Source: a virus
Taxonomy: Duplodnaviria > Heunggongvirae > Uroviricota > Caudoviricetes
Reading direction: 5' to 3' (one strand)
IMG/VR virus record: IMGVR_UViG_3300028048_000107
Span: 12,254-76,253 of that record
DNA length: 64,000 nucleotides
Shown here: piece by piece, positions 1 to 64,000 of the stretch
Layout of the letters: each line of letters opens with the position of its first letter
Position numbering within the stretch: position 1 is the stretch's first letter
Made by a program: the position numbers and the translations under genes
Notes under the pieces: generated by a model
What the model saw: the letters and a program-made list of their open reading frames with translations, nothing else
What the model was told of the DNA's origin: nothing
Databases searched by the model: none

Positions 1-686
1 CCATAAGTAATTTGCTTATCTCCTGCCTTTCCCAACCCTCCGTGATCAAAAAAAGTTCCTTCTTTTGTTCTATAACAATTTGTACCGCTTTTATGATTGC
101 CATAAATTTTATCTGCAAGAGTAGCAGTAATCTCGTCTAAAATAATATTAGAAGGAAATCTACCTCCTGAATTATCGCCTAACTTATTAAGATGAATCCT
201 ACATGCACCAATATTAAATGCACCTGTACCCCATTTAATAACATTTTCAGCATAAGTCCTTTCAGAAATAGGTTTTTGTGCTACTACAATAACCTCTGTA
301 GCTGGTTTAAGCTGAGTATGAAAATCGTTATAATTATTAGATGTATCAGTAGTAAATTTAGATTTTATAGCCTTACCTATATTTTGACCGTGAGGCATAC
401 CAGTTCCGTAAATATAAAAAATTTCATCCTTAATAATAAATCCTGCATCTTCTATAGCACATACCATACGGTGTATATTCTTAGGACACCCAAAAGCTAA
501 AAGAAATCCACCAGGTTTTAAGACTCTATGACATTTTTCCCAAGTCGATATATTAAAAGCAATACCAGTACTATCCCACTTATTCCCCATAAATTTTAAT
601 TCATATGGAGGGTCAGTAACAATACTATCAATAAAATTAGTTTCAATAGTGTCCATATAAACTAAACAATCATTATTTATTATCAT
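1..686 (-). CDS. DNA methyltransferase (amino-MTase, DPPY motif), N-terminal part; ORF runs past window start
   Basis: Minus-strand frame open from ATG at 686 to position 1 (absent from ORF track because no stop in window). Translation MIINNDCLVYMDTIETNFIDSIVTDPPYEL...VLKPGGFLLAFG...GGRFPSNIIL: motif IV DPPY and typical MTase segments. Start overlaps stop of 683..940 (ATGA). Confidence 0.6.
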   Translation of the reverse strand, partial: MIINNDCLVYMDTIETNFIDSIVTDPPYELKFMGNKWDSTGIAFNISTWEKCHRVLKPGGFLLAFGCPKNIHRMVCAIEDAGFIIKDEIFYIYGTGMPHGQNIGKAIKSKFTTDTSNNYNDFHTQLKPATEVIVVAQKPISERTYAENVIKWGTGAFNIGACRIHLNKLGDNSGGRFPSNIILDEITATLADKIYGNHKSGTNCYRTKEGTFFDHGGLGKAGDKQITY

Positions 687-940
687 AAGCTGTCCTCTCC
701 AATATACTTAGCCCAATATTGTAGAAAAACAATGTCTTCAGTAGTATCAACTTTATTAAGCCAATGTCCATGATCTAATGCAATCTGCCCAAATCCTGTA
801 GTATTGCCATATTTAGGATTTTCCTCAAATAATATTTTATACCATGAAAGCTTATCATATTCTTCTTGTAATTTCTGCCAATGTTTCCAAATATTATTTC
901 TTGCTCTTTCCCTTAATACTTCAAGTTGGTAAGTCATCAC
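683..940 (-). CDS. hypothetical protein, member of tandem 4-gene paralog family
   Basis: Shares WxxxQxEYDKLxWYK core and aromatic C-terminal (YWAKY) motif with 921..1268, 1261..1470 and 1457..1804. Confidence 0.4.
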   Translation of the reverse strand: MMTYQLEVLRERARNNIWKHWQKLQEEYDKLSWYKILFEENPKYGNTTGFGQIALDHGHWLNKVDTTEDIVFLQYWAKYIGEDSL

Positions 941-1268
941 TACTCACCCCATTACTGTCAGGAGTATAATTAGCCCAGTATCTGATAAACTTATAATCTT
1001 CGATATCTAACCCAAAATAATCTGGGGACTCTAATGCACTTCTAACACCATTTAAGCTTTCTTTATAATTAGTACAAGCTAATAGGTTAGAGTGCAACTT
1101 CATATGTTTATCATTAAGAATGTTTACTCTTTGCCAAAATGTTAGTTTATCATACTCTTTTTGTAGTTTTGCTTCATACTCTATAATATTTTCTTTAGCT
1201 TTTTGATAATTATCTTCGATATATTTTCTTTCAAAAATAGTTGCAGGTCTAGGATCTTTTCTATACAT
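921..1268 (-). CDS. hypothetical protein, tandem paralog family
   Basis: KLQKEYDKLTFWQRV...FIRYWANY motif shared with neighbours; overlapping stop/start. Confidence 0.4.
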   Translation of the reverse strand: MYRKDPRPATIFERKYIEDNYQKAKENIIEYEAKLQKEYDKLTFWQRVNILNDKHMKLHSNLLACTNYKESLNGVRSALESPDYFGLDIEDYKFIRYWANYTPDSNGVSSDDLPT

Positions 1269-1470
1269 CTTCTGCCCACTCCATTACCAAGTCATAATCA
1301 TCTTTTGTTAGATTAACTAAATCTAAATTAGATAATTTCATCTTAATAATATTTAATTTTTCAAGATATATATTATCCCACCATGTTCTTCCGTACATTT
1401 TTATAGAATTACTTATGGCTTTTTCAATGTTAGCTTTAATATATTCTTCTTGCTCTTTAGTTACTATCAT
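1261..1470 (-). CDS. hypothetical protein, short member of tandem paralog family
   Basis: C-terminal DYDLVMEWAEDV matches DYDLVRWWAEYD of 1457..1804. Confidence 0.35.
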   Translation of the reverse strand: MIVTKEQEEYIKANIEKAISNSIKMYGRTWWDNIYLEKLNIIKMKLSNLDLVNLTKDDYDLVMEWAEDV

Positions 1471-1804
1471 ATTCAGCCCACCACCTAACTAAATCATAAT
1501 CGTCCATATCTAAACTTTTATTTGGATAGTATCCTTGAAAATACTTTTTAACATTAAGTAGCTTACCTTCTTCCATGGAATAACTGAAAAACATAGCACA
1601 ATTACTTAAACACAATTCATTTTCTTTTTGTTCATCAGTTATTTCATAAAAAGGGTTATCTCTAAACCACCTTTTATACCAAGGAAGGGCATCATATTCT
1701 TTTTGTGCTCTTTTCCAATCTTTATAGAAATTTTCTAAAGCTAGTTCTATGTGGTCTTTGGTATATTTTACATAGCGGTCTGGAAGTTCTATATGCTCAT
1801 GCAT
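1457..1804 (-). CDS. hypothetical protein, tandem paralog family
   Basis: DWKRAQKEYDALPWYKRWF...DYDLVRWWAEYD; paralog of the three genes downstream. Confidence 0.4.
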   Translation of the reverse strand: MHEHIELPDRYVKYTKDHIELALENFYKDWKRAQKEYDALPWYKRWFRDNPFYEITDEQKENELCLSNCAMFFSYSMEEGKLLNVKKYFQGYYPNKSLDMDDYDLVRWWAEYDSN

Positions 1805-1806
1805 AA

Positions 1807-2346
1807 TTAAGCCCCTTTATGAGTAAGCTCCATTAAACTCATACGTACAGAAAGAATCTTTTTAACACTGTCAATATATCTAGTAATAACATCTGCCTTA
1901 TTTTTAAGTAGTTTATATGCACGATTATATACAGTAGATACAACTTCTTCTTCTTTTGCAGCAAGTTCACTAAGCATTTGCCTGTTTGCAATCGTACCAG
2001 TACTATTTATATAGTTCTCACTATACTTAGTTTGACGCACCATTTCACTAATATCTGCACGAATACCTAATAATTCTTGCTTAGAAGTAATAAAATAACT
2101 ATAAGTACACAAAGTAATAAGAATCTTATTTAAATCTGTATCCGTAAGTTCATCTTCACTATTTACAAGAAAATCCTTAATCTTGTCAATATAGTTATCA
2201 AGTTCTCCTGTATATTTTGCTACTATTTTATTTACAATTCCTTCAAGCTGAATAGAATTATTTTCAACTTGATCCTGTATAGTTTTATTTACAAGCATTC
2301 TTCTTCCTCCAAAGGATCTACATAAAGTATAATTACTTTTTCCCAT
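1807..2346 (-). CDS. hypothetical protein
   Basis: 179-aa minus-strand ORF in tight operon; no recognisable motif. Confidence 0.4.
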   Translation of the reverse strand: MGKSNYTLCRSFGGRRMLVNKTIQDQVENNSIQLEGIVNKIVAKYTGELDNYIDKIKDFLVNSEDELTDTDLNKILITLCTYSYFITSKQELLGIRADISEMVRQTKYSENYINSTGTIANRQMLSELAAKEEEVVSTVYNRAYKLLKNKADVITRYIDSVKKILSVRMSLMELTHKGA

Positions 2347-2627
2347 GACTCATTAAGCTTAATTAAAAAATCTGCAAATTCTTTTTCATATCTTGTATCA
2401 TCTAAAGAAAGATGTACTCCTATTTCCTGCTCAAATATTTCCCAAGGTTCATTTTCATCTTGAACATACATTCCGTTTTCACCTATGTAAATATTAGTAA
2501 TTTGACAATATTTAGTATCTAATTTTCCCCAAGAATATTCATCTGATAATGTAAGACTTCCATTGTCTATTTGTACTAATACTTTTAAGTCTTTATTTGC
2601 GTCTAGTAATTTTGTTAAAGTAGACAT
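2289..2627 (-). CDS. hypothetical protein
   Basis: 112-aa ORF; start may be downstream of the track start, since it overlaps 1807..2346. Confidence 0.35.
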   Translation of the reverse strand: MSTLTKLLDANKDLKVLVQIDNGSLTLSDEYSWGKLDTKYCQITNIYIGENGMYVQDENEPWEIFEQEIGVHLSLDDTRYEKEFADFLIKLNESWEKVIILYVDPLEEEECL

Positions 2628-2633
2628 AGTTAT

Positions 2634-3089
2634 TTACCTCGCTTTTTTAAGCACAGACCAATCCCAAATGTTATACTTTTTTAATGCCTTTATCACAGGT
2701 ACTTCTATACCATTAGGATCTTTATAAGATACACTTTTCTTACCCTTTTCAATGAATAACTTATATAAATACTTAGTCTTAAACATTAAACATATAGATT
2801 TTTCATAAAACCAGATGATAGTATAAGCTTTAAGTCCTCTAATTTTAGAAGCTTCTGTCATACTTTGTAACTGATACTCAGAAATATTTTTATGACTCAT
2901 GGATGCACCGCTACAAGATTTTAGCTCACACATAATAAGTGATGGACGTAAAAATACAAAAAAATCACAAGGATTAGATATGCCTCTATAATCCATTATA
3001 TCATACAACCGAAATACAAATGAATCAGGAATCTGCTCTTTTACCTGCTCTTTAAAATACTTTTCAAATGTTTTACCTAATGAAGACAT
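2634..3089 (-). CDS. RecU-like Holliday junction resolvase (PD-(D/E)xK)
   Basis: ISNPCDFFVF...LIMCELKS...SEYQLQSM...AYTIIWF fits the RecU pattern NPxDF...G..E.KS...Q...L...G.a.ii.F. Confidence 0.45.
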   Translation of the reverse strand: MSSLGKTFEKYFKEQVKEQIPDSFVFRLYDIMDYRGISNPCDFFVFLRPSLIMCELKSCSGASMSHKNISEYQLQSMTEASKIRGLKAYTIIWFYEKSICLMFKTKYLYKLFIEKGKKSVSYKDPNGIEVPVIKALKKYNIWDWSVLKKAR

Positions 3090-3103
3090 AACTCCTTTCT
3101 CCT

Positions 3104-3331
3104 TTAATGCTGATTATGATTTCCTTTACCGAGGATTAAATCAACCCATTCACAAACATCTGTATCTGCATATTCACCTAAATTATCTTTAGATCTTACC
3201 CTATTAGTTAACGGTGCATATTCTACTACTTGTTTTGCAGTAGAGTAATCATATCCTCTACGCATTAATTCTTGAATACATCCTTCGTAGTAATAAGTAA
3301 AATTATCCATAATGATATTCACTCTCCCCAA
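3104..3331 (-). CDS. hypothetical protein
   Basis: 75-aa ORF, overlaps start of next gene by 29 nt. Confidence 0.3.
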   Translation of the reverse strand: MGRVNIIMDNFTYYYEGCIQELMRRGYDYSTAKQVVEYAPLTNRVRSKDNLGEYADTDVCEWVDLILGKGNHNQH

Positions 3332-4115
3332 TTTTATTACAAAACTTCCTATAAGAACAATAAGAACAAGTTGTCTTAGTTACATCTTGTGGTTTTGCTA
3401 CAATGATATTTTCTTTAGACTTATCTAGTACTTCATGACATTTATCTAATAAATTCTGTTTATCCTCTTTACTGGGCTTAAAGATAAATGGTTTAACTGT
3501 TGGCACATCTCTACAAATATATAAATATAATACTGTAGGTATATCTAATAATATTGAGTAAGCAATGCCTTGATTTTTATGTTTTTCCATAAACGAATCC
3601 ATTTTAAAGAATCCTGAACTGCCACAACTTTTTATTTCTAATATCATATATTTTCCAGATTCTTTATCTTGTAAAATACCATCAGCTAAAAATGAAACTA
3701 TTTTATTACCATCTTTATCTAACTTATATAAATGAGTTTCATAAATTCCCTTTTCAAAATCAGACTCTTGTCCAATTTCTAAATCTAATTTTTTATCTCT
3801 AACATAATCAGCTACTGAAATATACTTAAACTTATTTAAGCTTAAACAATGCCTCTGGGTAATCTCATGTATAGCAGATCCAATATCACATATATAAGAT
3901 AAAGAATATGTCTCTTTTTCCCCTTCTTTTGGTACGCCCAAAACTTTACAAGACATCTGTCGTTGACAATTTAGACTACTAGGAGATAGTGTACGTGAAG
4001 AAGGATGATCTTCACCGCTATTTTCTACTGTATATATAAAATCATTCTTAAATTTCTCAGCAATATCTTCAGTTTTAGCTGATTTAATCATTCCTATTAA
4101 AGATTTTCTAGCCAT
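3303..4115 (-). CDS. Cas4/RecB-like PD-(D/E)xK exonuclease with 4-Cys Fe-S motif
   Basis: MILEIKSCGS...LYLYICRD PD-(D/E)xK core; one N-terminal Cys plus C-terminal CSYCSYRKFC (CxxCx5C), the Cas4/AddB iron-sulfur arrangement. Confidence 0.55.
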   Translation of the reverse strand: MARKSLIGMIKSAKTEDIAEKFKNDFIYTVENSGEDHPSSRTLSPSSLNCQRQMSCKVLGVPKEGEKETYSLSYICDIGSAIHEITQRHCLSLNKFKYISVADYVRDKKLDLEIGQESDFEKGIYETHLYKLDKDGNKIVSFLADGILQDKESGKYMILEIKSCGSSGFFKMDSFMEKHKNQGIAYSILLDIPTVLYLYICRDVPTVKPFIFKPSKEDKQNLLDKCHEVLDKSKENIIVAKPQDVTKTTCSYCSYRKFCNKIGESEYHYG

Positions 4116-4173
4116 TATATTACCTCAATAGACAAATAAAGGCAAGGACATATGCCTTGCCTATTTAATTTTT

Positions 4174-4842
4174 TTACTTTTCAATAACTTTAACTTTAAA
4201 AAATATTTCTATGCCTTTAAGGAGATCTTCTTTAAATTCTTCTTGTTTTTTAATAAGGGTAAAAGAAATTGTACCTGCATTATTTCTACGTTCACTATTA
4301 TAGGATATAATCTCATCTTTATATTTATCCATAAGAACACGAGCAAGAAGATTAAGTTCAACAAAACATTTCTTTACATCAAAACCAATAGTAAAAACAT
4401 TTTTACCATGAATGACCACTACATCATGATCATTATTTACTACAGGCTTTTCTTCCTTTTTCTTCTTCTCATAAGTAAATCTAATAATACGAGAACCATT
4501 ATCATAAGTTCTATCTTCAGTAATATCAATATCATACTGTTTTTTAACTTCTGCTAAAGAGTTCTCTAACTCTTTAGCACTATCATCTGTACAACTAAGA
4601 GCACATTCAGTACCATCATCAGTAATTCTAAAGGATTTAATCTCTTTAAGAGCCTTTGCACCAACTTCTACAATGTAATACTTAGTAATAGCAGTACCAA
4701 AATCATCATATTCCATATCAAGAAGTTCTTCTGCTTTTTTCTCTGCTTCAGCAGTAGTATTAAATTCTACAAGTTTATCATTAAAATCATCAAAGTAACC
4801 AATACCACCAAATTCATCTGTATATTTCAGTAAATATGCCAT
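4174..4842 (-). CDS. hypothetical protein
   Basis: 222-aa ORF between clamp-like gene and nuclease; acidic. Confidence 0.4.
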   Translation of the reverse strand: MAYLLKYTDEFGGIGYFDDFNDKLVEFNTTAEAEKKAEELLDMEYDDFGTAITKYYIVEVGAKALKEIKSFRITDDGTECALSCTDDSAKELENSLAEVKKQYDIDITEDRTYDNGSRIIRFTYEKKKKEEKPVVNNDHDVVVIHGKNVFTIGFDVKKCFVELNLLARVLMDKYKDEIISYNSERRNNAGTISFTLIKKQEEFKEDLLKGIEIFFKVKVIEK

Positions 4843-4845
4843 TTC

Positions 4846-5886
4846 TTATTCCTCCTCGTCTATAAGTGATAATACATACAAGCTAAGATTATCTTCAAAT
4901 CCAATACATTTTTGTGAACCGTGAATCACAAATTCATTATTTACTTTTCGTAAAACAGTAAGCATTTCTTCAGCAGAAGTTACCATTCTACAAGGATTAC
5001 CTTTAAGTTTAACATCTATAGTTTCATTTACATCTTGATTCTCACCTAATAGTGTAACACTATTTTCAGTAAATGTCAAGATTACTTTTCCTTTTTGCCA
5101 AGGTTTAGTGAAAATACTAATCCGCTTTAAAGCGTTAACTAATTCTGACTTTTCTAAAGTAAAACTAAATTCAGCCCAATCTGTATTCATGAAAGGTCTT
5201 ATCATATCTACAGGATATTCCAAAGGGTCATCATACATGAAATACATTTGAAAAATATCAGAGTCAACTCTTGCTCCTTGTTCTGTTTTAGAAAATACTA
5301 TGGGCTTATCTAAAAAAGAAAGTTGTTTCATTAACTTAGCAGGAAGCAATTGTTGTGGCAATATTGCTTTAGTAGTACAGGCTTTAGCTACATCTGTTGT
5401 AAATACTTTACCATTTTCGCAATAATACTGCTTGAAGAAATCATAGTCATCACCATCATATAAGCAGATAGAATTGCGTGAAAATACTTCGTGTAGTGGC
5501 TCTATTTCACAATGAATTCCATTTTCCATTACAGGCATTCTTAAATTAAGCTGTACTTGAGTACCTGTTTCATCACATTGTATAGGTAATTTATAGTTAC
5601 CACAACCTTTAAGAGCTACATACTTATCCTTACGAATAAGCTTAATGTCTTCTTTATTAGTTAGTTTAAGTATTTTAAGCAACTGTTCACGATCTAAAAC
5701 TATATTATCCATATCATCAGTATCTAAAAGTGTAGCTACTAATTTTGAACTTCCATCAGTAGTTCCAATTCTAAATACTCCATCCGCACAAAACATTTCT
5801 ACAAATGAAGTTATAGGTCTTAGAGGTTGAATTTTATTTATTACTGCAAACATCTCTAAGATATACTTTAAGTCTTTAGTCTTCAA
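4846..5886 (-). CDS. putative DNA polymerase sliding clamp (DnaN/beta-like)
   Basis: 346 aa; N-terminus MKTKDLKYILEMFAVINKI...FRIGTTDGSSKL resembles the beta-clamp start (MKF.i....L...L..v / LtgTDlE); C-terminal ILTFTENSVTLLGEN...IGFE resembles clamp domain III. Confidence 0.4.
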   Translation of the reverse strand: MKTKDLKYILEMFAVINKIQPLRPITSFVEMFCADGVFRIGTTDGSSKLVATLLDTDDMDNIVLDREQLLKILKLTNKEDIKLIRKDKYVALKGCGNYKLPIQCDETGTQVQLNLRMPVMENGIHCEIEPLHEVFSRNSICLYDGDDYDFFKQYYCENGKVFTTDVAKACTTKAILPQQLLPAKLMKQLSFLDKPIVFSKTEQGARVDSDIFQMYFMYDDPLEYPVDMIRPFMNTDWAEFSFTLEKSELVNALKRISIFTKPWQKGKVILTFTENSVTLLGENQDVNETIDVKLKGNPCRMVTSAEEMLTVLRKVNNEFVIHGSQKCIGFEDNLSLYVLSLIDEEE

Positions 5887-6215
5887 GTATCATCATCTCG
5901 CTTTGTTGGGTCAAAATTAAATAGTCCATCATCTGTATCTTGACTAGAAAAACCTGTTACATTTAATACTGAACCTTCTGATGACCATTGATAAATTTCA
6001 TCTGCAAATTCTGACGATATAACTAATGGACAATATGGATTCTTAACTAAAGTAGTCTTAAAATCTACAAATTTTTTAACTAAAAGTTTAAGCTTAATAC
6101 TCTCAAAAAATCCTGCTTTTGATAACTTATTGTTGGCATTAAGTAATGCTCCATCTGCTCTAATTGCGTAATCAGTAAACATTTCTGGAAAAATTACTAC
6201 TTGTACATCATTCAT
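5883..6215 (-). CDS. hypothetical protein
   Basis: 110-aa ORF overlapping neighbours by 4 nt each side. Confidence 0.4.
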   Translation of the reverse strand: MNDVQVVIFPEMFTDYAIRADGALLNANNKLSKAGFFESIKLKLLVKKFVDFKTTLVKNPYCPLVISSEFADEIYQWSSEGSVLNVTGFSSQDTDDGLFNFDPTKRDDDT

Positions 6216-6621
6216 CTTCTTCTTCCTCTAAAATATCATGGGCTATACATGTCCAATCTAATCCTCGCTTATGACAAGGCCATGCCCTATCATCTATAAA
6301 TAATTCTACATACGGCTTGGGAGATATTGAAGATCTAGGGAACTTTTCTCGCCAATCTTTGATAGCTTTTGGTGTATCACTATTAATCGCATCGAATTCT
6401 AATCCATATTTCTTACAAGCGTCTATAGCTATTTGTAAATGCTCATCTGTTCGGCAGGTAAAGAGTATAATAATACCTCCACGTTTCTTATACTCTTTAA
6501 GTACCGAAAATGCTTGACGATTAACATCCTTTGGTTCATAGTAAGGATATAAGTTAGGATTACTAAATATTAAGGTGTTATCATAATCAACAGCTATAGA
6601 CTTAATTTTAAGTCTACTCAT
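6208..6621 (-). CDS. HAD-superfamily phosphatase/nucleotidase-like protein
   Basis: VDYDNTL (DxDxT motif I) near N-terminus and ELFIDDR motif IV-like. Confidence 0.45.
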   Translation of the reverse strand: MSRLKIKSIAVDYDNTLIFSNPNLYPYYEPKDVNRQAFSVLKEYKKRGGIIILFTCRTDEHLQIAIDACKKYGLEFDAINSDTPKAIKDWREKFPRSSISPKPYVELFIDDRAWPCHKRGLDWTCIAHDILEEEEDE

Positions 6622-6827
6622 ATCTTACCTCTTTTAGCTATTTCTTCTTCGATCATTCTTTTTGACTCTCGATCAATAGCTAAGAAATCTTTATCTGTAA
6701 TTTCACTACGATAATCACTTAATTCCTGTAGCCATAAAAGAATCTGATATAGATGTACTTTATCTAATTCATTATCAACAGTTTCTACCATTTCTTGAAT
6801 ATATGCAATCATTCCATCTAACATCAT
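6618..6827 (-). CDS. hypothetical protein
   Basis: 69-aa ORF. Confidence 0.35.
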   Translation of the reverse strand: MMLDGMIAYIQEMVETVDNELDKVHLYQILLWLQELSDYRSEITDKDFLAIDRESKRMIEEEIAKRGKI

Positions 6828-6849
6828 TTTAGATCAGCCCTTTCTATGA

Positions 6850-7209
6850 TTAGAGTGTAATTTCTTCTCCATTATGCCATAATTTCTTTGCTCCCAATAA
6901 GTCTGCCCAAGTTAATAATTCTTTTGTGAAATGCTTACCATCATATCCTACAATATAGTCTTCCCCAACTGCTACAATAGTATATGTAGTAATAATATGT
7001 TCCGTTGGAAGGTACTGAACTTCTTCTAATGCAATTACATCTCCAACATGAAAATAAGAGCTTAACTTAATTTCCTGTAATAATTGTTGCTGTTTAGTAA
7101 GTAATGTATCTTTCTCTAGTCCTTGCTTCTTCTCAAGCTCTTTTAATTCCTGTTCTTGTTGTACTTGCAATGCCTTAAAATTTTCTGCCAATTCTCTAAA
7201 AACTACCAA
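6850..7209 (-). CDS. hypothetical protein
   Basis: 119 aa; preceded by consensus promoter at 7240..7268. Confidence 0.4.
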   Translation of the reverse strand: MVVFRELAENFKALQVQQEQELKELEKKQGLEKDTLLTKQQQLLQEIKLSSYFHVGDVIALEEVQYLPTEHIITTYTIVAVGEDYIVGYDGKHFTKELLTWADLLGAKKLWHNGEEITL

Positions 7210-7239
7210 TATTCTCAGCCCCCTTCTGACTATACTATT

Positions 7240-7268
7240 ATTGTAGCACAGAATTTAGGGATTGTCAA
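7240..7268 (-). promoter_or_regulatory. sigma-A-type promoter (TTGACA-N17-TACAAT)
   Basis: Plus-strand tgtcaa 7263..7268 and attgta 7240..7245. Confidence 0.45.
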
Positions 7269-7602
7269 TACGTTCCGTTAGATTTTTTATTATTTCTTTC
7301 TTAAAATCCTCAAAAGTAAGACCAAATCCTTTGTAAAGCATAATAATAACAAGAATCATATTTTCCACAGATTTTGAAGAAGGAAAGGTTGTGAACTCCT
7401 TATAGGCAAGTCTCAAATCATTGTCATCTAGCTCGTAAGAATATTCAAATAATTTAGGCACAGCTATATTAGGTAGCATATCATTATCGCCACTATACTC
7501 AGCTAAACACATGAATACATTAACTAAGATATTAGGTTCATGAGTTTGATAGTAATAATTTAAACCATTTTTAAGATATTGTATATATTCTATTTTTGTC
7601 AT
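7255..7602 (-). CDS. hypothetical protein
   Basis: 115-aa ORF. Confidence 0.4.
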   Translation of the reverse strand: MTKIEYIQYLKNGLNYYYQTHEPNILVNVFMCLAEYSGDNDMLPNIAVPKLFEYSYELDDNDLRLAYKEFTTFPSSKSVENMILVIIMLYKGFGLTFEDFKKEIIKNLTERIDNP

Positions 7603-7859
7603 TTTAGATTACCAAACTTTTTCATTAAATCATTAAAATCAATCTTACTAAAATCAATATTCTTAGATTGCTCTTGCATTTGTTTTGTAAAATCCGCTGT
7701 AATAGATGATGTTTTAAGTGCTTGTGCATTAGCTAAAATAGAAAGTCTAAGATCCACTTCCTCCAAAATAATTTCAGCCTTATCTACATCATCTTCGGTT
7801 AAATATTCTTTAGCTAATTTTTCTGCTTCTTCATTAAGTTTATCTAAAAATTTATCCAT
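7599..7859 (-). CDS. hypothetical protein
   Basis: 86 aa, helical/acidic. Confidence 0.4.
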   Translation of the reverse strand: MDKFLDKLNEEAEKLAKEYLTEDDVDKAEIILEEVDLRLSILANAQALKTSSITADFTKQMQEQSKNIDFSKIDFNDLMKKFGNLK

Positions 7860-7864
7860 ATTTT

Positions 7865-8059
7865 TTACCTCTTTGCATTAAGTTTCCAATCTAATTTATA
7901 TTTGCCATGTCTAATTTGATCATAAGCGTCCTTAAATCCATGTAGTTGGCTATGTAAATGAAGTAACATATCTAAATGCTCTCCACATATTGTACATATA
8001 CCAGAATTATATCTAGGATCTTTGCTTAGTTTAAGTTTATTTAATGGATTATGTTCCAT
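7865..8059 (-). CDS. small zinc-finger protein
   Basis: CTICGEHLDMLLHLHSQLH Cys2-His2-like. Confidence 0.35.
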   Translation of the reverse strand: MEHNPLNKLKLSKDPRYNSGICTICGEHLDMLLHLHSQLHGFKDAYDQIRHGKYKLDWKLNAKR

Positions 8060-8279
8060 CTTTCATACTTAAAGTAGCATTATTAACCAAATGCCCACAC
8101 TTAGGACAAATATATAAATGAGGAACTTTCACATTTCCATTTTTACTAATCATAATGCTCTTTACCTCCGTACCAAAATCATTCTTCTCATACCATCTTT
8201 TTGTTGCTTGATACATTTCTTCTTCATTAAATGTACCGTCACAAAAACCACATATTAGTTTCAAACAATCACTTCCCAA
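8049..8279 (-). CDS. small zinc-ribbon protein
   Basis: CGFCDG...CPKCGH. Confidence 0.35.
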   Translation of the reverse strand: MGSDCLKLICGFCDGTFNEEEMYQATKRWYEKNDFGTEVKSIMISKNGNVKVPHLYICPKCGHLVNNATLSMKDGT

Positions 8280-8904
8280 TACGCTCTATAGCTTTAGCAT
8301 AATAATCACCATCTAACTCAAAGCCAATAAAATTTCTCTTGTTTTTTTTGCAGACAACAGCAGTTGTACCACTTCCACTAAAAGGATCTAGTACTAAGTC
8401 ACCAACATTAGAAGATGCTAAAACTAATTTTTCAATAAGTTCTTCTGGCTTTTGTGTTGGATGAATTTTATTCCTACCACAAGGATATCTAAATACAGTA
8501 TTTTTACAATGTTCATTGAAAGTTGCTTTAGGAAATTTGCCAAAAACACAAGCTTCAATACCACTAAGCCATATTTTATCTCCATTCATGGGAGAAGGAT
8601 TAGTTTTCTCCCAAATACAAAGCCTAGTTGACATCTTATTTTTAGTCATAGTCTCTCTAATAGTTGAAACTTGATTTATTCCGCAAAATATGTAAATAGA
8701 CCCTTTAGTTAATCTGCAAAGCTCATCCACAAGATCTGGCAGATTAAAATTTACAACATCAGCCTTATCTTTATCTAAATTTCTAAGTCCTGCTGATTTT
8801 CTATTGACTTCTCCGTAAGGAATATCTGTCACAGTTAAGTCTATTGACTTATCAGATAATTTAGACATAGCTTCAATACAATCTGCATTGACTAAGTTAA
8901 TCAT
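8269..8904 (-). CDS. DNA methyltransferase, beta-class (N6A/N4C)
   Basis: MINLVNADCIEAMSKLSDKSIDLTVTDIPYGE (motif IV D-I-P-Y) then DPFSGSGTTAVV (motif I) near C-terminus. Track ORF 8269..9015 has a 37-aa N-terminal extension overlapping the upstream gene; true start set at ATG 8904 directly after the promoter at 8905..8933. Confidence 0.7.
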   Translation of the reverse strand: MINLVNADCIEAMSKLSDKSIDLTVTDIPYGEVNRKSAGLRNLDKDKADVVNFNLPDLVDELCRLTKGSIYIFCGINQVSTIRETMTKNKMSTRLCIWEKTNPSPMNGDKIWLSGIEACVFGKFPKATFNEHCKNTVFRYPCGRNKIHPTQKPEELIEKLVLASSNVGDLVLDPFSGSGTTAVVCKKNKRNFIGFELDGDYYAKAIERIGK

Positions 8905-8933
8905 ATTATAGCACACTTCCTTTATTTTGTCAA
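8905..8933 (-). promoter_or_regulatory. consensus promoter (TTGACA-N17-TGcTATAAT) abutting the MTase ATG
   Basis: tgtcaa 8928..8933; attata 8905..8910; ATG 8904 immediately follows the -10. Confidence 0.45.
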
Positions 8934-9448
8934 GTGTTTTGAAATACAATTTGTTTTGGTAATACATCATGGCAAACATAAATACTTTGAAACATAGGAG
9001 ATGCTGAAAACCCATCAGATTCTCTAGTATACGCTGTACGACCTCTAATAATATAAAGTTCTACACCTTTATCTTTAAATAGATCAAAACGCTTACGATT
9101 ATCAAATAATCCTGCATAATTAGAAAGTAATGCAAAAGGTTTACCTAAATCATAACAACGCTCAAATACAGCATTACGCTTAGTAAATGGATAATTAGAT
9201 ACTATTGCATCGTAATCTTCTCGTGGTTCATATTCAAAGAAGTCTTGTCCTGTGTATATATGTGAATATAATACATTAAAACCACATTCTCTAAGTACTT
9301 GTACAAAAGCTGAAGATTCTAAATCAAATGGACACCAAATAGTTTTAAACTTCTTTAAGTATGGTACAAGTATTTCTACAACATGAGGGGGACTCAACCA
9401 ATTATCGGTTTCTCCCTTCTTTACTGTTTTCATCTTAAATTCTGACAT
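8930..9448 (-). CDS. putative DNA N6-adenine methyltransferase (phage Dam-like), tentative
   Basis: NWLSPPHVVEILV...WCPFDL...IVSNYPF loosely resembles T1-type Dam (WxTP...DLDPCA...NPPF). Confidence 0.3.
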   Translation of the reverse strand: MSEFKMKTVKKGETDNWLSPPHVVEILVPYLKKFKTIWCPFDLESSAFVQVLRECGFNVLYSHIYTGQDFFEYEPREDYDAIVSNYPFTKRNAVFERCYDLGKPFALLSNYAGLFDNRKRFDLFKDKGVELYIIRGRTAYTRESDGFSASPMFQSIYVCHDVLPKQIVFQNT

Positions 9449-9451
9449 GTA

Positions 9452-11212
9452 TTATTGCTCCTTATATGTTTTAACCCATTCTGTAATTCCACTACGATAT
9501 ACCTTACAAGCCTTCAAACAATCACCTAAGATATAATCCTCTATATTTTCTACATTATTATCTATAGCTTGTTTATAATATTCTGGATAATCTTGTTGTA
9601 AATTATCATAGGTAAACAACCTATCTCTATAGTACCAATAGTAATTAGGCTCAATTTGCTTATTCTCAATAAATCCTAAATTTGCGTATACATCACCAGA
9701 AAACCAATCATTATCAGAATATGCATATATAGTTATAGGGTGATATTCTTCATAAAAATATTCTAATAAAGGTCTAGCTAATCCATCCACATGTGCATCA
9801 AAATTAATACAATAACATTTTATCTTATAAGAATTATTTTCGGATGCACTAAAAGACATTGCTCCCATTAATTTTTCATTAACATATATACCATAATTTA
9901 TATCACCTATACCTATCCTATATCCAATATAAAATTCCGCACATAAATAGTCCACAACTTCTGATGATATCAATTTTATAGTATAATTATCTATAATCAT
10001 TGTCTTTTGTTTAATAAGCCAGCTAAGATACGATTTTATTTTAACATCATTATATTGCCAATCAACATCAAATATTGATATTAAATGTATATTCTGCTTC
10101 TTCGCCTGTAAAAATTTAAATTGATGATAATTACATTCTTTATCAGAAAAAACATTATTTAATGATGCATGAAATTTACTTCCATTATATTCAATACCTA
10201 ACAATATATTTTTCATATACATATCTATTTCCAGTCCACGATAACCATTATCTAAAATATGTAATCCACGAGATATAGACAATGAATTATCTAAAGTTAA
10301 TAGATAATCTTTAATTTCATTTTCTCCTGATGATCCAGCTTTAGCTATATCAGCACACCCACAAGAATACTGGCCACTATTTAATCCACAAACATCAATA
10401 TCTAATTCATTGCCACAATCACAACGACAATGCCACATAGTATGATACTTCCCCTTTATAGGATATAACATAGTAAGCATACCTTGACGTTCACCAGTTC
10501 TATCTCTATAATTAGGTGGATGTTTTTCATGTGCTTCACACCCACAGGATGTCTGCCCATGCTTTAAATAATAAGCAGCTACATCTAATTCCTTTCCACA
10601 ATCACATTTACAATGCCAATATGACCTACCATATTTAATTAGATGATAAGCTATAGACAGCTTACCGACTTTCTGCCCACTTAAATCCCCAAAATTGTGT
10701 GCATGTCCACGACATTCTCCACAAGTAGCCTTACCATTCTTCTTGAAGTTATATTTAACAGATTTTGCTAACATAATACGCTCATTACCACAATCACATC
10801 TAAATATCCAATACGCACCCTTTTTGCTATCCATATAATCAAACTTAATTGCTACCAATGAGCCAAATCGCTGACCAGTAATATCTGTATATTGTGGTGG
10901 TCTACAATTTGAACAATAATTTGTCTTACCACGCAACAAAGTTGAACCTAATATATCTTTCTCGTTACCGCAATCACACTTACAATGCCAATGATTTGAC
11001 GATGCTTTAAACATAACTAACCAATTACGTATCTTATCTCCAACATGAATACTCCCTTTAGGACATTTACCACAAGTTACCCTATCACCAGCAAGTAATC
11101 TATTTGTAGGATACCACCCTACATTCCCACATTCACATTGACACTGACACTTGGCTCCCTTTTCAGCAATAACTGTCAGCTTACCAAAAGTCTCCCCTAA
11201 CAAATTATTCAC
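9452..11212 (-). CDS. multi-zinc-ribbon repeat protein with Vsr/DUF559-like PD-(D/E)xK nuclease domain (candidate homing-type endonuclease)
   Basis: Five repeats of F/G.L.V...W.C.CDCGNE...L..G...CG.C (CQCQCECGN, HCKCDCGNE, RCDCGNE, HCKCDCGKE, HCRCDCGNE), then LGIEYNGSKFH resembling the Vsr/DUF559 core (IAIFVDGCFWH). Overlaps polA stop by 8 nt. Confidence 0.4.
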   Translation of the reverse strand: MNNLLGETFGKLTVIAEKGAKCQCQCECGNVGWYPTNRLLAGDRVTCGKCPKGSIHVGDKIRNWLVMFKASSNHWHCKCDCGNEKDILGSTLLRGKTNYCSNCRPPQYTDITGQRFGSLVAIKFDYMDSKKGAYWIFRCDCGNERIMLAKSVKYNFKKNGKATCGECRGHAHNFGDLSGQKVGKLSIAYHLIKYGRSYWHCKCDCGKELDVAAYYLKHGQTSCGCEAHEKHPPNYRDRTGERQGMLTMLYPIKGKYHTMWHCRCDCGNELDIDVCGLNSGQYSCGCADIAKAGSSGENEIKDYLLTLDNSLSISRGLHILDNGYRGLEIDMYMKNILLGIEYNGSKFHASLNNVFSDKECNYHQFKFLQAKKQNIHLISIFDVDWQYNDVKIKSYLSWLIKQKTMIIDNYTIKLISSEVVDYLCAEFYIGYRIGIGDINYGIYVNEKLMGAMSFSASENNSYKIKCYCINFDAHVDGLARPLLEYFYEEYHPITIYAYSDNDWFSGDVYANLGFIENKQIEPNYYWYYRDRLFTYDNLQQDYPEYYKQAIDNNVENIEDYILGDCLKACKVYRSGITEWVKTYKEQ

Positions 11213-13511
11213 CTAACTTTACTAAATTATGATATTCATCGAATCTATACTCATTACCATTCCAACTATCAAATACTGCAACATCAAATGCAGCAGGAAC
11301 ACTAAAACCTACACTACTTCCATCAATACAACATTGCTCTGCAATTTGACATACTTCATAAGCATTCTCAATAGGACAAGTAATGACTAATTCATCATGG
11401 ATGGTTAATACTATTTCAGTACCGAGTTCACGAAGTCTTTCATTATTATATATATTAAGCATCATACGCTTGTTACATATACTACCCTGCCCTTGAATAC
11501 GTGCATTCCAACACTCACGCTCTGCTTTGGCTATTTTCCCACCATTACAATAAATGATTATACCCTTCTTCTTAGCTTCAGCAACAACGCAATCCTCTTC
11601 CTTCCTTCCTCGACAATTATTTAATTTAGTAAAATATAAATTTTCATAATATTTACTAGCTTTTAAATCTTCTTTAAGATATGCAGGTAATTTAACTTCA
11701 TATTTAGGCAACAGTGCATCTGGAAGTCTACGTCTATAGCCATCCATTGTTTCCACATAGCCTTTAGTGTGCAAATCAGCATATGTTTGGTCTATAGCCT
11801 TTTTTAATGCAGGAAAAGATGTAAAAAACTTATCCACTAATTCTTGAGCTTTTTCAAAAGATATATTGACATCTTCACCTACAGCACGTACACCCTTTCC
11901 GTACATCAGCCCCAACAGTATGGCTTTCGCGTGTTTACGCCTAGTTTTACCATCTTTATTTGTCGTACCATCCTCATTAAACTCTAAGCAATCTTTATAC
12001 TCTACATCATATATTTGAGATGCTAAATATGAGTATACATCCAAGTTCTTTCTAAATGAATCCAACATATTTTCATCCTTAGCTGTTTCAGCTGCAATAA
12101 GAACTTCTTGTTTTTTTGCATCTAATGATATCATCACTCTCCCTTTACCAGGACTATACATATTACGTACATCATAAAATCCCGATGGGAGCTGCTGGTT
12201 GTTTGGGTCACTACTAGATATACGTCCAGTCCTCGCACCTAAACTATGGAAATTACAATGTACTTTACCATCATATCTAGCCATTTCAGGAAGTTTATCC
12301 ACAAAGCTACCTAAAACCTTATCATAAGCCTTAACATTAAATACTGCTTTAGCAATATTATATATAGGTTTATCTCTATATTTAGGATTATTTACAATCT
12401 CATTTATAACATGCTTGCCTGTACCACGAGGTTCTTTTTCAAATATGACACCACTATGCAATATATCATAAAATAAAATTTGTAATTGAACAGGACTATT
12501 ATAATTAACTGGATACTCTAACAAACTATTCGGATTAACTCTAATGTATTCTAGTATCTTATCTTTAACAATATCTACAGCTTCATTAAATACAACTACA
12601 GCGTCATCATGCAATTTCGCATATTTAATATGCAATTCTTGTGCCTTATTAAAATCTAACCAAATTCCACGCCAACGCATATCAGCAAAAACAGTAATGA
12701 TAGGTATTTCAATATTATGTAAAAGATCTACCACTTTTTCTAAATGACATTCATCGCATTCTGATGTACCTTTAGTTAAATAAGGTTTCTGGAATATATA
12801 TAAATCATAGCACATTCGCGAATCATGGGCAGCGTATTTTGAGCCTACAGATGGCTTTATATTGCAGAATGGTATGCCATCAAATAATTCTGCAAATTTA
12901 TGAATACCTGCTGATCCTTCCATAACATATTTATCATAAAGATATTTGAGTCCATGAGGCTCATTCTCATTTAATAAAACAGATGCTGGTAATGTATCCC
13001 AATATACTTTTACAAAATAACCTAACACAGCCCTCAATACGACTATATCATAATAAGCATTATGAAAAATAAATTTACACCCACCCTTAATCATAATATC
13101 AAACCCAAGCTTAATGGCTTCTTTTGATACTTGATGTGGGAGTAATTGTTCTGTAATATTACTTATATGCCCAATGGGTGCGTATGCTTCTATTTGATTA
13201 GGACTATAGATACATACACCGACTAACCCTTCAACTTGATCACGGAAATTTAAACCTGTACTTTCGGTATCCAGTGCAACATACTCACCTTCAACAGCTT
13301 TCTTGCAGTACTCAATCCATTTTTCATCTGAGTCTAATAAAATACAATGATAGTCTCCTAATGCTTCCTGAACTTGTGCCTCAATACTAGCCAGCTTATT
13401 TATTAGCGTTCCACTTTTTAATTTTATTTTTGGCTGTTGTATTTCTTGTGTTTTCTTAAGTATTGCTTGTGTAGACATTACTTGTCTTTTAGGAATATTA
13501 AATAATGCCAT
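11205..13511 (-). CDS. DNA polymerase, family A, with 3'-5' exonuclease domain
   Basis: Exo I DTESTGL; motif B RRKHAKAILLGLMYGKG; motif C LTIHDELV. Start placed at MALFNIPK (ATG 13511, RBS AAGGAG) rather than the track start at 13550. Confidence 0.85.
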   Translation of the reverse strand: MALFNIPKRQVMSTQAILKKTQEIQQPKIKLKSGTLINKLASIEAQVQEALGDYHCILLDSDEKWIEYCKKAVEGEYVALDTESTGLNFRDQVEGLVGVCIYSPNQIEAYAPIGHISNITEQLLPHQVSKEAIKLGFDIMIKGGCKFIFHNAYYDIVVLRAVLGYFVKVYWDTLPASVLLNENEPHGLKYLYDKYVMEGSAGIHKFAELFDGIPFCNIKPSVGSKYAAHDSRMCYDLYIFQKPYLTKGTSECDECHLEKVVDLLHNIEIPIITVFADMRWRGIWLDFNKAQELHIKYAKLHDDAVVVFNEAVDIVKDKILEYIRVNPNSLLEYPVNYNSPVQLQILFYDILHSGVIFEKEPRGTGKHVINEIVNNPKYRDKPIYNIAKAVFNVKAYDKVLGSFVDKLPEMARYDGKVHCNFHSLGARTGRISSSDPNNQQLPSGFYDVRNMYSPGKGRVMISLDAKKQEVLIAAETAKDENMLDSFRKNLDVYSYLASQIYDVEYKDCLEFNEDGTTNKDGKTRRKHAKAILLGLMYGKGVRAVGEDVNISFEKAQELVDKFFTSFPALKKAIDQTYADLHTKGYVETMDGYRRRLPDALLPKYEVKLPAYLKEDLKASKYYENLYFTKLNNCRGRKEEDCVVAEAKKKGIIIYCNGGKIAKAERECWNARIQGQGSICNKRMMLNIYNNERLRELGTEIVLTIHDELVITCPIENAYEVCQIAEQCCIDGSSVGFSVPAAFDVAVFDSWNGNEYRFDEYHNLVKLGE

Positions 13512-13524
13512 AACTTTTAACTCC

Positions 13525-13635
13525 TTAAAATGTATATAATTTTTTACCACATAGTTTACAAATACAAAGTAGATACAATTTTATTGGACTTTCCTTAACT
13601 ATAAATTCTCTACTTCCACAATTAGGGCATATCAT
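13525..13635 (-). CDS. small zinc-ribbon protein (36 aa), absent from ORF track
   Basis: ATG at 13635 after GGAG; MICPNCGSREFIV...CKLCGKKLYTF; stop just before the polA RBS. Confidence 0.3.
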   Translation of the reverse strand: MICPNCGSREFIVKESPIKLYLLCICKLCGKKLYTF

Positions 13636-13637
13636 AA

Positions 13638-13895
13638 TTATTTACTCCTTGACCATTTACTAATTTCATCAACCAGATTAAATGCTTCTTCTTTAGACGC
13701 TTCATTTATGTCAGTATTTACTTTTATGCTTATAAAATCACAATAAGCATGGGTATATCCTTGCGTTATATCTGAATCAACAAAAGGATCTATTTTTTTC
13801 TCTATAGTAATTTCAACTTCTGCATCTGTATTATTATACTTATTTAATAGTTCTAATAGTAACGATATTGGAATATTACTAATTTTACATTTCAA
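13638..13895 (-). CDS. hypothetical protein
   Basis: 85-aa ORF. Confidence 0.35.
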   Translation of the reverse strand: MKCKISNIPISLLLELLNKYNNTDAEVEITIEKKIDPFVDSDITQGYTHAYCDFISIKVNTDINEASKEEAFNLVDEISKWSRSK

Positions 13896-14125
13896 TCTCT
13901 ACACCCCCAATCATCATGTTTAGATTCCCAAACTATTGCTTCTAACTCATATTCAAGTTCTAAATCTTTCTTATATGTTGAAATAAATTTAGTAGCTTCT
14001 TGTTTGGTTCTACCCTTAAATACAACACCACAATATCTTTCAATATCATATATTATGTCTAACTGTTTTTGTGTTGGCTTTAATGCTTCTTCTAAAGTTA
14101 TACGCATTAATCTTCCTCCTAGCAA
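13892..14125 (-). CDS. hypothetical protein
   Basis: 77-aa ORF. Confidence 0.35.
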   Translation of the reverse strand: MLGGRLMRITLEEALKPTQKQLDIIYDIERYCGVVFKGRTKQEATKFISTYKKDLELEYELEAIVWESKHDDWGCRD

Positions 14126-14152
14126 AAAAGCAAGGACTTGCCTTGCTTAATA

Positions 14153-14368
14153 TTATATCCATTTTGCTGGTGCTGGTTTAAGACAATTAGGTACTTCTAT
14201 ATTATCTTCTAACCCCTCCGCAAACTCTATAAGTTCATCAAAAGAATATAATACTCTAGTACAATTTTCTTTAATAACATGAATGTGACCTAAAGAATCT
14301 GTATCATGTCTAATTAATATATCATAGCCTAATCTATGCAATTTAATAATAGCATCTTCTATCTCCAT
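14153..14368 (-). CDS. hypothetical protein
   Basis: 71-aa ORF. Confidence 0.35.
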   Translation of the reverse strand: MEIEDAIIKLHRLGYDILIRHDTDSLGHIHVIKENCTRVLYSFDELIEFAEGLEDNIEVPNCLKPAPAKWI

Positions 14369-14477
14369 TTGGTAATCTTCCTTTCTATCTTTTCTACTTT
14401 CCTTACCCTTTTATGCTCATTACAATTTGTAATAATCACAATAATACCAAATATTGCTAGTACAATAATAATGAAGA

Positions 14478-14852
14478 TTATTTGATCCACTTGTAGTACA
14501 CCCGTATGAATTCCTTTGCCCCAAAATTAACCTTAGTATTTGAATCTTTGAAAACTTGTTTTACAGTTTTAGCATTAATCTTATCTAATGCCTTTACTTT
14601 AGCTACAATTCCTGTATGACATTCTGCCCATTTAATGATTTCATTATCTTTATAATAGTGATAAGCAAAACATGCATATGCTTTTCGTTCTGTAGTGAAA
14701 CCATAGCCTTGAGCGTCATCTACTATTTCTCCTGTTTCTTTATCTACAAGAACGAATCTATCTTCATAATCAGAAGATAATGATGGACTTCTTACTGCTT
14801 TGGCTGTCCAAACTATCTTATCATTATGCCATTTCTTCTTTTTCTTTGCCAT
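14478..14852 (-). CDS. hypothetical protein
   Basis: 124 aa, lysine-rich N-terminus. Confidence 0.4.
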   Translation of the reverse strand: MAKKKKKWHNDKIVWTAKAVRSPSLSSDYEDRFVLVDKETGEIVDDAQGYGFTTERKAYACFAYHYYKDNEIIKWAECHTGIVAKVKALDKINAKTVKQVFKDSNTKVNFGAKEFIRVYYKWIK

Positions 14853-15147
14853 CTTTACCGCCTACTTCCACATATTTGGTAACTTCAACAACTTCTTTTT
14901 CTTCTCTAACTTCATAAGGCTGATCATAGAATTCATGTTCTTGAAACATACCATGATCTTCTATCCAACACAATGCAAAAAGTCTATCATCTACCTTAAA
15001 AATAGTAGTTACACTTTGATGACATTTGTAAACATCTGGATCTCTATCTTCATCCACAGTATAAAAATCATATAAAAGTTCGCTAAGTTCTTCTTCTGTA
15101 AACTTTTCTCCATTATCATATCTTGTTAAAAATTCTTTGTCTGTCAT
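14824..15147 (-). CDS. hypothetical protein
   Basis: 107 aa, acidic. Confidence 0.4.
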   Translation of the reverse strand: MTDKEFLTRYDNGEKFTEEELSELLYDFYTVDEDRDPDVYKCHQSVTTIFKVDDRLFALCWIEDHGMFQEHEFYDQPYEVREEKEVVEVTKYVEVGGKDGKEKEEMA

Positions 15148-15377
15148 AGTACCTTCCCTCTTAATTGTCCGATTGACCCATTATCTCTGTGAATATTACC
15201 AGGATTATGCACTCTGCAAAAACAATTTCCTGCTCGTTCACATAGAAGCTTTTGTGCAAACAATGCTACTTCAGTAGCACAACCTACACTATTCTTTTGT
15301 CTACTAATTTTTCTGATTTCTTCTTCTGGAAGTTCTTTAATTCTTCTACACTCTGCTATAAGTTCTTTACGGTTCAT
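15144..15377 (-). CDS. hypothetical protein
   Basis: 77-aa ORF. Confidence 0.35.
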   Translation of the reverse strand: MNRKELIAECRRIKELPEEEIRKISRQKNSVGCATEVALFAQKLLCERAGNCFCRVHNPGNIHRDNGSIGQLRGKVL

Positions 15378-15540
15378 ATGAGATTAATTGTCCCTTCTTC
15401 TACTAAATTTGATAACCTATGGTCAATAACATCATCCACAATATCAAAGGCTTCTATTACTTTTGCATGTTTAGTATGTACATATTCATCTCTAAACTTA
15501 TTTAATAGTACGTAAAGTTGTGTAATTTCACTCTGTTTCA

Positions 15541-15849
15541 TCATTTCACCCGCTTTAAATTTTTATTTCCTTTATGTTTTTTCTTTGGCTTTTCTTCTTC
15601 TACACTTAAAGCAACAAACTCTCCCAATAGAATATCTGCAAAATAAGATGCAAGCATAGATACCTCTAAAGCGTCTATATCTTCTTTTCTAGACTCAATA
15701 ATAAGATCTGCTACACCTTCTAATAATGCCATAGGATCTAGTCCATTTAGATGCCATTCCACATCATAACTCTCATCATTAAAAGTAGTTACTTTAAGTG
15801 ACATTTCGGTTTCCTGTAGTCTTTTACTCAATTTTCTTCCTCCCCTCAT
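15541..15849 (-). CDS. hypothetical protein
   Basis: First gene after terminator/promoter module at 15860..15925; likely starts at a TTG/ATG downstream of the RBS AGGGGAGGAAG. Confidence 0.4.
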   Translation of the reverse strand: MRGGRKLSKRLQETEMSLKVTTFNDESYDVEWHLNGLDPMALLEGVADLIIESRKEDIDALEVSMLASYFADILLGEFVALSVEEEKPKKKHKGNKNLKRVK

Positions 15850-15859
15850 TTACATAATA

Positions 15860-15888
15860 AGTATAACATATTTTTAAGCCTTTGTCAA
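15860..15888 (-). promoter_or_regulatory. sigma-A-type promoter (TTGACA-N17-TGtTATACT)
   Basis: tgtcaa 15883..15888; agtata 15860..15865. Confidence 0.5.
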
Positions 15889-15894
15889 GAAAAA

Positions 15895-15925
15895 AATAAG
15901 CCTGCCCATAAAGGGCAAGCCTATT
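15895..15925 (-). terminator. intrinsic terminator just upstream of promoter
   Basis: AGGCUUGCCCuuuauGGGCAGGCUU hairpin followed by UUAUUUUUUU on the minus strand. Confidence 0.5.
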
Positions 15926-15933
15926 TTCTCTAT

Positions 15934-16668
15934 TTAGAAACCATGATGATTACTTCTACGAGTTACCTGCTGTGGAGCTTCTTCTTTCTTTGCTGACATA
16001 TTAGCTTTTGTTGGATTCTGCTTAGTATTAAGGTAGAAGTCCATTTGCTCTGCTGTCCAAGTTTTAACAATACTATCTAAACGACCTACTGCATCATCGT
16101 CAAGAACTTCAAGATCAGCTTTAAGTTCTTCAATAGTTTTACCTGTGTCATATTTAGAAGGATCTACAGGAGGGAATAATGTGTATGTAGTTGAAGTACC
16201 TTGCCCACTACGACTTACTTCAATAGGCTCTGCCAAATTAAATCTTGCTCCATAAGGGCTAATGCTGTTAGTGTAGAAATTAACACTTCTAGTAAATAAT
16301 GCATAAGTCATCTCAGATTTTCCATTACGTTCAAGTACAACAAGAGGAATGATAAGTCTATCATGTGCAAAAGATACTGCACTATTTTGATTATCTACAT
16401 CCTGTGCTTTTGCTTCACAAAATGGACAACCATCACCCAAACAACTAACTTCTACAAAATATGGCTTACCTTGCTTACTATACATCTGAACTAAATGCGT
16501 TCTAACAACTGGGATTTCAGAAACATCAGATACAAGAAGCTGAATCACAGCCTTCTCTTTATCTTTCAAATAGAAATTATTTAAGTTTTTAAATTCTGTA
16601 CCTTGTCCATTTGCACGAGCTTCTGCTTTTTCTGCACGATCAATAGCGGATTGTAAACTGATTCTCAT
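15934..16668 (-). CDS. putative ssDNA-binding protein (zinc-binding, gp32-like), tentative
   Basis: H...C(x5)C(x2)C cluster (THLVQ...SCLGDGCPFC) resembling the T4 gp32 zinc site; own promoter at 16728..16758, RBS AAAGGAG. Confidence 0.25.
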   Translation of the reverse strand: MRISLQSAIDRAEKAEARANGQGTEFKNLNNFYLKDKEKAVIQLLVSDVSEIPVVRTHLVQMYSKQGKPYFVEVSCLGDGCPFCEAKAQDVDNQNSAVSFAHDRLIIPLVVLERNGKSEMTYALFTRSVNFYTNSISPYGARFNLAEPIEVSRSGQGTSTTYTLFPPVDPSKYDTGKTIEELKADLEVLDDDAVGRLDSIVKTWTAEQMDFYLNTKQNPTKANMSAKKEEAPQQVTRRSNHHGF

Positions 16669-16727
16669 AGTTTTCTAGTCTCCTTTGTCTTAAAAAATAC
16701 AAAATATTGTGTTTCAATTACATTACG

Positions 16728-16758
16728 TAGTATAGCATATTTTCTGAAATTTGTCAAG
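16728..16758 (-). promoter_or_regulatory. sigma-A-type promoter with extended -10 (TTGACA-N19-TGcTATACT)
   Basis: tgtcaa 16753..16758; agtata 16728..16733. Confidence 0.4.
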
Positions 16759-17785
16759 CTCTTTTTATAAAAAAGTGTGTATACATATCTATTATTTTAC
16801 TAAATGTTTCATCATCATATGCACCTAAGTCATTTATATCCTTCCCCTCTGGTAAATCTACAGTTTTAATAAATCCTGTATATTTTAATGCTTCTATTAG
16901 CTTATCACGCCCACGCATTCCTGATTGGTCTGGATCTAGAGCAAGACAAAAACACCTATACCCCAACTTTTTTATTTCTTCATATTGAGATTCTATACCT
17001 GTACCAAGCAATGCTATGGCGGGTACATGCATCTTTTGAGTTAATGTAATAGCATTAAGCATCGACTCACAAATATACACTTCTTTTGAATTCGGAAATA
17101 ACTTCTTAGCTTCATATATTCCAAAAACTGGCTTATTAACCCCTTGAGGGTAATGGTATATTTTCTTATGTATAGCTCGTTTAGCTACAAAAAGACAACC
17201 ACCTGTAATATCCTTTACTGGAAATGTTATACATTCACCTAAATTTGAGTCCTTACAATACCCTAAATCATAAGTTTCTATTGCCCAATCATTTAAATGT
17301 CTTTGATAGTGATACGAACAAGTATAGCGTAATTTATCTAATTCTTCTTCACTTACATATTCTATCTTTTTTGGTTTTGGCTTTTCTCGTGAAGGAATAT
17401 ATATTAACCCTTCTCTATTTTCTACTTCTATAGTACCAAAATGTTTAAGTATCCATTGAGTACCAAAATTTTCACCATAATATCCAAAACATCTTGATAC
17501 TAATGTTTCTAGTGTGCCTTTCTCATGACAAGTAAAACAATTAAAATATACTTTGCCAGTATCTCTATCTGCTCTTGTCATTATACCTGCTGATGGTCTA
17601 TTTTCATTACCGTTCTTATGAAAAGGACAAGTAAATACTATATCTTGTCCTGGTGATTTTGGCATCCACAGGTCTTTTAAAAGATTAATATTTTCCCTAT
17701 GTAATGTTTTTTGCAATAATAGCATAATGTCTTGAACACTAGCCATTACTGGTATATTATCTTTTCCTATGAATAACATAGGCAT
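16754..17785 (-). CDS. DNA primase (DnaG-type: CHC2 zinc finger + Toprim)
   Basis: CPFHKNGNENRPSAGI...YFNCFTCHEKG CHC2 finger; Toprim ICESMLNAITL...ALLGTG...LALDPDQSG. Confidence 0.7.
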   Translation of the reverse strand: MPMLFIGKDNIPVMASVQDIMLLLQKTLHRENINLLKDLWMPKSPGQDIVFTCPFHKNGNENRPSAGIMTRADRDTGKVYFNCFTCHEKGTLETLVSRCFGYYGENFGTQWILKHFGTIEVENREGLIYIPSREKPKPKKIEYVSEEELDKLRYTCSYHYQRHLNDWAIETYDLGYCKDSNLGECITFPVKDITGGCLFVAKRAIHKKIYHYPQGVNKPVFGIYEAKKLFPNSKEVYICESMLNAITLTQKMHVPAIALLGTGIESQYEEIKKLGYRCFCLALDPDQSGMRGRDKLIEALKYTGFIKTVDLPEGKDINDLGAYDDETFSKIIDMYTHFFIKRA

Positions 17786-17792
17786 TTACCTT

Positions 17793-18086
17793 TTACCAAA
17801 GAGCTAGGTTTAAGACCTCTTCTAAGCCTAATTCTATTACCTTATCTCTCTTAAAAATTCTGAAAACTTGCTTTGAAGGAACTACTTCAATGAATTTAGC
17901 ATATTCCCCATTATGTGTAATTTCTGTATAAATGGGAAGTTGTTTTAATACATTAATAGCTATTTCATCTATTTCTTCATATTCTTCACGCTCAATATCT
18001 TCAATTTTATAACGATACTTAGTCATTACTTGAGCCATCTTGTTCTTTGCTTCTTCTAACACGTTCATAGTAATCCTCCAATCCAA
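17793..18086 (-). CDS. hypothetical protein
   Basis: 97-aa ORF. Confidence 0.35.
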   Translation of the reverse strand: MDWRITMNVLEEAKNKMAQVMTKYRYKIEDIEREEYEEIDEIAINVLKQLPIYTEITHNGEYAKFIEVVPSKQVFRIFKRDKVIELGLEEVLNLALW

Positions 18087-18441
18087 AATTATTTACTTCT
18101 TTTAGTTCATATACACCACAATTCTTACATATTCTTAATTTAAATGAAGTGGTTCTTGTAGTACCTCTTGTAGCATTTCCGCATAAAGCAGTTAAGTCTA
18201 CATCTTTAATAACTGTTTCTGCAACTTGCTTGGAATCACAAAAGGGACATCGTTTTTTATTAGCTGGCTGTAAATCATATACATCCATTATTTTAAGCAC
18301 ATCTTCTAGTAGTTTTATATCTTCTAATTCTTCTGGAAACACCGCCTCTAACTTTAACCTATTTATTAATTTAGTTAAACCTACCTTAACACCTCTAAGT
18401 CTATAACGCATAGGTTTCCATCTATGATTTAATCTTGGCAT
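18019..18441 (-). CDS. hypothetical zinc-ribbon protein
   Basis: CPFCDSK...CKNCG. Confidence 0.35.
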   Translation of the reverse strand: MPRLNHRWKPMRYRLRGVKVGLTKLINRLKLEAVFPEELEDIKLLEDVLKIMDVYDLQPANKKRCPFCDSKQVAETVIKDVDLTALCGNATRGTTRTTSFKLRICKNCGVYELKEVNNFGLEDYYERVRRSKEQDGSSND

Positions 18442-18451
18442 GTTATCGCCC

Positions 18452-19735
18452 CTAAAATATATTAGCTACTGTCTTTTTTACTTCTTGTTGTTGTGTTTTT
18501 AAATCTTCATCTTTTTCTATATCTTCTAAATCTGGGATGTAATTAAATGTTAAGTGATCAAAATCATAAGCATATAAAAGTTTTTTATCTACTAAACCAT
18601 AACGATTCTTAGCTATACTTAATTGTAATGCTCCTGCTTTCTTTTGAATAGCAATAATTCTAGTAGACACTTGCGCTAAAGAATATGATCCACCAATGGA
18701 CTCTGCGTCCATATCCACCTGTTCATTACTCTTACTTTCATTTTGTCTACGTCTTGCTTGTACTACACCAACTACAGGTATTTTATATTGTGTAGACATT
18801 GAAAGTAACTCTGCACCAACTTCTCCTTCTATTTCAGCTTCTGTTTGCCCCTTTTTAGGATAGTCTTGACGAACATATTTAATACCATCAATAAAAACAA
18901 TATCACATTTAGTCTGCTGAATTAACTGCTCAATTTTACTTACAGTTATTTTTCTATTTAAATCAGTCATATCTACAACAAACAAATGCTTATCGCTTTT
19001 ATTCATGTCCTCAATATATTCTTTGTAGCCATTTATTTGTAAACCTTTTTGCATAGCCAAATTAGAGAAATTAGTGATGTAAGTATCTATACGATATTGA
19101 ATATCAAGCTTTGGCATTTCTGGACTAATAAATAAAACTCTGTCTCCATCCATACACGCTTTAGCAGCACTACTACAAAGTACTTGAGATTTTCCTGTAT
19201 TAGACTTACTAAGGTAAAGAAATAGATCTCCACCTCTCTGATAACCATATACATATTCATTTAATTCTTTAAATGGAGTTTCAATATATATCTCTGCTGG
19301 ATGTCTCTTTCTTTCTTCCCAAACCTCTAATCTTTCCTTATCATGCATCATATCAACGCAAGTTATTTCATTAGTAAGTTTTAACTCATCTACATGAGAT
19401 AAAAGATATCTAACACCATCATTAGCATCTTTTTCCATCATCTTCCCAGAAGATTGAATTAAAGTTACACAACGATTAAATAACCTAAATTCTCTAATAT
19501 CATCTAATACAGATTTAAAATTAGAAGGTAAGTCTGTAAAAGAAAAATTCGGACAATTCGCAATTAACTGTTCAGCTGTTGGTGTAGATTTATATTTTTC
19601 ATAATATTCTCTAACATAATTAAATGCATCTCTATGCTCAAAGAAATAAGACTCATCCAAGAAGTTACTAGTTAATACAGAATAGTCTTTATCTTTTATT
19701 ACTTTAGTTATTACTTGACTTTCTGAAAGGCTCAT
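18452..19735 (-). CDS. replicative DNA helicase (DnaB family)
   Basis: Walker A LSKSNTGKSQVL; FIDGIKYV; VQARRR (DnaB SQLNR region). Confidence 0.75.
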   Translation of the reverse strand: MSLSESQVITKVIKDKDYSVLTSNFLDESYFFEHRDAFNYVREYYEKYKSTPTAEQLIANCPNFSFTDLPSNFKSVLDDIREFRLFNRCVTLIQSSGKMMEKDANDGVRYLLSHVDELKLTNEITCVDMMHDKERLEVWEERKRHPAEIYIETPFKELNEYVYGYQRGGDLFLYLSKSNTGKSQVLCSSAAKACMDGDRVLFISPEMPKLDIQYRIDTYITNFSNLAMQKGLQINGYKEYIEDMNKSDKHLFVVDMTDLNRKITVSKIEQLIQQTKCDIVFIDGIKYVRQDYPKKGQTEAEIEGEVGAELLSMSTQYKIPVVGVVQARRRQNESKSNEQVDMDAESIGGSYSLAQVSTRIIAIQKKAGALQLSIAKNRYGLVDKKLLYAYDFDHLTFNYIPDLEDIEKDEDLKTQQQEVKKTVANIF

Positions 19736-20451
19736 TTAGATCTCTTCCTTCTGTATGTATTAGTTGACTCTCTATGCCCACCGCCTTTAATCTCCAATAC
19801 AATATCACTTAATATTCTATCAGAGGTTCTTGCTCCACATGAAGCTTCTAATTCCTGTGCATTTAAATTACTTGTAAATATAGTAGCTTTCTGATTTCGA
19901 TACCTACTATCAATAATGTCTGTGATAACAGTATCGTCATATTTAGTTGTATGTGTTGCAGACAAATCATCTAATATGAGAAGTTTTACATTCAATGCCT
20001 TTTGTATCACTTCTTGACGCTCTTCTGGATTCTCAAAGTTTTTAGCTTTAGCCAAAAAACTAGGAACATATACAAAATAAGCCACATTAGGATTAAAACC
20101 ATTACCTAAACTATTCATTGCTAAATATGTTAGCATAATTTTAATTGCCCAACTACTACGCCCTGCTCCTGGATAATGTCCCCAAATATATAAAAACCGT
20201 CCTTCATCCACAAAGGTATCTATATCAGTCTTTATATCATTTAAAGTATAAAATACATCTACGTCTTCATCAGAAGGTGTTAATAATATCTTATCATAAC
20301 TCTTGAACTTATCTGGAACTTCACTTGCAAAAAGCAAGTAATCAAATTCTCTACGCATTGCACAGAATTTATTACAACCTTTAGTCTTTTCTAAATGACA
20401 AGATCCGTTAAACCAACATTTATCCTCATAATGATACTCATATTCATTCAC
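19732..20451 (-). CDS. DnaC/IstB-like AAA+ helicase loader
   Basis: P-loop-like GHYPGAGRS, Walker B LLILDDL, sensor-1 IFTSN; N-terminal Cys cluster. Confidence 0.5.
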   Translation of the reverse strand: MNEYEYHYEDKCWFNGSCHLEKTKGCNKFCAMRREFDYLLFASEVPDKFKSYDKILLTPSDEDVDVFYTLNDIKTDIDTFVDEGRFLYIWGHYPGAGRSSWAIKIMLTYLAMNSLGNGFNPNVAYFVYVPSFLAKAKNFENPEERQEVIQKALNVKLLILDDLSATHTTKYDDTVITDIIDSRYRNQKATIFTSNLNAQELEASCGARTSDRILSDIVLEIKGGGHRESTNTYRRKRSK

Positions 20452-20452
20452 T

Positions 20453-20659
20453 TTACCACCCCCTCTTTTTCTCCCAACTATAACATCTTTTAAAATCTTT
20501 TTCTAAATTACAAGTACGAGTAAAGCTATTAAAATACTTACAAGAACTACATTTTGATTGCCTATAGCTTAATCTAACCACATTATTATTTTTACCTTCC
20601 TGATAAGTTTGAAAAAGCATAAGAACAATTATTATCCAACAAGATATTATAAGCCACAT
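20453..20659 (-). CDS. small membrane protein
   Basis: MWLIISCWIIIVLMLF TM helix; promoter at 20686..20714 with RBS. Confidence 0.35.
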   Translation of the reverse strand: MWLIISCWIIIVLMLFQTYQEGKNNNVVRLSYRQSKCSSCKYFNSFTRTCNLEKDFKRCYSWEKKRGW

Positions 20660-20685
20660 CTATCTATCCCCTTTCTGCACATATT

Positions 20686-20735
20686 ATCATAGCACAAAAA
20701 AGAGAAAATGTCAAGGGGAAATTGCTTTCCCCTTA
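20686..20735 (-). promoter_or_regulatory. promoter TTGACA-N17-TGcTATGAT overlapping a GGGGAAAgcaaTTTCCCC hairpin
   Basis: tgtcaa 20709..20714; atcata 20686..20691; hairpin 20715..20733. Confidence 0.45.
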
Positions 20736-20747
20736 CAAAAATATTTA

Positions 20748-20924
20748 GATAATTCTAACAAGGTCAATATCAATATCTACATCTGATAGCTGATAATCTA
20801 AATCACCAATATCTAAATTTGCTTCAATTTCTTCATAGATTTCTTCTTCTGTAGTATCATCTGGAACTACTATAGTTACTTTAGCTTTACCGTTTACATA
20901 GCAATTTGCAGTTACTTCTTTCAT
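20748..20924 (-). CDS. small acidic protein (58 aa), absent from ORF track
   Basis: ATG at 20924 overlaps stop of 20921..21565 (ATGA), RBS GGAGGG; MKEVTANCYVNGKAKVTIVVPDDTTEEEIYEEIEANLDIGDLDY... Confidence 0.25.
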
Positions 20925-21565
20925 TTTACCCTCCGCACATATTTTGGATAAACTTTCTTAGTATTAACTTTTTTACCTGCCTCATCTACTAATATTTTCT
21001 TACCACTAGGAGATTTTATTTCGTAGTATTTAGTTAAAGGTTCTTTACCACACTCTTGCATGAAATCATCAAACATATCTATACCATTTTGCTGTCTATA
21101 TAGATTAGACATAGCACACATTATATTTACATTAAAATTTAATATGTCACTATTATCATAACCCCATAGAATATCTTCTATCTTATCTTCTCCGATAAAA
21201 GAAAACATGTCCATAGACGAAAATTTTTCAATGGTACTGAAATAATCTATACACTCATATTTCTTGCCATCATATACTTTATTAGGAATAAATGTAATTA
21301 AAAATTCTTTTGGAGTTAACCTAGCTAAAAGTTGTGTTGTTTCTGTACCTGCTTGAAATATTAAATAACTATTATCTTCTAACTTACAAATACAATTAAA
21401 ATCTTTAACTAAGCATCTACAAAGTTTCATATATTGATATCTATCATATGGATCTAGATTTAACAAAATATCATCTATCATTGACTTATATTTCTCATGC
21501 CACCATTCAGTAGTTTTCTTTTTACCATCAATTAATTGAAAATTAGTAGATGTCACCGCTTTCAT
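20921..21565 (-). CDS. hypothetical protein
   Basis: 214-aa ORF. Confidence 0.4.
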   Translation of the reverse strand: MKAVTSTNFQLIDGKKKTTEWWHEKYKSMIDDILLNLDPYDRYQYMKLCRCLVKDFNCICKLEDNSYLIFQAGTETTQLLARLTPKEFLITFIPNKVYDGKKYECIDYFSTIEKFSSMDMFSFIGEDKIEDILWGYDNSDILNFNVNIMCAMSNLYRQQNGIDMFDDFMQECGKEPLTKYYEIKSPSGKKILVDEAGKKVNTKKVYPKYVRRVK

Positions 21566-21770
21566 AGTCTACTTCCTCGTATTCTACATTAGGCTTAAAA
21601 ATTTTATCCACCTTAAATAAAAGATAATCATCTGCATGATCATTATCATCTTCTAATATACACTGCTGAAAATCGTCTATATCTGCGAAAATAAAATCCT
21701 CTATTGTATATGTATGTAGTGGATTATATGAATAGAGTTTTCCTGTACTACGATTAACTGCAATAAACAT
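21543..21770 (-). CDS. hypothetical protein
   Basis: 75 aa, acidic. Confidence 0.35.
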   Translation of the reverse strand: MFIAVNRSTGKLYSYNPLHTYTIEDFIFADIDDFQQCILEDDNDHADDYLLFKVDKIFKPNVEYEEVDYESGDIY

Positions 21771-21956
21771 TATAGTTCTCCTTTTTTAATAACTTCCAAT
21801 AATTCTGAATCTTTTAAGTTGTATAACTTGCCACAATCAAGGTCTGCTGTACCATATTCTTCCATCAATATGTTATAAAGTAATTGCAAAAATCTTTGAT
21901 GAGGATACTTTGCATGTAACTTTATTAATTCTTGCCCTAATATTACTATATCTAAT

Positions 21957-22403
21957 TTACTTTCCACTAGAACCAACTCCACCAGTACGAATATCTGAAA
22001 GTGGTTTATCATCATCTGTAATATAATATGAAGAAAAGATGCCTTGAGCAATTCTATCATACTTCTTAATTTCTACAGACTCATCCCCATAATTATATAA
22101 TGCCACTAAAAGATTGCCATCGGTTTGGATATTGCTATAATAAGAGCTATCTATAATTCCTGTAATATTAGCAAGCATTAAATGTTTTTTAATTCCTATA
22201 GAGCTACGCACATGAATAGCCAAATATTCATTACAAGGCATATATGCTTTTACATCTGTCTTAAATACATGCATAGTATTAGGTGCTATAATAGCATCTT
22301 CATTACTATAAATATCATATCCTGCTGATCTTGAATCAGACCTTGTTGGTAATTTTACATCTTTACTAGCATCCTTTACTCTCTCAAATCCTCTGTATCG
22401 CAA
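21957..22403 (-). CDS. dut: dUTP diphosphatase (trimeric dUTPase)
   Basis: AGYDIYS, VRSSIG, GIIDSSYYS (motif III), C-terminal RTGGVGSSG (motif V). Confidence 0.8.
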   Translation of the reverse strand: MRYRGFERVKDASKDVKLPTRSDSRSAGYDIYSNEDAIIAPNTMHVFKTDVKAYMPCNEYLAIHVRSSIGIKKHLMLANITGIIDSSYYSNIQTDGNLLVALYNYGDESVEIKKYDRIAQGIFSSYYITDDDKPLSDIRTGGVGSSGK

Positions 22404-22591
22404 AATTCTTCCTCCTTTGGATCAATCTTCTTCATTAAACTAATTGCAACTTCAAGCTTTTTCATAGCTACTGATACTTCCAAAATTGCTACGTCAACAT
22501 ATTCCTTATCAACATAATTAAGATGATTTTCTGCAACTTCCAAATCAGAAATTGCTTCATCAATTAATTTCTTTACTTCTTCCTTGCTCAT
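22376..22591 (-). CDS. hypothetical protein
   Basis: 71 aa, helical. Confidence 0.35.
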   Translation of the reverse strand: MSKEEVKKLIDEAISDLEVAENHLNYVDKEYVDVAILEVSVAMKKLEVAISLMKKIDPKEEEFCDTEDLRE

Positions 22592-22935
22592 TAAAAAACC
22601 AAATCCTTTCTTATTTTACTTTCATCTTGCTTTTTCCTAGTTACAGACTCTTGTGGTCTATTATTATTTTGTTCATAAGCCATCTGCCTGTATCCGCACA
22701 TTACAGATCTATGAACCATTTGAACTCTTTCTATCTTAGGTATTTTTTCTAAGAGTTCACATTGAGCTATCCAGCTTATTTTAGTTGGATAGAATCGTTT
22801 TTGTCTACATACTTTTAGAAAATCTTTAATCTCTTTCATTAAAGCCCTATCATCTCCAAACTTAGATTCAGCAATTTCTAAAAGCGTTAGATTTTTCTTA
22901 GGCTTCTCCTGTTTAGGGATATTAAATAGACCCAT
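22591..22935 (-). CDS. hypothetical protein
   Basis: First gene after terminator/promoter module 22963..23032; RBS AAGGAGGA. Confidence 0.4.
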   Translation of the reverse strand: MGLFNIPKQEKPKKNLTLLEIAESKFGDDRALMKEIKDFLKVCRQKRFYPTKISWIAQCELLEKIPKIERVQMVHRSVMCGYRQMAYEQNNNRPQESVTRKKQDESKIRKDLVF

Positions 22936-22962
22936 ATTTGCTCCTCCTTAATTTCTATACAT

Positions 22963-22991
22963 AGTATATCACACTTCTAAAGATTTGTCAA
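22963..22991 (-). promoter_or_regulatory. sigma-A-type promoter (TTGACA-N17-TGaTATACT)
   Basis: tgtcaa 22986..22991; agtata 22963..22968. Confidence 0.5.
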
Positions 22992-22995
22992 GAAG

Positions 22996-23032
22996 AAAAA
23001 TAAAAAAGGACAGGAAAATTTTCTCCTGTCCT
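22996..23032 (-). terminator. intrinsic terminator just upstream of promoter
   Basis: GGACAGGAGAAAAUUUUCCUGUCC hairpin + UUUUUUAUUUUU on the minus strand. Confidence 0.55.
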
Positions 23033-23040
23033 TGGAATTT

Positions 23041-23466
23041 TTACATAGGATTATCGTTCATCAATCTTTGAGCTAAACTTTCTAACACCCATTTACCAAT
23101 ACGTTGTTTAAGGGCATCTACATCTGCAAGCTGTTTTTCACCTTGAGTTAGATTTACATAACCATTAAAAGAAATATTATTGCCTGCCACATTAAAAATC
23201 AAGGTGTCCTCTACTACTGCATCTGGATTATAGGCAAAAACATCAAATACTGGCCCTTGTGGTTTAATGTTGCCACGAATACGTACAATAGAAAGTGGCT
23301 CAATATAATCTTGACTTACTTCAACCTCTTCGATTGTAATTACATCATATTCACCAGTCTTTAAAAGATTAGCTTTAAGTGTACCAGCATTATCTTCTTG
23401 ATCACAAGCAGAAATAATTTGACCATTTCTACCATTTTTTAGTAGATATACATACATATGCATCAT
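23041..23466 (-). CDS. hypothetical protein (paralog of 23485..24036)
   Basis: MMHMYVYLLKNGRNGQIISACD... parallels MNVYILRNGLNRQFINAYD... of the upstream paralog. Confidence 0.4.
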   Translation of the reverse strand: MMHMYVYLLKNGRNGQIISACDQEDNAGTLKANLLKTGEYDVITIEEVEVSQDYIEPLSIVRIRGNIKPQGPVFDVFAYNPDAVVEDTLIFNVAGNNISFNGYVNLTQGEKQLADVDALKQRIGKWVLESLAQRLMNDNPM

Positions 23467-23484
23467 ACCTCCTTTATAATATTA

Positions 23485-24036
23485 TTAACCTTCTCCATCT
23501 CCCGTTTCTGTATCACCCTCAGTAGGTTCTGTACTTCCTCCTTCTCCACCAGTATCTGGGTCAGGATCTGAAGTTGGCTCTGGTTCAGGTTCAGGATCTG
23601 GTTGTGGATCTACCTGTTCAGGATTATCATTAACAAGACGTTCACTAAATAATCCTTCAATCCAACTTGTAAGTCTAGTTTTTAAAGATGTAATATCACT
23701 AGCACTAATTTCTGCCTCAGTTAATTTAGCATACCCAACAAAGCTAACAAGATTGGCAGTTACAGTAAATGTCATCTTATCTACTTCTGTTACTCCTTCT
23801 GGAATATTATATGGAGTAATAGTAAGTCTAGGGCCACCAGATGCAAAATATCCTTCTACTTTTACAGCAGATAATGCTGTTACTACATCAGAACTTACCT
23901 CAATAGTTTCTAGATCAATTTTACGATAAGATCCAACCTTTAAAAGATTACTACGTTCTGCAATGGCACTTGCTTCCGTGTCATATGCATTAATAAATTG
24001 TCTGTTAAGACCGTTTCTTAGAATATATACGTTCAA
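23485..24036 (-). CDS. hypothetical protein with acidic PEPEPEP/DPDPD tail (paralog of 23041..23466)
   Basis: Shared N-terminal domain; C-terminal low-complexity PQPDPEPEPEPTSDPDPDTGGEGG. Confidence 0.4.
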   Translation of the reverse strand: MNVYILRNGLNRQFINAYDTEASAIAERSNLLKVGSYRKIDLETIEVSSDVVTALSAVKVEGYFASGGPRLTITPYNIPEGVTEVDKMTFTVTANLVSFVGYAKLTEAEISASDITSLKTRLTSWIEGLFSERLVNDNPEQVDPQPDPEPEPEPTSDPDPDTGGEGGSTEPTEGDTETGDGEG

Positions 24037-24039
24037 AAC

Positions 24040-24522
24040 TCATCCCTCCAAATTTAATAAAACTACTTTATTACTATCTAAAGACGCTTTTACGTCTATT
24101 ATTCTTTGATTTGATGACCCTCTAAAAGCTAAATTTAAATCTCTTAACTCATCTACATATTTACCATCAACTAATACATCTATATAACGCAATATTTCTT
24201 TATCACACAATGTATCATAGGTATATCCAGTATATACCCAAATCTTTTTACTTAATTTTTTACACAAAGATAATACTGTATCATAATTTTCTGGTGTTAA
24301 TGGTTCTCCACCCAATATAGATACTCTATCAACATGTTTATTATTAGCCAATTCAATGAACTTATTTTCAATATCAGGAGTCCATTCCTTACCGCCATTA
24401 AAATCCCAAGTTACTTGATTAAAACAGTTCTTACAATGAAAATGGCATCCTTGTACATATAGTGCTATACCTATACCTATACCATTTGACACATCAAAAT
24501 TTCTTATACTTGCAAAATTCAT
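24040..24522 (-). CDS. nrdG: anaerobic ribonucleotide reductase activating protein (radical SAM)
   Basis: CHFHCKNC (CxxxCxxC) near N-terminus; directly downstream of nrdD. Confidence 0.75.
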   Translation of the reverse strand: MNFASIRNFDVSNGIGIGIALYVQGCHFHCKNCFNQVTWDFNGGKEWTPDIENKFIELANNKHVDRVSILGGEPLTPENYDTVLSLCKKLSKKIWVYTGYTYDTLCDKEILRYIDVLVDGKYVDELRDLNLAFRGSSNQRIIDVKASLDSNKVVLLNLEG

Positions 24523-24854
24523 TACAACGCCTCATGATTATCTAAATGCACATATCTCTCGTTTATTTCTTGTGTTCTTCCTTGGTTAAAGAAGTTAGAA
24601 CTTATATAACCACAAACTCTACGTCTTACAACCATAAGTCTATGATCTGTATTACCACAATTTGGACACTGCCAATCAAGCTTTCCATCTTTATCTATAA
24701 TCTTTATTTCACCTTGATATCCACATACCATACAAGCGTCAGATTTAGTATTTATTTCAGCATACATTATTGTATTATAAATATGCTTAACTATAGACAT
24801 TAGTGCATCCAAATTATTAGTAACGTCACAACTTTCTACATAACTTATTGCCAA
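24522..24854 (-). CDS. nrdD: anaerobic ribonucleoside-triphosphate reductase NrdD, exon 3 (C-terminal Zn ribbon + glycyl radical)
   Basis: YAEINTKSDACMVCGY...CPNCGN zinc ribbon and RVCGY glycyl-radical motif. The 5' boundary is approximate: the first ~10-30 codons of the track ORF may be intron. Confidence 0.7.
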   Translation of the reverse strand: MAISYVESCDVTNNLDALMSIVKHIYNTIMYAEINTKSDACMVCGYQGEIKIIDKDGKLDWQCPNCGNTDHRLMVVRRRVCGYISSNFFNQGRTQEINERYVHLDNHEAL

Positions 24855-25850
24855 AGTCCCTTTGCTTGTAATTTCTTAATTACAATGCTCTCTAGCTCAT
24901 CTTTTGTTTTTTGTGATAAATCTTTTGTAAACTCAAATTTTTTAGTTTGTTCATGTTCATTTGCAAAGTCACCAAAAACTAGTTTTTCTGCAAAATATCG
25001 TTTATACACAGCATCTTTAACTGACTTACAATATCCTAAATGACATCTAGTATTATTTATTCTAATCTCTGGATCATACCTATCACGGTCTGCCCTATAA
25101 GTTACACCTAAGAAACCACTGGTGTTATTACTCATAAATGCCTTATTCCTAACATTTTCTGACTGTTTACATATCCTAAGATTAGATAATCTATTATTTA
25201 AAGGATTGCCATCTATGTGGTCAACAACATATCCAGCTTCTATCTGCTCCTTAGTTATTCCTGTTATTAACCACGCCAAATCAATCTGAGTACCCCTTGC
25301 TGGCAATCCTGTCACAACATGTTTATGAGATAATCTCCATTTATGATATTTTACATCCTCTATAAAGTCAAAATCAATAATAAATTCAGCCACTTTAATA
25401 TTTTTCTGATTATACACATTAAAAATAACTGTTTTACCATCTTCACTTATTACATAGTCATTTAAATCAGCATTAGTTCTTTGAATATCGTCTAAAAATT
25501 CGCCATATTTTAGTAATTGGTGCATATGCTTACTACATAAACAATAACCATATAAACTTATCTTCTTCTTTAAGGGTCTTTTACAAACATCACAATAAAA
25601 CATTCTCCCCTCAACCTCCGACTATATCTTAGCGTAGCAGGAAACCACTGCTTCACACCGTATGCGCTTCAAACTAGTGCCTATCTCTAGTCTTACAATT
25701 AGTCTGTACACCTTCAATTAAGCTTGGCACGGTATTTCCAAATAGTGTCTACCGTTAGCACTCTTACGAGCACACCCTTTGGCAAGGTTCACATACTTTA
25801 AGGTGGCTTTTCGGCTATGTAGATTGTCCAAACCACCTGGACTTAGTGCT
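24830..25850 (-). ncRNA. group I self-splicing intron 2 in nrdD (core 5' of the HEG, sunY-like layout); boundaries approximate
   Basis: Minus strand carries R-like CAGACUAA (~25698..25709) and S element AAGAUAUAGUCGG (~25620..25632); P-like CCUUGCCAAAGGGUG near 25790; GC-rich structured sequence unlike flanking AT-rich DNA. Confidence 0.5.
24845..25603 (-). CDS. HNH homing endonuclease (HNH plus AP2-like domain), intron-encoded
   Basis: VVDHIDGNPLNNRLSNLR HNH motif; N-terminal CDVC...C Zn; lies between nrdD exons 2 and 3, immediately 3' of the group I R/S elements; RBS GGAGG. Confidence 0.7.
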   Translation of the reverse strand: MFYCDVCKRPLKKKISLYGYCLCSKHMHQLLKYGEFLDDIQRTNADLNDYVISEDGKTVIFNVYNQKNIKVAEFIIDFDFIEDVKYHKWRLSHKHVVTGLPARGTQIDLAWLITGITKEQIEAGYVVDHIDGNPLNNRLSNLRICKQSENVRNKAFMSNNTSGFLGVTYRADRDRYDPEIRINNTRCHLGYCKSVKDAVYKRYFAEKLVFGDFANEHEQTKKFEFTKDLSQKTKDELESIVIKKLQAKGLWQ

Positions 25851-26770
25851 TGATATTCAGCTTCTTTAGTAAGTTTAGTAAACGGATCTACTTCTTCCTT
25901 TACCCAATAATGATAACTATTAGTTATATAATCTCTATCAGTAATTCCTTCTATAATACCAAATCTTCTTTGCAATGCTTTTGCAAATTTATGCACACCT
26001 GTCTCCATAGGAGTTCCATATAAACTATATGAAATATTTTCAGCTTTACGCCACTCTGCACACTTAGCATTGAGGGCCTTCATAACTTCTAATCCAAATT
26101 GTTGTCCCTTGTCCCCATCCATATGAGAACAACCTGTCATATATTTAACACATTCAAATAAACCTGCATACCCAAGACTAGCAGTAGCTATATTATTATA
26201 AAACAGTTTATCAATCTTTTCATTATGTCCTAATCTTGCTAATGCCCCATCCATCCACATAATAGGTGCTTCATCAGCAATAGTATTACTCAAGTGTGCT
26301 ATGCGCTCTTTATGTGCTTTATGGCACAATTCTGCTCTTTCATCAAACAATTCCCAAAATAAATCATAGTCCCCTTTCGATGATAACGCTATATCCACAA
26401 GATTTAATGTAATTACGCCACAATTAAATCTTCCATAATATTTATGATTTATTGGATCTGGTGTAAGAAAACTTCTGCAACCCATGCATGGGTACACATC
26501 ACCTTTAAGTTCCCTCATCTTCTTTGCTGAAATGTAATCAGGAACCATCCTTTTAGCAGTACATTTAACAGCTAATTTAGTCAAATAGTAGTATTCACTA
26601 TCTTCATATATATTATTTTCATCCAGTGTATATAATAATTTGGGGAAAGCTGGTGTAATCCACTGTCCTGCCCTATTTTTCATTCCCTGTATACGCTGAT
26701 TTAAAAATTCTTCAATAAGCATTGCAGTTTCTTTTATATATTCTGGATCTTCATTTAAGTACATAAACAC
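25718..26770 (-). CDS. nrdD: NrdD exon 2 (central catalytic part); last ~30-45 codons of this ORF are probably intron read-through
   Basis: Lies between the N-terminal ATP-cone exon and the C-terminal glycyl-radical exon on the same strand; first M of the track ORF is not the real exon start. Confidence 0.55.
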   Translation of the reverse strand: MFMYLNEDPEYIKETAMLIEEFLNQRIQGMKNRAGQWITPAFPKLLYTLDENNIYEDSEYYYLTKLAVKCTAKRMVPDYISAKKMRELKGDVYPCMGCRSFLTPDPINHKYYGRFNCGVITLNLVDIALSSKGDYDLFWELFDERAELCHKAHKERIAHLSNTIADEAPIMWMDGALARLGHNEKIDKLFYNNIATASLGYAGLFECVKYMTGCSHMDGDKGQQFGLEVMKALNAKCAEWRKAENISYSLYGTPMETGVHKFAKALQRRFGIIEGITDRDYITNSYHYWVKEEVDPFTKLTKEAEYQALSPGGLDNLHSRKATLKYVNLAKGCARKSANGRHYLEIPCQA

Positions 26771-27842
26771 AGATACAAATGGAGATTGCGGAATCCATTA
26801 TTCCGTAGACTATATCTTTATCCAAAATTGGATAGATAGCACTTCCACACATTAAAGTGTGTACGAACAAAAGTTCTAGTCGTTGCACCTTCAGCATAAA
26901 CTGCTAGGCACAGGATTATCAAACAATTAATCTATATTACTTTCCAATGTATCCCATCACAAATACATTCACCATTATGTCTTTTTAAAGCATTATATAA
27001 TTTATAGTTGCTATTGCCTACAGCGTCAACAACTGAATTATACACAATATTATTAGTAACATCTAATAGCTTTATTCTTGTGGGATTTTTACTAACGTGG
27101 TCACTCTTTATCTTTTTTATTTCATCTATATTAGCAGGTATTCCATTATCTATAATATTACCGTTATCATTTAAATATCTAAAAGAATGTTTTTTATGTG
27201 TATACCTTGTGCCTCTACAAACAGCACAAACCTTGGAATGAGAAAACTGGGGATATCTTTTACACAAATCTACAACGCAAGAAAAAATTTCTCCTGTTTC
27301 TAGAATAATTACAGGTTTACTAGATGGATTAGCATCTCCAAACTTACCATACATATGGTTAAGCTCTCCCTTTTGAGCATTACCAATAGAATCTTTAACA
27401 CTCTGGGTTAAAAATGGTTTTGCTCCTCCTCCCTTAAGATTATACCCATGACTAGGATCTGTAGTCATGAAAAATCTTATCCAAAATGATTCTTTTAAAT
27501 CAAGCTCCTCATGAGAACTAGCATAATCTATAATTTTCCACTCAAAATTCTCACTACCATACTTTTTTAATGCACGTTTAAATAACGTACAACCGTGATG
27601 TTTGTAATTTACGCTCTCAATATGTTGCCTTTTTCTATCTGCTAATTTTTGTACTGTTTGACCAATATATCTTTTACCATTGACCACGTTAATCGCTTCA
27701 TATATAATCATTATTTGATTCCCCTGTCAGCATGGTTGTTAATTATCATTTACTATAATTACTAAACGTCAACCATACACCTTAAATAATAAGTTCACTA
27801 TCTTTTCACTATAACATTACTATTATAGGCAGCCAATACTTA
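26771..27842 (-). ncRNA. group I self-splicing intron 1 in nrdD (HEG inserted 5' of the P7 core); boundaries approximate
   Basis: Minus strand has R element GUGCAACGACUAGAA (26877..26888) and S element AAGAUAUAGUCUACGG (26807..26818) about 70 nt apart, followed by a P9-like hairpin GGAAUAAUGGAUUCC. Confidence 0.55.
26932..27711 (-). CDS. GIY-YIG homing endonuclease (I-TevI-like), intron-encoded
   Basis: IYEAINVVNGKRYIGQT (GIY-YIG), R..H, ESFWI; inside intron 1 with the R/S core downstream. Confidence 0.75.
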   Translation of the reverse strand: MIIYEAINVVNGKRYIGQTVQKLADRKRQHIESVNYKHHGCTLFKRALKKYGSENFEWKIIDYASSHEELDLKESFWIRFFMTTDPSHGYNLKGGGAKPFLTQSVKDSIGNAQKGELNHMYGKFGDANPSSKPVIILETGEIFSCVVDLCKRYPQFSHSKVCAVCRGTRYTHKKHSFRYLNDNGNIIDNGIPANIDEIKKIKSDHVSKNPTRIKLLDVTNNIVYNSVVDAVGNSNYKLYNALKRHNGECICDGIHWKVI

Positions 27843-28694
27843 ACCGTTAGAGTTACACATACTATTTATTTGATAGTTAAATGTTTGCACAGAATCAGCT
27901 ATTTCTTTTTTTAAGTCTTCTAATGCAAACTTCTTTACTAAACTATCATCTAGATCACGATTTTTATACTTATTTACATAATATTCATAGCTACTTCTTA
28001 CAAATGGAGCTAAATGAGTTAATGTAATAGTTGTACCACCATATTGACTTGAAGTAACTGATGTAATTACTTGTGTTGCTAATGTGGTTGCAGTTAATAT
28101 TCTATGTGGTTTATCTATATGAACTCCATTTATGTTTGTTCCATTCTGAAGCATATCTTCTAAATTAATTAGACAACAATTTGTTAAATGCTGAGCTGCA
28201 TAATCAAGATCATGTATCTTTATTATAGCTTCTTTATCTGCCTGTATAACATCAGGAGAAAAAATATGTTTTTTAGCCAAGTGTTTACTTACAATACCTG
28301 CCATATAATCACGCTTAGTTGTAACAACATCAGCGTCTTTATTTGAATTTTCTGTAGACCAATATTCATTTTGTCCAGAAAGCATAGAGGATAACTGAGA
28401 TTCTAACTCAGTATCCATATTACGTTGAAACTCCCTAATAGCCCTATACCCCTCATAAGCTCTAGCTACATCTTTTTTACCTCTAGCAATTAATTGATTA
28501 AATACTTCAATTTCTATGTCTGAAATATTAACTTCTTTGACATTCTTATGCAAATCTTTTATATATTCAGAAATATGTAATGCTACTTTTTTAGAGACAT
28601 TCCCACAAAATTTCATTGATTTCAGTATTGCCTTGTATATCTTTTCTGCATTAAAATCCTGTAAGCTCCCATCTCTTTTTCTAACCTTTACCAC
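27843..28694 (-). CDS. nrdD: NrdD exon 1 (ATP cone + N-terminal domain)
   Basis: VKVRKRDGSLQDFNAEKIYKAI ATP-cone start; IHDLD; likely GTG start at 28694 after RBS GAGGGTGAG; exon ends ...CNSNG near 27843. Confidence 0.7.
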
Positions 28695-28716
28695 ATAACT
28701 CACCCTCACTTTTTAC

Positions 28717-28745
28717 ATAAAACAAAAAGCAAGACATCTTGCCTT
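28717..28745 (-). terminator. intrinsic terminator-like hairpin + T-run downstream of tnpB #1 and its 3' structured RNA
   Basis: Plus strand aaaacaaaaaGCAAGAcaTCTTGCcttgc: on the minus strand a hairpin followed by UUUUUGUUUU. Confidence 0.35.
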
Positions 28746-28769
28746 GCATATTTGTTCTTTGAACACTTC

Positions 28770-30140
28770 CACCACCTATAGAGGCGGGGAATTCCTGATT
28801 CATTGACTAATGCGCCAAAACCTTGGTTTCAGTGTCTTACATAATCTCCAAAGGCGTAGAGGTTATATTTAACCTCAGTTCCCATATGACCTATGGTACT
28901 ATTTGTTTCTCATGCTATATCTTTTGCTTTTGCTAAGATATTTATTGCCGCATTTCTATCTCTATCATGATGTGCTCCACATACAGGACATGTCCAATCT
29001 CGCACAAATAGATTCTTTACTAGTGGATTTTTATAGCCACATTCATGACAAGTTTGACTTGATGGGTAGAATGTAGGTATTTTTACTACTACACCACCAT
29101 GTTCTTTTGCTTTATACTCTAATTTAATAAAGAACTTACCCCATGCTACATCACTTATTGCTTTCGCTAACTTGTGATTCTTTAACATGCCTTTAATATT
29201 TAGCTTCTCAATAGCTATAAAAGCATTATCTTCTGCTAAGTGATAAGTTAATTTATGCTGAAAATCATCTCGTACATTCTTTATTTTTTCATAAATACGA
29301 GCAACTTTTATCCTTTGCTTTTCATATTGTGCTGAACCCTTTTTCTTACGAGCTAATTTTCTTTGAGCACGAGCCAATTTCTTTGCAAATTTAGCAAGTA
29401 TCTTTGGATTCTTTACTACATTACCATTAGTATCTGCATAAAAATCTTTTACTCCTACATCAATACCTATTTCATGTCCATTATTAGAAAGCAATTCTAT
29501 TTCATATTTTACACAAATAGACACATAATATTTATTTGATGCTGTACGAGTAACTGTTGCGCTTACAATTTTTCCTACCAATTCACGAGAAAGCTTGATT
29601 TTCACTCTCCCAATCTTTGGTAATTGAATTGTATTGCCTACAAGTTTAATATTACTACCTACACACTGACTTCTATATTTCTGACAATGTGCATGTTTAG
29701 ATTTAAATTTAGGATACTTAGATATCTTTTTAAAGAATCTATCATATGCTACTTGTAAATCTCGAAGGGAATTTTGAAGTGCCGTACTATCAACTTCATT
29801 AAGCCAGCTATACTCATCATACTTTTTAAGGTCTGTAAGCATAGCATTTGTAGCACTATAATTAACACTTTTATGATTGAATTTCCATTCATCTCTACGA
29901 ATTTGCAAGAAATGATTATAAATAAATCGCTTACAACCAAGAGTTTTATTTATCAATACCCTTTGCTCTTTTGTAGGATAAATTCTATATTTCATACCAC
30001 GAGTAATTTCTACTACCAAAATTCTCACCTCCTAATTATATTGTAACATATGTAAGAAGTAATTGCAAGTAATTCATCTCCCCCCTTCGCTTCGCTTAGA
30101 GGATGGAGGCTTCTTGCCACATTCTGTTAAATAAATTGTC
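28770..30140 (-). mobile_element. TnpB-only IS200/IS605-family element #1 (no tnpA); ends approximate
   Basis: ~200-nt GC-richer structured region 3' of tnpB (28770..28910) with end-hairpin motif ACCTatagAGGcGGGG (28774..28789), related to the hairpins flanking the other two tnpB genes. Confidence 0.35.
28910..30028 (-). CDS. tnpB: TnpB (IS200/IS605 OrfB family RuvC-like nuclease with zinc finger)
   Basis: MKYRIYPTKEQRVLINKTLGCKRFIYN N-terminus; C-terminal CHECGYKNP...CPVCGAHHDRDRNAAINIL ZF + RuvC-III; probable TTG/ATG start a few codons inside the track ORF. Confidence 0.8.
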   Translation of the reverse strand: MRILVVEITRGMKYRIYPTKEQRVLINKTLGCKRFIYNHFLQIRRDEWKFNHKSVNYSATNAMLTDLKKYDEYSWLNEVDSTALQNSLRDLQVAYDRFFKKISKYPKFKSKHAHCQKYRSQCVGSNIKLVGNTIQLPKIGRVKIKLSRELVGKIVSATVTRTASNKYYVSICVKYEIELLSNNGHEIGIDVGVKDFYADTNGNVVKNPKILAKFAKKLARAQRKLARKKKGSAQYEKQRIKVARIYEKIKNVRDDFQHKLTYHLAEDNAFIAIEKLNIKGMLKNHKLAKAISDVAWGKFFIKLEYKAKEHGGVVVKIPTFYPSSQTCHECGYKNPLVKNLFVRDWTCPVCGAHHDRDRNAAINILAKAKDIA

Positions 30141-30354
30141 AATCCTCATTTGGAGTTAATGACTTAACAGTTTCTTCGGCCTGATCATCCACTAAAGCAT
30201 TTGCTCTTTCATAAAGACTAGCAATATAGTCATCTACATCTTCATCTTTAAGATCTTCAACATTAGCATCATAGCCAACCTCGAATTTATAGAATTCATC
30301 CTTAATTTTCATAGTTCTAGAACTAACACAATGTATAGAATTTACTTTTGGCAA
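30139..30354 (-). CDS. hypothetical protein
   Basis: 71 aa, acidic. Confidence 0.35.
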   Translation of the reverse strand: MPKVNSIHCVSSRTMKIKDEFYKFEVGYDANVEDLKDEDVDDYIASLYERANALVDDQAEETVKSLTPNED

Positions 30355-30594
30355 TTAATCCACCTTCTTATCCAAATATACAATTATTAAATTAAGTACA
30401 AATATTGACAATACAAAATCTATTATAGTACCAACAACAGCACAAAAAAGATTACCACTAAAATATGTTTCTACTAGCCAAAGAGTAGACATTGTAATTG
30501 TTGCTACTACTAATGCTATTACTGAAAATACTATAACTACTTGTCCAAGGACTTTAAGCATTTTTAATGTTTCTTTGTATGCATCTTTTATCAT
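30355..30594 (-). CDS. small membrane protein (2 TM)
   Basis: VIVFSVIALVVATITM and IIDFVLSIFVLNLIIVYL hydrophobic segments. Confidence 0.4.
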   Translation of the reverse strand: MIKDAYKETLKMLKVLGQVVIVFSVIALVVATITMSTLWLVETYFSGNLFCAVVGTIIDFVLSIFVLNLIIVYLDKKVD

Positions 30595-30938
30595 TTTTTA
30601 ACCTTCACAAATTTGACAGCCATAGTTTTTTTCTCAATAACACAATCTGCAAATTCAGCACCATCAATTTCACCTGTAGCAATAGAATCTTCCAAAGCTT
30701 CTTCATTTACTACCTCCTTCAGTAGCCATTTTGCATTTAGCTTTTTGACTACTTCTAAAGTTTTTTCTGGATCTAATTTTTGTGATACTCTTTCTTCTAC
30801 AATAGCTTTATATTCATTTCCTTCATATGAACCTACACCTTGAGATTTTACTTCTGCCTTTAACTTATCTACTTCTTTCTTTAAAGCTGTCAATTCAGCA
30901 TTTTTAATAGCAAGCAAGTCAATTTCATTTTCTGACAT
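30591..30938 (-). CDS. hypothetical coiled-coil protein
   Basis: 115 aa; RBS AAAGGAG. Confidence 0.4.
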   Translation of the reverse strand: MSENEIDLLAIKNAELTALKKEVDKLKAEVKSQGVGSYEGNEYKAIVEERVSQKLDPEKTLEVVKKLNAKWLLKEVVNEEALEDSIATGEIDGAEFADCVIEKKTMAVKFVKVKK

Positions 30939-31045
30939 ATATAGTGCTCCTTTAAAAAATCATATTGATTAGACATGGAATAATTCGATAAAGCAATAAT
31001 ATACTGAAAATTCCTAATATAGCTATGACAAGCATAGCCATAAAC

Positions 31046-31528
31046 CTATACAATTTCATACTCATTATCTCTTAATTGATCCTCTACTGATTTTTCATCT
31101 GAACTATATTTAAGTTTATACACTGGATACTTATCTGGTGGCATGTATGGAAATTCTACTGGAACTCTTGATTCTCTACAGGTAAATTTAACCCCATCTG
31201 GTTCAGCAAAAATTCTACCCTCTACATCATAACATTCTCCAGTTTCTCTATTTTTGAATACTGCTGAATATCTTTTATTTTGCCACGTATTACCATCAGG
31301 ATCTAATATGTCTGACCACTCACCATCTTCACCTGTTAATGGTGTTAATGGCTTCCAACTCCAAAGCCTATCTACAAGTGTAATTACAATAGAAGCTGAC
31401 ATATTAGTATGTCCTTGATCTACAAGTGTTTTAAGAACTTCTAATACAGCTTTGTTCATATCATCGCCATAAAAGTCAAAGTTATATCTTTTTAATTCAT
31501 CTTCTGCCCAAGTTAACATATCTGACAT
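31046..31528 (-). CDS. hypothetical protein
   Basis: 160-aa ORF. Confidence 0.4.
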   Translation of the reverse strand: MSDMLTWAEDELKRYNFDFYGDDMNKAVLEVLKTLVDQGHTNMSASIVITLVDRLWSWKPLTPLTGEDGEWSDILDPDGNTWQNKRYSAVFKNRETGECYDVEGRIFAEPDGVKFTCRESRVPVEFPYMPPDKYPVYKLKYSSDEKSVEDQLRDNEYEIV

Positions 31529-31538
31529 AATATATACC

Positions 31539-32423
31539 TCATTTTAAGAAATCAGCACCAAGAATAAATCCACCATTATTACCATTAACTTGTGGCAAAT
31601 TTCCAGACCACTTTTCTATTGCCCTTTGACGTAATACATTTTCGGTTAAAGATTCTTGCAATTTAGCATTGGCTTGTGCTTGTCCTTCTGCTTCAATAAT
31701 AGCAGCATCTGCCTTGCCTTTAGCAGTAACTCTAGCCTTTTCAGCTTCAACTTCTGCCTGTTCCTTCTCAATCTTAGCTTGCTGCAGTGCATTCTGAGCG
31801 TTTACTACATTTTGAATTGCAGTTGCAGTTGCTTCATCAGGAACTACATCTGAAAGATTAAAAGTTTCAATAACAATTCCGTATTCTTCCAAATCATTTC
31901 TAAACGCTTCAAATATCTTTTGATTAATTTCTGGGCGTTTATCTCCAACAAGTTCCATTAAACTATATTGAGAAGTGATATTATTGAGTGCTTCATACAT
32001 AGCATTTTTCATGTAGCCATTTTGAATTGACTCAATATTTTGCCCTCTGAACTTTGCATAAACAGCAGGTAGTTTTTCTACATCCATATGATAAGCATAA
32101 GTAACGGATACATTTACCTGCTTACCATCTTTAGTATTAACATTTACACTCTTATCTACCTTCTTATCATCCTTATCACTACCATCTACAGTATTTTTTG
32201 TATAATATACTGTTTCAGTAGAGATAGGATATTCACTTACATGTTTCCACGGAGCTACAATGTGAAATCCTTGTGATAAAGTTTCGTTTTCAATACCACC
32301 GTCCATATTGTAAACTACACCAGCATATCCAGGGCCAATTCTATTTACACAAGTGAACATACCTACTGAAAAAACAGCCATTCCTGCAAAAATTCCAATA
32401 GCACCAAGATTTTTAATTTCCAT
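31539..32423 (-). CDS. SPFH/band-7 (prohibitin/HflC-K-like) membrane protein
   Basis: N-terminal TM; GYAGVVYNMDGG...GFHIVAPW...NVNTKDGKQVNVSVTYAYHMD SPFH core; C-terminal Ala/Gln/Glu coiled coil. Confidence 0.6.
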   Translation of the reverse strand: MEIKNLGAIGIFAGMAVFSVGMFTCVNRIGPGYAGVVYNMDGGIENETLSQGFHIVAPWKHVSEYPISTETVYYTKNTVDGSDKDDKKVDKSVNVNTKDGKQVNVSVTYAYHMDVEKLPAVYAKFRGQNIESIQNGYMKNAMYEALNNITSQYSLMELVGDKRPEINQKIFEAFRNDLEEYGIVIETFNLSDVVPDEATATAIQNVVNAQNALQQAKIEKEQAEVEAEKARVTAKGKADAAIIEAEGQAQANAKLQESLTENVLRQRAIEKWSGNLPQVNGNNGGFILGADFLK

Positions 32424-32566
32424 GTTAAACTCCTTAAAAAATCTTATTGAAAAATTTCTTTATCTCTCTGCCTACTTCCTTACCATAATGAAAACATAGA
32501 TACGCCCAAATAACAATAAAAGCTATTAAGATACAAAAGAACATTGCTCTCATGTTTAATCAACTC

Positions 32567-33085
32567 TCAATCTAAAATCTCTATTGTAGCATATCGTACA
32601 CCAAATTCATTACATTCAGCTACAGAATTCATAAAAATATCTAATACTCCATCTGTAGCAACTCTGTCTTTTATAACATAAATCTGACCATTATACCGAA
32701 CTCTTGTCCCCAAAGGTAAACCGTTCATAGCTGCACACCCCACATAAGGAACTTCACCATTAGCCATAACACTATTAGGAGTTAAGCCATCATTAAGAGC
32801 GTATGCGCTTACCTTTACTTGCATTGTCCTATAGCTTAATTGTTGTGCCTTTTGTACCTGACCTTTTAACTCTGAAATTTCCTCATTCTTAGATTGAAGG
32901 TCAACTTTTAATTCATTTACATACTCAGCCTGTTTTTTAACAGAAATATCTAATACTTCTATTGCTTGACTTCTTGATTCTAATTTTACTTCTAGTTCTT
33001 TTGTGTGGTTATACCACAATACATTACTTCCAATTAGCATTCCTGCTAAGATTAAACTTCCTACAATTTTCTTTTTCTGAGTCAT
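32567..33085 (-). CDS. membrane-anchored 3D-domain protein (MltA/YocH-like, putative peptidoglycan hydrolase)
   Basis: Start placed at MTQKKKIVGSLILAG (ATG 33085): the track extension contains the -10 of the promoter at 33154..33182. Coiled coil, then C-terminal 3D domain (LPLGTRVRYNGQIYVIKDRVATDGVLDIFM). Confidence 0.5.
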   Translation of the reverse strand: MTQKKKIVGSLILAGMLIGSNVLWYNHTKELEVKLESRSQAIEVLDISVKKQAEYVNELKVDLQSKNEEISELKGQVQKAQQLSYRTMQVKVSAYALNDGLTPNSVMANGEVPYVGCAAMNGLPLGTRVRYNGQIYVIKDRVATDGVLDIFMNSVAECNEFGVRYATIEILD

Positions 33086-33153
33086 TCGCCCGCCAGTCGA
33101 GCAAGTCCTAATGGCTTGCTTTGCTGACTTCCCTCCTTTGATTTGATAAACAT

Positions 33154-33182
33154 AGTATAACACATTTTTAAGCCCCTGTCAA
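33154..33182 (-). promoter_or_regulatory. sigma-A-type promoter (TTGACA-N17-TGtTATACT)
   Basis: tgtcaa 33177..33182; agtata 33154..33159. Confidence 0.5.
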
Positions 33183-33199
33183 GACTTATTTTTAGAAAA

Positions 33200-33499
33200 C
33201 TATTCTTCCCAGCTGACAACCTTTCTCATTGCCTTTGGAAAGTCAGTTGTTTCCTTAACTACAACCTTGAAGTCATCATCCCCAACAATAATATGCCCAC
33301 ATACTGGACACACAAACTTGTTATTATAATTTTGAAGAGACTTTTGCAGGGAATTTACATCCAATCTATCTTCCAAAATATAAGTGAACACATCGTCCAT
33401 ATCAAAATATTTCTTACAGTTAGGACATCTAACCATAGCCCTTAATATTGGTTGAGGTGCATAACTTACAAGTAATTCTAACTTATCCATAAATACCAA
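33200..33499 (-). CDS. zinc-ribbon protein
   Basis: RCPNCKKYFD...CPVCGHII. Confidence 0.4.
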   Translation of the reverse strand: MVFMDKLELLVSYAPQPILRAMVRCPNCKKYFDMDDVFTYILEDRLDVNSLQKSLQNYNNKFVCPVCGHIIVGDDDFKVVVKETTDFPKAMRKVVSWEE

Positions 33500-34049
33500 A
33501 CCTTTCCATATATAAATGAAATTCTACAAATTCTGGGATTGAAATTTCAGACTTCTTTATTACTGCTCTTTCAAATGTATGTTTTGTATTATCTGGAAAT
33601 GTTATAGTAAATACTTGACTGGTTTCTTCCATAGGATAACCTAGTATATTAAAGTATTCTTTAAACATTTTTACTTTTTCTTTTGCTATTTCTTCATATT
33701 CTTTTTTCTTCCATCCTTTTTTCTTTACTAATCCTGCTCGTTTTTTAATAGCAAAAGGATGTGTCTGCCACAGGTCAAAATGTATCTTTATAGTTTTACC
33801 TTCAAGATGTGGAAATTTATCTATAAACTTTTGTGTAGGTTTATAAATCCATACCATTCCTTTTTCTTCACCTATGACTTCATCTAATATAAATTTTGCC
33901 ATTTTATTAGTATGAGAATCTTGTAGCCAAATTACATTTTCTTCTTGCGGATTTCCATAGAAAAGGCTGGGCTTTAAGTGACTAGTATAGCCAGTATAGC
34001 CATTTTTATGCTCTAGCATATGTTTACTGTTAATCACTCTTGATTTCAT
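33483..34049 (-). CDS. hypothetical protein
   Basis: 188 aa, lysine-rich. Confidence 0.4.
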   Translation of the reverse strand: MKSRVINSKHMLEHKNGYTGYTSHLKPSLFYGNPQEENVIWLQDSHTNKMAKFILDEVIGEEKGMVWIYKPTQKFIDKFPHLEGKTIKIHFDLWQTHPFAIKKRAGLVKKKGWKKKEYEEIAKEKVKMFKEYFNILGYPMEETSQVFTITFPDNTKHTFERAVIKKSEISIPEFVEFHLYMERFGIYG

Positions 34050-35766
34050 CTAGTTCTCCTTCCCCTGTTAATAGGAAATTTAATACTTTTTCATCTTTAA
34101 GATCATACTTATGATCCACTAACGCATCTCCAAGAGCACCCTTCCTTTTTACTATTGAGTGAATATTTTCATCTATAGTATGTTTGCAGACAAGTGTGAT
34201 TACAGTTACAGTTTCTGTCTGACCTATTCTATGACATCGATCTTCACACTGAAGTTTTTCGCTGGCACTCCATGATTCATCTAAAAATATTACATTAGAC
34301 GCTTTATTTAATGTCAGCCCAACGCCCATTGCCCCAACTGTACCAACTATAATATGACAATCATCATTTTCATTAAAATATTTAATTTGCCCTTCCCTAT
34401 CCTTTATTTTACCAGTTATTGCGGCTGAAGTCAGGTGATTGTCACTTAGAAATTTTCTGAAATTTGACACTACTGTTTCCCAACAAGAAAATACAATAAC
34501 AGATTCATTTCGTTCAATAATTTCTTGTATTAACTCTAGTGCTCTATCAAACTTAACGGATTCTTTTACAGTACTAGAAAGAATACTAGTATCAGCTGTT
34601 GCTTGTCTAAGTCTTATCATTTGACTAAGTGGATTTATACTTAATTTAATATTATCAATGTCTGCCACAATAGCATTTAAAACATCTTTATATATTTTCT
34701 TTTGCTTTACTGACATATCCAAAAACTCTTCCACATAAATTTTAGGTGGCAATTGTTTTAGTACATCAGCTTTTCTAAGCCTTTTAGACACTGATATAAG
34801 CTTTGCTTGTAATTCATCTAAATGTTTATGCCCCACCACTTGGTAATTTCCGAACCCTCCTAGTATATCATATCTAGACCTAAAATTACTGAAATTTCCT
34901 GTAAATGCTCCTGTAATCTTTAATGGAATATAAAGATCATCTGGTCTATTCATGAGTATAGTACCAGTAAGTAAGTACACATATTTAACATGATTAGTTA
35001 ATCTTAATAATGCCTTTGATTGTTGTGCAGAAGGTGAAACTATTTTATGACTTTCATCTACTACAATACAATTAAATACACCCTTATCCATTAACTTAAC
35101 TAACTTATCTGTAATAGTTTTCTCTCTAATTGACTCAATGTTAGTAACATAAATAGAAACATCATTCTCAAGATTATTTAAATCTTCTAATTTTTCTTTT
35201 GTACCTTTAGTAAGCCATATACCTTTGCTATTCTGTCTATTACCTAAAATTTTACACTTAACTCCTGTTGTATGCTTATTTACTTCATTTTCCCAAGTAT
35301 ACTTAAGCAGGTTCATTGCTGGTAGTATAAGTACTTTATTTATCTGCCCTAGCTCTATTCTTTTTAGTATTGTAGCTATTGTGCAATTAGTTTTTCCAAG
35401 TCCTTGGTCGAGATTATAAATATAACGATCAAAAGCCATTCCTTCATCAAAGGTTTCTTTTTGATATGGATATAATTTAGTAACTAATGCTTTAGGCAAC
35501 TCTATACTATGGTCTACTATTTTTTCTCCATATTTTTTAGGACTTATTGGATCACCGTAAACATCAAATTTCTCTTTTGGCAAAAGCTCTTTTAATTCAG
35601 ATAATGCAGAGTAGTCTAACTCCCACATCTTTTCTTCATTATGCCAATATCTTGGTGTTATTTTTCTTATTGCATCTACGATATTCTGCTTGTATCTAAA
35701 TGTCAAAAATAAACTTTGTTCTATTCCTTTTAATTTTTTTGGTTTTCCATATTTTGCATTAATCAT
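34030..35766 (-). CDS. SNF2-family (RAD54-like) helicase
   Basis: Motif I LDQGLGKTNCTIA, motif II DESHKI, motif III LLTGTILMNRPDDLY, motif VI QCEDRCHRIGQTETV. Confidence 0.75.
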   Translation of the reverse strand: MINAKYGKPKKLKGIEQSLFLTFRYKQNIVDAIRKITPRYWHNEEKMWELDYSALSELKELLPKEKFDVYGDPISPKKYGEKIVDHSIELPKALVTKLYPYQKETFDEGMAFDRYIYNLDQGLGKTNCTIATILKRIELGQINKVLILPAMNLLKYTWENEVNKHTTGVKCKILGNRQNSKGIWLTKGTKEKLEDLNNLENDVSIYVTNIESIREKTITDKLVKLMDKGVFNCIVVDESHKIVSPSAQQSKALLRLTNHVKYVYLLTGTILMNRPDDLYIPLKITGAFTGNFSNFRSRYDILGGFGNYQVVGHKHLDELQAKLISVSKRLRKADVLKQLPPKIYVEEFLDMSVKQKKIYKDVLNAIVADIDNIKLSINPLSQMIRLRQATADTSILSSTVKESVKFDRALELIQEIIERNESVIVFSCWETVVSNFRKFLSDNHLTSAAITGKIKDREGQIKYFNENDDCHIIVGTVGAMGVGLTLNKASNVIFLDESWSASEKLQCEDRCHRIGQTETVTVITLVCKHTIDENIHSIVKRKGALGDALVDHKYDLKDEKVLNFLLTGEGELDEIKSD

Positions 35767-35948
35767 AAATTAAACTTCCTTATCGCAATACTCATTATTC
35801 CTGCTACAAAAGCATTTACAAAAGAAAAATAATGTGTACTGAATATTGTGTCTATACCTAAAAGTAATATTGTTCCTTGTACAAATCCTACAATCATGCT
35901 TGCTATTACTGACGCGAATAATATTCTCATTTCTTTCTCCTCATACAA
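35763..35948 (-). CDS. small membrane protein
   Basis: 61 aa, two hydrophobic helices; RBS GAGGAG. Confidence 0.35.
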   Translation of the reverse strand: MYEEKEMRILFASVIASMIVGFVQGTILLLGIDTIFSTHYFSFVNAFVAGIMSIAIRKFNL

Positions 35949-36071
35949 TTAACACTAACATGTGAACTACTCCCACTTATAAAAGTGGGAGCTTCTAATT
36001 ATCATCGCTTCACTGTCTAAGTATAAAAACTTGTCCTATACGTAGATATATGTGATAACTCCCATTAGACT

Positions 36072-37511
36072 TTAGGACAAGTTCCTTGCCCTTTTTGAAC
36101 GCAAATTAGCTAAAGAAAACTTACTTTGCTTTTCCTCAAATAATTTAGGTTCAATCATAGATATTCCAATATCTCTAATATTCAAAGATGCATTATAATC
36201 TCTATATAGATGTTTACCACAACCGCCACAATCATACTCCTTAATAGCTAAATTTTTAGTCAATGCGTTTATATAACCGCACTCATGGCATTTTTGTGTA
36301 GATTTTTCAAACCTATTTATCTTTACAAAAATCATGCCTTTATGTTTTAGTTTATACTCTAACATTAACCTAAACATACCAAATCCATTGTCTAACAAGT
36401 TTTTAGCTATTTTAAGTGTTTGCGACATTGCTCTTAAATCAATATCTTCTACAGAAACTAGTGCAAATTGCTTTGCTATCCTAAAGGAAAGTACATGTAG
36501 TGCATTCTTCCTTATATTAGCTATCTTCCTATGAAGTTTTTGAATTCTTTTAAGCAACTTTAGGTACGCATTGCTTTGTTTTTCCTTCTTCGCAAGTTTT
36601 TTCTGTAATGCTTTAAGCTTACATTCATTTTTGCGATATGTCTTTTGAAAGGATGCTAATATATTATCTAATAAGGTTTTATCCTTACTGCTAGGAACAC
36701 ATCCACCTTGTTGTGCATAATCTAATCCAAGACATAATTCTTTATGTTCATTCAAATAATCTTTGACTTTACATAAAGTTTCTTTATCATGTTTTAATGT
36801 AACATACTCTTTAGTATATATTACAGTTAAAGACACAGTATATCTATCTTGACCTATTCGCTTAATAACTGCTTTGGTTATTCTGTAATTTTCTGGTAGG
36901 TCACGATGATACCTTAGTTTTATTGGATTCTTTAACTTAGGTATTACAAGCGTCATATACCTACTACTTTCTCCAAGATACTCTTCTAACCTTACTGTAC
37001 CTTTTTGATTATTGGTAGTAAAAGATTGTTCAGAAAAGAATTTAGCTGAAAATTTAGGCATACCTTTTAAATCTCTAAAAGTAAGCTCTTTGCCTATAGT
37101 CTTAACTTGTTTAAGAGCTTTCTTTTTATATTGATTACCTTTAGACACAAATTCATCATTATATTTCTTAATAGAGTTTACAAAATCTAGCCTTACCGCT
37201 GATAAAGCTAATGAATCTACTGCTTTCATATAAGAAAACTTTTCTTTTATAAATTTAACTGTAGGTAAATTCTTTACAAATTCTTTAGGAATATAGCCAC
37301 GCTTAAAATTTATACTTTCAAGATAATCATATAACTGAGCAACAAATATATTATGTAATTGACGTTTACAACCGCAATTTTTATGGATATACTGACATTG
37401 CTCAGTAGTTGGGTATATTTCATAGACATACCCAGCAGTAAACTCTTTTTCTAATTTTTCCAAGAATCCCAATCTTAAAAACTTGTCTTGTAGATTATGC
37501 ACAACATTCAC
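36072..37511 (-). CDS. tnpB: TnpB (IS200/IS605 OrfB family), 479 aa
   Basis: N-terminal YVYEIYPTTEQCQYIHKNCGCKRQLHN; C-terminal KCHECGYINA...CGGCGKHLYRDYNASLNI ZF + RuvC-III; own promoter TTGACA-N17-TAAAAT at 37525..37553 and RBS AAAGGAGG. Confidence 0.75.
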   Translation of the reverse strand: MNVVHNLQDKFLRLGFLEKLEKEFTAGYVYEIYPTTEQCQYIHKNCGCKRQLHNIFVAQLYDYLESINFKRGYIPKEFVKNLPTVKFIKEKFSYMKAVDSLALSAVRLDFVNSIKKYNDEFVSKGNQYKKKALKQVKTIGKELTFRDLKGMPKFSAKFFSEQSFTTNNQKGTVRLEEYLGESSRYMTLVIPKLKNPIKLRYHRDLPENYRITKAVIKRIGQDRYTVSLTVIYTKEYVTLKHDKETLCKVKDYLNEHKELCLGLDYAQQGGCVPSSKDKTLLDNILASFQKTYRKNECKLKALQKKLAKKEKQSNAYLKLLKRIQKLHRKIANIRKNALHVLSFRIAKQFALVSVEDIDLRAMSQTLKIAKNLLDNGFGMFRLMLEYKLKHKGMIFVKINRFEKSTQKCHECGYINALTKNLAIKEYDCGGCGKHLYRDYNASLNIRDIGISMIEPKLFEEKQSKFSLANLRSKRARNLS

Positions 37512-37524
37512 CTCCTTTATAGAT

Positions 37525-37553
37525 ATTTTAACATATCTTTAGGGTTTTGTCAA
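37525..37553 (-). promoter_or_regulatory. sigma-A-type promoter for tnpB #2 (TTGACA-N17-TAAAAT)
   Basis: Plus-strand tgtcaa 37548..37553 and atttta 37525..37530; RBS and ATG follow. Confidence 0.5.
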
Positions 37554-37702
37554 TCCTCACCTCTATAGGTAGGGGATTGACTTGCTGATAAATTTACTTC
37601 ATCAACTTCTTCTATAATTTTAATAATATCTTCTTTTGACATTTCTTCCAACCCTTAACGACAGTTTCTTTCCATTCTTGTGTCAACATAATTATCTCAT
37701 TT

Positions 37703-37795
37703 CTATACAACTAGTACAAATATATAAAATAAAAATTCTACTCCTAATACTGTTAATGCTCCGTACAAAAACCACTTAACACTATTTTCTGACAT
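37703..37795 (-). CDS. small hydrophobic peptide (30 aa), absent from ORF track
   Basis: ATG 37795 after GGGGAG; MSENSVKWFLYGALTVLGVEFLFYIFVLVV; immediately downstream of promoter 37831..37859. Confidence 0.25.
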   Translation of the reverse strand: MSENSVKWFLYGALTVLGVEFLFYIFVLVV

Positions 37796-37830
37796 TTCTC
37801 CCCAACTCTTTTCTTTTAATTTCTGTACAT

Positions 37831-37859
37831 AGTATAACATATTTTTGTCCCTTTGTCAA
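37831..37859 (-). promoter_or_regulatory. sigma-A-type promoter (TTGACA-N17-TATACT)
   Basis: tgtcaa 37854..37859, agtata 37831..37836 on plus strand; TGt extended -10. Confidence 0.5.
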
Positions 37860-37862
37860 GAA

Positions 37863-37890
37863 CAAAAAAGGCAGAAATTTATTTTCTGCC
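37863..37890 (-). terminator. intrinsic terminator immediately upstream of promoter
   Basis: GGCAGAAAtttatTTTCTGCC hairpin with a 7-nt T-run on the minus strand. Confidence 0.55.
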
Positions 37891-37893
37891 TTA

Positions 37894-38127
37894 AATTCCT
37901 TTACCTAATTTTTCTAATAATTTATTAAGATATTCTACTAAGTTACTTCTCAAAAAGTATAACCCGCCGATCATTGCAGTCATAGAAGCCCATTTACCTA
38001 AATCTTCCAATGAACCTAATGGGTCTAGTTTACTTCTTTCCTTTACATACCAATGTATAGATGCTGTTAACTGTTGTCCTAAAGTATATGTTAGGTTACT
38101 TGCTTGTTGTTGTACTACCTGAAACTC
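37894..38127 (-). CDS. 3' exon of IStron-interrupted gene (C-terminal ~77 codons, no start codon of its own)
   Basis: Minus-strand frame open for 77 codons from the element's right end (GEFQVVQQQASNLTYTLGQQ...LYFLRSNLVEYLNKLLEKLGKGI*); such a stop-free stretch is improbable by chance in AT-rich DNA. Confidence 0.4.
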
Positions 38128-38289
38128 CCCATAGCTGAAGCTAGAGGGTTCTTAGGTACTTGATAGCCTTTTCTTACTCTCGAAAGATACAAGTATCAAC
38201 TATCTTCCCTAAAACTTTTACAGACAAGTGCTCCACTGAACGCATTAGCGTCTGCATAAGGCCCGTTTCAAGACCTTTAATATTTTATG
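38127..38289 (-). ncRNA. candidate omega-RNA scaffold / IStron 3' region (tnpB stop to right-end hairpin)
   Basis: ~160-nt GC-richer segment (GAAACGGGCCUUAUGCAGACGCUAAUGCGUUCAGUGGAGCAC...) between tnpB stop and the right-end hairpin; by analogy to TnpB systems the guide would be the ~16-20 nt just beyond 38126. Confidence 0.3.
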
Positions 38290-39777
38290 TTAAATTCCTA
38301 CACTACTTAATAACTTTTTACCACTATCCTTAATAGAAACTAATCTTTCTATTTCTTTATTATGTAACTCTAAAAAGTTATTATATCTTTCATTACACTT
38401 TTCTAAATTAAAACTTGATAAATCTTCATTAACATTCATTATAAGAAATGCTGAATATAAATCACGTTGGACTTTGTTTCCTTCTATATTGTTCCAACGC
38501 TCATTTCGCTCCTTCTTCTTATATTCTCCAGTAACATGATTATATTGAGATGCTTTCGCTTCTCTTGTATTTATCTTTATCAACTCTTTCCCAAAATAAT
38601 GAAGCTTCCTATCTAAAATCTCTAAAAACATTGCTGGTGCTCTGTTTGCTATGGATTTTCCATAACGCTTCCTACTTAGATTCTTACCCTTCTTACTCTT
38701 CTTGGCTTCTTTTGCTTTCTTTGCTAAAGCCTTAAAATCCATATCTTCTACATAAAAGGTATCTCCTAAAGTAAGTAGATGGTTTGTAAGAAGTTCATGC
38801 TGATATTTTCTCAATACTCTCTGTTTTCTGTAAAGCTCTTTAAGCTTAAAGAGTATCTTCATATAATGATTACTTCTTACCCAATATTTTGCACCTTTCT
38901 TACAAGTTCCGTTAGCATTAAAATTATTTGGGTTAGTTGCTCTACGACTACGATCAAGCTTTCTTTGAAGTAAAAGTCTTTCTCTTTCATACCCTTGGGC
39001 TTTATCTGCAAGCTCTTTTAATGACACTTCAGTTTCAGAAGAATAGGCTATTGTAGATGTACCAATATCTATTCCTACATCCCCTTTACCTAACTTCTGA
39101 GTGAATTTACCATCAGATTTTCTTCTCTTTGCTGGACGTAAACCTTTAAATACTATCTGTAAATAATATTTACGTTTTCCTCTTATATATTTTCTGATTA
39201 CTCTGCAATAAGCAATTTCCATTGCTAAAGCTTCCACTTCATAAGAATTTTTCTCATCTATAATTACAGGAAAATTCAACCCTCCCCAAACACACATATT
39301 TTTATCTGACTTATACATAATAGCATTTTTATTATTCTTTCCTTCTAAAGACTCTACACTACCAAATTTCTTGAAGTGTATTTCTTCACCATCCTTATAA
39401 AAATACCTTACGTATGCGTCCCATACTCTATTAGCTATTGCTATAGCTATATGTGTGTTTACATGATTCTTAAAATGATATCTTAAAGATGTCATCATTC
39501 CTTGTAATCCATGTTTACTTAATCCAGTCTTTTCTCGTAAATCGTTGATTTGCCTATAAATTTCTTTATCATGTTCTGATTTATCATGCTTTAATTCTTT
39601 CATTAGGCTTCGATACTGCTTAGTCTTTTCAAGTTCTCGTAAAACTTTTAAACTCTTGTTTACCAAGGCATTATAAAGCTTTCGACCAGCTTCTATCCGC
39701 TTGTCGATAATATCTTCTTGCCACGATTCTGTTTTTAGTTTAAGTGTTAGTACAAATCTTGGTTCGTCTTTTGCCAT
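38290..39777 (-). CDS. tnpB: TnpB-like RuvC nuclease lacking the zinc finger (divergent IS200/IS605 OrfB)
   Basis: RuvC-I GIDIGTSTIA, RuvC-II YVEDMDF, RuvC-III QRDLYSAFLIMN; N-terminus RFVLTLKLKTESWQEDIIDKR...RKLYNAL parallels TnpB RLYPTxEQ...RxVYN; no Cys between RuvC-II and III. Promoter TTGACA-N17-TATAAT at 39800..39828, RBS AAGGAGG. Confidence 0.7.
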   Translation of the reverse strand: MAKDEPRFVLTLKLKTESWQEDIIDKRIEAGRKLYNALVNKSLKVLRELEKTKQYRSLMKELKHDKSEHDKEIYRQINDLREKTGLSKHGLQGMMTSLRYHFKNHVNTHIAIAIANRVWDAYVRYFYKDGEEIHFKKFGSVESLEGKNNKNAIMYKSDKNMCVWGGLNFPVIIDEKNSYEVEALAMEIAYCRVIRKYIRGKRKYYLQIVFKGLRPAKRRKSDGKFTQKLGKGDVGIDIGTSTIAYSSETEVSLKELADKAQGYERERLLLQRKLDRSRRATNPNNFNANGTCKKGAKYWVRSNHYMKILFKLKELYRKQRVLRKYQHELLTNHLLTLGDTFYVEDMDFKALAKKAKEAKKSKKGKNLSRKRYGKSIANRAPAMFLEILDRKLHYFGKELIKINTREAKASQYNHVTGEYKKKERNERWNNIEGNKVQRDLYSAFLIMNVNEDLSSFNLEKCNERYNNFLELHNKEIERLVSIKDSGKKLLSSVGI

Positions 39778-39799
39778 ATATCTCAGCCTCCTTGACTAT

Positions 39800-39828
39800 A
39801 TTATAGACCATAAAGGTCAAAATGTCAA
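39800..39828 (-). promoter_or_regulatory. sigma-A-type promoter for tnpB #3 inside the IStron
   Basis: tgtcaa 39823..39828; tataat (RC) ~39800..39805; 17-nt spacer. Confidence 0.5.
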
Positions 39829-39839
39829 GGGAAATTTTC

Positions 39840-40305
39840 ATAAAATATTAATTTTTTTAGAACCCTCTAACTTCGCGATTTGAGAGTTTGTCGTTCCCAC
39901 GGAAACGCTACCTTCCATGACGTTCTCTTATGAACTGCTTGACATTTCTGCCAAGCACAGACTATATCTTATCCATGTTACAAAATTAAATTTGTAATTT
40001 AGGTCTTATTTACTTCCCTAGTGCTTACTAGGTACTGCCCTCGTGAGGCATAGTCGTTGATCCTTTTTATTGGATGCTGATTGTCTATTTTCTACGATTA
40101 ATGTTTAGGATTTAACCTTGCATTATCCAAATCATTGTTTTTACTTTCATAACCTATTTATAGGTTGATTTGGCTTTAAGAGTTTCCAGCTATTCTAATA
40201 CTGCACTGCTTAACTTTCTCTTAAGTTAAGACTACATACAAGTTTCCCTATATGCTGATTGATTGTATTATGCTCCTATCCCCATAGCTGAAGCTAGGGG
40301 ATTGC
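39840..40305 (-). ncRNA. group I intron ribozyme core of the IStron (5' part of element)
   Basis: Minus strand: R element GAUCAACGACUAUGCC (plus 40051..40060 tagtcgttga) and S element GGAUAAGAUAUAGUCUG (plus 39959..39970 agactatatctt) ~80 nt apart; nearly identical to the R/S of nrdD intron 1; ~480 nt without any ORF. Confidence 0.55.
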
Positions 40306-40780
40306 GGAGCATGTTTAATCGGTCATGTACTCCATTTTTTAATGCTGTATTTATTACATCTTTTTGTGCATCTATATTTTTCTCTAATTCTTTATACCAT
40401 TGTTTTGCCTCATCTATATTTTTTGGCTCTACAAATGCATAAGAATTTACAATAGCTTTTGTAGTATCTGCTATTACTGTATTTACAGTTTCTTTTACTA
40501 TCTCTTTTGGTTTTTCTTTATTTTCTGTTGATAGCATTACTACTTCTTTACTTATTATTTGATCTATATCCACTACTTTTAATACAAAAGATTGTGTAGA
40601 AAAATCTTTCTTAGTTATAGTTACTGGTAATACTCCTACTTCTATTCCGCTTATTGAAGTATTTCCTAAATTATCAGTTGTTCTTTCTATTAAACCTTTT
40701 CCTTCTAAATTAAATACTACTGAAGCTTCTTTAACTGGCTCTCCTGTTAAATCTTTTGTTTGTATTTTAATTTGTGCCAT
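40306..40780 (-). CDS. 5' exon of IStron-interrupted gene
   Basis: Track ORF 40268..40780 reads through the element's left hairpin and stops 12 codons later; the real gene probably continues in 37894..38127 after splicing. Confidence 0.4.
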
Positions 40781-41135
40781 CTACAATTACCATCCTTTCT
40801 ATTATTGTATTTGCATCTTCTATTTCTACATGGGTTATCTGACCAAAAATATCAAAATCATATTTTCCTTCTCTTAACCCTGTAATAGTTATTATATTTC
40901 CCTCACCCTTTTTATATACTTTTCCTATATCTTCTATACAAAATCCAGCCTCCACATTTTGCAGAGGCTTTCCTTCTTTATTTATTACACAAAATTTTAC
41001 TGTAGCTCTATACTCACTATCTAAAAAATTAATTAATTTATTACTTAGTTTTTCTAAGTATTCATCACTATGTTTATCCATGAACCTTAATAGATACGGT
41101 ATTATTGCAGCTACTAAATTTGCTATGAATTGCAA
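40767..41135 (-). CDS. hypothetical protein
   Basis: 122-aa ORF after the holin. Confidence 0.4.
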   Translation of the reverse strand: MQFIANLVAAIIPYLLRFMDKHSDEYLEKLSNKLINFLDSEYRATVKFCVINKEGKPLQNVEAGFCIEDIGKVYKKGEGNIITITGLREGKYDFDIFGQITHVEIEDANTIIERMVIVDGTN

Positions 41136-41148
41136 CTAACTCACCTCT

Positions 41149-41487
41149 CTATTCCTCCTCCTTTAATTCATGTGGAATTTGTAATACTTTATTATATACA
41201 GAAGTTACTACCCCATTTCCACCTAAATTATGATATGCTATATACATATTACTTATATTTTCTAGTTCTTCTATTTGTATTTTTCCTATTCTACTAAAAT
41301 GATTATATGCTTGTAGTATTCGATCTCTAAGTACTGCTCTTATACCATTTTTAATAGCTTCTGATTCTTCTCGTTCTTTTTCTTTTTCTTCTTCCCTTTT
41401 CTTTAATTTAATTCCTACATACCCTACTATTATTGTCATTAGTCCTTGTAGTATTAAAGTTAAACTCATTTTATCACTTCCTGCCAA
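41149..41487 (-). CDS. putative holin (LL-H-like; single N-terminal TM)
   Basis: TM LTLILQGLMTIIVGYVGI, then charged KKREEEKEKEREE and a YHNLGGNG motif recalled from LL-H-family holins. Confidence 0.45.
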   Translation of the reverse strand: MAGSDKMSLTLILQGLMTIIVGYVGIKLKKREEEKEKEREESEAIKNGIRAVLRDRILQAYNHFSRIGKIQIEELENISNMYIAYHNLGGNGVVTSVYNKVLQIPHELKEEE

Positions 41488-43774
41488 AATGTACGCATAT
41501 TAATCTTAAGTTATCTACATAGATGGTTTCTAATGCTTTTTCTACAACATCCTCATTGTTAGTAGCATCACCATCTTCTACTATTCTTTCTGCTTCTTTG
41601 TTGGCTGGTGTTATTGAATATGTTACTCCATCATAATCTATATAAAACTCTCCACCTAAAAGGTTTACTGGATTCTTACTTAGCCTACTATCAGTTATTA
41701 CCTTTGGTAGTGGTCTATTTTTATCTAATAGTTCTATATCTACTTCTCTATCATTCTTTGTTAAGTAGTATTCCCCATACATATAATGCTTACCATCTAC
41801 TTCTTTTATTATTAATATCTCAAAATCTAAGTCTACTGGCTTTCTTATAGGCTCTACTATTGGTCTATACTCCTCATACACTTTAGGTTCAGGTTTAGGT
41901 ATAGGTTCTACTTTATTAAAGTTTATTGTTATAGGTACTGAATCTCCTATTTTTCCTTTTTCTTCATGCGAACCTGTATATGTTATGTTTATTGTTGAAC
42001 GAGGATTATTTATTTCTTGTATAAGACCTCTAACTGTATTCTTAGCATCATCTACATCTGCCCAACTATTACCATTATTTTCATGCCAACCTATTGCAAC
42101 ATATGGTTGGTCATAATTAGAATTATTATTAGGCTCATTAAATACATAACCAAATATTCCTTTTGGGTCTTTAGACCAAGCTGAATATGTATGTGTTATA
42201 CCTTCTCCTTCTCCTGTTGATGTAAAAAATATTACATCTTTAGATATTCCTGTATACCACTTAAATACTCTATTATCTTTAATGTTCTTACCTACTATAT
42301 CTGTTCTTCCACCGAGGAAATATTCATAACTTTTACCTTTTAGCATGGAAGTTACTCTCCAATTTTCTAGTGAATCAGTTATTGTAGCTAAATACTTATC
42401 ACCAACTGCATCTCCACCTTCAGTTCCTTCTTTTGCAGAATTAACTGCATTTACCCATATATTTAATATAGACTCTCTATTATCAGTACTATTATATGCA
42501 AATGTTGTTAATATATGTTTAGCTAGTTGTGTATATTGAGCATCAGTTAAATTATCAAAATCCGTAGCTTCAGTTAAACCATTTAACTTTACATTTGTAT
42601 TAAAATAAGCCTTTACTGCTTCTTGCTCATCAGTTGGTAAATGTCTATTATGATAACCTTTATATTCATCTAAGCATCTATCCCTAATAATAGCATATTC
42701 TTCACTAGTTAGATTTTCAAAGTCTTTATATACTATATTTTTTAGATAGTTTTCATAATAAAACTTAGCTAGACTTTTCATTGCAGGCTCATCTTTTACA
42801 TCGACCCCATGAGTGCTAACATTTTCATATATTTTATAAGAGTTTGCCGAATCTATATTTGAATGGAAAGTTATATTTTCTGTACCTATATCTAAAGTGC
42901 TGTTGTCTACGGCTACATTACCATAAAAGTTAATATCTTTTGCGCTTATATTACCTTTTCCACTAGGATAATTAAAATAAGTGCCAGTAGTTGATGCGTA
43001 GAATGTTAAATCTTTATCAGTAGCTATATTAGCACCTACGCTAATCATACCTTTATAATCTTTATCATAATCCGCGCCAAAAGTAAGATTTCCTGTAGAA
43101 GTTATAGGAGAATTTATATTTGTATCTACCTTAGATATTAAATTAGTATCTCCAGTAGATATAAAAGTACCATTTTCTAAATTTATATTTTCTCCTACAG
43201 CTGTAAAATTATTTACTTTTGTATCGCCTGTTATTAACACATCATCACTAGATTTTAGATAAATTTCGCCATCTTCGCCTAATTCTACTTTATCAGCCTT
43301 TATTATACCATCCATATTTATTATATTACCATGTTCATCAGGCTCAAAAGAAATTAATGGGTCAGTTGACATACTAAAATTAGCCATTATATCATCTGAA
43401 ATATTAGTTGTAGATGCTATAAATGCTCCAGTATCTATTTGGCAACCTTCACCAAAAAGAATACCATTAGGATTAATTAGTATGACTGTACCATCAGATT
43501 GTATTTTGCCAAAAATAGAGGATAGATTATTGCCTACCACTCTATTTAAGGCTATTCCACCATTTTGATTAAATCTTACTAATTCATTTCTATCTACATT
43601 AAAAGTATTCCAGTCAATAGCTACTCTATTAGTATTTTGTGTTATTACCATTGAGTTACCATCTCTAGCTATATCTGCGCTACCTGACCTAATATTTTCA
43701 CCAGTAGGTAGTGCAAAAGCAGTATTAAATGTTGCTAGTGAAGCTAAAGATATTGCTAAAGCTGAAAATTTCAA
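41474..43774 (-). CDS. secreted protein with TpsA/FhaB-type TPS domain (haemagglutinin-activity domain), 766 aa
   Basis: Sec signal MKFSALAISLASLATFNTAFA; then ITQNTNRVAIDWNTFNV...LVRFNQ...ALNRVVGNNLSSIFGKIQSDGTVILINPNGILFGEGCQIDTGAFIASTTNISDD, matching the PF05860 haemagg_act consensus (aLNRV.g...S.i.G...aNG.v.LiNPNGi.FG.ga.vd.g.lvAST.di). Confidence 0.65.
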   Translation of the reverse strand: MKFSALAISLASLATFNTAFALPTGENIRSGSADIARDGNSMVITQNTNRVAIDWNTFNVDRNELVRFNQNGGIALNRVVGNNLSSIFGKIQSDGTVILINPNGILFGEGCQIDTGAFIASTTNISDDIMANFSMSTDPLISFEPDEHGNIINMDGIIKADKVELGEDGEIYLKSSDDVLITGDTKVNNFTAVGENINLENGTFISTGDTNLISKVDTNINSPITSTGNLTFGADYDKDYKGMISVGANIATDKDLTFYASTTGTYFNYPSGKGNISAKDINFYGNVAVDNSTLDIGTENITFHSNIDSANSYKIYENVSTHGVDVKDEPAMKSLAKFYYENYLKNIVYKDFENLTSEEYAIIRDRCLDEYKGYHNRHLPTDEQEAVKAYFNTNVKLNGLTEATDFDNLTDAQYTQLAKHILTTFAYNSTDNRESILNIWVNAVNSAKEGTEGGDAVGDKYLATITDSLENWRVTSMLKGKSYEYFLGGRTDIVGKNIKDNRVFKWYTGISKDVIFFTSTGEGEGITHTYSAWSKDPKGIFGYVFNEPNNNSNYDQPYVAIGWHENNGNSWADVDDAKNTVRGLIQEINNPRSTINITYTGSHEEKGKIGDSVPITINFNKVEPIPKPEPKVYEEYRPIVEPIRKPVDLDFEILIIKEVDGKHYMYGEYYLTKNDREVDIELLDKNRPLPKVITDSRLSKNPVNLLGGEFYIDYDGVTYSITPANKEAERIVEDGDATNNEDVVEKALETIYVDNLRLICVHFGRK

Positions 43775-43791
43775 GTTATATCACCTCCAAA

Positions 43792-45108
43792 TTAACTATT
43801 TGAAGATATTGGATAGTTTATAATATAATCACCATTTGTTAGCAATCTTACTGACATAGTAGTTTTATTTGGATAATCCACATTATAATCAGTTCCATGT
43901 ACTGATTGAGTCCAGCTACCATCAATATCTACTACTGCACTTATCTCAGATAATTCTACTGAAGCATTTTCTGATGTTGCTATGAAACATTGCTTAAATG
44001 CTATACCATTTGATACATCTAATAATGCTAAAATTTCAGGTGTTAAAGCATTTATTTGTGCAATACTCATACCATCTTCTTCTATATTTGTTGATATTTT
44101 CCATGTAGAATTTGTTGCATCATATACTTTGTATGTAGTTAAATCTGTAGTTATTGCAAATTTAACTGTAACATCTGTTATTGTATTTGTTATATTTATA
44201 GATTGTACTGTTGATAATGCTCCTGTATTTATTAGTGAAGTTGGTGTTATTGTTTGTGTTTTGGGCTGACCTGTTACTTTTACATTTACTGAAGAAGCAT
44301 TATCTGTTAATACTCTAAATGGAGATATTGATGCTAAATCTTGTATAGATGGTATTTCAATACTAAATGATGGTACTAATGCTTCTTTTTCTGCGTTTGT
44401 AAGTCCACTCCAATTATTAGTTAAATTAGTTAATGATGTACCTGTATATAAATTGTTATTTGAAAGATATGCATAAAACGACATATCCAAATAACCAGTG
44501 GGAGGTGTAAAATCTTCTGTCCATAGTGCTTTTCCCTTAATCAGGCAGAAATCATCCAAATAACCTCTATACATATCAGATGATGAGGTTGTCGGCCCCC
44601 ATCCACCTAAACCAAAATAACTACTTCCACTACCAATATCTTCATTTATAGCACTTGAATATGTATATACTAATTCTCCATTATAAAAGCACCTTATTAT
44701 ATCATCTTTTCTTGTCATTGCTAAATGTACCCATGTATTAGTTGGTACATTTATAGCTAAATTTGCACGAAATATAGCACTACCAGAAGAATTCCAAATA
44801 CCAAAGTCAATTATTGCACCATTATCTAACCATGGAGCAATATACAATCCACTAACATCACCGGACGGAATAGCTCCACCTGTATTAGATATTGCATTAG
44901 CCCAATATGCCACTGTAAAATCTACACCAACAGGAATAACTAATGGACTCATAACAGTATACATTTGACCCGTATTAAATTTGAGCGAATAATCACCAAA
45001 TTTTGTTGTTGATGTATCTATAGCAACATTAGAAGTTGTCCACTCATTTCCAGCTAAATCTACTATACCATCTGCTGTTCCTCTTAATCTTACTAAAAAT
45101 TCTGCCAT
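43792..45108 (-). CDS. tail fibre/receptor-binding protein with LamG/ConA-like lectin domain
   Basis: LRGTADGIVDLAGNEWT...FTVAYWA...WVHLAMTRKDDIIRCFYNGELVY...GLGGWG...YRGYLDDFCLIKGKALWTEDFTPP (Laminin_G_3-like); same domain in 45112..46629 and 50810..54487. Confidence 0.5.
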   Translation of the reverse strand: MAEFLVRLRGTADGIVDLAGNEWTTSNVAIDTSTTKFGDYSLKFNTGQMYTVMSPLVIPVGVDFTVAYWANAISNTGGAIPSGDVSGLYIAPWLDNGAIIDFGIWNSSGSAIFRANLAINVPTNTWVHLAMTRKDDIIRCFYNGELVYTYSSAINEDIGSGSSYFGLGGWGPTTSSSDMYRGYLDDFCLIKGKALWTEDFTPPTGYLDMSFYAYLSNNNLYTGTSLTNLTNNWSGLTNAEKEALVPSFSIEIPSIQDLASISPFRVLTDNASSVNVKVTGQPKTQTITPTSLINTGALSTVQSINITNTITDVTVKFAITTDLTTYKVYDATNSTWKISTNIEEDGMSIAQINALTPEILALLDVSNGIAFKQCFIATSENASVELSEISAVVDIDGSWTQSVHGTDYNVDYPNKTTMSVRLLTNGDYIINYPISSNS

Positions 45109-45111
45109 ATA

Positions 45112-46629
45112 TTAATTCACCTCCAAAGAAGATATATTATAATTTACTTCTATACTATTTGGTAAGTAATCAGTTGGAGGTGTAAAGGTTTCTGTCCATA
45201 ATGCTTGTCCTCTGATTATACATACATCATCTAAATATCCTTTATATAATCTATTTGATGAAGTTGTTGTCCCCCATCCACCTAAACCAATAATGTTACT
45301 ATTTGCATAAACAGGCTCATTAACAGCGGTTGAATGTATGTACACCAATTCTCCATTATAGAAACACCTTACTATCCCATCTTTTCTTGTCATTGCTAAA
45401 TGATTCCACGTATTAAGTGATACAAGTGTAGTTATGTATTGCCCTACGGAAGAATTCAGTGCATAAAAAATTTTATTACTCTCTGACCACGGAGAAATGC
45501 TAATTCCATTATCTACATCATCTGCAATAGCATACCCAAAAACTGGACTTGAATATACTTTAGCCCAGAATGACACAGTAAAATCTGCATCTGCTGGAAT
45601 TACCATATTAGATGTTACATCTGTATACATCTGAGCAGAATTAAAGTTAAGAGAATTTCCACTAAATTTACCTGTTGACGTAGTTACACCAGCATTTGTC
45701 CATGTATTTCCTGCTAAATCATGTATTCCACTAGAATCTGCTCTAACTCTAATTATATAATCTAGTGGTGGAATTGGACTATAAAATTCATTAAAATCTA
45801 TTTCATCACTTACCCCAATATCTATAGTGGAAAGTGTTTGTGGAGTTATTGGATATTCTTTATAGTTATATAGTTTAGCTTTACTATTAACTATTTTTAG
45901 AAAATCACTTGTACCAGTATATGCTGATGGATTATTATAGTTTTCTAATGTTAATGTTACATTATCACTACCACCAGTTTTCTTTAATACATCTATTGGT
46001 GGCTTACAATAATTACTATCACCAACTTGTAATAGCATTTCATATGGAGCTACTACATTTGTTACTATTTTTTGTACATATGTACTTGTAGAATTAAAAT
46101 TAGTTCCTATTATATTCCATTCACTATCTACCCAAGTTGTTGAAGTTGTAGTATTAGCTTTATATAATACATTATCTTTTATTACTACATCTCCAGAAGA
46201 ATAACTTGTTCCGCTTGTCCATTCATCTATACTACCTCCACCACCAGCACTTATTTCCGTCCACTTAGTAGCATCAAAAGTGCTTATTGATGTGTGAACA
46301 GTACTGCATTTGTATATTTTATTATCGTAAACTACTTGGTCATTTAATGCATATGTTGTAGATGATGCCCAATAATCTATTCCACGTTTATCTAAATCTA
46401 CTCTAGTCCAAACACAAGTACCATCTGTATATGTACTTCCTACAGCTAATGATGATATACTTGGTTTTGTAGTATTTGTAGTTCCAGCAGTTGTACATTT
46501 AAGCGTGATACCATCATAATTTACTATATCATCTAATACATATGCAGTATTTCTTTGCAGAAGTTTTATATGTTCCGCAAGTTCTGCATGATATGCTTTT
46601 AGATTATCATTTGTTACTAACTTACTCAA
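45112..46629 (-). CDS. tail fibre protein: CBM5/12-like repeats + LamG/ConA-like domain
   Basis: N-terminal Y.GD.V.Y...IYKC.T.HTS repeats; C-terminal RVRADSSGIHDLAGNTW...WNHLAMTRKDGIVRCFYNGELVY...GYLDDVCIIRGQALWTETFTPP. Confidence 0.5.
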   Translation of the reverse strand: MSKLVTNDNLKAYHAELAEHIKLLQRNTAYVLDDIVNYDGITLKCTTAGTTNTTKPSISSLAVGSTYTDGTCVWTRVDLDKRGIDYWASSTTYALNDQVVYDNKIYKCSTVHTSISTFDATKWTEISAGGGGSIDEWTSGTSYSSGDVVIKDNVLYKANTTTSTTWVDSEWNIIGTNFNSTSTYVQKIVTNVVAPYEMLLQVGDSNYCKPPIDVLKKTGGSDNVTLTLENYNNPSAYTGTSDFLKIVNSKAKLYNYKEYPITPQTLSTIDIGVSDEIDFNEFYSPIPPLDYIIRVRADSSGIHDLAGNTWTNAGVTTSTGKFSGNSLNFNSAQMYTDVTSNMVIPADADFTVSFWAKVYSSPVFGYAIADDVDNGISISPWSESNKIFYALNSSVGQYITTLVSLNTWNHLAMTRKDGIVRCFYNGELVYIHSTAVNEPVYANSNIIGLGGWGTTTSSNRLYKGYLDDVCIIRGQALWTETFTPPTDYLPNSIEVNYNISSLEVN

Positions 46630-47825
46630 ACTCCTGCACCTCCAAATATATCTTCTATTAAATCTGTATCTTCTTCTGGTTCATATGTTAATTGTGTAAA
46701 TTTTGTATCATCAAATGTACTTGTACTTGTATGTGCAGTATCACACCTATAAATACAATCATTATATATTAAAACATCACCTACTTCATATTCAGTAGAT
46801 GCTTGCCATTCACTTATTCCATTTTCACTTGCACTTATTTCTTCCCATTTTGTAGTATCGAATGTAGAAGTAGCTGTATGAGCAGTTATACATTGATATA
46901 TATTTCCACTGTATATTACTATAGCTCCAACCTCATAACTTTCTCCAACTGTATAAAAATCTATACCTTTACTACCAATTAAATTCCACTTACTCTCATC
47001 AGCACTAAATGTGGTTGAAGTATGATTAGTATTACATTGATATATATTATTATCATGTATTACTAAATCACCTACAGAATATGTGGTTCCTGTAGCCCAA
47101 TCTGAAATAGTTGTTCCACTACTACCCCCACCACTTGAACTTCCTAAAGTTATACCATCTATACTTACTATCTTAAAATTATCTATAGTATATGCTTCTA
47201 AGAAATTAAATACAAATGTAGTAGCATCAGTTATTTCTCCTGTTACTACAATGTAATCTGTAGTTGATTCTTGATATGAAAAATCTTGTACTTCTCCTAC
47301 TACTGGAACTAATGCAAAAGTTTTATTCATTAGTACAGTACTTCCATCTTCACTATATGCTATTTTTACTATCAGAAAATCTTTTGTTAGCATTGAATCT
47401 GAAGTTGTTACTGTTAATATACTAGTATTAAATGTAGTTCCAGTATATAGATTTTCTTTTTCATAGCCAATACTTAAATTAGTCCATTTAGTATCATCAA
47501 AAGTAGTTGTAGAAGTATGTGCAGTTTTACATTGATATATTCCATTACCATATACTACTAAATCTCCTACACTATATGAAGTATTAGATGCCCAATTACT
47601 TATTCCAGAACCACTACCACCAACTAGGTCAAATTTTGTGACATCAAAAGTTGTAGTTGAAGTATGTTCAGTTTTGCATCTATAAAATTTTCCATCTTGT
47701 ATTATTGTGTATCCTACTTTATATTTTTTATTAGCTTGCCAATTATTTAATGGTAAGCCGTTTAATTTTAGATTATCATGGAATCTATCTAATCTATCTA
47801 AGTCTATTACTTTTTCATCTGCCAA
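46626..47825 (-). CDS. tail fibre protein with tandem CBM5/12-like repeats
   Basis: Repeats W...Y.VGD.V.Y...IY.C.TAHTST.TFD.TKW (at least 6 copies). Confidence 0.5.
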   Translation of the reverse strand: MADEKVIDLDRLDRFHDNLKLNGLPLNNWQANKKYKVGYTIIQDGKFYRCKTEHTSTTTFDVTKFDLVGGSGSGISNWASNTSYSVGDLVVYGNGIYQCKTAHTSTTTFDDTKWTNLSIGYEKENLYTGTTFNTSILTVTTSDSMLTKDFLIVKIAYSEDGSTVLMNKTFALVPVVGEVQDFSYQESTTDYIVVTGEITDATTFVFNFLEAYTIDNFKIVSIDGITLGSSSGGGSSGTTISDWATGTTYSVGDLVIHDNNIYQCNTNHTSTTFSADESKWNLIGSKGIDFYTVGESYEVGAIVIYSGNIYQCITAHTATSTFDTTKWEEISASENGISEWQASTEYEVGDVLIYNDCIYRCDTAHTSTSTFDDTKFTQLTYEPEEDTDLIEDIFGGAGV

Positions 47826-47842
47826 GTGAAATCACCTCACTT

Positions 47843-49162
47843 TTATGTTTTTGTATATTTAATTGTAGCCCAACCACCTTTAGATATATAATTAGTACCT
47901 ACCAACATATAAACGTCACTGGTGGTTTTATTAACCCAAAGTGTGATTCTATAAGAAGAAGAAGATTCATTATAATATAAAGGAACCATTCCGCTACTCC
48001 CATCAAAAATACATCCTTGTATATCAATTATTTTATCAATATTGTTAACTCCCATATTAAAAGTGGCAGTATCTACATTAGCTTGTGATGGAGTTGTAAA
48101 TATAAATGTTTTTTGATACAATTTTTTGCCATCTATCCATGTTCCTATTTCTTGTTCATCTATACTATAGTTATTTGGGTTATATAATTTTATACCATAT
48201 ATCCTTTTTAAGACAATCCCGTTGGTTGGTGTTGAACTAGTCCCCTTAAAACGTTTTACGTCACCAAAAAAACTAGTGCCGTTAATAAAATCTAAAGAAA
48301 ATGACAATCTATATATATCATTAACATTAGTAGATGATGCATAAAAGAAACCACTGGTAAAATATCTAATGTTACTATCTACTCCAAGTATCGTTGTATA
48401 ATTTTCATTACCTTTGACAGTAGTCCCATTGCCTGACCAATCACCATCAAACTCAAGAAAATCATAGTTTCTATAATTATCTAAAAGGGGAAGTGGACTT
48501 GATTCGGCTATATCTGATGTAACAACACCTTCCCACAGCAATGTTTTGCTGACATTTAATCCACTACCACCTGCACTTTTCCAAGTACCATCTCCACAAA
48601 GAAATTTTGATATATCAGAAGTTGTTGGCTGTGGTACTATACCTTCTTCACCATTATTAGAGCTTGTAGCTCCTGTAAAAGCACTTTCACCAATCTTTTG
48701 CCAATTAATTATAATAAACGTAGAATCACTATTAGCCATGATACATTGATATAATTTATCATTATATATAACTAAGTCTTTTACAGAATATGAAGTTCCT
48801 GATACCCAATCATTTATAGAAGTTCCTGCTTCACTTGCGCTTATTTCTTCCCATTTTGTACTATCAAATGTAGCTGTACTAATATATGCAGTTATACATC
48901 TATATATTTTATCATCATATATTACAATATCTCCAACATTATAAGAAGTATTAGCTTCATAATCAACTAAACCTTGACCAGTTCCACCTTGTTCTTCTTG
49001 TACTTCCCATACTACTGTACCATCAGTTATTGGTGAAGTTCCATCTAATATTAAAGGGTCTGTACTAGTTGTTCCTGCTGTTGTACATTTTAGTTTTATT
49101 CCGTATTTTGTGTTTACTATATTATTAACGCTATAAGCTGTATTTCTTTTTATGAGTGCCAA
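47843..49162 (-). CDS. tail fibre protein (CBM5/12-like repeats + C-terminal domain), TTG start
   Basis: RBS GGGAGGGAGG then TTG; repeats GDIVIYDDKIYRCITAYISTATFDSTKWEEIS and GDLVIYNDKLYQC; promoter at 49215..49243. Confidence 0.45.
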   Translation of the reverse strand: MALIKRNTAYSVNNIVNTKYGIKLKCTTAGTTSTDPLILDGTSPITDGTVVWEVQEEQGGTGQGLVDYEANTSYNVGDIVIYDDKIYRCITAYISTATFDSTKWEEISASEAGTSINDWVSGTSYSVKDLVIYNDKLYQCIMANSDSTFIIINWQKIGESAFTGATSSNNGEEGIVPQPTTSDISKFLCGDGTWKSAGGSGLNVSKTLLWEGVVTSDIAESSPLPLLDNYRNYDFLEFDGDWSGNGTTVKGNENYTTILGVDSNIRYFTSGFFYASSTNVNDIYRLSFSLDFINGTSFFGDVKRFKGTSSTPTNGIVLKRIYGIKLYNPNNYSIDEQEIGTWIDGKKLYQKTFIFTTPSQANVDTATFNMGVNNIDKIIDIQGCIFDGSSGMVPLYYNESSSSYRITLWVNKTTSDVYMLVGTNYISKGGWATIKYTKT

Positions 49163-49185
49163 TTTCCTCCCTCCCGTTTTTTACA

Positions 49186-49243
49186 TAAATAAAAAAGCCA
49201 AATTCATTACTATTAGTATAGCACAAATTTGGCCTCTTGTCAA
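49186..49243 (-). promoter_or_regulatory. promoter TTGACA-N17-TGcTATACT with its -10 inside the loop of a terminator-like hairpin (GGCCAAAUU...AAUUUGGC + U-run)
   Basis: tgtcaa 49238..49243; agtata 49215..49220; stem 49197..49204 / 49226..49233; A-run 49188..49196 on plus. Confidence 0.4.
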
Positions 49244-49246
49244 GTC

Positions 49247-49675
49247 TTAATTAAACATATCGTCAATATCCTGATTGTCAGCAATAGTAATATTATCACC
49301 AGTAATTCTTACCCAATTAGCACTATCATTGCTGAAATCACTAACATCTGATGTATGAGCAGTAATACATCTCCAAAGCGCATAATTAGCAAGCACTATA
49401 TCATCTACTTGATATTGAGTAGAACCTGCCCACTCTGTTATTACTACTCCACTATATGCATTGGAACTCAAAATCTCAAACTTGTCATTGTCAAAAACTG
49501 TATTTGCAGTATGTGCTACTGTGCATCTGTATAATTCACCATTATGAACTACAATATATCCAATTTTATATGCATTGCCCGTAGCCCAGTCATTTAATGG
49601 CAAGCCTTTCTGTTTTAAATTATCATGAAATCTTGCAAGCTTTACTTTATCAATAAGATCATCATATACTGCCAT
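49247..49675 (-). CDS. small fibre-associated protein with two CBM5/12-like repeats
   Basis: YIVVHNGELYRCTVAHTANTVFDNDKFEIL and DIVLANYALWRCITAHTSD. Confidence 0.4.
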   Translation of the reverse strand: MAVYDDLIDKVKLARFHDNLKQKGLPLNDWATGNAYKIGYIVVHNGELYRCTVAHTANTVFDNDKFEILSSNAYSGVVITEWAGSTQYQVDDIVLANYALWRCITAHTSDVSDFSNDSANWVRITGDNITIADNQDIDDMFN

Positions 49676-49688
49676 TTATTCCCCCTCC

Positions 49689-49886
49689 CTATTTGAATAT
49701 ATCATCAATTTCTTCATTTGTTGCTATGTCTGCAAAAGGTTCTAAATCTTCTCCATCCCTTATTGCATGTATATATGAATATGGAGTTACCAATTGCAGA
49801 TTATCTACTGCCTCTCTAACTATTATATATTCTTCTTTTACGTTTTTATACACGCTCCATCTATTACGAGGTTCCATGATCACCAC
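49689..49886 (-). CDS. hypothetical protein
   Basis: 65-aa ORF. Confidence 0.3.
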   Translation of the reverse strand: MVIMEPRNRWSVYKNVKEEYIIVREAVDNLQLVTPYSYIHAIRDGEDLEPFADIATNEEIDDIFK

Positions 49887-49891
49887 CCTCT

Positions 49892-50464
49892 TTACAAAAA
49901 CATAGCATCAATGTCATCATTACTAGCAATACTAATTTCTCCCATAGCTACATCTACTAATGTACTAAAGCTGATTTTGTAGTCTCCATTAGCTATAACA
50001 TTATATGTATTATTAGCTACCACAAAAAGACCCTTTATTTCTATCTCCTTATCTCTACGCATTTCTGATATATTTACAGCTATTCCTATATTTCCTTGCC
50101 AGTTTGTAAAATCTACTTCATTTAGTTTATTTAATGGCATTCCTCTTGCAAAATCTCTTAACATCACAAATTCACCATTTAAATAAACATAATAATGTTT
50201 AAGGTCATTAGTTAATGCAAATCTTACTTCTGCATTTAATTTATCTGAAATATTTTCTGTTACATTTAGTACATTTTGTCTTAAATACAACTTTCTAGGG
50301 AGAATTAAAAAATCATCATGTATACCTATTGATTTTACTCTATGCCCAAAGTTGTCATCAAAAGTTAAGGTTTTTATTGCTCCTAAATCTTCTAAAGAGT
50401 CAACTTCTATTTTTTCATATCCTCCACCAATAAGTACATCTTCTATTTCATCTGGCAAAACCAT
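49892..50464 (-). CDS. hypothetical virion-associated protein
   Basis: 190 aa; downstream of promoter + hairpin at 50490..50564. Confidence 0.4.
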   Translation of the reverse strand: MVLPDEIEDVLIGGGYEKIEVDSLEDLGAIKTLTFDDNFGHRVKSIGIHDDFLILPRKLYLRQNVLNVTENISDKLNAEVRFALTNDLKHYYVYLNGEFVMLRDFARGMPLNKLNEVDFTNWQGNIGIAVNISEMRRDKEIEIKGLFVVANNTYNVIANGDYKISFSTLVDVAMGEISIASNDDIDAMFL

Positions 50465-50479
50465 AGTGTTTCACCTCAT

Positions 50480-50516
50480 ATATAAATAAAAGCCCAACCA
50501 AAAGGTTAGGCTTATT
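50480..50516 (-). terminator. terminator-like hairpin in the 5' UTR downstream of promoter 50536..50564 (possible attenuator)
   Basis: AAGCCUAACCuuuugGUUGGGCUU + UUUAUUUAUAU on the minus strand, between the promoter and the RBS/ATG of 49892..50464. Confidence 0.4.
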
Positions 50517-50535
50517 TCCTGTCCCCTCTAATTAT

Positions 50536-50564
50536 ATTATACCATAATTAAGACATTTTGTCAA
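50536..50564 (-). promoter_or_regulatory. sigma-A-type promoter (TTGACA-N17-TGgTATAAT)
   Basis: tgtcaa 50559..50564; attata ~50536..50541. Confidence 0.45.
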
Positions 50565-50565
50565 A

Positions 50566-50835
50566 TTATTCTCCATCATCAGTAGGCTCTTCAGGATTTG
50601 TGATTGGTTCTTCTGGTTCAGTAGTAGGCTCTTCACTACCACCGCTACTTTCTGGTGTATACTCATAAGTATCATCACCAATTTTTACACCAGAACTATA
50701 TTTAGAAGTATTTACAGTATATTTACCTGTTAATACATCTTTTTCTACGTGTGCTTCTATTGCACCTTTGTAACTCTTTAAATCAGTTGCCATTGTTATC
50801 ATTCCTCCATTAATTAAACAAATTATCAATATCAC
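50566..50835 (-). CDS. hypothetical protein with acidic E/P-rich C-terminus
   Basis: TEPEEPITNPEEPTDDGE; start overlaps the end of the large fibre gene. Confidence 0.35.
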   Translation of the reverse strand: MILIICLINGGMITMATDLKSYKGAIEAHVEKDVLTGKYTVNTSKYSSGVKIGDDTYEYTPESSGGSEEPTTEPEEPITNPEEPTDDGE

Positions 50836-53800
50836 TATCAGTAGCGTAATCTATATCAACACTACCTCCAGAGCTTATATTTTCCCATTTATCACTATCA
50901 CCATAAACAGTAAAGTCAGCTAAATGTGCATTTGGTGAAGTTGATCCTGCATCTATGTTTACTGAGTCTACAGTTAATCTTATATATCTAGCGTCTACTG
51001 GTACACTATCCCAACCTGCATAATTAGTACCATCTTCACTAACTTCTATAGTGTACGTAAAACTCATATCTAAAGTAAACTCTGTATAGTCTATATCAGT
51101 TACTCTTTTTATTGAGCCTAAATCTATAGTTTCCGTATATGGTATAGTAGTAGTATCATCTACGTATATAACATTTCCTGATGCTTCATATAACTTAATA
51201 TTTATAGGTTCTTCTCCTACAGCACTTACATGTTGTGTCTTACATCTAAATAACCCATCATCATACTTAACAACTTCATCTACATAATATGGTATATTAG
51301 ATGCCCAAATATGAATAAAACAATTCTTATCTAATGGTGTCCACTTATCGAAATCACTGTTAAAATCACTTGTAGAAGTATGACTTGTTATACATCTATA
51401 TAATTGATTTTGATAAATAACAATATCATCTATGCTATAGTCTGTAGTTGAACTCCAATCTGGATACACTTCACTTTTACTTACCTCAATCCAATGTGAA
51501 GGTGTAAATACAACATCATTGTTATTTACTTTTGCTCTATATATTTTATCTTTATATACTACTAAATCATTAACTTTATATCCTTCATAATTTGGATTTG
51601 AGAATGCTTCTGTTTGGGGAATAAAATCATCTGGGTATCTATCTATATCTGAGATTCTAAGTTCATCCATTAAAATGTTATTACCATGTTGAGATACACC
51701 ATGATCACCATAAATATAAAACTTAGCATTTGCTGTAGGTCTTGTTATTGTTCCAACAGAAGTACCATTTATATAAGTTTTTACAGTAGTCCCTGAAATA
51801 ACTAATGCTATATGATAAGGTATGCCTTCAAAAAACTCATATACTTGTGTTCCATAAATACGAAAGGGCTTACCATTGTGATTATCTACATACCCTAATG
51901 TCGTAATTTTTCTAGAAGAACTTTCATGAACATTTACTGTATCGGCATCTTGAGTCCAAATATGATGTGAAGTAGAATAGTGCCACCACTCTACTGTATA
52001 TACTTCACTGCCTGTTGTAAATTCGTAATCAGGAGATTTAATACCTCCAATACTTTCTGTGGCTATTGCATAACCACTTCCACCCAAAGTCCATGTATTT
52101 ACATGGTTATATATACCATCATGTGTAGTACCCCTACCAAAACTTTCTCCATACTCATTCTTGTAAACTTCTTCGGTACTATCAAAATGCAATAAGGCTA
52201 ATGTATTTGGATCAGGTGCTCCTCTCCACATTTCAATATTACATTTATTTACTTTCTTCCACTTATCTTTTTCAAATGTTTCACTATTATTAGCTGTAGT
52301 ACATTTCCAAATTTCATTTTCATATAATATAGTATCTCCAACTTTATAGGTATTACCACTTACCCATTCTCTGATATTAGCAGATAATGTTTGCCAATTA
52401 TTCTTATCTAATTCATATGTAGTATCTGATACATGTGTAGTAGTACACTTTATTGGAGTATTATTATACAGCACAACTTCTCCAGCTATGTATAATGTGC
52501 TTGCTGTCCAATTTACAGCTTTCCATTTTGTATCTAAAGTTTGCCAGTTTGATATATCATTATTAAAATCATTACTATCAGATGTATGAGCAGTAGTACA
52601 TCTATATAGTTGTCCACCTCTCACAACCATATCTCCTACATTATAGCTAGTAGAAGTTTGCCAATTATCTATATCACTGCTACTTATCTCATGCCATTTA
52701 GTTGAATCAAAAGGATTAACAGATGTATGAGCTGTATCACAAACATATATTTTATCATTATATACAACCATATTTCCTTGCTGATATGCTTCTCCAGTTT
52801 TCCATGCGTCTATTCCACTAGCACCTATTAAGTCCCAATAAGCAATATCATTACTAAAAGAGGTTGAATCTGAAGTATGATCTGTATTACATCTATAAAG
52901 CTTATTATCCTGTATCACTAGTTGACCAATTTCATAATCAGTAGAAGGTGTCCATGTACTTATTTCGTTTATTGTTGGTGAAAGTTCTTCCCAATTTAGT
53001 TCTTCTGTAGCATCCCAAGTACTTCCAGAAGTGTGTGTGGTAGTACACCTAAAAATTTTAGCATCATGGGATACTAAATCTCCGATAACATAGTCCTTAT
53101 TTGCTTCCCAATTTGGTATTCTAGTAATACAAGCACTTATTTCATTCCACTTATCAGAATCAGCATTAAATGTTGCTCCAGATGTATGTGCAGTAATACA
53201 CTGATATATCTTATTTGCATATACTACTACATCTCCAACAATATAATCAGTATTTTGTTCCCACTGATCTAATCCACCGCCACTTACTTTTTGCCAATTA
53301 GAAATAGTAAAATTAGTATCATTATTTGCTGTAATACATTTATATAGAATACCATTATAATTTACATACTGACCTACTACATAATCACGACTACCTACCC
53401 AATCATTTATTGAGTCTGTAAGTAAATCCCATTTAGCAATAATAAATGAAGCATCATTATTTGCAGTATTACATCTATATAAATTTCCATTATATCTTAC
53501 TACTTGATTTTGATAATACTGTGTGTTTGAAGTCCAATTTCTAATAAATGCATTTGGATCATGCAACACATGCCACTTAGTAATATCAAAATTTACTCCA
53601 GATGTGTGATCAACAACACACTTATACAATAAATTATCGTAATGTACTATAGAATTTTCTACATAATATGTGTCTGATTTCCATAATGGAATACTTGCGG
53701 TTACTAATTCCCAGTTACTAGCATCAGTTTCTAAATCTGTAGTAGAAGTATGATCAGACAAAGCTCTATATATCTGACCGTTATGCGTAACTACTTCATC

Positions 53801-54487
53801 TTGATGATATACTTTATTTACTTCCCATTCATGCAATAAAGCAAGATTACCAACAAGCTCCCAATTACTTATATCCGCATTAAAATTTGTAGAAACATGG
53901 TCTATTAAACACTTATATATTAAATTACCTTGTAAAACTGTATCACCAATTTTATAGTACACAGAAACAGTAAATGGTCTTATACTAGCGTATATTTCTT
54001 GCCATTTACTAGCATCTGTAGAAAAAGATGAAGCTATGTGATCAATAGTACATCTATAAATAGACTTACCATATAATACAGCGTCACCTTTCTTATATTC
54101 ATAACCAGAAAGCCATATCTTAATTATGCCCCCATTATTATCATTCTGTTCTGTTAATGACCAAATTCTCCACACAACAGTACCATCATAAACTATATCC
54201 CCAGTTGTATAATTATTTATAGTATCTGTAGAACTAGTAGTTCCTGCTGTTATACACTCAGCATATTGGTGTGATTTCATTGCTGGCCATCTAACTACAT
54301 CTTTTCTAACATAATCTGTATTTGGCTCTCTAATTGTCCAATGTGCGCCAGAAGTTAAATGACTAATTCCTACTACTTTAATATCAATATCGTCTAAAAT
54401 AGCATTAAAAGTATCGTCTGCAAAATAATCTGTAGGGAGAACCTTTTTAATATGTAATTTTTCCGTTTCCAATCTATATTTCACCAC
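50810..54487 (-). CDS. large tail fibre/receptor-binding protein: ~16 CBM5/12-like repeats + LamG/ConA-like domain (1225 aa)
   Basis: Repeats IYRCTIDHIASSF, IYKCLIDHVSTNF, LYKCVVDHTSGVNF, IYQCITAHTSGATF, LYRCTTAHTSDSNDF and others, each W...GD.V.Y...Y.C...HTS...W; internal LamG-like domain (WTLGGSGYA...HIALVISGTTVKTYINGTSVG...ILMDELRISD). Confidence 0.55.
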   Translation of the reverse strand: MVKYRLETEKLHIKKVLPTDYFADDTFNAILDDIDIKVVGISHLTSGAHWTIREPNTDYVRKDVVRWPAMKSHQYAECITAGTTSSTDTINNYTTGDIVYDGTVVWRIWSLTEQNDNNGGIIKIWLSGYEYKKGDAVLYGKSIYRCTIDHIASSFSTDASKWQEIYASIRPFTVSVYYKIGDTVLQGNLIYKCLIDHVSTNFNADISNWELVGNLALLHEWEVNKVYHQDEVVTHNGQIYRALSDHTSTTDLETDASNWELVTASIPLWKSDTYYVENSIVHYDNLLYKCVVDHTSGVNFDITKWHVLHDPNAFIRNWTSNTQYYQNQVVRYNGNLYRCNTANNDASFIIAKWDLLTDSINDWVGSRDYVVGQYVNYNGILYKCITANNDTNFTISNWQKVSGGGLDQWEQNTDYIVGDVVVYANKIYQCITAHTSGATFNADSDKWNEISACITRIPNWEANKDYVIGDLVSHDAKIFRCTTTHTSGSTWDATEELNWEELSPTINEISTWTPSTDYEIGQLVIQDNKLYRCNTDHTSDSTSFSNDIAYWDLIGASGIDAWKTGEAYQQGNMVVYNDKIYVCDTAHTSVNPFDSTKWHEISSSDIDNWQTSTSYNVGDMVVRGGQLYRCTTAHTSDSNDFNNDISNWQTLDTKWKAVNWTASTLYIAGEVVLYNNTPIKCTTTHVSDTTYELDKNNWQTLSANIREWVSGNTYKVGDTILYENEIWKCTTANNSETFEKDKWKKVNKCNIEMWRGAPDPNTLALLHFDSTEEVYKNEYGESFGRGTTHDGIYNHVNTWTLGGSGYAIATESIGGIKSPDYEFTTGSEVYTVEWWHYSTSHHIWTQDADTVNVHESSSRKITTLGYVDNHNGKPFRIYGTQVYEFFEGIPYHIALVISGTTVKTYINGTSVGTITRPTANAKFYIYGDHGVSQHGNNILMDELRISDIDRYPDDFIPQTEAFSNPNYEGYKVNDLVVYKDKIYRAKVNNNDVVFTPSHWIEVSKSEVYPDWSSTTDYSIDDIVIYQNQLYRCITSHTSTSDFNSDFDKWTPLDKNCFIHIWASNIPYYVDEVVKYDDGLFRCKTQHVSAVGEEPINIKLYEASGNVIYVDDTTTIPYTETIDLGSIKRVTDIDYTEFTLDMSFTYTIEVSEDGTNYAGWDSVPVDARYIRLTVDSVNIDAGSTSPNAHLADFTVYGDSDKWENISSGGSVDIDYATDSDIDNLFN

Positions 54488-54493
54488 CTAATA

Positions 54494-57400
54494 TCAAACT
54501 GAGTATAGTGTAAATTCCAACCAACCAATTGAAGAACCTCTATACTTATAAGATTTTGACATACTGCTATCATTTGTAAACACAGAAGTAAATACAAAAT
54601 CTTCATCTATATCAATTTTTCTAATTATAGCATTACCATTAGAATCCTTACCATCAACTCTGTAACACTCATTGCTAGAAATATTATACCTATTACCATC
54701 TATGTTAAGAACATCAGAAGAATTATAACTAAGTGAACCAACAAAAATAATTGGACAATATGTATAATGAACAACTGTACTTGCATTATACGGAGATGCA
54801 GGAATAGTTAAGAAATCTGATGTAATCAAACTAGTAGCGTATGTAACAACTGCTGTAGATGTCGAAACTATTCCCAATAAAATAGGAGTTCTATAATTTA
54901 TAAATCTTTTATACTTATCATATGAATTTAAACCATTAGTTATATTTTTAGTATATAATTCAAAATTTACTTCATTTATTTCTTGTAGCCTATTACCAAG
55001 TTGTCTGCAAAAATCTACCCATTTGAATTTAAAATCTTCCACAAGATTTCCTAGAGTATCTTGTGAATCATATACATACTCTTTTGTATTATTAGTATCA
55101 GAAGTAATAGAAATAGCGTTTACAACACCATCTTCTGGCAAAACACTATTATCTTGCTGATGTAAAATACTAAAGGTATTAAACTTATTACGAGACTTAA
55201 ACTTAAAATTTATGTCTCCTGCAAATAATGCTGTAGTAGGATAATTATGTTGGTAATCAGTTTCTGTGCCTCTGTCTCCACCGAATGTCATATCTGCCAT
55301 AATAGAAGGAGATTCGCTTCTCCTTACAGTAGTATAGCTATCAACTTTTGTAATATCAAATTTTTGCATTACAGACATAGATTCAGATAATAATTCATAT
55401 TGCTCATTAGCAATACTACCTGCTGGACAAACATAAGCAGATTGTGTGACAGATAAACCAAAATTCAAGAAAAATACATATGAATTTGCATAATGTTCTT
55501 TTGGAAGTGTATCAAAAACTCCTCTTATTACACCCTTCAATCTAAAAGTACCATTATTCAAAGATTCAATTGTATCATAAGACATTATTTCTTTATCAAC
55601 TAAAATTAAATTCTGGCCACTCAAATTATTATAAGCTGTAGGATTTGATTGAACCAAAGTAACTCTATCACTAAAAGTATTAAAACTGTCATAACCAACA
55701 GGTACAACTATAAATCCTACTACATCATCCTCATAAGATTCTTCCATTAAATAATATAATCTACCAACCATAGACCATATTGTAGCACTTATAGAAGGAG
55801 CATAATTACCATTTATATATCTATAAACATACCATTTAACTGTATCCTCATCTGGACGAGAAGCATAAGCATAAACATAAGTATCTAAACTTCTTAACAT
55901 TTCATATGGATACTCAAAATAAGTATATACAACAATTGGTGATGGCTCAATAACAACATCTTCCCAACCAATTGTCCCTAATTCACCATATTCTGTTTTT
56001 TCAAATCCAAACACATCTTCTACAGCAGTAACACTTATTTTTCCGTCTGTAAGAGTACCATAATCAATATCTGTTATTCTAAATACCTGTCTAGATATAC
56101 CATACGGCTCCCATGATACTAATATAGGTTCACCTAAAGTTAAATCATAAGCATACCTACTAGACTCAAAGTTTATAGTTGCTAATGGATAAGCAGCTGA
56201 TAAAAGTTGGGCTTGTGCAAATGACCTTGCATTATCTTTTGTAGTAAAATAAGTTGCATCAGCATTTATTTCATTTATTGTATGAGTTATCTTAATATTA
56301 GCTAGATCAGATACGCTAACTGTACCTGTATCGTACTTAGCCCCCTCATCAGCAAATGTAAAACTTGCCACAACAGTACTAGACGTTTCAGACCAATCTA
56401 ATCTATTAAACTCCATATTAGAACAATTAGTCATATCAAATCTTTTAATCTTAGTAACATCATAATCTGCTCTAATGAGTAAAAATGTAAGTTTACCTGT
56501 AGTTGGATCATCATAGCAAGTACCATTTATATGATTTAGTATTTTATTTAAATATGAACTAACTTTATCAACTGCGTTTATATGACACGATATACCTAAA
56601 CCTTCTTCGGCACAAATATCTCCAAGTTTCATTAAGCTATCAATGTCTATTCTATCATCCTCATAATTACAGCCCCAATCTGGATTTTTTAATATTTCAT
56701 AAATTACTTCTGCTGGATTAGCATCATCTTTTAACCGTGACCAATCATTTTTTGATCTACCTCTAAGATCAGCTAATCTTGAAGGATAATTTACTACCTC
56801 AAACCACATTTCTGGTATCGTAGCTTGCTTACCTATATAAGCAGTATGAACAACACAAGTTAAAAACATTGGATATCTTGGAGTAAGTCCCTTTAAGTTT
56901 GCTGGAATATTTGGAGAACTTGCCATTTGATTTACCATCCAAGAATCTAAAGGTTGTGCATTTGTACCTAGATAAACATAAATATCTCCTACAAACCCAC
57001 CACCCTCGTCTACTCCTCCAAACATATCTTCATTATCTATTCTAGCAACTAAACCAGTGGGATTATCTTTTTTCCATGCTACATCTGGATCACTGCCCCA
57101 AACGCCCTGCTGAGTTGATTCTTTAACCTCAGAATCATAAACATTCATCCATATTTTCTTTAAACCTATATTATCTCCAGTCCAACATATAATATGTTGC
57201 CAACCCAAATAATATTTAAATCCTTTTTGAATGGTCGTTTTACCCATATGTCGTGTAAAAAGCCATAGAAGTATCTCCAATAATACTGTTACTATTATTT
57301 GAAGTATTGCTGCTCTCTTACTACCAGAATCAACTGTATGCGCTTCAGTAATTGTGCCTGAGTATGGCCCTGCTTGAACCGTACCAACTACTTTATCTGG

Positions 57401-57766
57401 CTGAGAAGCTAAAGCCAAAATTCCTAATACAATAGTAGGAATAATACTCCACCAAGGAAATTCAGTATGCATACCATATTCTTCTGTATATGCTCTATAA
57501 CTAAAATCTCCATAATATGATACAAGAGGATTTTTTACCATTGCTCTACCTATTACAACAGGTATTGCTGAACCTATTTGATTTGCATTTCCTCCAGTAA
57601 AATCAGATGGATCTTGTGTGCTTGAAGAGTCATCACTACTGGAATTTCTCATTAATAGCCATAATAATAAAGTACTAATTCCCCAACCAATAAACGATGA
57701 CCACATTGATTTATAAGGATTTCTCTGCCTATTTATAACCACACTATTATTAGAAGCCAAACACAC
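54494..57766 (-). CDS. large tail-tip/host-specificity-like protein (gpJ-like?), 1090 aa; possibly tape-measure-like
   Basis: Immediately follows a gpL-like Cys-cluster protein and precedes the fibre genes; N-terminal hydrophobic segments; no diagnostic motif seen. Confidence 0.3.
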   Translation of the reverse strand: MCLASNNSVVINRQRNPYKSMWSSFIGWGISTLLLWLLMRNSSSDDSSSTQDPSDFTGGNANQIGSAIPVVIGRAMVKNPLVSYYGDFSYRAYTEEYGMHTEFPWWSIIPTIVLGILALASQPDKVVGTVQAGPYSGTITEAHTVDSGSKRAAILQIIVTVLLEILLWLFTRHMGKTTIQKGFKYYLGWQHIICWTGDNIGLKKIWMNVYDSEVKESTQQGVWGSDPDVAWKKDNPTGLVARIDNEDMFGGVDEGGGFVGDIYVYLGTNAQPLDSWMVNQMASSPNIPANLKGLTPRYPMFLTCVVHTAYIGKQATIPEMWFEVVNYPSRLADLRGRSKNDWSRLKDDANPAEVIYEILKNPDWGCNYEDDRIDIDSLMKLGDICAEEGLGISCHINAVDKVSSYLNKILNHINGTCYDDPTTGKLTFLLIRADYDVTKIKRFDMTNCSNMEFNRLDWSETSSTVVASFTFADEGAKYDTGTVSVSDLANIKITHTINEINADATYFTTKDNARSFAQAQLLSAAYPLATINFESSRYAYDLTLGEPILVSWEPYGISRQVFRITDIDYGTLTDGKISVTAVEDVFGFEKTEYGELGTIGWEDVVIEPSPIVVYTYFEYPYEMLRSLDTYVYAYASRPDEDTVKWYVYRYINGNYAPSISATIWSMVGRLYYLMEESYEDDVVGFIVVPVGYDSFNTFSDRVTLVQSNPTAYNNLSGQNLILVDKEIMSYDTIESLNNGTFRLKGVIRGVFDTLPKEHYANSYVFFLNFGLSVTQSAYVCPAGSIANEQYELLSESMSVMQKFDITKVDSYTTVRRSESPSIMADMTFGGDRGTETDYQHNYPTTALFAGDINFKFKSRNKFNTFSILHQQDNSVLPEDGVVNAISITSDTNNTKEYVYDSQDTLGNLVEDFKFKWVDFCRQLGNRLQEINEVNFELYTKNITNGLNSYDKYKRFINYRTPILLGIVSTSTAVVTYATSLITSDFLTIPASPYNASTVVHYTYCPIIFVGSLSYNSSDVLNIDGNRYNISSNECYRVDGKDSNGNAIIRKIDIDEDFVFTSVFTNDSSMSKSYKYRGSSIGWLEFTLYSV

Positions 57767-57774
57767 TCACCACC

Positions 57775-58653
57775 TTATTCATATACTTTACCATTAGTAT
57801 CTCTTGCTATAACATCATCACGTATCCAATATGCTCCCTTACCAGCAGGATTTATAAAAGCATTATACGGCTCTATATAAGGAATACCACTAAAATTTGG
57901 AGTATTATTATACTTTAAAGCACATGTAGCAAACAACCCATCGCATCCAGGACATATAGTAAACATGCCTTCTTGATCTCTAGGAGCTATTGGATATTTA
58001 ATAGTTATAGTATTTCCAACATGAGATGCTACTTGTCTATATGCATTACCCATTTTTATATACCCACCATTAAAATAACCGTCATCATATGCACTCAATG
58101 TTGTTGAAGTAATAGTGAGTTTTTCAAACTTATTAGCTGATACCTTTATTGTATAAGCATTTTCATCTAATTGACACTTACTATCATAAATACAATTCTG
58201 ACAATAGTAACTCAATTTACCTCTCGGTAAACTCCTTGATAAAACATTTTCTATATTAACAGTTATCGTAGCATAACTCTCTGAAAATCTAACTTGAGAA
58301 ATTATACCGTCAACCAATCTAACATAATCATTACCAGTTTCATTATGTGTCCTAAAAATCTGCACTCTAACTGAATCTTCTTCTGGCGGTGCTCCCATAT
58401 ACAAAGTAGCTATTTCATTATTTCTTAAAACTGTTATATCACAAGATTCTTGACTACCTTGACTATTACCTAGCTTAAGACTTGGCCCCCTAGAAATAAT
58501 TGCAGGAGAAAATGTATAGCTATCACCATCAATAACTAGCTGTCTATCTCTTAAAGCACTAGTATAAGTATAATCTATGCCATTGTAGGTGAACATATAT
58601 AACTCTATAGGCATTGCTTTATCATAAGATAATTCATATGTCTCAAAACTCAT
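57775..58653 (-). CDS. tail tip assembly protein, lambda gpL/DUF2163-like (Cys cluster)
   Basis: CQNCIYDSKC and ICPGCDGLFATC Cys clusters as in Fe-S-binding gpL/BR0599 family; position upstream of the J-like gene. Confidence 0.35.
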   Translation of the reverse strand: MSFETYELSYDKAMPIELYMFTYNGIDYTYTSALRDRQLVIDGDSYTFSPAIISRGPSLKLGNSQGSQESCDITVLRNNEIATLYMGAPPEEDSVRVQIFRTHNETGNDYVRLVDGIISQVRFSESYATITVNIENVLSRSLPRGKLSYYCQNCIYDSKCQLDENAYTIKVSANKFEKLTITSTTLSAYDDGYFNGGYIKMGNAYRQVASHVGNTITIKYPIAPRDQEGMFTICPGCDGLFATCALKYNNTPNFSGIPYIEPYNAFINPAGKGAYWIRDDVIARDTNGKVYE

Positions 58654-59894
58654 TTATCATCCACCTCCGCAAAAGATAAATCAACACTAGCTGCTATATT
58701 AGATTCATAATTTATTTTTAAATCATCACTATCAAACCTAACTAAATTAAAGTATGAAATCATTAAAATTCTATCTAACGACATACTTTTTTTAGGAGGA
58801 GCTGTAAAAATAAGCTTACCCCTACGCTCATCATTTATTGTTTCAACAGTAACAGCAGATACTTCAACAATTTCACACTCCCAATCTTTTGAAAAAATAA
58901 TAATGTACTTTTTTCTACTAGTAACACCATAATATCTATATACATCAGCAGCATCTATGTAAATAAAGTTCCTCCCTCTAACTAAATTAGAAGTGGGAGT
59001 AAAATCATTTACCCATGATGGACAATAAAAAGATTTATATCTGCCTTTTATTAAATTAAAAAATAATATCATATTATTTATCATTTTCTTATTTCTCAAA
59101 AGAATAGTAAAACTAAAATTATCATAAGCAAAATCATTTTTTAAATCATAAGCAAAAATACCAGTATTTTGATCTACTCTATTTACGTTCTTTGAAATAG
59201 TTAACTTCAAATTATCATCATCAAAAAATTGTGGTGACATCGTAAGAATGTCTCTATCATTAAATTTTGTAGGAATATTAAACCTATTATACTGCTCAAT
59301 ATCAGTATAAAACTCAAAATACCCAGGATCTATATCAAATGAAGGTTTATACATTATATCTTCATAATTATATACAATATTTGTTCCATTAGAAAATATA
59401 TAGTTAAATGACTGATCCATAAGAATAGAACATTTAATTAATGGAACAACATAAGCATTTTTTGGATTCAAATGTCTATTTAAAACATTTTTTAATCTTA
59501 TTGTTTCACCTATATATGCCCTAACTTTCTTAACAGCATTTGCTCCTGTAGCATGATAAGCATCATCCTTAATAAAAATTTCAACCATATCACAATTATG
59601 AAATCCTAACATATATTCTGGTTGCATGTATATTGTATTACCACCAAAAAATTCTTCAGATAAATAAGCTATATCATGCCACATAGGAACATAATCATAA
59701 TTAGACTGTTTTTTCCTTGCCACATCCCGCATCCAATGTGCTTCTCTCACATTCATGGCAACATAGTCATAAGAAATTAATCTTCTTGGTTCTGATCTTA
59801 AACACCTACGTTGCTCTGACCCATCATAATTTTTCCATATGTCTGTTAAATACTGATATGTGACAGTGATCTTAGTATCTGACATAACTATCAC
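58650..59894 (-). CDS. hypothetical tail/baseplate protein
   Basis: 414 aa; ATGA overlap with downstream gpL-like gene. Confidence 0.35.
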   Translation of the reverse strand: MIVMSDTKITVTYQYLTDIWKNYDGSEQRRCLRSEPRRLISYDYVAMNVREAHWMRDVARKKQSNYDYVPMWHDIAYLSEEFFGGNTIYMQPEYMLGFHNCDMVEIFIKDDAYHATGANAVKKVRAYIGETIRLKNVLNRHLNPKNAYVVPLIKCSILMDQSFNYIFSNGTNIVYNYEDIMYKPSFDIDPGYFEFYTDIEQYNRFNIPTKFNDRDILTMSPQFFDDDNLKLTISKNVNRVDQNTGIFAYDLKNDFAYDNFSFTILLRNKKMINNMILFFNLIKGRYKSFYCPSWVNDFTPTSNLVRGRNFIYIDAADVYRYYGVTSRKKYIIIFSKDWECEIVEVSAVTVETINDERRGKLIFTAPPKKSMSLDRILMISYFNLVRFDSDDLKINYESNIAASVDLSFAEVDDK

Positions 59895-59900
59895 CTTCCA

Positions 59901-60860
59901 CTATGCCCACCAAGGAGACAAATCAAACGTAAACGCTTCAACATCTGACATATCTGGGTCTACTACAACATTAGAAGTTACAAACTCAAGTGTTTTCCAA
60001 ATTAACCAAGGCTCATATAAAGGTCTATTATTTGTCTGCTGATCAACTAATTGAATTGGTAAAAGTGCTGGAAACATGTCTATAGATAACTTAGGAATTA
60101 CAACATCATAATCTTGCTTTACCCCAAATATATCCCAATCTGGAATACGACTTTCTTTTGAATAGGGAATTATTGTATACATATCATTATTTATATTGAC
60201 ATTTGAATAATCTATCTCACTAAGCATAAACCCATACAAATCATCTATATCAACTAATTCCTCACTATCAACTACATCCGTACGTAATCCTAAATCAATA
60301 TTATGTAAATAAGCATAAACACCGCCAGATATTGGATTATCTATATCATCCACGCTATAAGGTCTTACTCTATCTGGAATCCAAAGATTATTTATACCAC
60401 TATCGCCTAAGTTTAATCTATCTGAATGATGAATACGCTTTCTCCATCTAACTGGTTTATAAAAACCAAGATTATAATCTCCAGGTAAATTATATATCTC
60501 AAATTGATGGCTTTTATGTACAGAAAAATCTATACAAAAATCATTTATACCAATTATTGTATTAGTAAATATTACAGTTCCTGAATCATCATAAATTTTA
60601 AATAATCTAGAACCAACATAATATCTATAAATATATCCAGGAATCAACGTATATATGGTGGTATAAGTATTTCCAGAATTAAAAATAAATCCTAATGATT
60701 CCCAAAATAATAAATCTATCTCATCCCCATAATATATACCTAACCCGTCTTTATCTAATGTATCACCATTTATGACCATTATATTATTAAAATAGGGGAT
60801 TGACGCACCTTGTATTATTTGAGGTTCAATAGTTTCTGATATATCTAAAATAGTTGTCAT
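59901..60860 (-). CDS. hypothetical virion structural protein
   Basis: 319-aa ORF in structural operon. Confidence 0.35.
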   Translation of the reverse strand: MTTILDISETIEPQIIQGASIPYFNNIMVINGDTLDKDGLGIYYGDEIDLLFWESLGFIFNSGNTYTTIYTLIPGYIYRYYVGSRLFKIYDDSGTVIFTNTIIGINDFCIDFSVHKSHQFEIYNLPGDYNLGFYKPVRWRKRIHHSDRLNLGDSGINNLWIPDRVRPYSVDDIDNPISGGVYAYLHNIDLGLRTDVVDSEELVDIDDLYGFMLSEIDYSNVNINNDMYTIIPYSKESRIPDWDIFGVKQDYDVVIPKLSIDMFPALLPIQLVDQQTNNRPLYEPWLIWKTLEFVTSNVVVDPDMSDVEAFTFDLSPWWA

Positions 60861-60883
60861 GATACTATACTCACCTCCAAATA

Positions 60884-62152
60884 TTACGGATCTGTATTAG
60901 TATCATCCTCAGAGTCACTTTCTTCACTACTGGAGTCTTGTTCTTGCTTAATACTTATACCATCAAACCCATATGTTCCTCTACGTTTTCCCATAGGAAA
61001 TATCTGACATATATCTATATTACTTGGATAATTTAATTTATATACTCCAGCTGTCTGCATATTTAAAGTACATACAAAATATACACCTAGAACTTGTCCA
61101 GCAGATGCATAAACATTTAATCCATCTGGGTCAACTTGGACAGCAAAATAAATAGGCAAGTTTATAGTTAAACAATTTAAAGTATTTATATTTCTACCCC
61201 AGTCAAACATATCTGCACTTTGCAAAACTGAATAATTAGGTATTTTACCATTAGTACTCCAACCTGGATCAGCATCTGGTGGAGCTTCAAGCCTTATCGG
61301 TAAAGACAATCTTTTACCTGTTAAATTATCTGCTCCACTTGATGCCCAAAATATAAATCCTCTAGCAGAAGTAGGAGCAGCATCTATATCCATTCTTAAA
61401 AACGTATTAGTTTTGTCACCGCTACACAACACAGGAAGAATAAATTTATCTGCGTCCATCTTATGAGTAAAGCATTCCCACGAAGTATTCTGCATATCTC
61501 TAGTTGCAGAGGCACTAAAAAATGCTCCTCCAGACCATTCTCCATAAGGCATTAACTGACCTATAATAATATGAGCACATTGCCTAAAAGTATCATTTTC
61601 TTTCATTATGGTAAAGACCAATGTATCAGCATTTTGACTAGTAACATTATTGCAATATAACGAGTAAGTAAAATTAGTAGGATTACCATCACTATCAGTA
61701 GTGGCAACAGGCATAAACCCGCCAAGGACTTCTATACCTTTATATGTCAATGGTACACCACCTTGATTATACCATCTAGCTACTGGAGAATAACCTTCAC
61801 TAACAATAACACCAATACCGTTTATAGTATCATCTTCTAATTTATTTGCTCCTGACATTGCAAGCTCATCTGTAGTACCAAAAATATTTACACCATTAGC
61901 ACTTCTTAATATATAAAAATACTCCATATTTCTACTACGAAAAACTAATTTCTTTCCATCAGAATCTGCTTGATCATATATATTAAGATCATCAACACAA
62001 TCAGCAACTATTGTATACCCCCTAGAAGCAATGTAAGTAGACATTACCTGAAGTACATCATTAGGAGTAGATAAATTACTGTATACTTGAAACGACACCA
62101 AAATCACCTCCCTCATACTTAGAAGTAAATTTGTATATATCAAAAACAACAC
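60884..62152 (-). CDS. hypothetical virion structural protein with acidic Ser/Glu/Asp C-terminus
   Basis: QEQDSSSEESDSEDDTNTDP tail; start probably internal (M at SMREVILVS) because of the 77-nt overlap with the upstream ORF. Confidence 0.35.
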   Translation of the reverse strand: MLFLIYTNLLLSMREVILVSFQVYSNLSTPNDVLQVMSTYIASRGYTIVADCVDDLNIYDQADSDGKKLVFRSRNMEYFYILRSANGVNIFGTTDELAMSGANKLEDDTINGIGVIVSEGYSPVARWYNQGGVPLTYKGIEVLGGFMPVATTDSDGNPTNFTYSLYCNNVTSQNADTLVFTIMKENDTFRQCAHIIIGQLMPYGEWSGGAFFSASATRDMQNTSWECFTHKMDADKFILPVLCSGDKTNTFLRMDIDAAPTSARGFIFWASSGADNLTGKRLSLPIRLEAPPDADPGWSTNGKIPNYSVLQSADMFDWGRNINTLNCLTINLPIYFAVQVDPDGLNVYASAGQVLGVYFVCTLNMQTAGVYKLNYPSNIDICQIFPMGKRRGTYGFDGISIKQEQDSSSEESDSEDDTNTDP

Positions 62153-63641
62153 AACTATATGTTATAGGAACCAACACGTTCCATAAGCCATTATAGAATG
62201 AAACAACTAAAGAAAAGCCATTATCATCTACTAAAGTATAATTACCCCCCTTTAAGGCAGCATCCACTAAATCTTGTTTAACAATCAATTTGCTAAATAC
62301 ATTATGTATATCTCCATAAAATATAGTGTATGTTGGAGAGTAAATAGCAATTATAATAGACCCCGTAGGGATACCATTATTATATGCACAATTAGGATTA
62401 AGCATTTTATTAGTTTCAACACCAAAAACATTGCTAGGCAATTCTGCTTCACAATTAAATGGTACTTTAATGTTACTCCCATCTGCAAGTATATCTGACG
62501 CACCAGCTTTCTCTAAATCTGTAGCTGAAAAATAAATTTGATCATTATTTAACATAGCCAAACCCTGATAGTAAATATTTAATCCTTTACCTGGACTTTT
62601 CATATAAGGTATATGTTTATCTAAAGCGCACAAAAACCACTTAGCACCTGTAGTTGGATAGTCTATTTTAACTGTAAACCACTTAGTAAAATGATAACTA
62701 CTACAATTTGCTAAATGTGGAATATGAGCAAAAAAGCCAAATAAATCTAAACTATCAACATCTCGTACAAATATATCTAAAGATTTTAAATTAGTTATAT
62801 CATTTAGGGTATTTACATTTCTTGGATGTGCTGTCACAGGATTATTAACAAAACTCAAATCATCTGGAACTAAACGAGTCAACTTAGTAATATCTGAGTC
62901 CTCTTCATCCTTAGTACCTAATCTATAAAGCTCTAAATCATTACTCAATCGACAATCATCAAAATTTACAATTTCAGTAGAATAAGTAAACGGAGCATAT
63001 ATAGGATCACCATCTTCAGTATACCCTACAACTAGGTTCATACTTATCTTGCCACGCCCAGATTTCATATTTATAAACAATTTATGATTATCATCATCAT
63101 GAAATGAATCAATATCTACAGGAAAACACATAAATATAGGAGAAAAAGGACTACAATCTAATAATCTAGTATCAAAATTTGGATTACCATTAAATGTTGC
63201 AGCATATACGTAAACATATGGTACAGAAACACCACTAGGATTAATAATACCTACAATCATAAAGGGGTATTGGATACGTGGCTCTATAAAACAAACATAA
63301 TCAGAACCAATAACAATAAAACACTCCTCCACACCCATAAAACCATGAGGCACTAAATAAGGATTTATCTCTATAGCGTCACCCATCGGACTTACACCAC
63401 CACGATTAGTCAACGCAGCTCTAGACATTGCCTTTACCCTATATTTAGGATTTAATAAATAATTATCAGATATCCATGATACCTTACTACCTGTTTTTTT
63501 AATATTTTCAAGTACATATTTTCGTAAATATTCATTTATATAAGTATTATCTGGGTCTATATTATCAAATATATATGTCAATAATGTGGATATATCATTT
63601 ATATCTTTCCAATCATCAGCACTAATACGAAATACTGCCAT
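62076..63641 (-). CDS. hypothetical virion structural protein
   Basis: 521-aa ORF. Confidence 0.35.
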   Translation of the reverse strand: MAVFRISADDWKDINDISTLLTYIFDNIDPDNTYINEYLRKYVLENIKKTGSKVSWISDNYLLNPKYRVKAMSRAALTNRGGVSPMGDAIEINPYLVPHGFMGVEECFIVIGSDYVCFIEPRIQYPFMIVGIINPSGVSVPYVYVYAATFNGNPNFDTRLLDCSPFSPIFMCFPVDIDSFHDDDNHKLFINMKSGRGKISMNLVVGYTEDGDPIYAPFTYSTEIVNFDDCRLSNDLELYRLGTKDEEDSDITKLTRLVPDDLSFVNNPVTAHPRNVNTLNDITNLKSLDIFVRDVDSLDLFGFFAHIPHLANCSSYHFTKWFTVKIDYPTTGAKWFLCALDKHIPYMKSPGKGLNIYYQGLAMLNNDQIYFSATDLEKAGASDILADGSNIKVPFNCEAELPSNVFGVETNKMLNPNCAYNNGIPTGSIIIAIYSPTYTIFYGDIHNVFSKLIVKQDLVDAALKGGNYTLVDDNGFSLVVSFYNGLWNVLVPITYSCVVFDIYKFTSKYEGGDFGVVSSIQ

Positions 63642-63642
63642 A

Positions 63643-63993
63643 CTAACCTTCTCCTAAATATATACATAAAACATTATTTAAACTGTATGTAGAAATCCCA
63701 CCAGTAGCATCTTCCATACCAAATTCTTTACGGACACAACTATTTGGAAGAACTAAATAGCGTGAATATTTATTTTTATAACCAACGACATCAATAATGG
63801 TACAATTATTTGATAAATTATAAAAAGTATTTTTTGTACTGGAAGACTTATCAACATTCCACGACAAATTATAAACAATACCTCTTGTTAAATCAAAATC
63901 TATATCTAAAGAATATTTAAAAGCTCTATTTAAAGAATTTTTATGCCATGTAGTTGTATATTGATTATTACCGTCAGTAAAAATAATATCCAA
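63643..63993 (-). CDS. hypothetical protein
   Basis: 116-aa ORF near window end. Confidence 0.3.
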   Translation of the reverse strand: MDIIFTDGNNQYTTTWHKNSLNRAFKYSLDIDFDLTRGIVYNLSWNVDKSSSTKNTFYNLSNNCTIIDVVGYKNKYSRYLVLPNSCVRKEFGMEDATGGISTYSLNNVLCIYLGEG

Positions 63994-64000
63994 TTTATCA

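Follow-up and report, generated by a model that had tools for sequence, protein, structure and literature searches.

The window analysed here, a 64,000-nt stretch of DNA from a metagenome assembly, carries on its minus strand a class III ribonucleotide reductase gene, nrdD, whose three exons (28694..27843, 26788..25832 and 24851..24522) are separated by two insertions. The nrdG gene follows directly downstream, its start overlapping the nrdD stop. The features of the locus, in order of transcription, are as follows.

27843..28694, minus strand: nrdD exon 1, 284 codons; ATP-cone and N-terminal NRDD; 3′ end ...AAC GGU
26789..27842, minus strand: intron 1 (site 1), predicted group I, 1,054 nt
26932..27711, minus strand: predicted gene for a 259-aa homing endonuclease of GIY-YIG type, in loop L5 of intron 1
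25832..26788, minus strand: nrdD exon 2, 319 codons, from CAA UCU CCA UUU (QSPF) to CCA GGU GGU (PGG)
24852..25831, minus strand: intron 2 (site 2), predicted group I, 980 nt; ribozyme core 25831..25604
24845..25603, minus strand: predicted gene for a 252-aa homing endonuclease of HNH type (HNH_3), at the 3′ end of intron 2
24522..24851, minus strand: nrdD exon 3, 109 codons plus stop; AISYVE..., Zn-ribbon CxxC...CxxC and glycyl-radical RVCGY
24040..24522, minus strand: nrdG (activase, radical SAM), Pfam Fer4_12 and Radical_SAM

Exon 1 starts with a GTG at 28694, preceded by GAGGGTGAG, and the ENA gene call is likewise of 284 aa. The limits of exons 2 and 3 were set by protein alignment together with splice-site rules. 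A first-pass annotation, made from the letters of the sequence, had recognized a three-exon nrdD with two group I introns next to nrdG (24522..24040); its exon 1 is exact and its other two exons are correctly located, with ORF-based ends (~25850..26770 and 24522..~24830) that now give way to 25832..26788 and 24522..24851. The exons occupy consecutive positions of the Pfam NRDD profile (PF13597; 1–154, 156–469 and 472–562, respectively), with an ATP-cone domain in exon 1 and a Gly_radical domain in exon 3. Joined, they encode a 712-aa NrdD for which the continuous alignment proposed as a check is obtained, gapless over both junctions, with PDB 9d3x (E 4e-122) and T4 NrdD (1h78, E 2e-110). The junctions read NSNG/QSPF and PGG/AISYVE (slashes mark junctions throughout), and in these alignments the catalytic Cys motifs, the Zn-ribbon and RVCGY are all intact. 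Uninterrupted homologues share up to 70% identity with the joined protein over its full length, and their DNA agrees with the joined junctions (for example, ...AATGGT/CAAAGTCCATTTGT and ...GGTGGT/GCAATTAGCTATGT). Against cultured phages, a megablast search of the locus matched only 87 nt of nrdG, in Yersinia phages; no close relative is thus found among them.

Intron 1, whose junction follows from the protein alignment and the DNA of uninterrupted homologues, has the splice sites GGU/UAAGUA and ...AUUCCG/CAAUCU, with ωG at 26789. Its IGS is UUGGCUG (27836..27830), and P1 (CGGU with GCUG) is weak, two of its four exon base pairs being G·U. P3 pairs GAUAGUG (27802..27796) with UGCUAUC (26841..26835), the R and S elements lie at 26889..26877 and 26818..26808, and two hairpins (GAAC with GUUC, and CACAC with GUGUG) stand between P7 and P3′. 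In a helix table assembled by hand against four same-site introns, 14 of 14 helices are complementary and in canonical order. In the five site-1 introns P1, P2, P3, P4, P7, P8 and P9 are kept although the sequences differ, and the IGS changes in step with the adjoining 5′ exon (CGGU with GCUG, UGGU with GCCA, AACGGU with GCCGUU, GAGU with GCUC). The endonuclease gene is flanked by P5 (AUCAA with UUGAU), upstream of P7 as first described, and its RBS-like AGGGGA overlaps P4. Its product matches GIY-YIG (PF01541, 28.5 bits; cut-off, 22.6) and the ‘homing endonuclease’ families PHROG 314 (E 2.6e-29) and 7168, with IIY...YIG, Arg, Glu and Asn motifs recognizable in the predicted enzyme.

Intron 2 presents its core first and its endonuclease gene at the 3′ end, again as first described. 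The splice sites are GGUGGU/UUGGAC and ...GACUUUG/GCAAUAAG, with ωG at 24852. The IGS, GCCACC (25807..25802), forms a P1 with GGUGGU that is 100% paired in seven relatives. P3 joins 25796..25790 to 25666..25660; an alternative P3 (AGUGCU with GGCACU) was rejected, clashing with a covarying GUAA hairpin, and relatives have xxxxGUG with CGCxxxx. The P7 strands fall within R and S elements at 25712..25699 and 25630..25619, P5 and P6a are weak, and one hairpin, not two, lies between P7 and P3′. The places given earlier for the R and S elements of both introns are thereby borne out. Their non-coding sequence had also been called GC-richer; against a window average of 31%, GC is raised in the core of intron 2 (45%) and in the 3′ part of intron 1 (36%), and is not raised in the 5′ part of intron 1 (29%).

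The intron 2 ORF matches HNH_3 (PF13392, 43.5 bits; cut-off, 24.8) and PHROG 99 (E 2.1e-31). It runs across the 3′ splice site, so that the final 7 nt, TAA stop included, belong to exon 3 (GCAAUAA), and this end (...LWQ and stop over UUUG/GCAAUAA) is identical in L102, L120, L122, L124 and L175, five related loci from IMG/VR. A normally terminated HNH protein would therefore come only from unspliced RNA. Exon 3 positions +8..+16 (24844..24836, GUUAUGUAG) are complementary to intron 2 positions 10–18 (25822..25814, CUACAUAGC), a P10-like helix that is 98% paired among site-2 introns, with four of nine pairs changed on both sides. A canonical P10 at exon positions +1..+6 was not found in either intron. 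By domain match and position, both ORFs qualify as predicted homing endonucleases located inside introns; homology to I-TevII or MobB/C/D was found for neither.

To assess the ribozymes, we built a covariance model (R1) from 24 related IMG/VR introns only, with the window sequence excluded. From the R1 alignment, RNAalifold proposed unaided P3, a pair of hairpins, P4, P6 and P6a; both sides had changed in 16 of 29 pairs. R1 gives a full-length match to intron 2 (25799..25614, 131.7 bits, E 2.4e-26) and a match to intron 1 at 26979..26802 (50.9 bits, E 2.3e-9); the latter carries meaning only for the 3′ half, as the ribozyme is interrupted by the ORF. On other introns the model gives 146.8 bits for the annotated recA intron of 0305phi8-36 and 27.5 bits (E 4e-4) for T4 sunY. 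A further hit at 13145..13035 (E 0.085) falls inside an intact PolA ORF and was treated as chance. Across seven site-2 introns 86.6% of cells are paired (31–46% with partners slid) and 20 pairs are changed on both sides, a count of 4–10 in the slid controls and reached by 0 of 500 shuffles. Elsewhere in the window there is a probable IStron. A tblastn search of a 170-aa ORF against cultured phages gave no match.

P1, P3, P4, P6, P7, P8 and ωG are present in the introns, with covariation among same-site relatives, and each has an additional pair of hairpins separating P3 from the UAA/UGA of J3/4. The canonical order of the core, the U·G of P1 at the 5′ splice site, ωG, the restored frame and the covariation place both insertions among predicted group I introns. 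They had been described as two differently organized introns; instead they are members of a single ribozyme subfamily (P3, two hairpins, P4), set apart chiefly by the position of the endonuclease gene. For subgroup IA2 (T4, Twort type) we took as criteria P7.1 and P7.2 between P7 and P3′ and a J3/4 of ~3 nt that joins P3 directly to P4. A literature search for ‘P3.1/P3.2’ returned nothing relevant.

The Rfam Intron_gpI scan recommended in the first-pass annotation came out negative: the window, a 5.2-kb segment and the isolated 261-nt core gave no match at E ≤ 10 nor at the gathering threshold (RF00028, 50 bits), and the positive evidence comes from the family-specific R1 and covariation instead. 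Among the controls, T4 sunY (an nrdD intron) scores 105 bits, a canonical relative (L112) 62 bits and the ORF-less site-1 intron of L156 32.4 bits (E 7.7e-5); Rfam also misses most relatives that carry the two extra hairpins. Since these controls show limited sensitivity for the two-hairpin subfamily, we do not count the Rfam result against the introns. The two P3–P4 hairpins are the likely cause of the miss.

The group IA2 intron of T4 nrdD (sunY) shares the host gene, and its layout is that of intron 2: a core of ~235 nt, then the endonuclease ORF and a remote 3′ splice site. Its P7 sequences are also similar (AACGACUA...AGAUAUAGUCU). The resemblance drawn earlier is one of layout only, as site and enzyme differ. 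The T4 intron lies inside a Tyr codon (GAGU/.../AUGAAG), 10 codons (31 nt) upstream of site 1, for which reason a shared insertion site was rejected, and T4 has nothing at site 2. Its endonuclease, I-TevII, is of a GIY-YIG-like type with no relationship to either ORF of the present introns; the I-TevII ORF stops 21 nt short of the splice site, while the HNH ORF crosses its own. T4 sunY, unlike both introns here, has no hairpins between P3 and P4.

The nrdD of Fusobacterium phage Fnu1 (gp060, gp059 GIY-YIG, gp058) has an intron exactly at site 1 (.../CAA, the Gln of Q(S/T)PF), a homologous 5′ end (U(G/A)AG.UGUUUGGCUC) and a GIY-YIG gene 39% identical to that of intron 1. The Fnu1 ORF sits in the second P3–P4 hairpin, whereas that of intron 1 is in L5; the Fnu1 intron is 1.45 kb with large extra insertions, and its nrdD has no second intron. 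Links beyond nrdD come from blastn, by which intron 2 is connected with recA, dnaB and DNA polymerase introns of cultured phages. The insertions in Bacillus phage 0305phi8-36 recA/UvsX, Staphylococcus phage BM31 dnaB (R1 score, 76 bits) and Bacillus phage Jayan DNA polymerase (69.6 bits) belong to the same ribozyme subfamily, with the signature P3-AA-hairpin-GU-hairpin-UAA-P4 and a conserved AGAUURGCA loop before GAAG-P3′. Their host genes and endonucleases are different, and only that of 0305phi8-36 is annotated as an intron.

Site 1 is occupied in Fnu1, L118/L180, L156 and L201, and site 2 in L102, L118/L180, L120, L122, L124, L153, L156 and L175; L118/L180 and L156 thus share both sites with the present phage. 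Some relatives have three introns in nrdD, and in many the sites are empty. As here, nrdD lies in 3–4 pieces in uncultivated phages (L102, L118/L180, L156, L122, L124 and the Jug phages), with group I introns with or without endonucleases, and additional or other sites are used among these genes (219/220, 386/387, 405/406, 544/545 and 684/685). Site-2 introns share IGS, core, HNH gene and the overlapping ...LWQ end with intron 2, and the site-1 endonuclease varies in type and position or is absent. The combination of a GIY-YIG gene in L5 at site 1 with an HNH gene at site 2 is peculiar to the present phage. Phages with several introns in one ribonucleotide reductase gene, nrdD among them, are on record (PMC3653736, PMC12880540): the Jug phages have nrdD group I introns whose splicing is shown by metatranscriptome reads (PMC12880540), and Staphylococcus phage Twort nrdE has two group I introns, one with the HNH enzyme I-TwoI (PMC3653736). 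Twort nrdE and the SPβ and Brochothrix A9 genes hold several self-splicing introns, some with endonucleases, at conserved motifs of one gene (PMC3653736); these are class Ib genes (nrdE, nrdF), and their introns and sites differ from those here.

We infer, with a probability of roughly 0.9, that two mobile group I introns from a single subfamily, each with an endonuclease gene, break up nrdD. Each transcribed intron would fold into a group I core, with the P1 U·G at the 5′ splice site, P3/P8, P4/P6, the guanosine-binding helix P7 and a terminal ωG, and two transesterifications would excise it and join the exons into an mRNA for the 712-aa reductase, presumably co-expressed with nrdG. In intron 2 a short P9.0 pairing, together with the 9-bp P10-like pairing of the P1 loop with exon 3, would probably draw the distant 3′ splice site up to the core. 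The endonucleases presumably cut intron-less nrdD alleles of co-infecting phages, whereupon repair would copy the intron in. That homing occurred repeatedly is plausible and would agree with the occurrence of either, both or neither intron among relatives.

The introns may instead be genuine group I introns of which one or both splice poorly or need a host or phage factor, with nrdD decaying or conditionally expressed. The weak P1 of intron 1, the weak P5 and P6a of intron 2, the lack of a match to the curated Rfam model and the origin in a metagenome assembly would fit such a case, which we nonetheless consider unlikely: the three exons are intact and in frame with conserved catalytic motifs, neither endonuclease ORF is truncated, no core helix is missing and a near-identical architecture recurs across many independent contigs.

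Less probable still is a gene in pieces, in which free-standing endonuclease genes were inserted and the NrdD fragments are translated separately and assembled after translation with no RNA splicing. The nrdA of Aeh1, split by mobE, is reportedly of this kind, Fnu1 is annotated with two separate NrdD CDS and no intron, and ORF finders list fragment starts here (GTG at 26770, TTG at 24854). These starts, however, lack an RBS and would remove conserved residues (QSPFVS), and no RBS or start was found at the junctions of exons 2 and 3. The fragment boundaries fit U/...G/ splice-site rules, and both inserts hold a complete group I core with significant R1 matches and covariation. Inteins, frequent in ribonucleotide reductase genes (PMC3653736), and group II introns are already refuted by the sequence, as both insertions open with an in-frame stop (a TAA right after exon 1) and have many more within, which prevents translation through them, Pfam finds no reverse transcriptase or intein splicing domain, and group I R and S elements and P7 are present.

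Two predicted mobile group I introns in nrdD are thus a real arrangement but of a well-known kind in phages, and they do not change the understanding of introns or ribonucleotide reductases. Minor new points are the HNH stop codon in exon 3 and the P10-like pairing displaced to +8..+16. With chances that we judge about even, the site-2 lineage may couple endonuclease expression to splicing, through a stop borrowed from exon 3 and a P10-like helix that positions the 3′ splice site and leaves the 7 nt with the stop unpaired, within a two-hairpin subfamily largely missed by Rfam and present at at least eight nrdD sites. For annotation, three NrdD fragments and two ‘free-standing’ endonucleases would become one spliced nrdD with two mobile introns, and the same revision is due for Fnu1 gp058 and gp060 and many IMG/VR contigs. 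An abundant phage subfamily escapes the standard Rfam group I model and is recovered by a simple family model; if this holds, the group I intron content of phage metagenomes may be underestimated. The locus adds one more case of ribonucleotide reductase genes as a refuge for selfish introns, and intron 2 would offer a compact system for the coordination of a remote 3′ splice site with an overlapping endonuclease ORF.

The nrdD gene of this Caudoviricetes phage lies in three same-strand pieces with two endonuclease ORFs between them, as the first-pass annotation had proposed; the pieces cover consecutive ranges of one Pfam profile.

Features of the nrdD region
28694..27843, minus strand: nrdD exon 1, Pfam NRDD (PF13597) profile positions 1-154 plus ATP-cone
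27711..26932, minus strand: GIY-YIG ORF, 259 aa, within intron 1
26788..25832, minus strand: nrdD exon 2, PF13597 profile positions 156-469
25603..24845, minus strand: HNH_3 ORF, 252 aa, within intron 2 and running past its 3' splice site
24851..24522, minus strand: nrdD exon 3, PF13597 profile positions 472-562 plus Gly_radical
24522..24040: nrdG, directly after nrdD exon 3

Exon junctions were set by reading frame and by the group I rules that an exon ends in U and an intron in G. Junction 1 (...AAC GGU/UAAGUA...AUUCCG/CAA UCU CCA) thus delimits an intron 1 of 1054 nt (27842..26789), and junction 2 (...CCA GGU GGU/UUGGAC...GACUUUG/GCA AUA AGU) an intron 2 of 980 nt (25831..24852); the expected ligated junctions are ...UCUAACGGU-CAAUCUCCA... 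(exon 1-exon 2) and ...CCAGGUGGU-GCAAUAAGU... (exon 2-exon 3). The joined 712-aa NrdD, whose alignment the annotation had suggested as a check, matches both PDB 9d3x (E 4e-122) and T4 NrdD (1h78, E 2e-110) without a gap over either junction. At junction 1 the window residues NSNGQSPFV lie opposite T4 SSNGQTPFV, and at junction 2 SPGGAISYVE opposite ATGGHISYVE; the cysteine motifs (NCC and MGCRSF), the Zn-ribbon and RVCGY are unbroken. Uninterrupted NrdD homologues number in the thousands (the best 70% identical at 100% coverage). Their DNA runs unbroken through exactly both junction positions and closely resembles the joined window junctions, the intron-less sites in L001/L002-type sequences (L-numbers denote IMG/VR or relative loci) reading ACAAATGGT/CAAAGTCCATT and CCCGGTGGT/GCAATTAGCTATG.

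Scanning the window with Rfam Intron_gpI (RF00028), also suggested at first pass, gave no match at E ≤ 10, nor did the isolated 261-nt core. Control scores identify this as a sensitivity limit of RF00028: the T4 nrdD intron scored 105 bits, the annotated recA intron of Bacillus phage 0305phi8-36 only 32 bits, and no match (E > 0.1) was obtained on gene-splitting insertions in BM31 dnaB, Jayan DNA polymerase, PT1-1, Fnu1 nrdD and CB473P3 nrdD (BM31 and PT1-1 being Staphylococcus phages, Jayan a Bacillus phage). Stretches of the intron 2 core, 75-92% identical, are common to 0305phi8-36, BM31, Jayan and PT1-1. A P4'-P6-P7 motif scan of IMG/VR yielded more than 119 loci, of which 24 non-redundant introns, none from the window, were aligned with MAFFT and folded with RNAalifold, predicting P3, two hairpins, P4, P6 and P6a, with 16 of 29 pairs changed on both sides. 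The resulting family covariance model, R1, matches both nrdD introns.

Matches of R1
25799..25614, intron 2 core, full length: 131.7 bits, E 2.4e-26
26979..26802, intron 1, 3' half: 50.9 bits, E 2.3e-9
0305phi8-36 recA intron: 146.8 bits
T4 sunY (the T4 nrdD intron): 27.5 bits, E 4e-4
Three ORF-less introns of L156 nrdD: 120-131 bits

A further R1 match at 13145..13035 (minus strand; 15 bits, E 0.085; containing AUGAUAUAGUCG) is probably due to chance, lying inside the intact PolA ORF.

The two introns share one architecture. Their 5' elements run P1, P2 (intron 1 only) and the P3 5' strand ending in GUG, followed by AA, hairpin A, GU, hairpin B, U(A/G)A, P4, P5, P4', P6 and the P7 5' strand; then come one or two hairpins, GAAG, P3', P8, a AAGAUAUAGUC element with P7', P9 or P9.0, and ωG, the last intron nucleotide. 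R-like and S-like elements (the P7 strands) are present where the first-pass annotation had placed them. The GC enrichment that it reported holds for the intron 2 core (45%) and the 3' part of intron 1 (36%) against 31% for the window, but not for the 5' part of intron 1 (29%). Family members devoid of hairpins A and B, such as L112 and L149, join P3 to P4 directly through AAA. This makes the two hairpins a J3/4 insertion, which plausibly accounts for the Rfam miss; with RF00028, L112 scores 62 bits and L149 gives no match.

For intron 1, a hand-assembled, script-checked helix table has 14 of 14 helices complementary and in canonical order. L5, flanked by P5 strands AUCAA and UUGAT, contains the GIY-YIG ORF, whose RBS-like AGGGGA overlaps P4. 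Introns at the same insertion point (site 1) in Fnu1, L118, L156 and L201 keep these helices with different sequences, the internal guide sequence tracking the local exon, and the site-1 intron of L156, which has no ORF, is matched by RF00028 (32.4 bits, E 7.7e-5). In intron 1, AUGGA within the P9 loop is the complement of UCCAU in exon 2 (positions +6..+10; window 26797..26779), and in L156 the exon's UCUCC (+4..+8) pairs with a GGAGA just 5' of the 3' splice site. Such intron/exon pairing, present in these two sequences only, may take the place of P10 at site 1.

For intron 2, seven introns that share its nrdD site (site 2) were aligned with MAFFT without regard to structure, and pairs were counted. 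The structure pairs 86.6% of cells, versus 31-46% with partners slid, and 20 pairs are changed on both sides, a number reached by 0 of 500 shuffles; P1 (GGUGGU/GCCACC, its U·G falling at the splice site) and P7 do not vary among the seven. P10 was not found at exon positions +1..+6. A displaced pairing of 8-9 bp between the P1 loop and its exon 3 complement at about +5..+18 occurs in all relatives for which both ends are available; in the window, CUACAUAGC (25822..25814) pairs with GUUAUGUAG (24844..24836), and across relatives this P10-like helix is 98% paired, four of its nine pairs having changed on both sides. A P9.0 candidate joins GGAG after P7' to CUUU before ωG, three of the four pairs being kept in most relatives. 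Exon 3 supplies the TAA at which the HNH ORF ends (CUU UG/G CAA UAA), and the same overlap of the 3' splice site, ending ...LWQ-stop, recurs in L102, L120, L122, L124 and L175. Excised intron 2 would therefore carry a non-stop ORF, and we infer that proper translation of the HNH ORF would need the precursor RNA.

Other selfish elements occupy the window.

40320..38118: element of ~2.2 kb with a third group I-like core at 40270..39940 (minus strand)
39777..38290, minus strand: TnpB-like gene, 495 aa, PHROG 506 (E 2e-42), no Pfam match
37511..36072, minus strand: TnpB, 479 aa, OrfB_IS605 plus Cas12f-TNB; element 37580..36072
30028..28910, minus strand: TnpB, 372 aa, OrfB_IS605 plus Cas12f-TNB; element 30028..28770
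9452..11212, minus strand: HNH/homing-endonuclease ORF, 586 aa, PHROGs 374, 559 and 3339

The third core comprises R AUCAACGACUA, P7.1 and P7.2 hairpins, S AAGAUAUAGUCU and a P9 whose loop is GAAA; R1 gives it 15.6 bits (E 0.06), and Rfam no match in 40320..38118. A TTGACA/TATAAT promoter lies between this core and the 495-aa gene, and 25-nt direct copies of an IS200/IS605-type hairpin (40303..40279 and 38150..38126) flank the element. It interrupts a gene whose joined 230-aa product is 95% identical to uninterrupted 228-aa relatives. The empty site in L209 reads ACATGAT/GTAGTTCAA (ACATGAT/GTAGT), relative to which the window copy has four extra nucleotides (CCGA). The right end, ...TTTCAG/GTAGTACAA, has the TCAG that is a signature of group A IStrons (PMC4227781), and the element is most likely an IStron. 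Neither of the other TnpB elements has tnpA or a ribozyme; each bears a similar imperfect-palindrome hairpin (37579..37553 and about 28795..28770), and L209 is without the 479-aa one. About 200 nt separate the end of the 372-aa TnpB gene from the nrdD start downstream of it, which places exon 1 immediately after the right end of the IS element. The 586-aa ORF shares 8 nt with the family A DNA polymerase gene (13550..11205) at the latter's 3' end; the ORF resembles a large free-standing homing endonuclease that neighbours an essential replication gene. With two TnpB-only elements and this HNH gene beside PolA, the phage is unusually rich in selfish elements. The source is a metagenome assembly (ENA ERZ27252073, a 65-kb contig; also Logan SRR8442993), not a described phage.

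Among other phage nrdD genes, the T4 intron lies within a Tyr codon, 10 codons (31 nt) upstream of site 1, and hence occupies a different site, and its I-TevII is unrelated to either window ORF. Fnu1 nrdD, annotated as two CDS, is interrupted precisely at site 1 by a homologous intron; the GIY-YIG gene there has 39% identity with the window's but is placed in hairpin B instead of L5. The closest HNH among cultured phages, that of Enterocloster phage CB473P3 (34% identity), also lies within nrdD but at another position, following the RxCG of the glycyl-radical motif. Some 1 kb downstream of this intron-containing gene is a strong Rfam match to skipping-rope RNA (RF02924, 68 bits; L083 5784..5863), unrelated to the split nrdD. 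Interrupted IMG/VR genes (L031, L050-L055, L067, L069, L102, L118/L180, L120, L122, L124, L153, L156, L190 and L201) have at least eight distinct insertion positions in addition to the T4 site (query residues about 160-175, 219/220, 284/285, 386/387, 405/406, 544/545, 603/604 and 684/685), with up to three insertions per gene, some being ORF-less introns of 240-330 nt. L118/L180 and L156 have insertions at site 1, site 2 and 386/387. Of these intron-bearing loci, L102 has the NrdD nearest to the window's (64-79% identity); none of its three introns is at site 1. The endonuclease at site 1 is GIY-YIG in L5 (this window and L118), GIY-YIG in hairpin B (Fnu1), HNH in P8 (L201) or absent (L156), a pattern that is usual for introns and endonucleases, whose histories are independent.

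The group I interpretation of the split nrdD is thus essentially right, and splicing and homing of the two introns are predicted. Among phage RNR genes, published surveys find nrdD split most often (PMC3653736), and in Jug phages it comes in up to four fragments, metatranscriptomes confirming splicing (PMC12880540). The split nrdD of this phage adds one more case to a well-documented phenomenon.

What the first reader, a model, noticed from the sequence alone, without database searches (positions are those of the whole stretch)
28770..30140. TnpB-only IS element #1 immediately upstream of nrdD
Canonical TnpB (MKYRIYPTKEQ...; CHECG...CPVCG ZF) with no tnpA in the window. Its 200-nt 3' region is GC-rich (CCACCACCUAUAGAGGCGGGGAAUUCC...), ends in a terminator (28717..28745) and carries a hairpin-GGGG motif related to the ends of the other two elements. 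Three tnpB copies in ~11 kb of a phage genome is unusual and suggests an RNA-guided nuclease arsenal, or active element turnover in the phage population.
Basis: partly seen in the sequence, partly recalled or inferred. Interest (0 to 1): 0.55.

Follow-up and report, generated by a model that had tools for sequence, protein, structure and literature searches.

The report
Mobile TnpB guide-RNA element in phage
This is an ordinary kind of selfish DNA, an insertion sequence carrying only the RNA-guided nuclease TnpB and its guide RNA. Comparison with sister phages shows the family is still moving between sites in these phage genomes, and this copy landed in the promoter of the nrdD gene.

Summary
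Window 28759-30126 (minus strand) is a 1,368-bp IS200/IS605-family element with an intact tnpB and no tnpA anywhere in the 64 kb. TnpB scores 481 bits against NCBIfam IS200_TnpB (cut-off 425) and keeps the RuvC D179/E263/D346 residues.

- **Guide RNA:** the 151 nt after the stop codon form a conserved structured RNA. 84% of pair cells are paired, against 36-48% in slid controls, and 22 of 35 pairs show compensatory changes. It ends exactly at the element boundary (…GTGTTCAA|), as a TnpB guide RNA (omegaRNA) should.
- **Empty sites:** two sister phages have an intact nrdD promoter at this position. A third carries the same element 395 bp upstream, inside a small ORF.
- **Other copies:** copies at least 88% identical sit at six or more further sites, nearly all 3' of TTTAG and ending in the same GTGTTCAA. 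In the one filled-versus-empty comparison available there is no target duplication. Their dN/dS is 0.1-0.2, and one pair at different sites is almost identical (dS 0.009).
- **Corrections:** the "terminator" is phage nrdD leader sequence, not part of the element. This copy's left end is damaged, and 21 bp of target, including the nrdD -10 box, are missing.

Verdict: a new member of a known kind, with active turnover supported. Homing between co-infecting phages is plausible but untested.

The parts
28759..30126 (-). Whole element (LE ... tnpB ... omegaRNA/RE), 1,368 bp
   Evidence: Limits come from filled versus empty sites in sister phages (L001, L030, L031) and from copies in other contexts (L032, L118, L124, L127). 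Homology always starts at CAGA(A/G)..GTGGCAAG and stops at GTGTTCAA.
30127..30131 (-). Flanking pentanucleotide at the TAM (transposon-adjacent motif) position, TTTAA
   Evidence: Six other insertion sites of this element have TTTAG here; bacterial and plasmid relatives have TTTAT.
30137..30142 (-). Orphan -35 box (TTGACA) of the nrdD promoter. Its spacer end and -10 box (21 nt, TTTGTGGTATAATATAATTAG) are missing in the window.
   Evidence: Empty sites in L030, L031 and L001 read TTGACA-17 nt-TATAAT-ATAATTAG|AGAACAAAT.
30020..30126 (-). Left end (LE), non-coding
   Evidence: Alignment of six copies. The window lacks 10 nt (GCCACAAACT), which removes the 3' half of the conserved outer stem GTGGCAA/TTGCCAC.
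30078..30108 (-). LE hairpin CTCCATCCT-loop-AGGGGGGAG (one A.G mismatch in this copy)
   Evidence: Perfect or wobble-paired in other copies, with compensatory changes: L032 CTCCACCCT/AGGGTGGAG, L118 CTCCATTCT/AGAGTGGAG, L122 GCCCGCCT/AGGCGGGT, L123 TCCCGCTT/AAGCGGGA.
30040..30068 (-). Promoter-like site for tnpB (TTGCAA-17-TACAAT with TG), followed by RBS AGGAGG at 30028-30033
   Evidence: Consensus scan; conserved in most copies. Function not shown.
28910..30019 (-). tnpB CDS (369 aa from TTG 30019; ATG at 29995 gives 361 aa)
   Evidence: D179, E263, D346 and the CxxC...CxxC motif are invariant in 30 homologues and present here. dN/dS is 0.10-0.20 among phage copies, apart from 0.50 for the near-identical L118/L127 pair.
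28759..28900 (-). omegaRNA scaffold (five helices), ending at the RE boundary
   Evidence: Conserved in 34 loci and diverging immediately after GTGT(T)CAA. Covariation test. Two compensatory double changes are specific to the window copy.
28767..28791 (-). RE hairpin (also the terminal omegaRNA hairpin) with a bulged T, followed by GTGTTCAA
28739..28758 (-). Predicted guide of the omegaRNA (flank, AGAACAAAUAUGCAAGGCAA; real length unknown, about 16-20 nt)
   Evidence: First bases after the RE. Identical in relatives with an empty site, where they follow AATTAG. Only one perfect copy in the window.
28719..28747 (-). Hairpin plus U-tract of the nrdD leader; NOT part of the element
   Evidence: The same sequence sits downstream of the intact promoter in L030, L031 and L001.

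Best explanation
Window 28759-30126 (minus strand) is a non-autonomous IS200/IS605-family insertion sequence of the IS1341 type. It carries tnpB and its guide RNA but no tnpA, and it sits in the nrdD promoter of a large AT-rich phage.

Shown:
- TnpB is full length with an intact RuvC triad and zinc ribbon, and is under purifying selection.
- The 3' 142-151 nt encode a conserved structured RNA that ends at the element boundary.
- The family inserts 3' of TTTAG and always ends in GTGTTCAA. The one filled-versus-empty comparison available (L001 against the window) shows no target duplication.
- Its position differs between sister phages, and near-identical copies occupy different sites.

Inferred from work on ISDra2 and ISGst:
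- New insertions are made by a Y1 TnpA supplied in trans, since the junction signature is that of this chemistry.
- Transcription from the LE promoter yields tnpB mRNA and an omegaRNA whose last ~16-20 nt (AGAACAAAUAUGCAAG...) are read from the nrdD leader.
- TnpB-omegaRNA cuts element-free alleles (TAM plus that sequence), and recombination with an element-bearing genome re-installs the element.

This particular copy has a damaged left side: TTTAA instead of TTTAG, 21 bp of target lost, a 10-nt LE deletion and a hairpin mismatch. It is probably poorly mobilisable or not mobilisable by TnpA. Its nuclease and guide module is nevertheless maintained. nrdD must now be transcribed by read-through from the element.
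For: - **Protein identity:** (481 bits against a cut-off of 425; ISDra2 TnpB, E=8e-95 over the full length). Catalytic residues.
- **omegaRNA:**. 84.1% of cells are paired against 35.7-48.4% when slid; 22 pairs have double changes; 0 of 500 shuffles reach the observed score. Window-specific compensatory changes.
- **Limits and empty sites:**
- **Insertion-site census (TTTAG|...GTGTTCAA|):**. No duplication at the filled versus empty site.
- **Selection and recent movement:** (dN/dS 0.10-0.20; L118 versus L127 dS 0.009 at different sites).
- **No tnpA in the window or in any phage copy, but adjacent in bacterial relatives:**
- **Composition:** tnpB is 30.9% G+C, like the phage (31.2%), against 44-54% in bacterial homologues.
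- **Mechanism precedent:** PMC10055086 and PMC13565253.
Against: - No RNA or cleavage data exist; expression of TnpB and the omegaRNA is inferred.
- No cognate TnpA was found. The nearest bacterial elements with tnpA share only about 60% TnpB identity and have different LE hairpins.
- The window copy's flank is TTTAA and its LE is damaged, so this copy may be immobile.
- The empty alleles in relatives carry ATTAG, not TTTAG, before the guide match. Related TnpB2 is reported to be highly sensitive to TAM changes, so cleavage of those alleles is uncertain.
- Rfam has no matching family.
Confidence: 0.8

Rival explanations
1. Decaying relic: the element is dead cargo, fixed at this site, and neither TnpB nor the RNA does anything any more.
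For: The left side is damaged in this copy: TTTAA flank, 10-nt LE deletion, A.G mismatch in the LE hairpin and 21 bp of target lost. No tnpA is present. This exact insertion site was seen only in the window.
Against: The ORF is intact with all catalytic residues. dN/dS against six other copies is 0.13-0.20. Two stems of the RNA carry compensatory double substitutions specific to this copy, so the RNA structure was kept under selection after divergence.
Confidence: 0.1
2. Domesticated nuclease: the phage keeps TnpB-omegaRNA as a weapon or homing drive against co-infecting relatives, independent of transposition. This would be the RNA-guided analogue of the T4 Seg/Mob free-standing endonucleases.
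For: The nuclease and RNA are maintained while the LE decays. The guide matches a leader sequence that is 100% conserved in three relatives. The neighbourhood is packed with other selfish nucleases that are present or absent between relatives: a GIY-YIG ORF in nrdD, IscB in L029, other TnpBs. Empty alleles carry single-base TAM variants: TATAG at the L001-type site in the window and L031, ATTAG at the window-type site. The concept is discussed as 'non-restorative homing' in PMC13565253.
Against: There is no functional test. The TAM variants could be plain polymorphism. The many new sites with exact TTTAG|/TCAA| junctions need a transposase, not homing. No co-conversion gradient could be measured with the few genomes available.
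Confidence: 0.35
3. IStron-like element: the insert is removed from RNA by self-splicing, which would explain why copies can sit inside ORFs (the 79-aa ORF, DNA ligase).
For: Copies interrupt ORFs in several independent assemblies. IStrons combine group I introns with IS605 tnpB (PMC10690162, listed).
Against: No group I or II intron hit even at E<=1. Only 107 nt lie between the LE and the tnpB start. The upstream exon would end in G or A and the insert ends in A, not the U...G expected for group I splicing (sequence).
Confidence: 0.03
4. TldR-like nuclease-dead repressor using the guide to regulate nrdD.
For: The guide is complementary to the nrdD leader. Phage-encoded TnpB-derived repressors exist (PMC13418256, listed).
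Against: The RuvC triad and zinc ribbon are intact. At its own locus the target is preceded by the RE end (GTTCAA), not by a TAM. The guide-flank match is automatic for any IS605 insertion.
Confidence: 0.02

Closest known systems
ISDra2 TnpB-omegaRNA (Deinococcus radiodurans; PDB 8BF8/8EXA/8H1J)
   Same: Full-length homologue (E=8e-95). Same three Pfam domains, RuvC D-E-D, zinc ribbon, and a 3' guide RNA that ends at the RE with the guide read from the flank.
   Different: ISDra2 carries tnpA and uses TAM TTGAT. Here there is no tnpA, the flank motif is TTTAG (TTTAA in this copy), and the carrier is a phage.
ISGst2 TnpB2 of Geobacillus stearothermophilus (Meers et al., PMC10055086)
   Same: Belongs to the family of mostly tnpA-less elements thought to be mobilised in trans. 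Its TAM TTTAT is shared by the bacterial and plasmid relatives found here. Its role is cutting the empty donor joint so that recombination restores the element.
   Different: No ISGst2 sequence was compared here. Bacillaceae chromosomal homologues share about 47-51% identity with the window TnpB. The phage clade has shifted the last TAM base (T to G). No cognate TnpA was identified.
IS1341-group elements and 'transposase' phrog_506 genes of cultured phages (e.g. Enterocloster phage CB473P3, Bacillus phage phiNIT1, Clostridium phage c-st)
   Same: TnpB-only genes in phage genomes. 414 GenBank phage records match, some with 4-5 copies. The match to phrog_506 is 426 bits.
   Different: Best identity is only 54.6%. 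No nucleotide-level relative is in GenBank phages.
Free-standing homing endonuclease genes of T4-like phages (Seg, Mob)
   Same: Presence/absence polymorphism between near-identical phages. Location between or inside conserved nucleotide-metabolism genes (nrdD, thymidine kinase, ligase). Co-occurrence with a GIY-YIG ORF in nrdD.
   Different: Target recognition would be by RNA, and the element has transposon ends. Homing has not been shown.

Membership tests
TnpB (IS200/IS605 RNA-guided endonuclease) | Sequence-model membership above the curated cut-off | tested here: met
   NF038281 scores 481 bits against a cut-off of 425. PF12323, PF01385 and PF07282 are all above their gathering scores.
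TnpB (IS200/IS605 RNA-guided endonuclease) | RuvC D-E-D catalytic triad and C-terminal CxxC...CxxC zinc ribbon | tested here: met
   D179, E263, D346 and C316/C319/C336/C339 are invariant in 30 homologues and present in the window protein.
TnpB (IS200/IS605 RNA-guided endonuclease) | RNA-guided DNA cleavage next to a TAM | not testable with these tools
   Needs biochemistry or an interference assay.
omegaRNA (reRNA) | Conserved structured RNA at the 3' end of tnpB that ends at the RE boundary and is followed by unrelated flank (the guide) | tested here: met
   34 loci align up to GTGT(T)CAA and then diverge. Five helices; 84% of cells paired against 36-48% when slid; 22 of 35 pairs with double changes.
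omegaRNA (reRNA) | Match to a curated RNA family | tested here: not met
   No Rfam hit at gathering score or at E<=1. This shows only that this scaffold type is not in Rfam 15.
omegaRNA (reRNA) | Transcript actually made and bound by TnpB | not testable with these tools
   No expression data.
IS200/IS605 insertion sequence | Insertion without target duplication or terminal inverted repeats | tested here: met
   The L001 filled site (…GTAGTTTTAG|element|TATTTTCAG…) compared with the window empty site (…GTAGTTATAG|TATTTTCAG…) shows no duplicated bases.
IS200/IS605 insertion sequence | Constant 4-5-nt target motif 5' of the LE | tested here: inconclusive
   TTTAG at six independent sites of the family, so the feature is met for the family. 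The window copy has TTTAA, and 21 bp of target are missing.
IS200/IS605 insertion sequence | Subterminal hairpins at both ends | tested here: met
   The LE and RE hairpins share a CCACC(C)T/AGG(G)TGG core and show compensatory changes between copies. In the window the LE hairpin has one mismatch and the outer stem is deleted.
IS200/IS605 insertion sequence | Y1 (HUH) transposase TnpA in the element | tested here: not met
   No tblastn hit in the window or in any phage copy, while 20 or more bacterial relatives have tnpA about 50 nt upstream of tnpB. The element is therefore filed as non-autonomous (IS1341 type).
IStron | Group I intron ribozyme flanking the IS genes, with U...G splice-site bases | tested here: not met
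   No intron model hit. The flank ends in G or A and the element ends in A.
TldR (nuclease-dead TnpB repressor) | Inactivated RuvC site | tested here: not met
   Triad intact.
Type V CRISPR-Cas12 | Adjacent CRISPR array | tested here: not met
   No arrays in 24000-42000.
Homing element of phages (works-like, not membership) | Presence/absence polymorphism at the same site between closely related phages | tested here: met
   Empty in L030 and L031; at another site in L001, L116 and L117.
Homing element of phages (works-like, not membership) | Biased inheritance after cleavage of the empty allele | not testable with these tools
   Needs phage crosses.

The most novel reading that the evidence does not exclude
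A phage-restricted, tnpA-less TnpB lineage (flank motif TTTAG, composition fully adapted to 31% G+C phages) spreads among co-infecting lytic phages as an RNA-guided homing element. It would be the RNA-guided counterpart of the T4 Seg/Mob endonucleases. The window copy, with a decayed transposon left end but a selected nuclease and guide, would be a step from transposon to pure homing or competition module. It has also replaced the nrdD promoter.
Probability: 0.3. Interest if true: 0.65.

Novelty: new member of a known kind. Interest (0 to 1): 0.4.

Why it matters
TnpB-only insertion sequences are common in phage genomes, but it is mostly unknown what keeps them there without a transposase. This locus offers a small natural series: the same element at different sites in sister phages, matching empty sites with one-base differences at the TAM position, and one copy whose transposon end is decaying while nuclease and guide are kept. 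With these, 'non-restorative homing' by a transposon nuclease between co-infecting phages could be tested directly. For annotation, the result gives exact element limits, the flank motif (TTTAG) and a guide-RNA structure for a clade that Rfam does not cover.

Tried and rejected
- **Rfam:** the whole window at gathering score and 25-41 kb at E<=1 gave nothing.
- **GenBank phages:** megablast of the locus gave no match.
- **Exact-protein look-up:** the window TnpB is not on record.
- **RE pattern scans:** IMG/VR and JGI metagenomes returned only the L001 contig and its source contig, so no second genome with the window-type insertion was found.
- **Cognate transposase:** the best 80 TnpA-bearing viral loci contain no LE of this type and none lies on the sister-phage contigs. 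This is a weak negative, because only 80 of 548 or more were kept.
- **Bacterial species representatives:** the best TnpB identity is 60%, so no 'same IS with tnpA' exists in a host genome.
- **Rejected readings:** IStron, TldR and CRISPR-Cas12 (see membership tests).
- **The 21-bp loss:** I tried to explain it by microhomology and by alternative TnpA or TnpB cuts. None fits exactly, so it stays unexplained.
- **Caution on assemblies:** L124 and L125 share a left flank but have different right flanks. This may be recombination between copies or an assembly chimera, so I did not build on it.

Full report
**What is there.** On the minus strand an ORF ends at 28910. It starts at ATG 29995 (361 aa) or, more likely, at TTG 30019 (369 aa), 8 nt behind AGGAGG, which is how the gene is called in relatives. 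It carries the three TnpB Pfam domains. It passes the curated NCBIfam model for IS200/IS605 TnpB (481 bits, cut-off 425). It aligns over its full length with ISDra2 TnpB of known structure (E=8e-95). In an alignment with 29 homologues the RuvC residues D179, E263 and D346 and the four zinc-ribbon cysteines are invariant and present here. A tblastn with a Y1 TnpA finds nothing in the 64-kb window. There is no CRISPR array nearby.

**Element limits from sister phages.** GenBank phages hold no close relative, but IMG/VR and public assemblies do.
- *L001/L029* (IMGVR_UViG_3300032007_004072, 148 kb; 94-98% nucleotide identity in the aligned blocks of this region) has the same element. There it sits 395 bp further upstream, inside the 79-aa ORF that is intact in the window (30355-30594).
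- The junctions read …GTAGTTTTAG|CAGAGTGTGGCAAG…GTGTTCAA|TATTTTCAG…. The window's uninterrupted site reads …GTAGTTATAG|TATTTTCAG…, so there is no target duplication.
- *L030 and L031*, two further sister phages, have nothing at the window's site. They read GAGGATTGACA(A/T)TTTA(A/T)TTAATTTGTGGTATAATATAATTAG|AGAACAAATATGCAAGG…, a textbook TTGACA-17-TATAAT promoter in front of the nrdD leader.
- The element is therefore window 28759-30126.
- The hairpin plus U-tract at 28719-28747 is nrdD leader sequence, present in all relatives without the element. It is not the element's terminator.

**The guide RNA.** The 3' non-coding region is detectable by nhmmer in 34 loci, down to about 50% TnpB identity. 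All alignments run up to …GAGTGT(T)CAA and become unrelated immediately after it. On a trimmed alignment of 29 sequences I tested a five-helix structure taken from the minimum-free-energy fold of one bacterial member.
- 84.1% of pair cells form standard pairs, against 35.7-48.4% when the 3' partners are slid by 1-3 columns.
- 22 of 35 pairs show changes on both sides.
- No shuffle out of 500 reaches the observed covariation.
- Relative to its closest copies, the window RNA carries two compensatory double substitutions: G-C to A-U in helix 1 and C-G to U-A in the terminal hairpin.

This is the anatomy of a TnpB omegaRNA. The predicted guide is the flank AGAACAAAUAUGCAAGGCAA (28758-28739). Rfam has no matching family. 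Expression is inferred, not shown.

**The family is mobile in phages.** Copies at least 88% identical occur in other contexts:
- 3' of a thymidine kinase gene (L118-120);
- inside an NAD-ligase ORF (L127-129);
- at one site in L032, and with one left flank but two different right flanks in L124 and L125;
- next to a ligase fragment (L033).

Six of the seven left flanks read TTTAG|C, and every right end is GTGTTCAA|. Bacterial and plasmid relatives have TTTAT|C, the TAM shown experimentally for ISGst2 TnpB2 (PMC10055086).

Pairwise dN/dS among seven phage copies is 0.10-0.20. The one exception is the L118/L127 pair (0.50), whose copies lie at different sites and are almost identical (dS 0.009).

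Exact, duplication-free joins at a fixed pentanucleotide are the signature of Y1-transposase chemistry. A TnpA acting in trans is therefore inferred. It was not found:
- Bacterial relatives with an adjacent tnpA (Selenomonas, Mitsuokella, Anaerovibrio, Collinsella, Blautia) share only about 60% TnpB identity or less and have different LE hairpins.
- The best 80 TnpA loci in IMG/VR have no LE of this type.
- Relatives at 64-71% identity are also tnpA-less and lie on phage- or plasmid-like contigs.

tnpB has the composition of the phage (30.9% against 31.2% G+C), whereas bacterial homologues have 44-54%. This points to long residence in AT-rich mobile genomes.

**What is special about this copy.** Its right side is exact: RE|AGAACAAAT follows …AATTAG in the empty sites. 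Its left side is not.
- The flank is TTTAA.
- The 21 nt TTTGTGGTATAATATAATTAG, which include the -10 box, are missing.
- The LE lacks 10 nt that form the 3' half of an outer stem (GTGGCAA/TTGCCAC). Four of the other five close copies keep the full stem and L124 keeps most of it; a covarying equivalent is seen in L122.
- The LE hairpin has an A.G mismatch.

The simplest reading is an insertion 3' of AATTAG followed by decay on the LE side. The alternative is an insertion 3' of TTTAA with loss of 21 nt next to the RE. The available genomes cannot decide between them.

Either way the nrdD promoter is destroyed. nrdD must be transcribed by read-through from the element's own promoter-like site (30068-30040). 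This is inference. A decaying transposon end combined with a selected nuclease and RNA suggests that the nuclease module matters on its own.

**Mechanism and rivals.** The best-supported reading is a non-autonomous IS200/IS605 element whose TnpB-omegaRNA cuts element-free alleles, so that recombination re-installs the element. This is established for ISDra2 and ISGst and discussed for co-infecting phages as 'non-restorative homing' (PMC13565253).

Points consistent with homing between phages:
- The guide target is 100% conserved in three relatives.
- Empty alleles differ from TTTAG by one base: ATTAG at the window-type site, and TATAG at the L001-type site in the window and L031.

Because related TnpB2 is reported to be TAM-sensitive, these variants could equally mean resistance or plain polymorphism. 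Nothing here tests cleavage.

Other readings fare worse:
- *Pure relic:* disfavoured by dN/dS and by the compensatory RNA changes.
- *IStron:* rejected. There is no intron model hit, the LE is too short, and the boundary bases are wrong.
- *TldR-type repressor:* rejected. The catalytic site is intact.

**Context.** All three tnpB inserts of the window are absent from relatives (#2 35952-37702; #3 38119-40322).
- The relatives carry other selfish nucleases instead: an IscB-like ORF in L029 and L030 and a Cas12f-like TnpB in L031.
- nrdD itself is broken up by a GIY-YIG ORF and another insert in the window, but is continuous elsewhere.
- TnpB genes in cultured phages are common: 414 records, some with 4-5 copies. 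Three copies is therefore notable but not unprecedented.

**Verdict.** 'TnpB-only IS' and 'active turnover' are supported. It is a new member of a known kind, of moderate interest as a natural test case for RNA-guided homing in phages.

Noticed in passing
window 24852-28709 (minus strand): nrdD is in pieces: the N part at 27843-28709, a GIY-YIG ORF at 26935-27711, and the middle part at 25721-26770. Segments 26789-27842 and 24852-25831 are absent from L030, where nrdD is continuous at those points. L030 and L031 carry a different ~775-nt insert at window 26479. L116 has an uninterrupted 734-aa NrdD. No group I intron model hits.
   Followed up: partly
L029:2085-3347 (site corresponds to window ~40785): Sister phages L029 and L030 carry a 1.5-kb insert that the window lacks. 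In L029 it encodes a 420-aa IscB-like protein with a PLMP motif, RuvC GIDAGS and an HNH domain. The ORF was read in L029 only.
   Followed up: no
L031:2672-4018: A different 448-aa TnpB/Cas12f-like ORF (NF040570 75 bits, Cas12f2 47 bits) is inserted between the 71-aa ORF and the nrdD promoter in sister phage L031.
   Followed up: no
window 35952-37702 and 38119-40322: The inserts holding TnpB #2 and #3 are absent from L029 and L030. #3 has the same hairpin at both ends (38126-38150 and 40279-40303). #2 seems to carry an extra small ORF upstream of its own LE (TTTAT|CAGCAAG…).
   Followed up: partly
window 33184-33488: A 305-bp segment with a 99-aa zinc-ribbon-like ORF is present in the window and L030 but absent from L001.
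   Followed up: no
L127:284-1662, L128, L129; L001:5860-7235: Near-identical copies of element #1 interrupt ORFs elsewhere: the adenylation domain of an NAD-dependent DNA ligase and the 79-aa membrane-like ORF. They recur in several independent assemblies, so the disrupted alleles seem to persist.
   Followed up: partly
window 28719-28747 and the empty sites of L030/L031: In relatives, a hairpin plus U-tract lies between the nrdD promoter and the nrdD ribosome-binding site. It might be a leader attenuator of nrdD.
   Followed up: no
window 31046-31528 (minus strand): The 160-aa ORF corresponds to a gene whose precomputed Pfam hit in L116 and L117 is PF25185 (Tad3).
   Followed up: no
L124 versus L125: Same left flank (…TCTTTTAG|) but different right flanks after the RE. 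This is either recombination between element copies or an assembly chimera at a repeat.
   Followed up: no
L123:5419-7728: A 64%-identical tnpA-less TnpB sits next to an RtcB gene that is split by a LAGLIDADG-like ORF (faint Pfam hit) on a 56-kb contig.
   Followed up: no

Follow-up and report, generated by a model that had tools for sequence, protein, structure and literature searches.

Background

The question raised by this locus is what kind of element interrupts a minus-strand phage gene, and how the gene could still be expressed with that element inside it. A first-pass annotation of the window, i.e. of the whole 64,000-nucleotide stretch analysed here, had described a chimera of a group I intron and a TnpB element, resembling an IStron. 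Phage group I introns such as T4 td and Twort carry protein homing endonucleases, and a U as the last base of the 5' exon is nearly universal among group I introns. IS608 is an IS200/IS605 element with tnpA(Y1)-tnpB and the target TTAC.

The IStron mechanism has been published (PMC4227781; bioRxiv 10.1101/2023.11.20.567912; PMC13565253), IStrons are known from the genome of C. botulinum phage c-st (PMC4227781), and the conflict between intron and omega-RNA has been shown for them (bioRxiv 10.1101/2023.11.20.567912). Large TnpB branches without a zinc finger, frequent in viruses, have also been described (Altae-Tran et al. 2023, PMC10691335). The view that a phage IStron with a zinc-finger-less TnpB was an undescribed configuration was therefore overstated, and the proposed competition between ribozyme and omega-RNA is kept as a reading of this locus but not as a novelty.

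Results

Host gene and limits of the insertion

A minus-strand gene is split by an insertion of about 2.2 kb, as had been annotated, but the limits proposed for it, 38127..40305, deviate from the true ends by 8 and 16 nt. The boundaries were set by alignment to thirteen unsplit homologues and to the empty-site DNA of locus L172, giving the following features:

40322..40780, minus strand: 5' exon of the host gene, 153 codons, end of exon ...GTACATGAC
38119..40321, minus strand: whole element (probable IStron), 2203 bp, first bases CGATTAA, last bases GAGTTTCAG
37891..38118, minus strand: 3' exon, 75 codons plus stop at 37893..37891
37868..37892, minus strand: terminator-like hairpin 3' of the host gene

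In the alignment, the 5' exon corresponds to residues 1-153 of the unsplit 228-aa homologues (P0001-P0025) and the 3' exon to residues 154-228. The 5' exon, previously given as 40780 to 40306, thus ends at 40322, and the 3' exon is an open frame as stated, but one of 75 codons (38118 to 37894) and not 77; it is 96% identical to the intact homologues and lacks a start codon of its own. Joining 40322 to 38118 yields the in-frame sequence ...NGVHD^VVQQQ..., where '^' marks the junction. The empty site of L172 reads CATGAT^GTAGTT, with blastn breakpoints at window positions 40323 and 38118. The suggestion that removal of the element restores the host frame is borne out by both comparisons, and the alignment with IStron-free relatives that had been proposed as a check did reveal an empty site with exons that join in frame. 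Exon joining at the hairpin copies (38127..40305) was also considered; it introduces 17 spurious residues and was ruled out by alignment.

The 228-aa host gene has tail-fibre genes on one side and a helicase gene on the other, and carries the element in sense orientation. The 5' exon has a weak CarboxypepD_reg-like domain at the N-terminus, and domain and profile searches recognised no function for the gene. Searching against deposited phages returned no near-identical phage for 24 kb; a 521-aa ORF gave no tblastn match, and the tail protein matched only distant (<27%) lambda-J-like proteins.

Ends of the element

40322..40325, minus strand: TGAC, insertion target and predicted TAM; final four bases of the 5' exon, immediately before the 5' splice site
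40270..40312, minus strand: extended hairpin of the left end, with the outer stem AUGCUCC/GGAGCAU enclosing the subterminal hairpin CCCCUAGCUUCAGCUAUGGGG (40278..40302)
38127..38148, minus strand: right-end subterminal hairpin CCCUCUAGCUUCAGCUAUGGGG, 8 nt from the element end
38119, minus strand: terminal G (omega-G), 3' splice site and right transposon end ...UCAG, placed by the exon junction

A hairpin repeated in the same orientation had been reported at the very ends of the element. The repeat and its orientation stand: the window contains two exact copies of the 18-nt CTAGCTTCAGCTATGGGG and no more, both oriented alike, against a chance expectation of 0.03. The position does not, because the corrected boundaries of 38119..40321 leave 19-21 nt outside the copy at the left end and 8 nt outside the one at the right end, which makes both subterminal. 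The left outer stem covaries (AUGCUCC/GGAGCAU, CGCGCC/GGCGCG, ACGCGGC/GCCGCGU). Among the 80 family right ends listed, the hairpin arms vary yet stay complementary, AGUNUCAG comes next, and the terminus is TCAG in 78. The exact left-end 18-mer, searched in JGI metagenomes and IMG/VR, gave nothing beyond chance matches, which fell in coding sequences unrelated to the element.

The element ends in ...TTTCAG and target duplication is absent. All seven insertion sites (the window, L002, L173, L012, L092, L193 and L197, independent insertions of a sub-lineage) lie directly after TGAC, so that the last exon base is C. Same-orientation imperfect subterminal hairpins, no terminal inverted repeats or duplication, and a fixed left target of 4-5 nt are the end structure of IS200/IS605 elements. 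Together with the L172 empty site and the left and right ends of the family, this agrees with the first-pass annotation that the repeats are hairpins of the IS200/IS605 type and not a target duplication.

Group I ribozyme

39897..40255, minus strand: predicted group I ribozyme core with P2, P2.1, P3-P9, P7.1/P7.2, P9.1 and P9.2
40256..40264, minus strand: proposed internal guide sequence AAUCAAUCA, P1 partner of exon UGAC and intron CGAUU

The 5' part of the element is free of ORFs over 544 nt, rather than the approximately 460 nt first estimated, and both group I elements noted there, R (UCAACGACUA) and S (AAGAUAUAGUCU), are present. As judged from RF00028 and covariation, these 544 nt are predicted to fold as a group I ribozyme, which is IA2-like. 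The outcome of the suggested Rfam search with RF00028 (curated cut-off 50 bits) depended on the length of the query: no group I match was obtained for the whole window at the gathering threshold or for 5.7 kb at E<=10, whereas 561 nt searched alone gave a full-length match at 39938..40261 with 28.4 bits (E 2.6e-5), below the cut-off. The miss in large regions is an effect of filter and composition, not of absence. A homologous Mitsuokella copy (L012), whose ribozyme matches the window copy with an nhmmer E-value of 1.8e-44, scores 62.7 bits and exceeds the cut-off.

Two pair counts gave 97% and 95.9% of cells paired, with 33 and 42 double-sided changes, respectively, and 0 of 500 shuffles were as high. 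For the latter count, 42 of 111 pairs change on both sides, where shuffles gave 18.8 and slid controls 4-9. The core helices are kept paired by compensatory changes across lineages with TnpBs only 58-59% identical.

The proposed P1 has seven Watson-Crick pairs around two adjacent C.A positions, with C.A opposite the splice site, and a duplex energy of only -3.3 kcal/mol. Covariation does not bear on P1, since none of its pairs varies among the five full-length copies. Every intron-bearing copy with a sequenced left end has the AAUCAAUCA motif, and so does the remnant L003; in L175 one base is changed, with G where the other copies have A opposite exon -1. The intron-free L092 and L197 lack the motif. 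We infer that AAUCAAUCA is the internal guide sequence. Exon -1 is C, which the best P1 opposes with A in place of the U.G wobble of group I introns, and no guide with G opposite the exon C (GUCA) was found on reading the first 130 nt. The terminal G expected at the 3' splice site is present (38119).

The ligated-exon junction predicted for spliced RNA is GGAGTACATGAC^GTAGTACAAC, i.e. GAC^GUA.

TnpB and guide RNA scaffold

39800..39828, minus strand: internal promoter TTGACA-17-TATAAT, then AAGGAGG, ahead of tnpB
38290..39777, minus strand: tnpB without zinc finger, 495 aa, D236, E343 and D438
38119..38289, minus strand: omega-RNA-like scaffold and right end, last 171 nt of the element
39859..39871, minus strand: 5' arm of a long-range inverted repeat, GUUAGAGGGUUCU
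38140..38152, minus strand: 3' arm of the same repeat, AGAACCCUCUAGC
from 38118, minus strand: predicted TnpB guide GTAGTACAACAACAAGCAAG, first ~16-20 nt of the 3' exon, as expected from the known TnpB mechanism

The 495-aa ORF matches NCBIfam guided_TnpB (E 4e-20) and phrog_506 (E 2e-42). The D/E/D triad is invariant in 16 aligned family members, none of which has the CxxC pairs of a C4 zinc finger, and no Pfam TNB-domain match was found. An AF2 model (pLDDT 81) matches ISDra2 TnpB (8h1j, E 3e-12), the best Foldseek matches being the TnpB structures 8h1j, 8iaz and 8exa. According to the model the ORF has the TnpB fold with the RuvC D-E-D triad, and nuclease activity is predicted. Profiles, alignment and model all support the earlier assignment of a TnpB-like RuvC nuclease without zinc finger to the middle of the element. 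The consensus promoter reported with it was likewise recovered, matching sigma-70 at 12 of 12 positions (39828 to 39800) and lying 3' of both the ribozyme core and the 5' inverted-repeat arm. For the best 120 of more than 2800 matches to this TnpB clade, the Pfam field is empty.

The GC content is 40% in the 171-nt 3' region, 33% in the element and 31% in the window. Using nhmmer, the 3' scaffold was found behind tnpB in 107 loci; in L003 it is 81% identical, as against 62% for the tnpB DNA. Its consensus stems, among them a long-range UCUUAG/CUAAGA stem, show compensatory changes. These data substantiate the GC-richer structured 3' RNA of the annotation, and the conservation and covariation point to an omega-RNA-like guide scaffold.

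Positions 39859..39871 and 38140..38152 can form a helix of 13 bp (-22.8 kcal/mol). The GGGUUC/GAACCC core is present in all intron-bearing copies, and the 5' arm is absent from the left ends of remnant L003 and of the intron-free L092 and L197. The 3' arm shares bases with the long-range stem of the omega-RNA and with the right-end hairpin, on the 5' side of the latter, so that an RNA in the ribozyme fold would be unable to adopt the omega-RNA fold at the same time.

Relatives and mobility

In 83 family loci, a Y1 tnpA is located directly upstream of tnpB. The family is assigned to IS200/IS605 since these relatives hold Y1 tnpA at the position of the intron; they carry this HUH tnpA instead of a serine recombinase. 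No tnpA is present in the element or in the 64-kb window, so the window copy is non-autonomous, while the family as such qualifies for IS200/IS605. A regular expression for the R and S elements, applied to ~175 loci, found no ribozyme upstream of other family members, which have tnpA there instead. Left ends located by hairpin search (24 loci) mostly abut TTAC or TCAC, TGAC being found in copies of the sub-lineage.

Full copies were found elsewhere (L002:2457-4660, L173:2456-4660, L012:2385-4642 and L193:891-3142), and copies of 84-95% nucleotide identity occupy different phage genes. The three phage copies are all sense-oriented and in frame, and removal of the element restores the host ORF in L002 and L173 also. 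The intron-free L092 and L003-L010 are situated between called genes, with no ORF across the L092 site. An intron-bearing lineage (L193, L195, L196) sits outside any clear ORF, and the intron is therefore not always needed. Three sampled intron-free alleles all lack TGAC (GAC to GAT or GAA).

Four of the features by which an IStron is recognised are found here: a 5' ribozyme, a 3' tnpB, ends at the exon junction, and several unrelated sites that have TGAC on the 5' side, a variable 3' flank and no duplication. Self-splicing, a fifth feature, is predicted. C. difficile phage phiCD211 and its relatives were examined as further IStrons and rejected, being plain elements of a tnpA remnant plus tnpB.

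Discussion

Comparison with known systems

The element was compared to the group A IStrons CdISt1/CdiIStron (Clostridioides difficile) and FnISt1/FnISt2 (Fusobacterium) (PMC4227781, 10.1101/2023.11.20.567912). It shares with them an IA2-like 5' ribozyme, a 3' tnpB with omega-RNA, IS200/IS605 affiliation, the TCAG 3' terminus, the lack of target duplication, splice sites that coincide with transposon ends, and a tnpA that is usually missing. A GC/AU-balanced inverted repeat around the ORF is also common to both (13 bp in the window with a 6-bp core in all copies; 6-10 bp published). Of the group A features of Tourasse 2014, the TCAG end and the short inverted repeat are therefore found, whereas the TTGAT/ATTAT/TTTAT target with its final U is replaced by (A/G/C)TGAC and an exon ending in C. 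Other differences from group A are a TnpB from a clade of ~490-aa proteins that lack the C4 zinc finger, the absence of a tnpA remnant, and a perfect internal promoter ahead of tnpB.

With the group B (IS607-type) IStrons BcISt1, CboIStron and CbISt3/CbISt4 (C. botulinum phage c-st) the element has in common three functions in one element, presence in phage genomes, a non-U exon -1 and an irregular P1. Mutual exclusion of splicing and omega-RNA has been demonstrated in group B and is proposed for the window element. The latter has none of the group B hallmarks, namely a serine recombinase (ORF A), GG-ending targets (TAM TGGG), a CGG 3' end and long AU-rich repeats.

Intron-free tnpA(Y1)-tnpB members of the family (L047, L128, phage c-st L138-140, Geobacillus virus E3 L135) have the same TnpB family, omega-RNA, ...TCAG end, hairpins at both ends and a T-N-A-C target, but tnpA takes the place of the ribozyme and the target is mostly TTAC or TCAC, not TGAC. 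The branches of PMC10691335 have likewise lost the C4 zinc finger that lies between RuvC-II and RuvC-III; compared by description, branch RIIIr-4 has the RuvC-III aspartate changed to histidine, while D438 (QRD) is invariant in the window family. Like the phage introns T4 td and Twort (PMC4227781), this is an IA2-type intron in a phage coding gene for which nuclease-aided spread to intron-free alleles is expected. Unlike them, it has transposon ends and a nuclease predicted to be RNA-guided, and could thus colonise unrelated genes.

Alternative explanations

It is improbable, though worth weighing, that the insertion is dead: the ribozyme would no longer splice (e.g. due to C at the 5' splice site), and the host gene would be a pseudogene with a truncated 170-aa product, dispensable to the phage. 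An RF00028 score below the cut-off, a weak and non-canonical P1, a host gene without known function and one related intron-bearing copy outside a clear ORF would all fit. Against this, compensatory changes maintain the core helices despite the divergence of the TnpBs, the 3' exon is open and close to the intact homologues although it has no start codon, and every one of the three phage copies is in sense and in frame. In addition, splicing both in vivo and in vitro is documented for group B IStrons whose -1 base is not U (PMC4227781; 10.1101/2023.11.20.567912).

Two further readings concern mobility. The missing tnpA and the intron-free alleles without TGAC are what one would see if this were a group I intron that had ceased to be a transposon and moved by homing, with TnpB as its homing endonuclease, spreading only between alleles of one gene in co-infecting phages, as reviews have proposed for tnpB-only IStrons (PMC13565253). 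We consider this very unlikely, since near-identical copies at unrelated TGAC sites in different genes require transposition, at least in the recent past, and both subterminal hairpins are intact. The direct orientation of the repeats, their ending in GGGG and the IS607 type of the published phage IStrons (c-st; PMC4227781) suggest instead a group B IStron with a serine recombinase, the repeats being recombinase sites. The probability of this is negligible, given real ends of TGAC^CGATTAA and TTTCAG^ rather than GG/CGG, relatives with Y1 HUH tnpA rather than serine recombinase, and repeats that are imperfect subterminal hairpins.

Proposed mechanism

The element is, with high probability, a non-autonomous IS200/IS605 IStron with a hairpin left end, an IA2-like ribozyme in place of tnpA, a zinc-finger-less TnpB and an omega-RNA right end, for which splicing and TnpB activity are predicted. 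Transcripts from the host gene promoter would fold the ribozyme, with P1 formed by exon UGAC and intron CGAUU with AAUCAAUCA and C.A at the splice site. The 13-bp helix 39859..39871/38140..38152 would loop out tnpB and bring the terminal G (38119) to the core, and splicing would give the intact 228-aa frame. Since two omega-RNA helices require the 3' bases of that long-range helix, one transcript would either splice or form guide RNA. Transcripts from the internal promoter, without ribozyme and 5' repeat arm, would provide only tnpB mRNA and omega-RNA. TnpB/omega-RNA, guided by the start of the 3' exon and the TGAC TAM, may then cut intron-free alleles, whereupon the element is copied in; a move to new TGAC sites would need Y1 TnpA in trans.

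More tentatively, and with doubt outweighing confidence, the locus may represent a third type of IStron junction, having C at -1, as opposed to U in group A and G in group B. A T-N-A-C-targeting IS200/IS605 lineage would have gained a ribozyme in place of tnpA, and the ribozyme would have adapted via C.A (or C-G), so that TGAC is recognised by transposase, TnpB and ribozyme alike, as TAM in the case of TnpB and within P1 in that of the ribozyme. Homing guided by TnpB would take place during phage co-infection, and intron-free alleles would escape by loss of the TAM (GAC to GAT/GAA).

Conclusion

The combination of TGAC target, C at exon -1 and the TnpB clade of this element is apparently undescribed. 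The general IStron principle has already been published, which makes the value of the present case incremental. IStrons are the model case in which transposase, RNA-guided nuclease and ribozyme all depend on a single sequence, and the TGAC junction with C at the 5' splice site offers a natural test of how far group I introns can depart from the U.G rule. A clade of zinc-finger-less TnpBs, which is very large and poorly annotated, is tied to a defined (predicted) TAM and guide scaffold, and intron gain and loss can be compared within one lineage, where intron-bearing, core-deleted and minimal copies are found. For the phage, this would be another route by which a transposon resides in a structural-region gene without being lethal to the phage, and the element may bias inheritance in co-infection.

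Insertion and host gene

Every ORF of at least 90 aa around the element in the window lies on the minus strand. The genes upstream of it match phage tail and tail-fibre families; on the downstream side comes another tnpB gene, followed by one for a helicase. The following features were located:

38119..40321, minus strand: whole insertion, 2203 bp, starting with CGATTAA and ending with GAGTTTCAG
40780->40268, minus strand: interrupted 5' ORF, 170 codons, whose stop falls 54 nt into the ORF-free region
38290..39777, minus strand: tnpB ORF, 495 codons
39828->39800, minus strand: internal promoter, 12/12 consensus
UCAACGACUA and AAGAUAUAGUCU, present in the window: strings proposed as group I R and S elements
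GGAGTACATGAC joined to GTAGTACAAC: predicted ligated-exon junction

The split ORF, the R and S strings, the 495-codon ORF, the promoter and an 18-nt repeat occurring twice, all listed in the first-pass annotation, were found. The two copies of this repeat are the only ones in the window and share one orientation; the chance expectation is 0.03.

Homologues of the host gene were searched for with a naive concatenation of both flanking reading frames. Of the 26 proteins that this query matched, most have 216-229 aa and align over its whole length. In the alignment the concatenation has 17 surplus residues relative to the uninterrupted proteins, which read ...ALKNGVHD/VVQQQASN... across the junction (slash). 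The closest intact allele, on phage contig L172, has the DNA CATGAT/GTAGTT at the junction, and blastn of the window against that contig breaks at 40323 and 38118. On the basis of the homologue alignment, the L172 DNA and the blastn breaks, the insertion is therefore placed at 38119..40321. The limits originally assigned, 38127..40305, are wrong, having been set at the hairpin copies, which are subterminal parts inside the element. The exons comprise 153 and 75 codons and together encode 228 aa, which is also how long most of the closest homologues are; the empty-site comparison proposed earlier shows, in L172 and the other uninterrupted homologues, that the flanks join in frame.

Intron-free host alleles are found at L172:3435-3483, L177 and L178:1936-1983, and L179:1936-1983. 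In 3/3 distinct intron-free alleles TGAC at the insertion point is replaced by TGAT or TGAA, and each differs at 1-3 of the 16 nt with which the predicted guide target begins. These changes could be due to chance or to escape from TnpB homing.

Transposon family and target sites

Loci were fetched with the family alignment from numerous Bacillota genomes and from phage contigs of IMG/VR; C. botulinum phage c-st and Geobacillus virus E3 are among the sources. A Y1 HUH transposase gene (133-150 aa) is found directly upstream of tnpB in 83 loci, and the ribozyme of the window element occupies exactly this tnpA position. Right ends of the family consist of a hairpin with arms that vary yet stay complementary, followed by AGUNUCAG, and 78/80 finish in TCAG. 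Left ends were found by hairpin search at 24 loci, most of which abut TTAC or TCAC. In the sub-lineage of the window, 7/7 independent insertions sit 3' of TGAC; their 3' flanks are unrelated and no target is duplicated.

Insertion that is fixed at TGAC and free of duplication, together with relatives carrying a Y1 tnpA, is IS200/IS605 behaviour, and the ends, the targets and this transposase agree with the architecture read initially from the sequence, including its lack of a target duplication. An IS607 origin was considered as an alternative and rejected, as target, ends and transposase type all disagree with it. No tnpA is encoded anywhere in the window, and the window copy is therefore non-autonomous. 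This zinc-finger-less family also occurs, as intact tnpA(Y1)-tnpB copies, in published phage genomes, with three copies in c-st (L138-L140) and one locus in Geobacillus virus E3 (L135).

Group I ribozyme

Rfam searches of the whole window and of 5.7 kb gave no group I match. When 561 nt were searched alone, RF00028 matched over its full length (28.4 bits, E 2.6e-5), which does not reach the curated cut-off of 50 bits; the Rfam check suggested beforehand therefore succeeded in part, with a sub-cut-off match in the short query and none in the larger ones. Full homologous copies exist at four fetched loci (L002, L173, L193 and L012, the last from Mitsuokella), and partial copies at L174 and L175. 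The more GC-rich Mitsuokella copy aligns to the window copy over nt 1-484 (nhmmer E 1.8e-44) and scores 62.7 bits against RF00028, above the cut-off.

Helices P2 to P9.2, including P7.1/P7.2, were drawn by hand, and pairs were then counted. The P7.1/P7.2 pair is typical of subgroup IA. The sample is small (6-7 sequences) and one of its own members served as the template for the structure; within these limits, the 6-sequence alignment had 97% of cells paired and 33 pairs with both partners changed (shuffle mean 10.4, slid controls 3-7), and the 7-sequence alignment 95.9% and 42 pairs (shuffle mean 18.8, slid controls 4-9). In each of the two counts, 0/500 shuffles reached as many such pairs as were observed. 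Several independent compensatory changes occur in each of P5a, P7.2, P8, P9 and P9.2. The RF00028 match, the Mitsuokella copy and these changes support the proposed group I ribozyme at the 5' end.

The last exon base is C because the family targets T-N-A-C. Just one plausible guide for P1 exists, AAUCAAUCA, directly before P2. In the resulting P1 two C.A positions are flanked by seven Watson-Crick pairs in all, and the pairing is invariant among the five full-length copies; as a bare duplex it is weak (-3.3 kcal/mol). The motif is present in all intron-bearing copies with a sequenced left end and in the remnant L003, and is missing from L092 and L197, the two intron-free minimal copies. The partial copy L175, whose contig begins inside the element, reads AAUCAGUCA in place of AAUCAAUCA at L175:1-20; the base that differs, here G, is the one proposed to pair with exon base -1.

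TnpB

The 495-aa protein has no Pfam match, and its NCBIfam guided_TnpB match (E 4e-20) is below the cut-off; it matches phrog_506 with E 2e-42. It has more than 2800 relatives, and the precomputed Pfam field is empty for 120/120 of those listed. In a 16-member alignment D236 (GIDIGTST), E343 (YVE) and D438 (QRD) are invariant, and a C4 motif is absent. The AlphaFold model (pLDDT 81) has ISDra2 and ISFba1 TnpB as its best PDB matches (E 3e-12). Invariant triad, missing C4 motif and structural matches bear out the description as a zinc-finger-less TnpB, which would be an active nuclease. Large TnpB branches that have lost the zinc finger, including virus-enriched ones, are published (PMC10691335).

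The 3' RNA and a predicted fold conflict

The last 171 nt of the element recur behind tnpB in 107 loci, and are better conserved than the coding DNA (81% vs 62%, L003). The region forms stem-loops and a long-range UCUUAG/CUAAGA stem, with compensatory changes in all of them, and the right-end hairpin varies among members with complementarity kept. The structured 3' RNA predicted from the sequence is thereby supported by recurrence, conservation and compensatory changes, and its fold agrees with the published omega-RNA architecture (10.1101/2023.11.20.567912).

A 13-bp helix of -22.8 kcal/mol can form between GUUAGAGGGUUCU, which lies upstream of the promoter at 39859..39871, and AGAACCCUCUAGC at 38140..38152; for the right-end hairpin by itself the value is -11.5 kcal/mol. 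The 3' arm of this helix shares bases with the 5' arm of that hairpin and with the long-range stem of the omega-RNA, and therefore the ribozyme-competent and guide-RNA folds would be mutually exclusive. Such a conflict has been demonstrated experimentally in a C. botulinum IStron (10.1101/2023.11.20.567912), and short inverted repeats around the ORF are described for group A IStrons (PMC4227781). The internal promoter is located downstream of the 5' arm, and its transcripts would be unable to form the 13-bp helix.

Intron gain and loss

The fetched relatives differ in intron content:

Window element, L002 and L173: intron-bearing, within phage ORFs, sense orientation, in frame
L012: intron-bearing
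L193: intron-bearing, outside any clear ORF
L003-L010: 3' end retained and, by nhmmer, also element nt ~12-136 and ~361-459; between called genes
L092: left end of just 187 nt, without intron or tnpA, site spanned by no ORF
L197: left end of just ~120 nt, without intron or tnpA

Most of the P3-P9 core is gone in L003-L010, including the R and S elements. Adjoining the core-deleted relative in L003-L008 (~369-2491) is a different IStron-like element. Its R and S elements are near 695 and 773; it encodes a 409-aa TnpB with a zinc finger and has long AT-rich repeats. The 412 bp that it replaces are present in L009 and L010 and contain part of an ECF-transporter gene.

Neighbouring genes

A second, tnpB-only element (approximately 35970..37688; ORF 36072..37511, minus strand) follows the IStron on its downstream side at a distance of about 430 bp. 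Its TnpB is canonical, with 479 aa, CxxC...CxxC and the Pfam domains OrfB_IS605, TNB and HTH; the block of roughly 1.7 kb is missing from L172. In the tail-fibre region a 766-aa ORF (41474..43774, minus strand) resembles, by eye only, a haemagglutination-activity (two-partner-secretion) domain at its N-terminus, and a PHROG search with it gave no match. The label 'holin' for the small neighbours at 40767..41135 and 41149..41487 (minus strand) was not confirmed; one matches phrog_4105, of unknown function (E 3e-23), and the other weakly DUF5417.

Relation to known IStrons

All features open to testing in silico identify the element as an IStron, and it would be expected to splice. It falls outside the target definition of group A and outside all definitions of group B. 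Exon base -1 is C, whereas published IStrons carry U there in group A and G in group B (PMC4227781; review PMC13565253). IStrons, phage-borne IStrons (c-st) and ribozyme/omega-RNA antagonism are already published (PMC4227781; 10.1101/2023.11.20.567912), as is the independent association of numerous TnpB clades with introns (10.1101/2023.11.20.567912). The novelty claimed in the first-pass annotation consequently does not extend to phage-borne IStrons or zinc-finger-less TnpBs. As far as we could find, a TGAC target, C at -1, this TnpB clade and replacement of tnpA by a ribozyme form a new combination.
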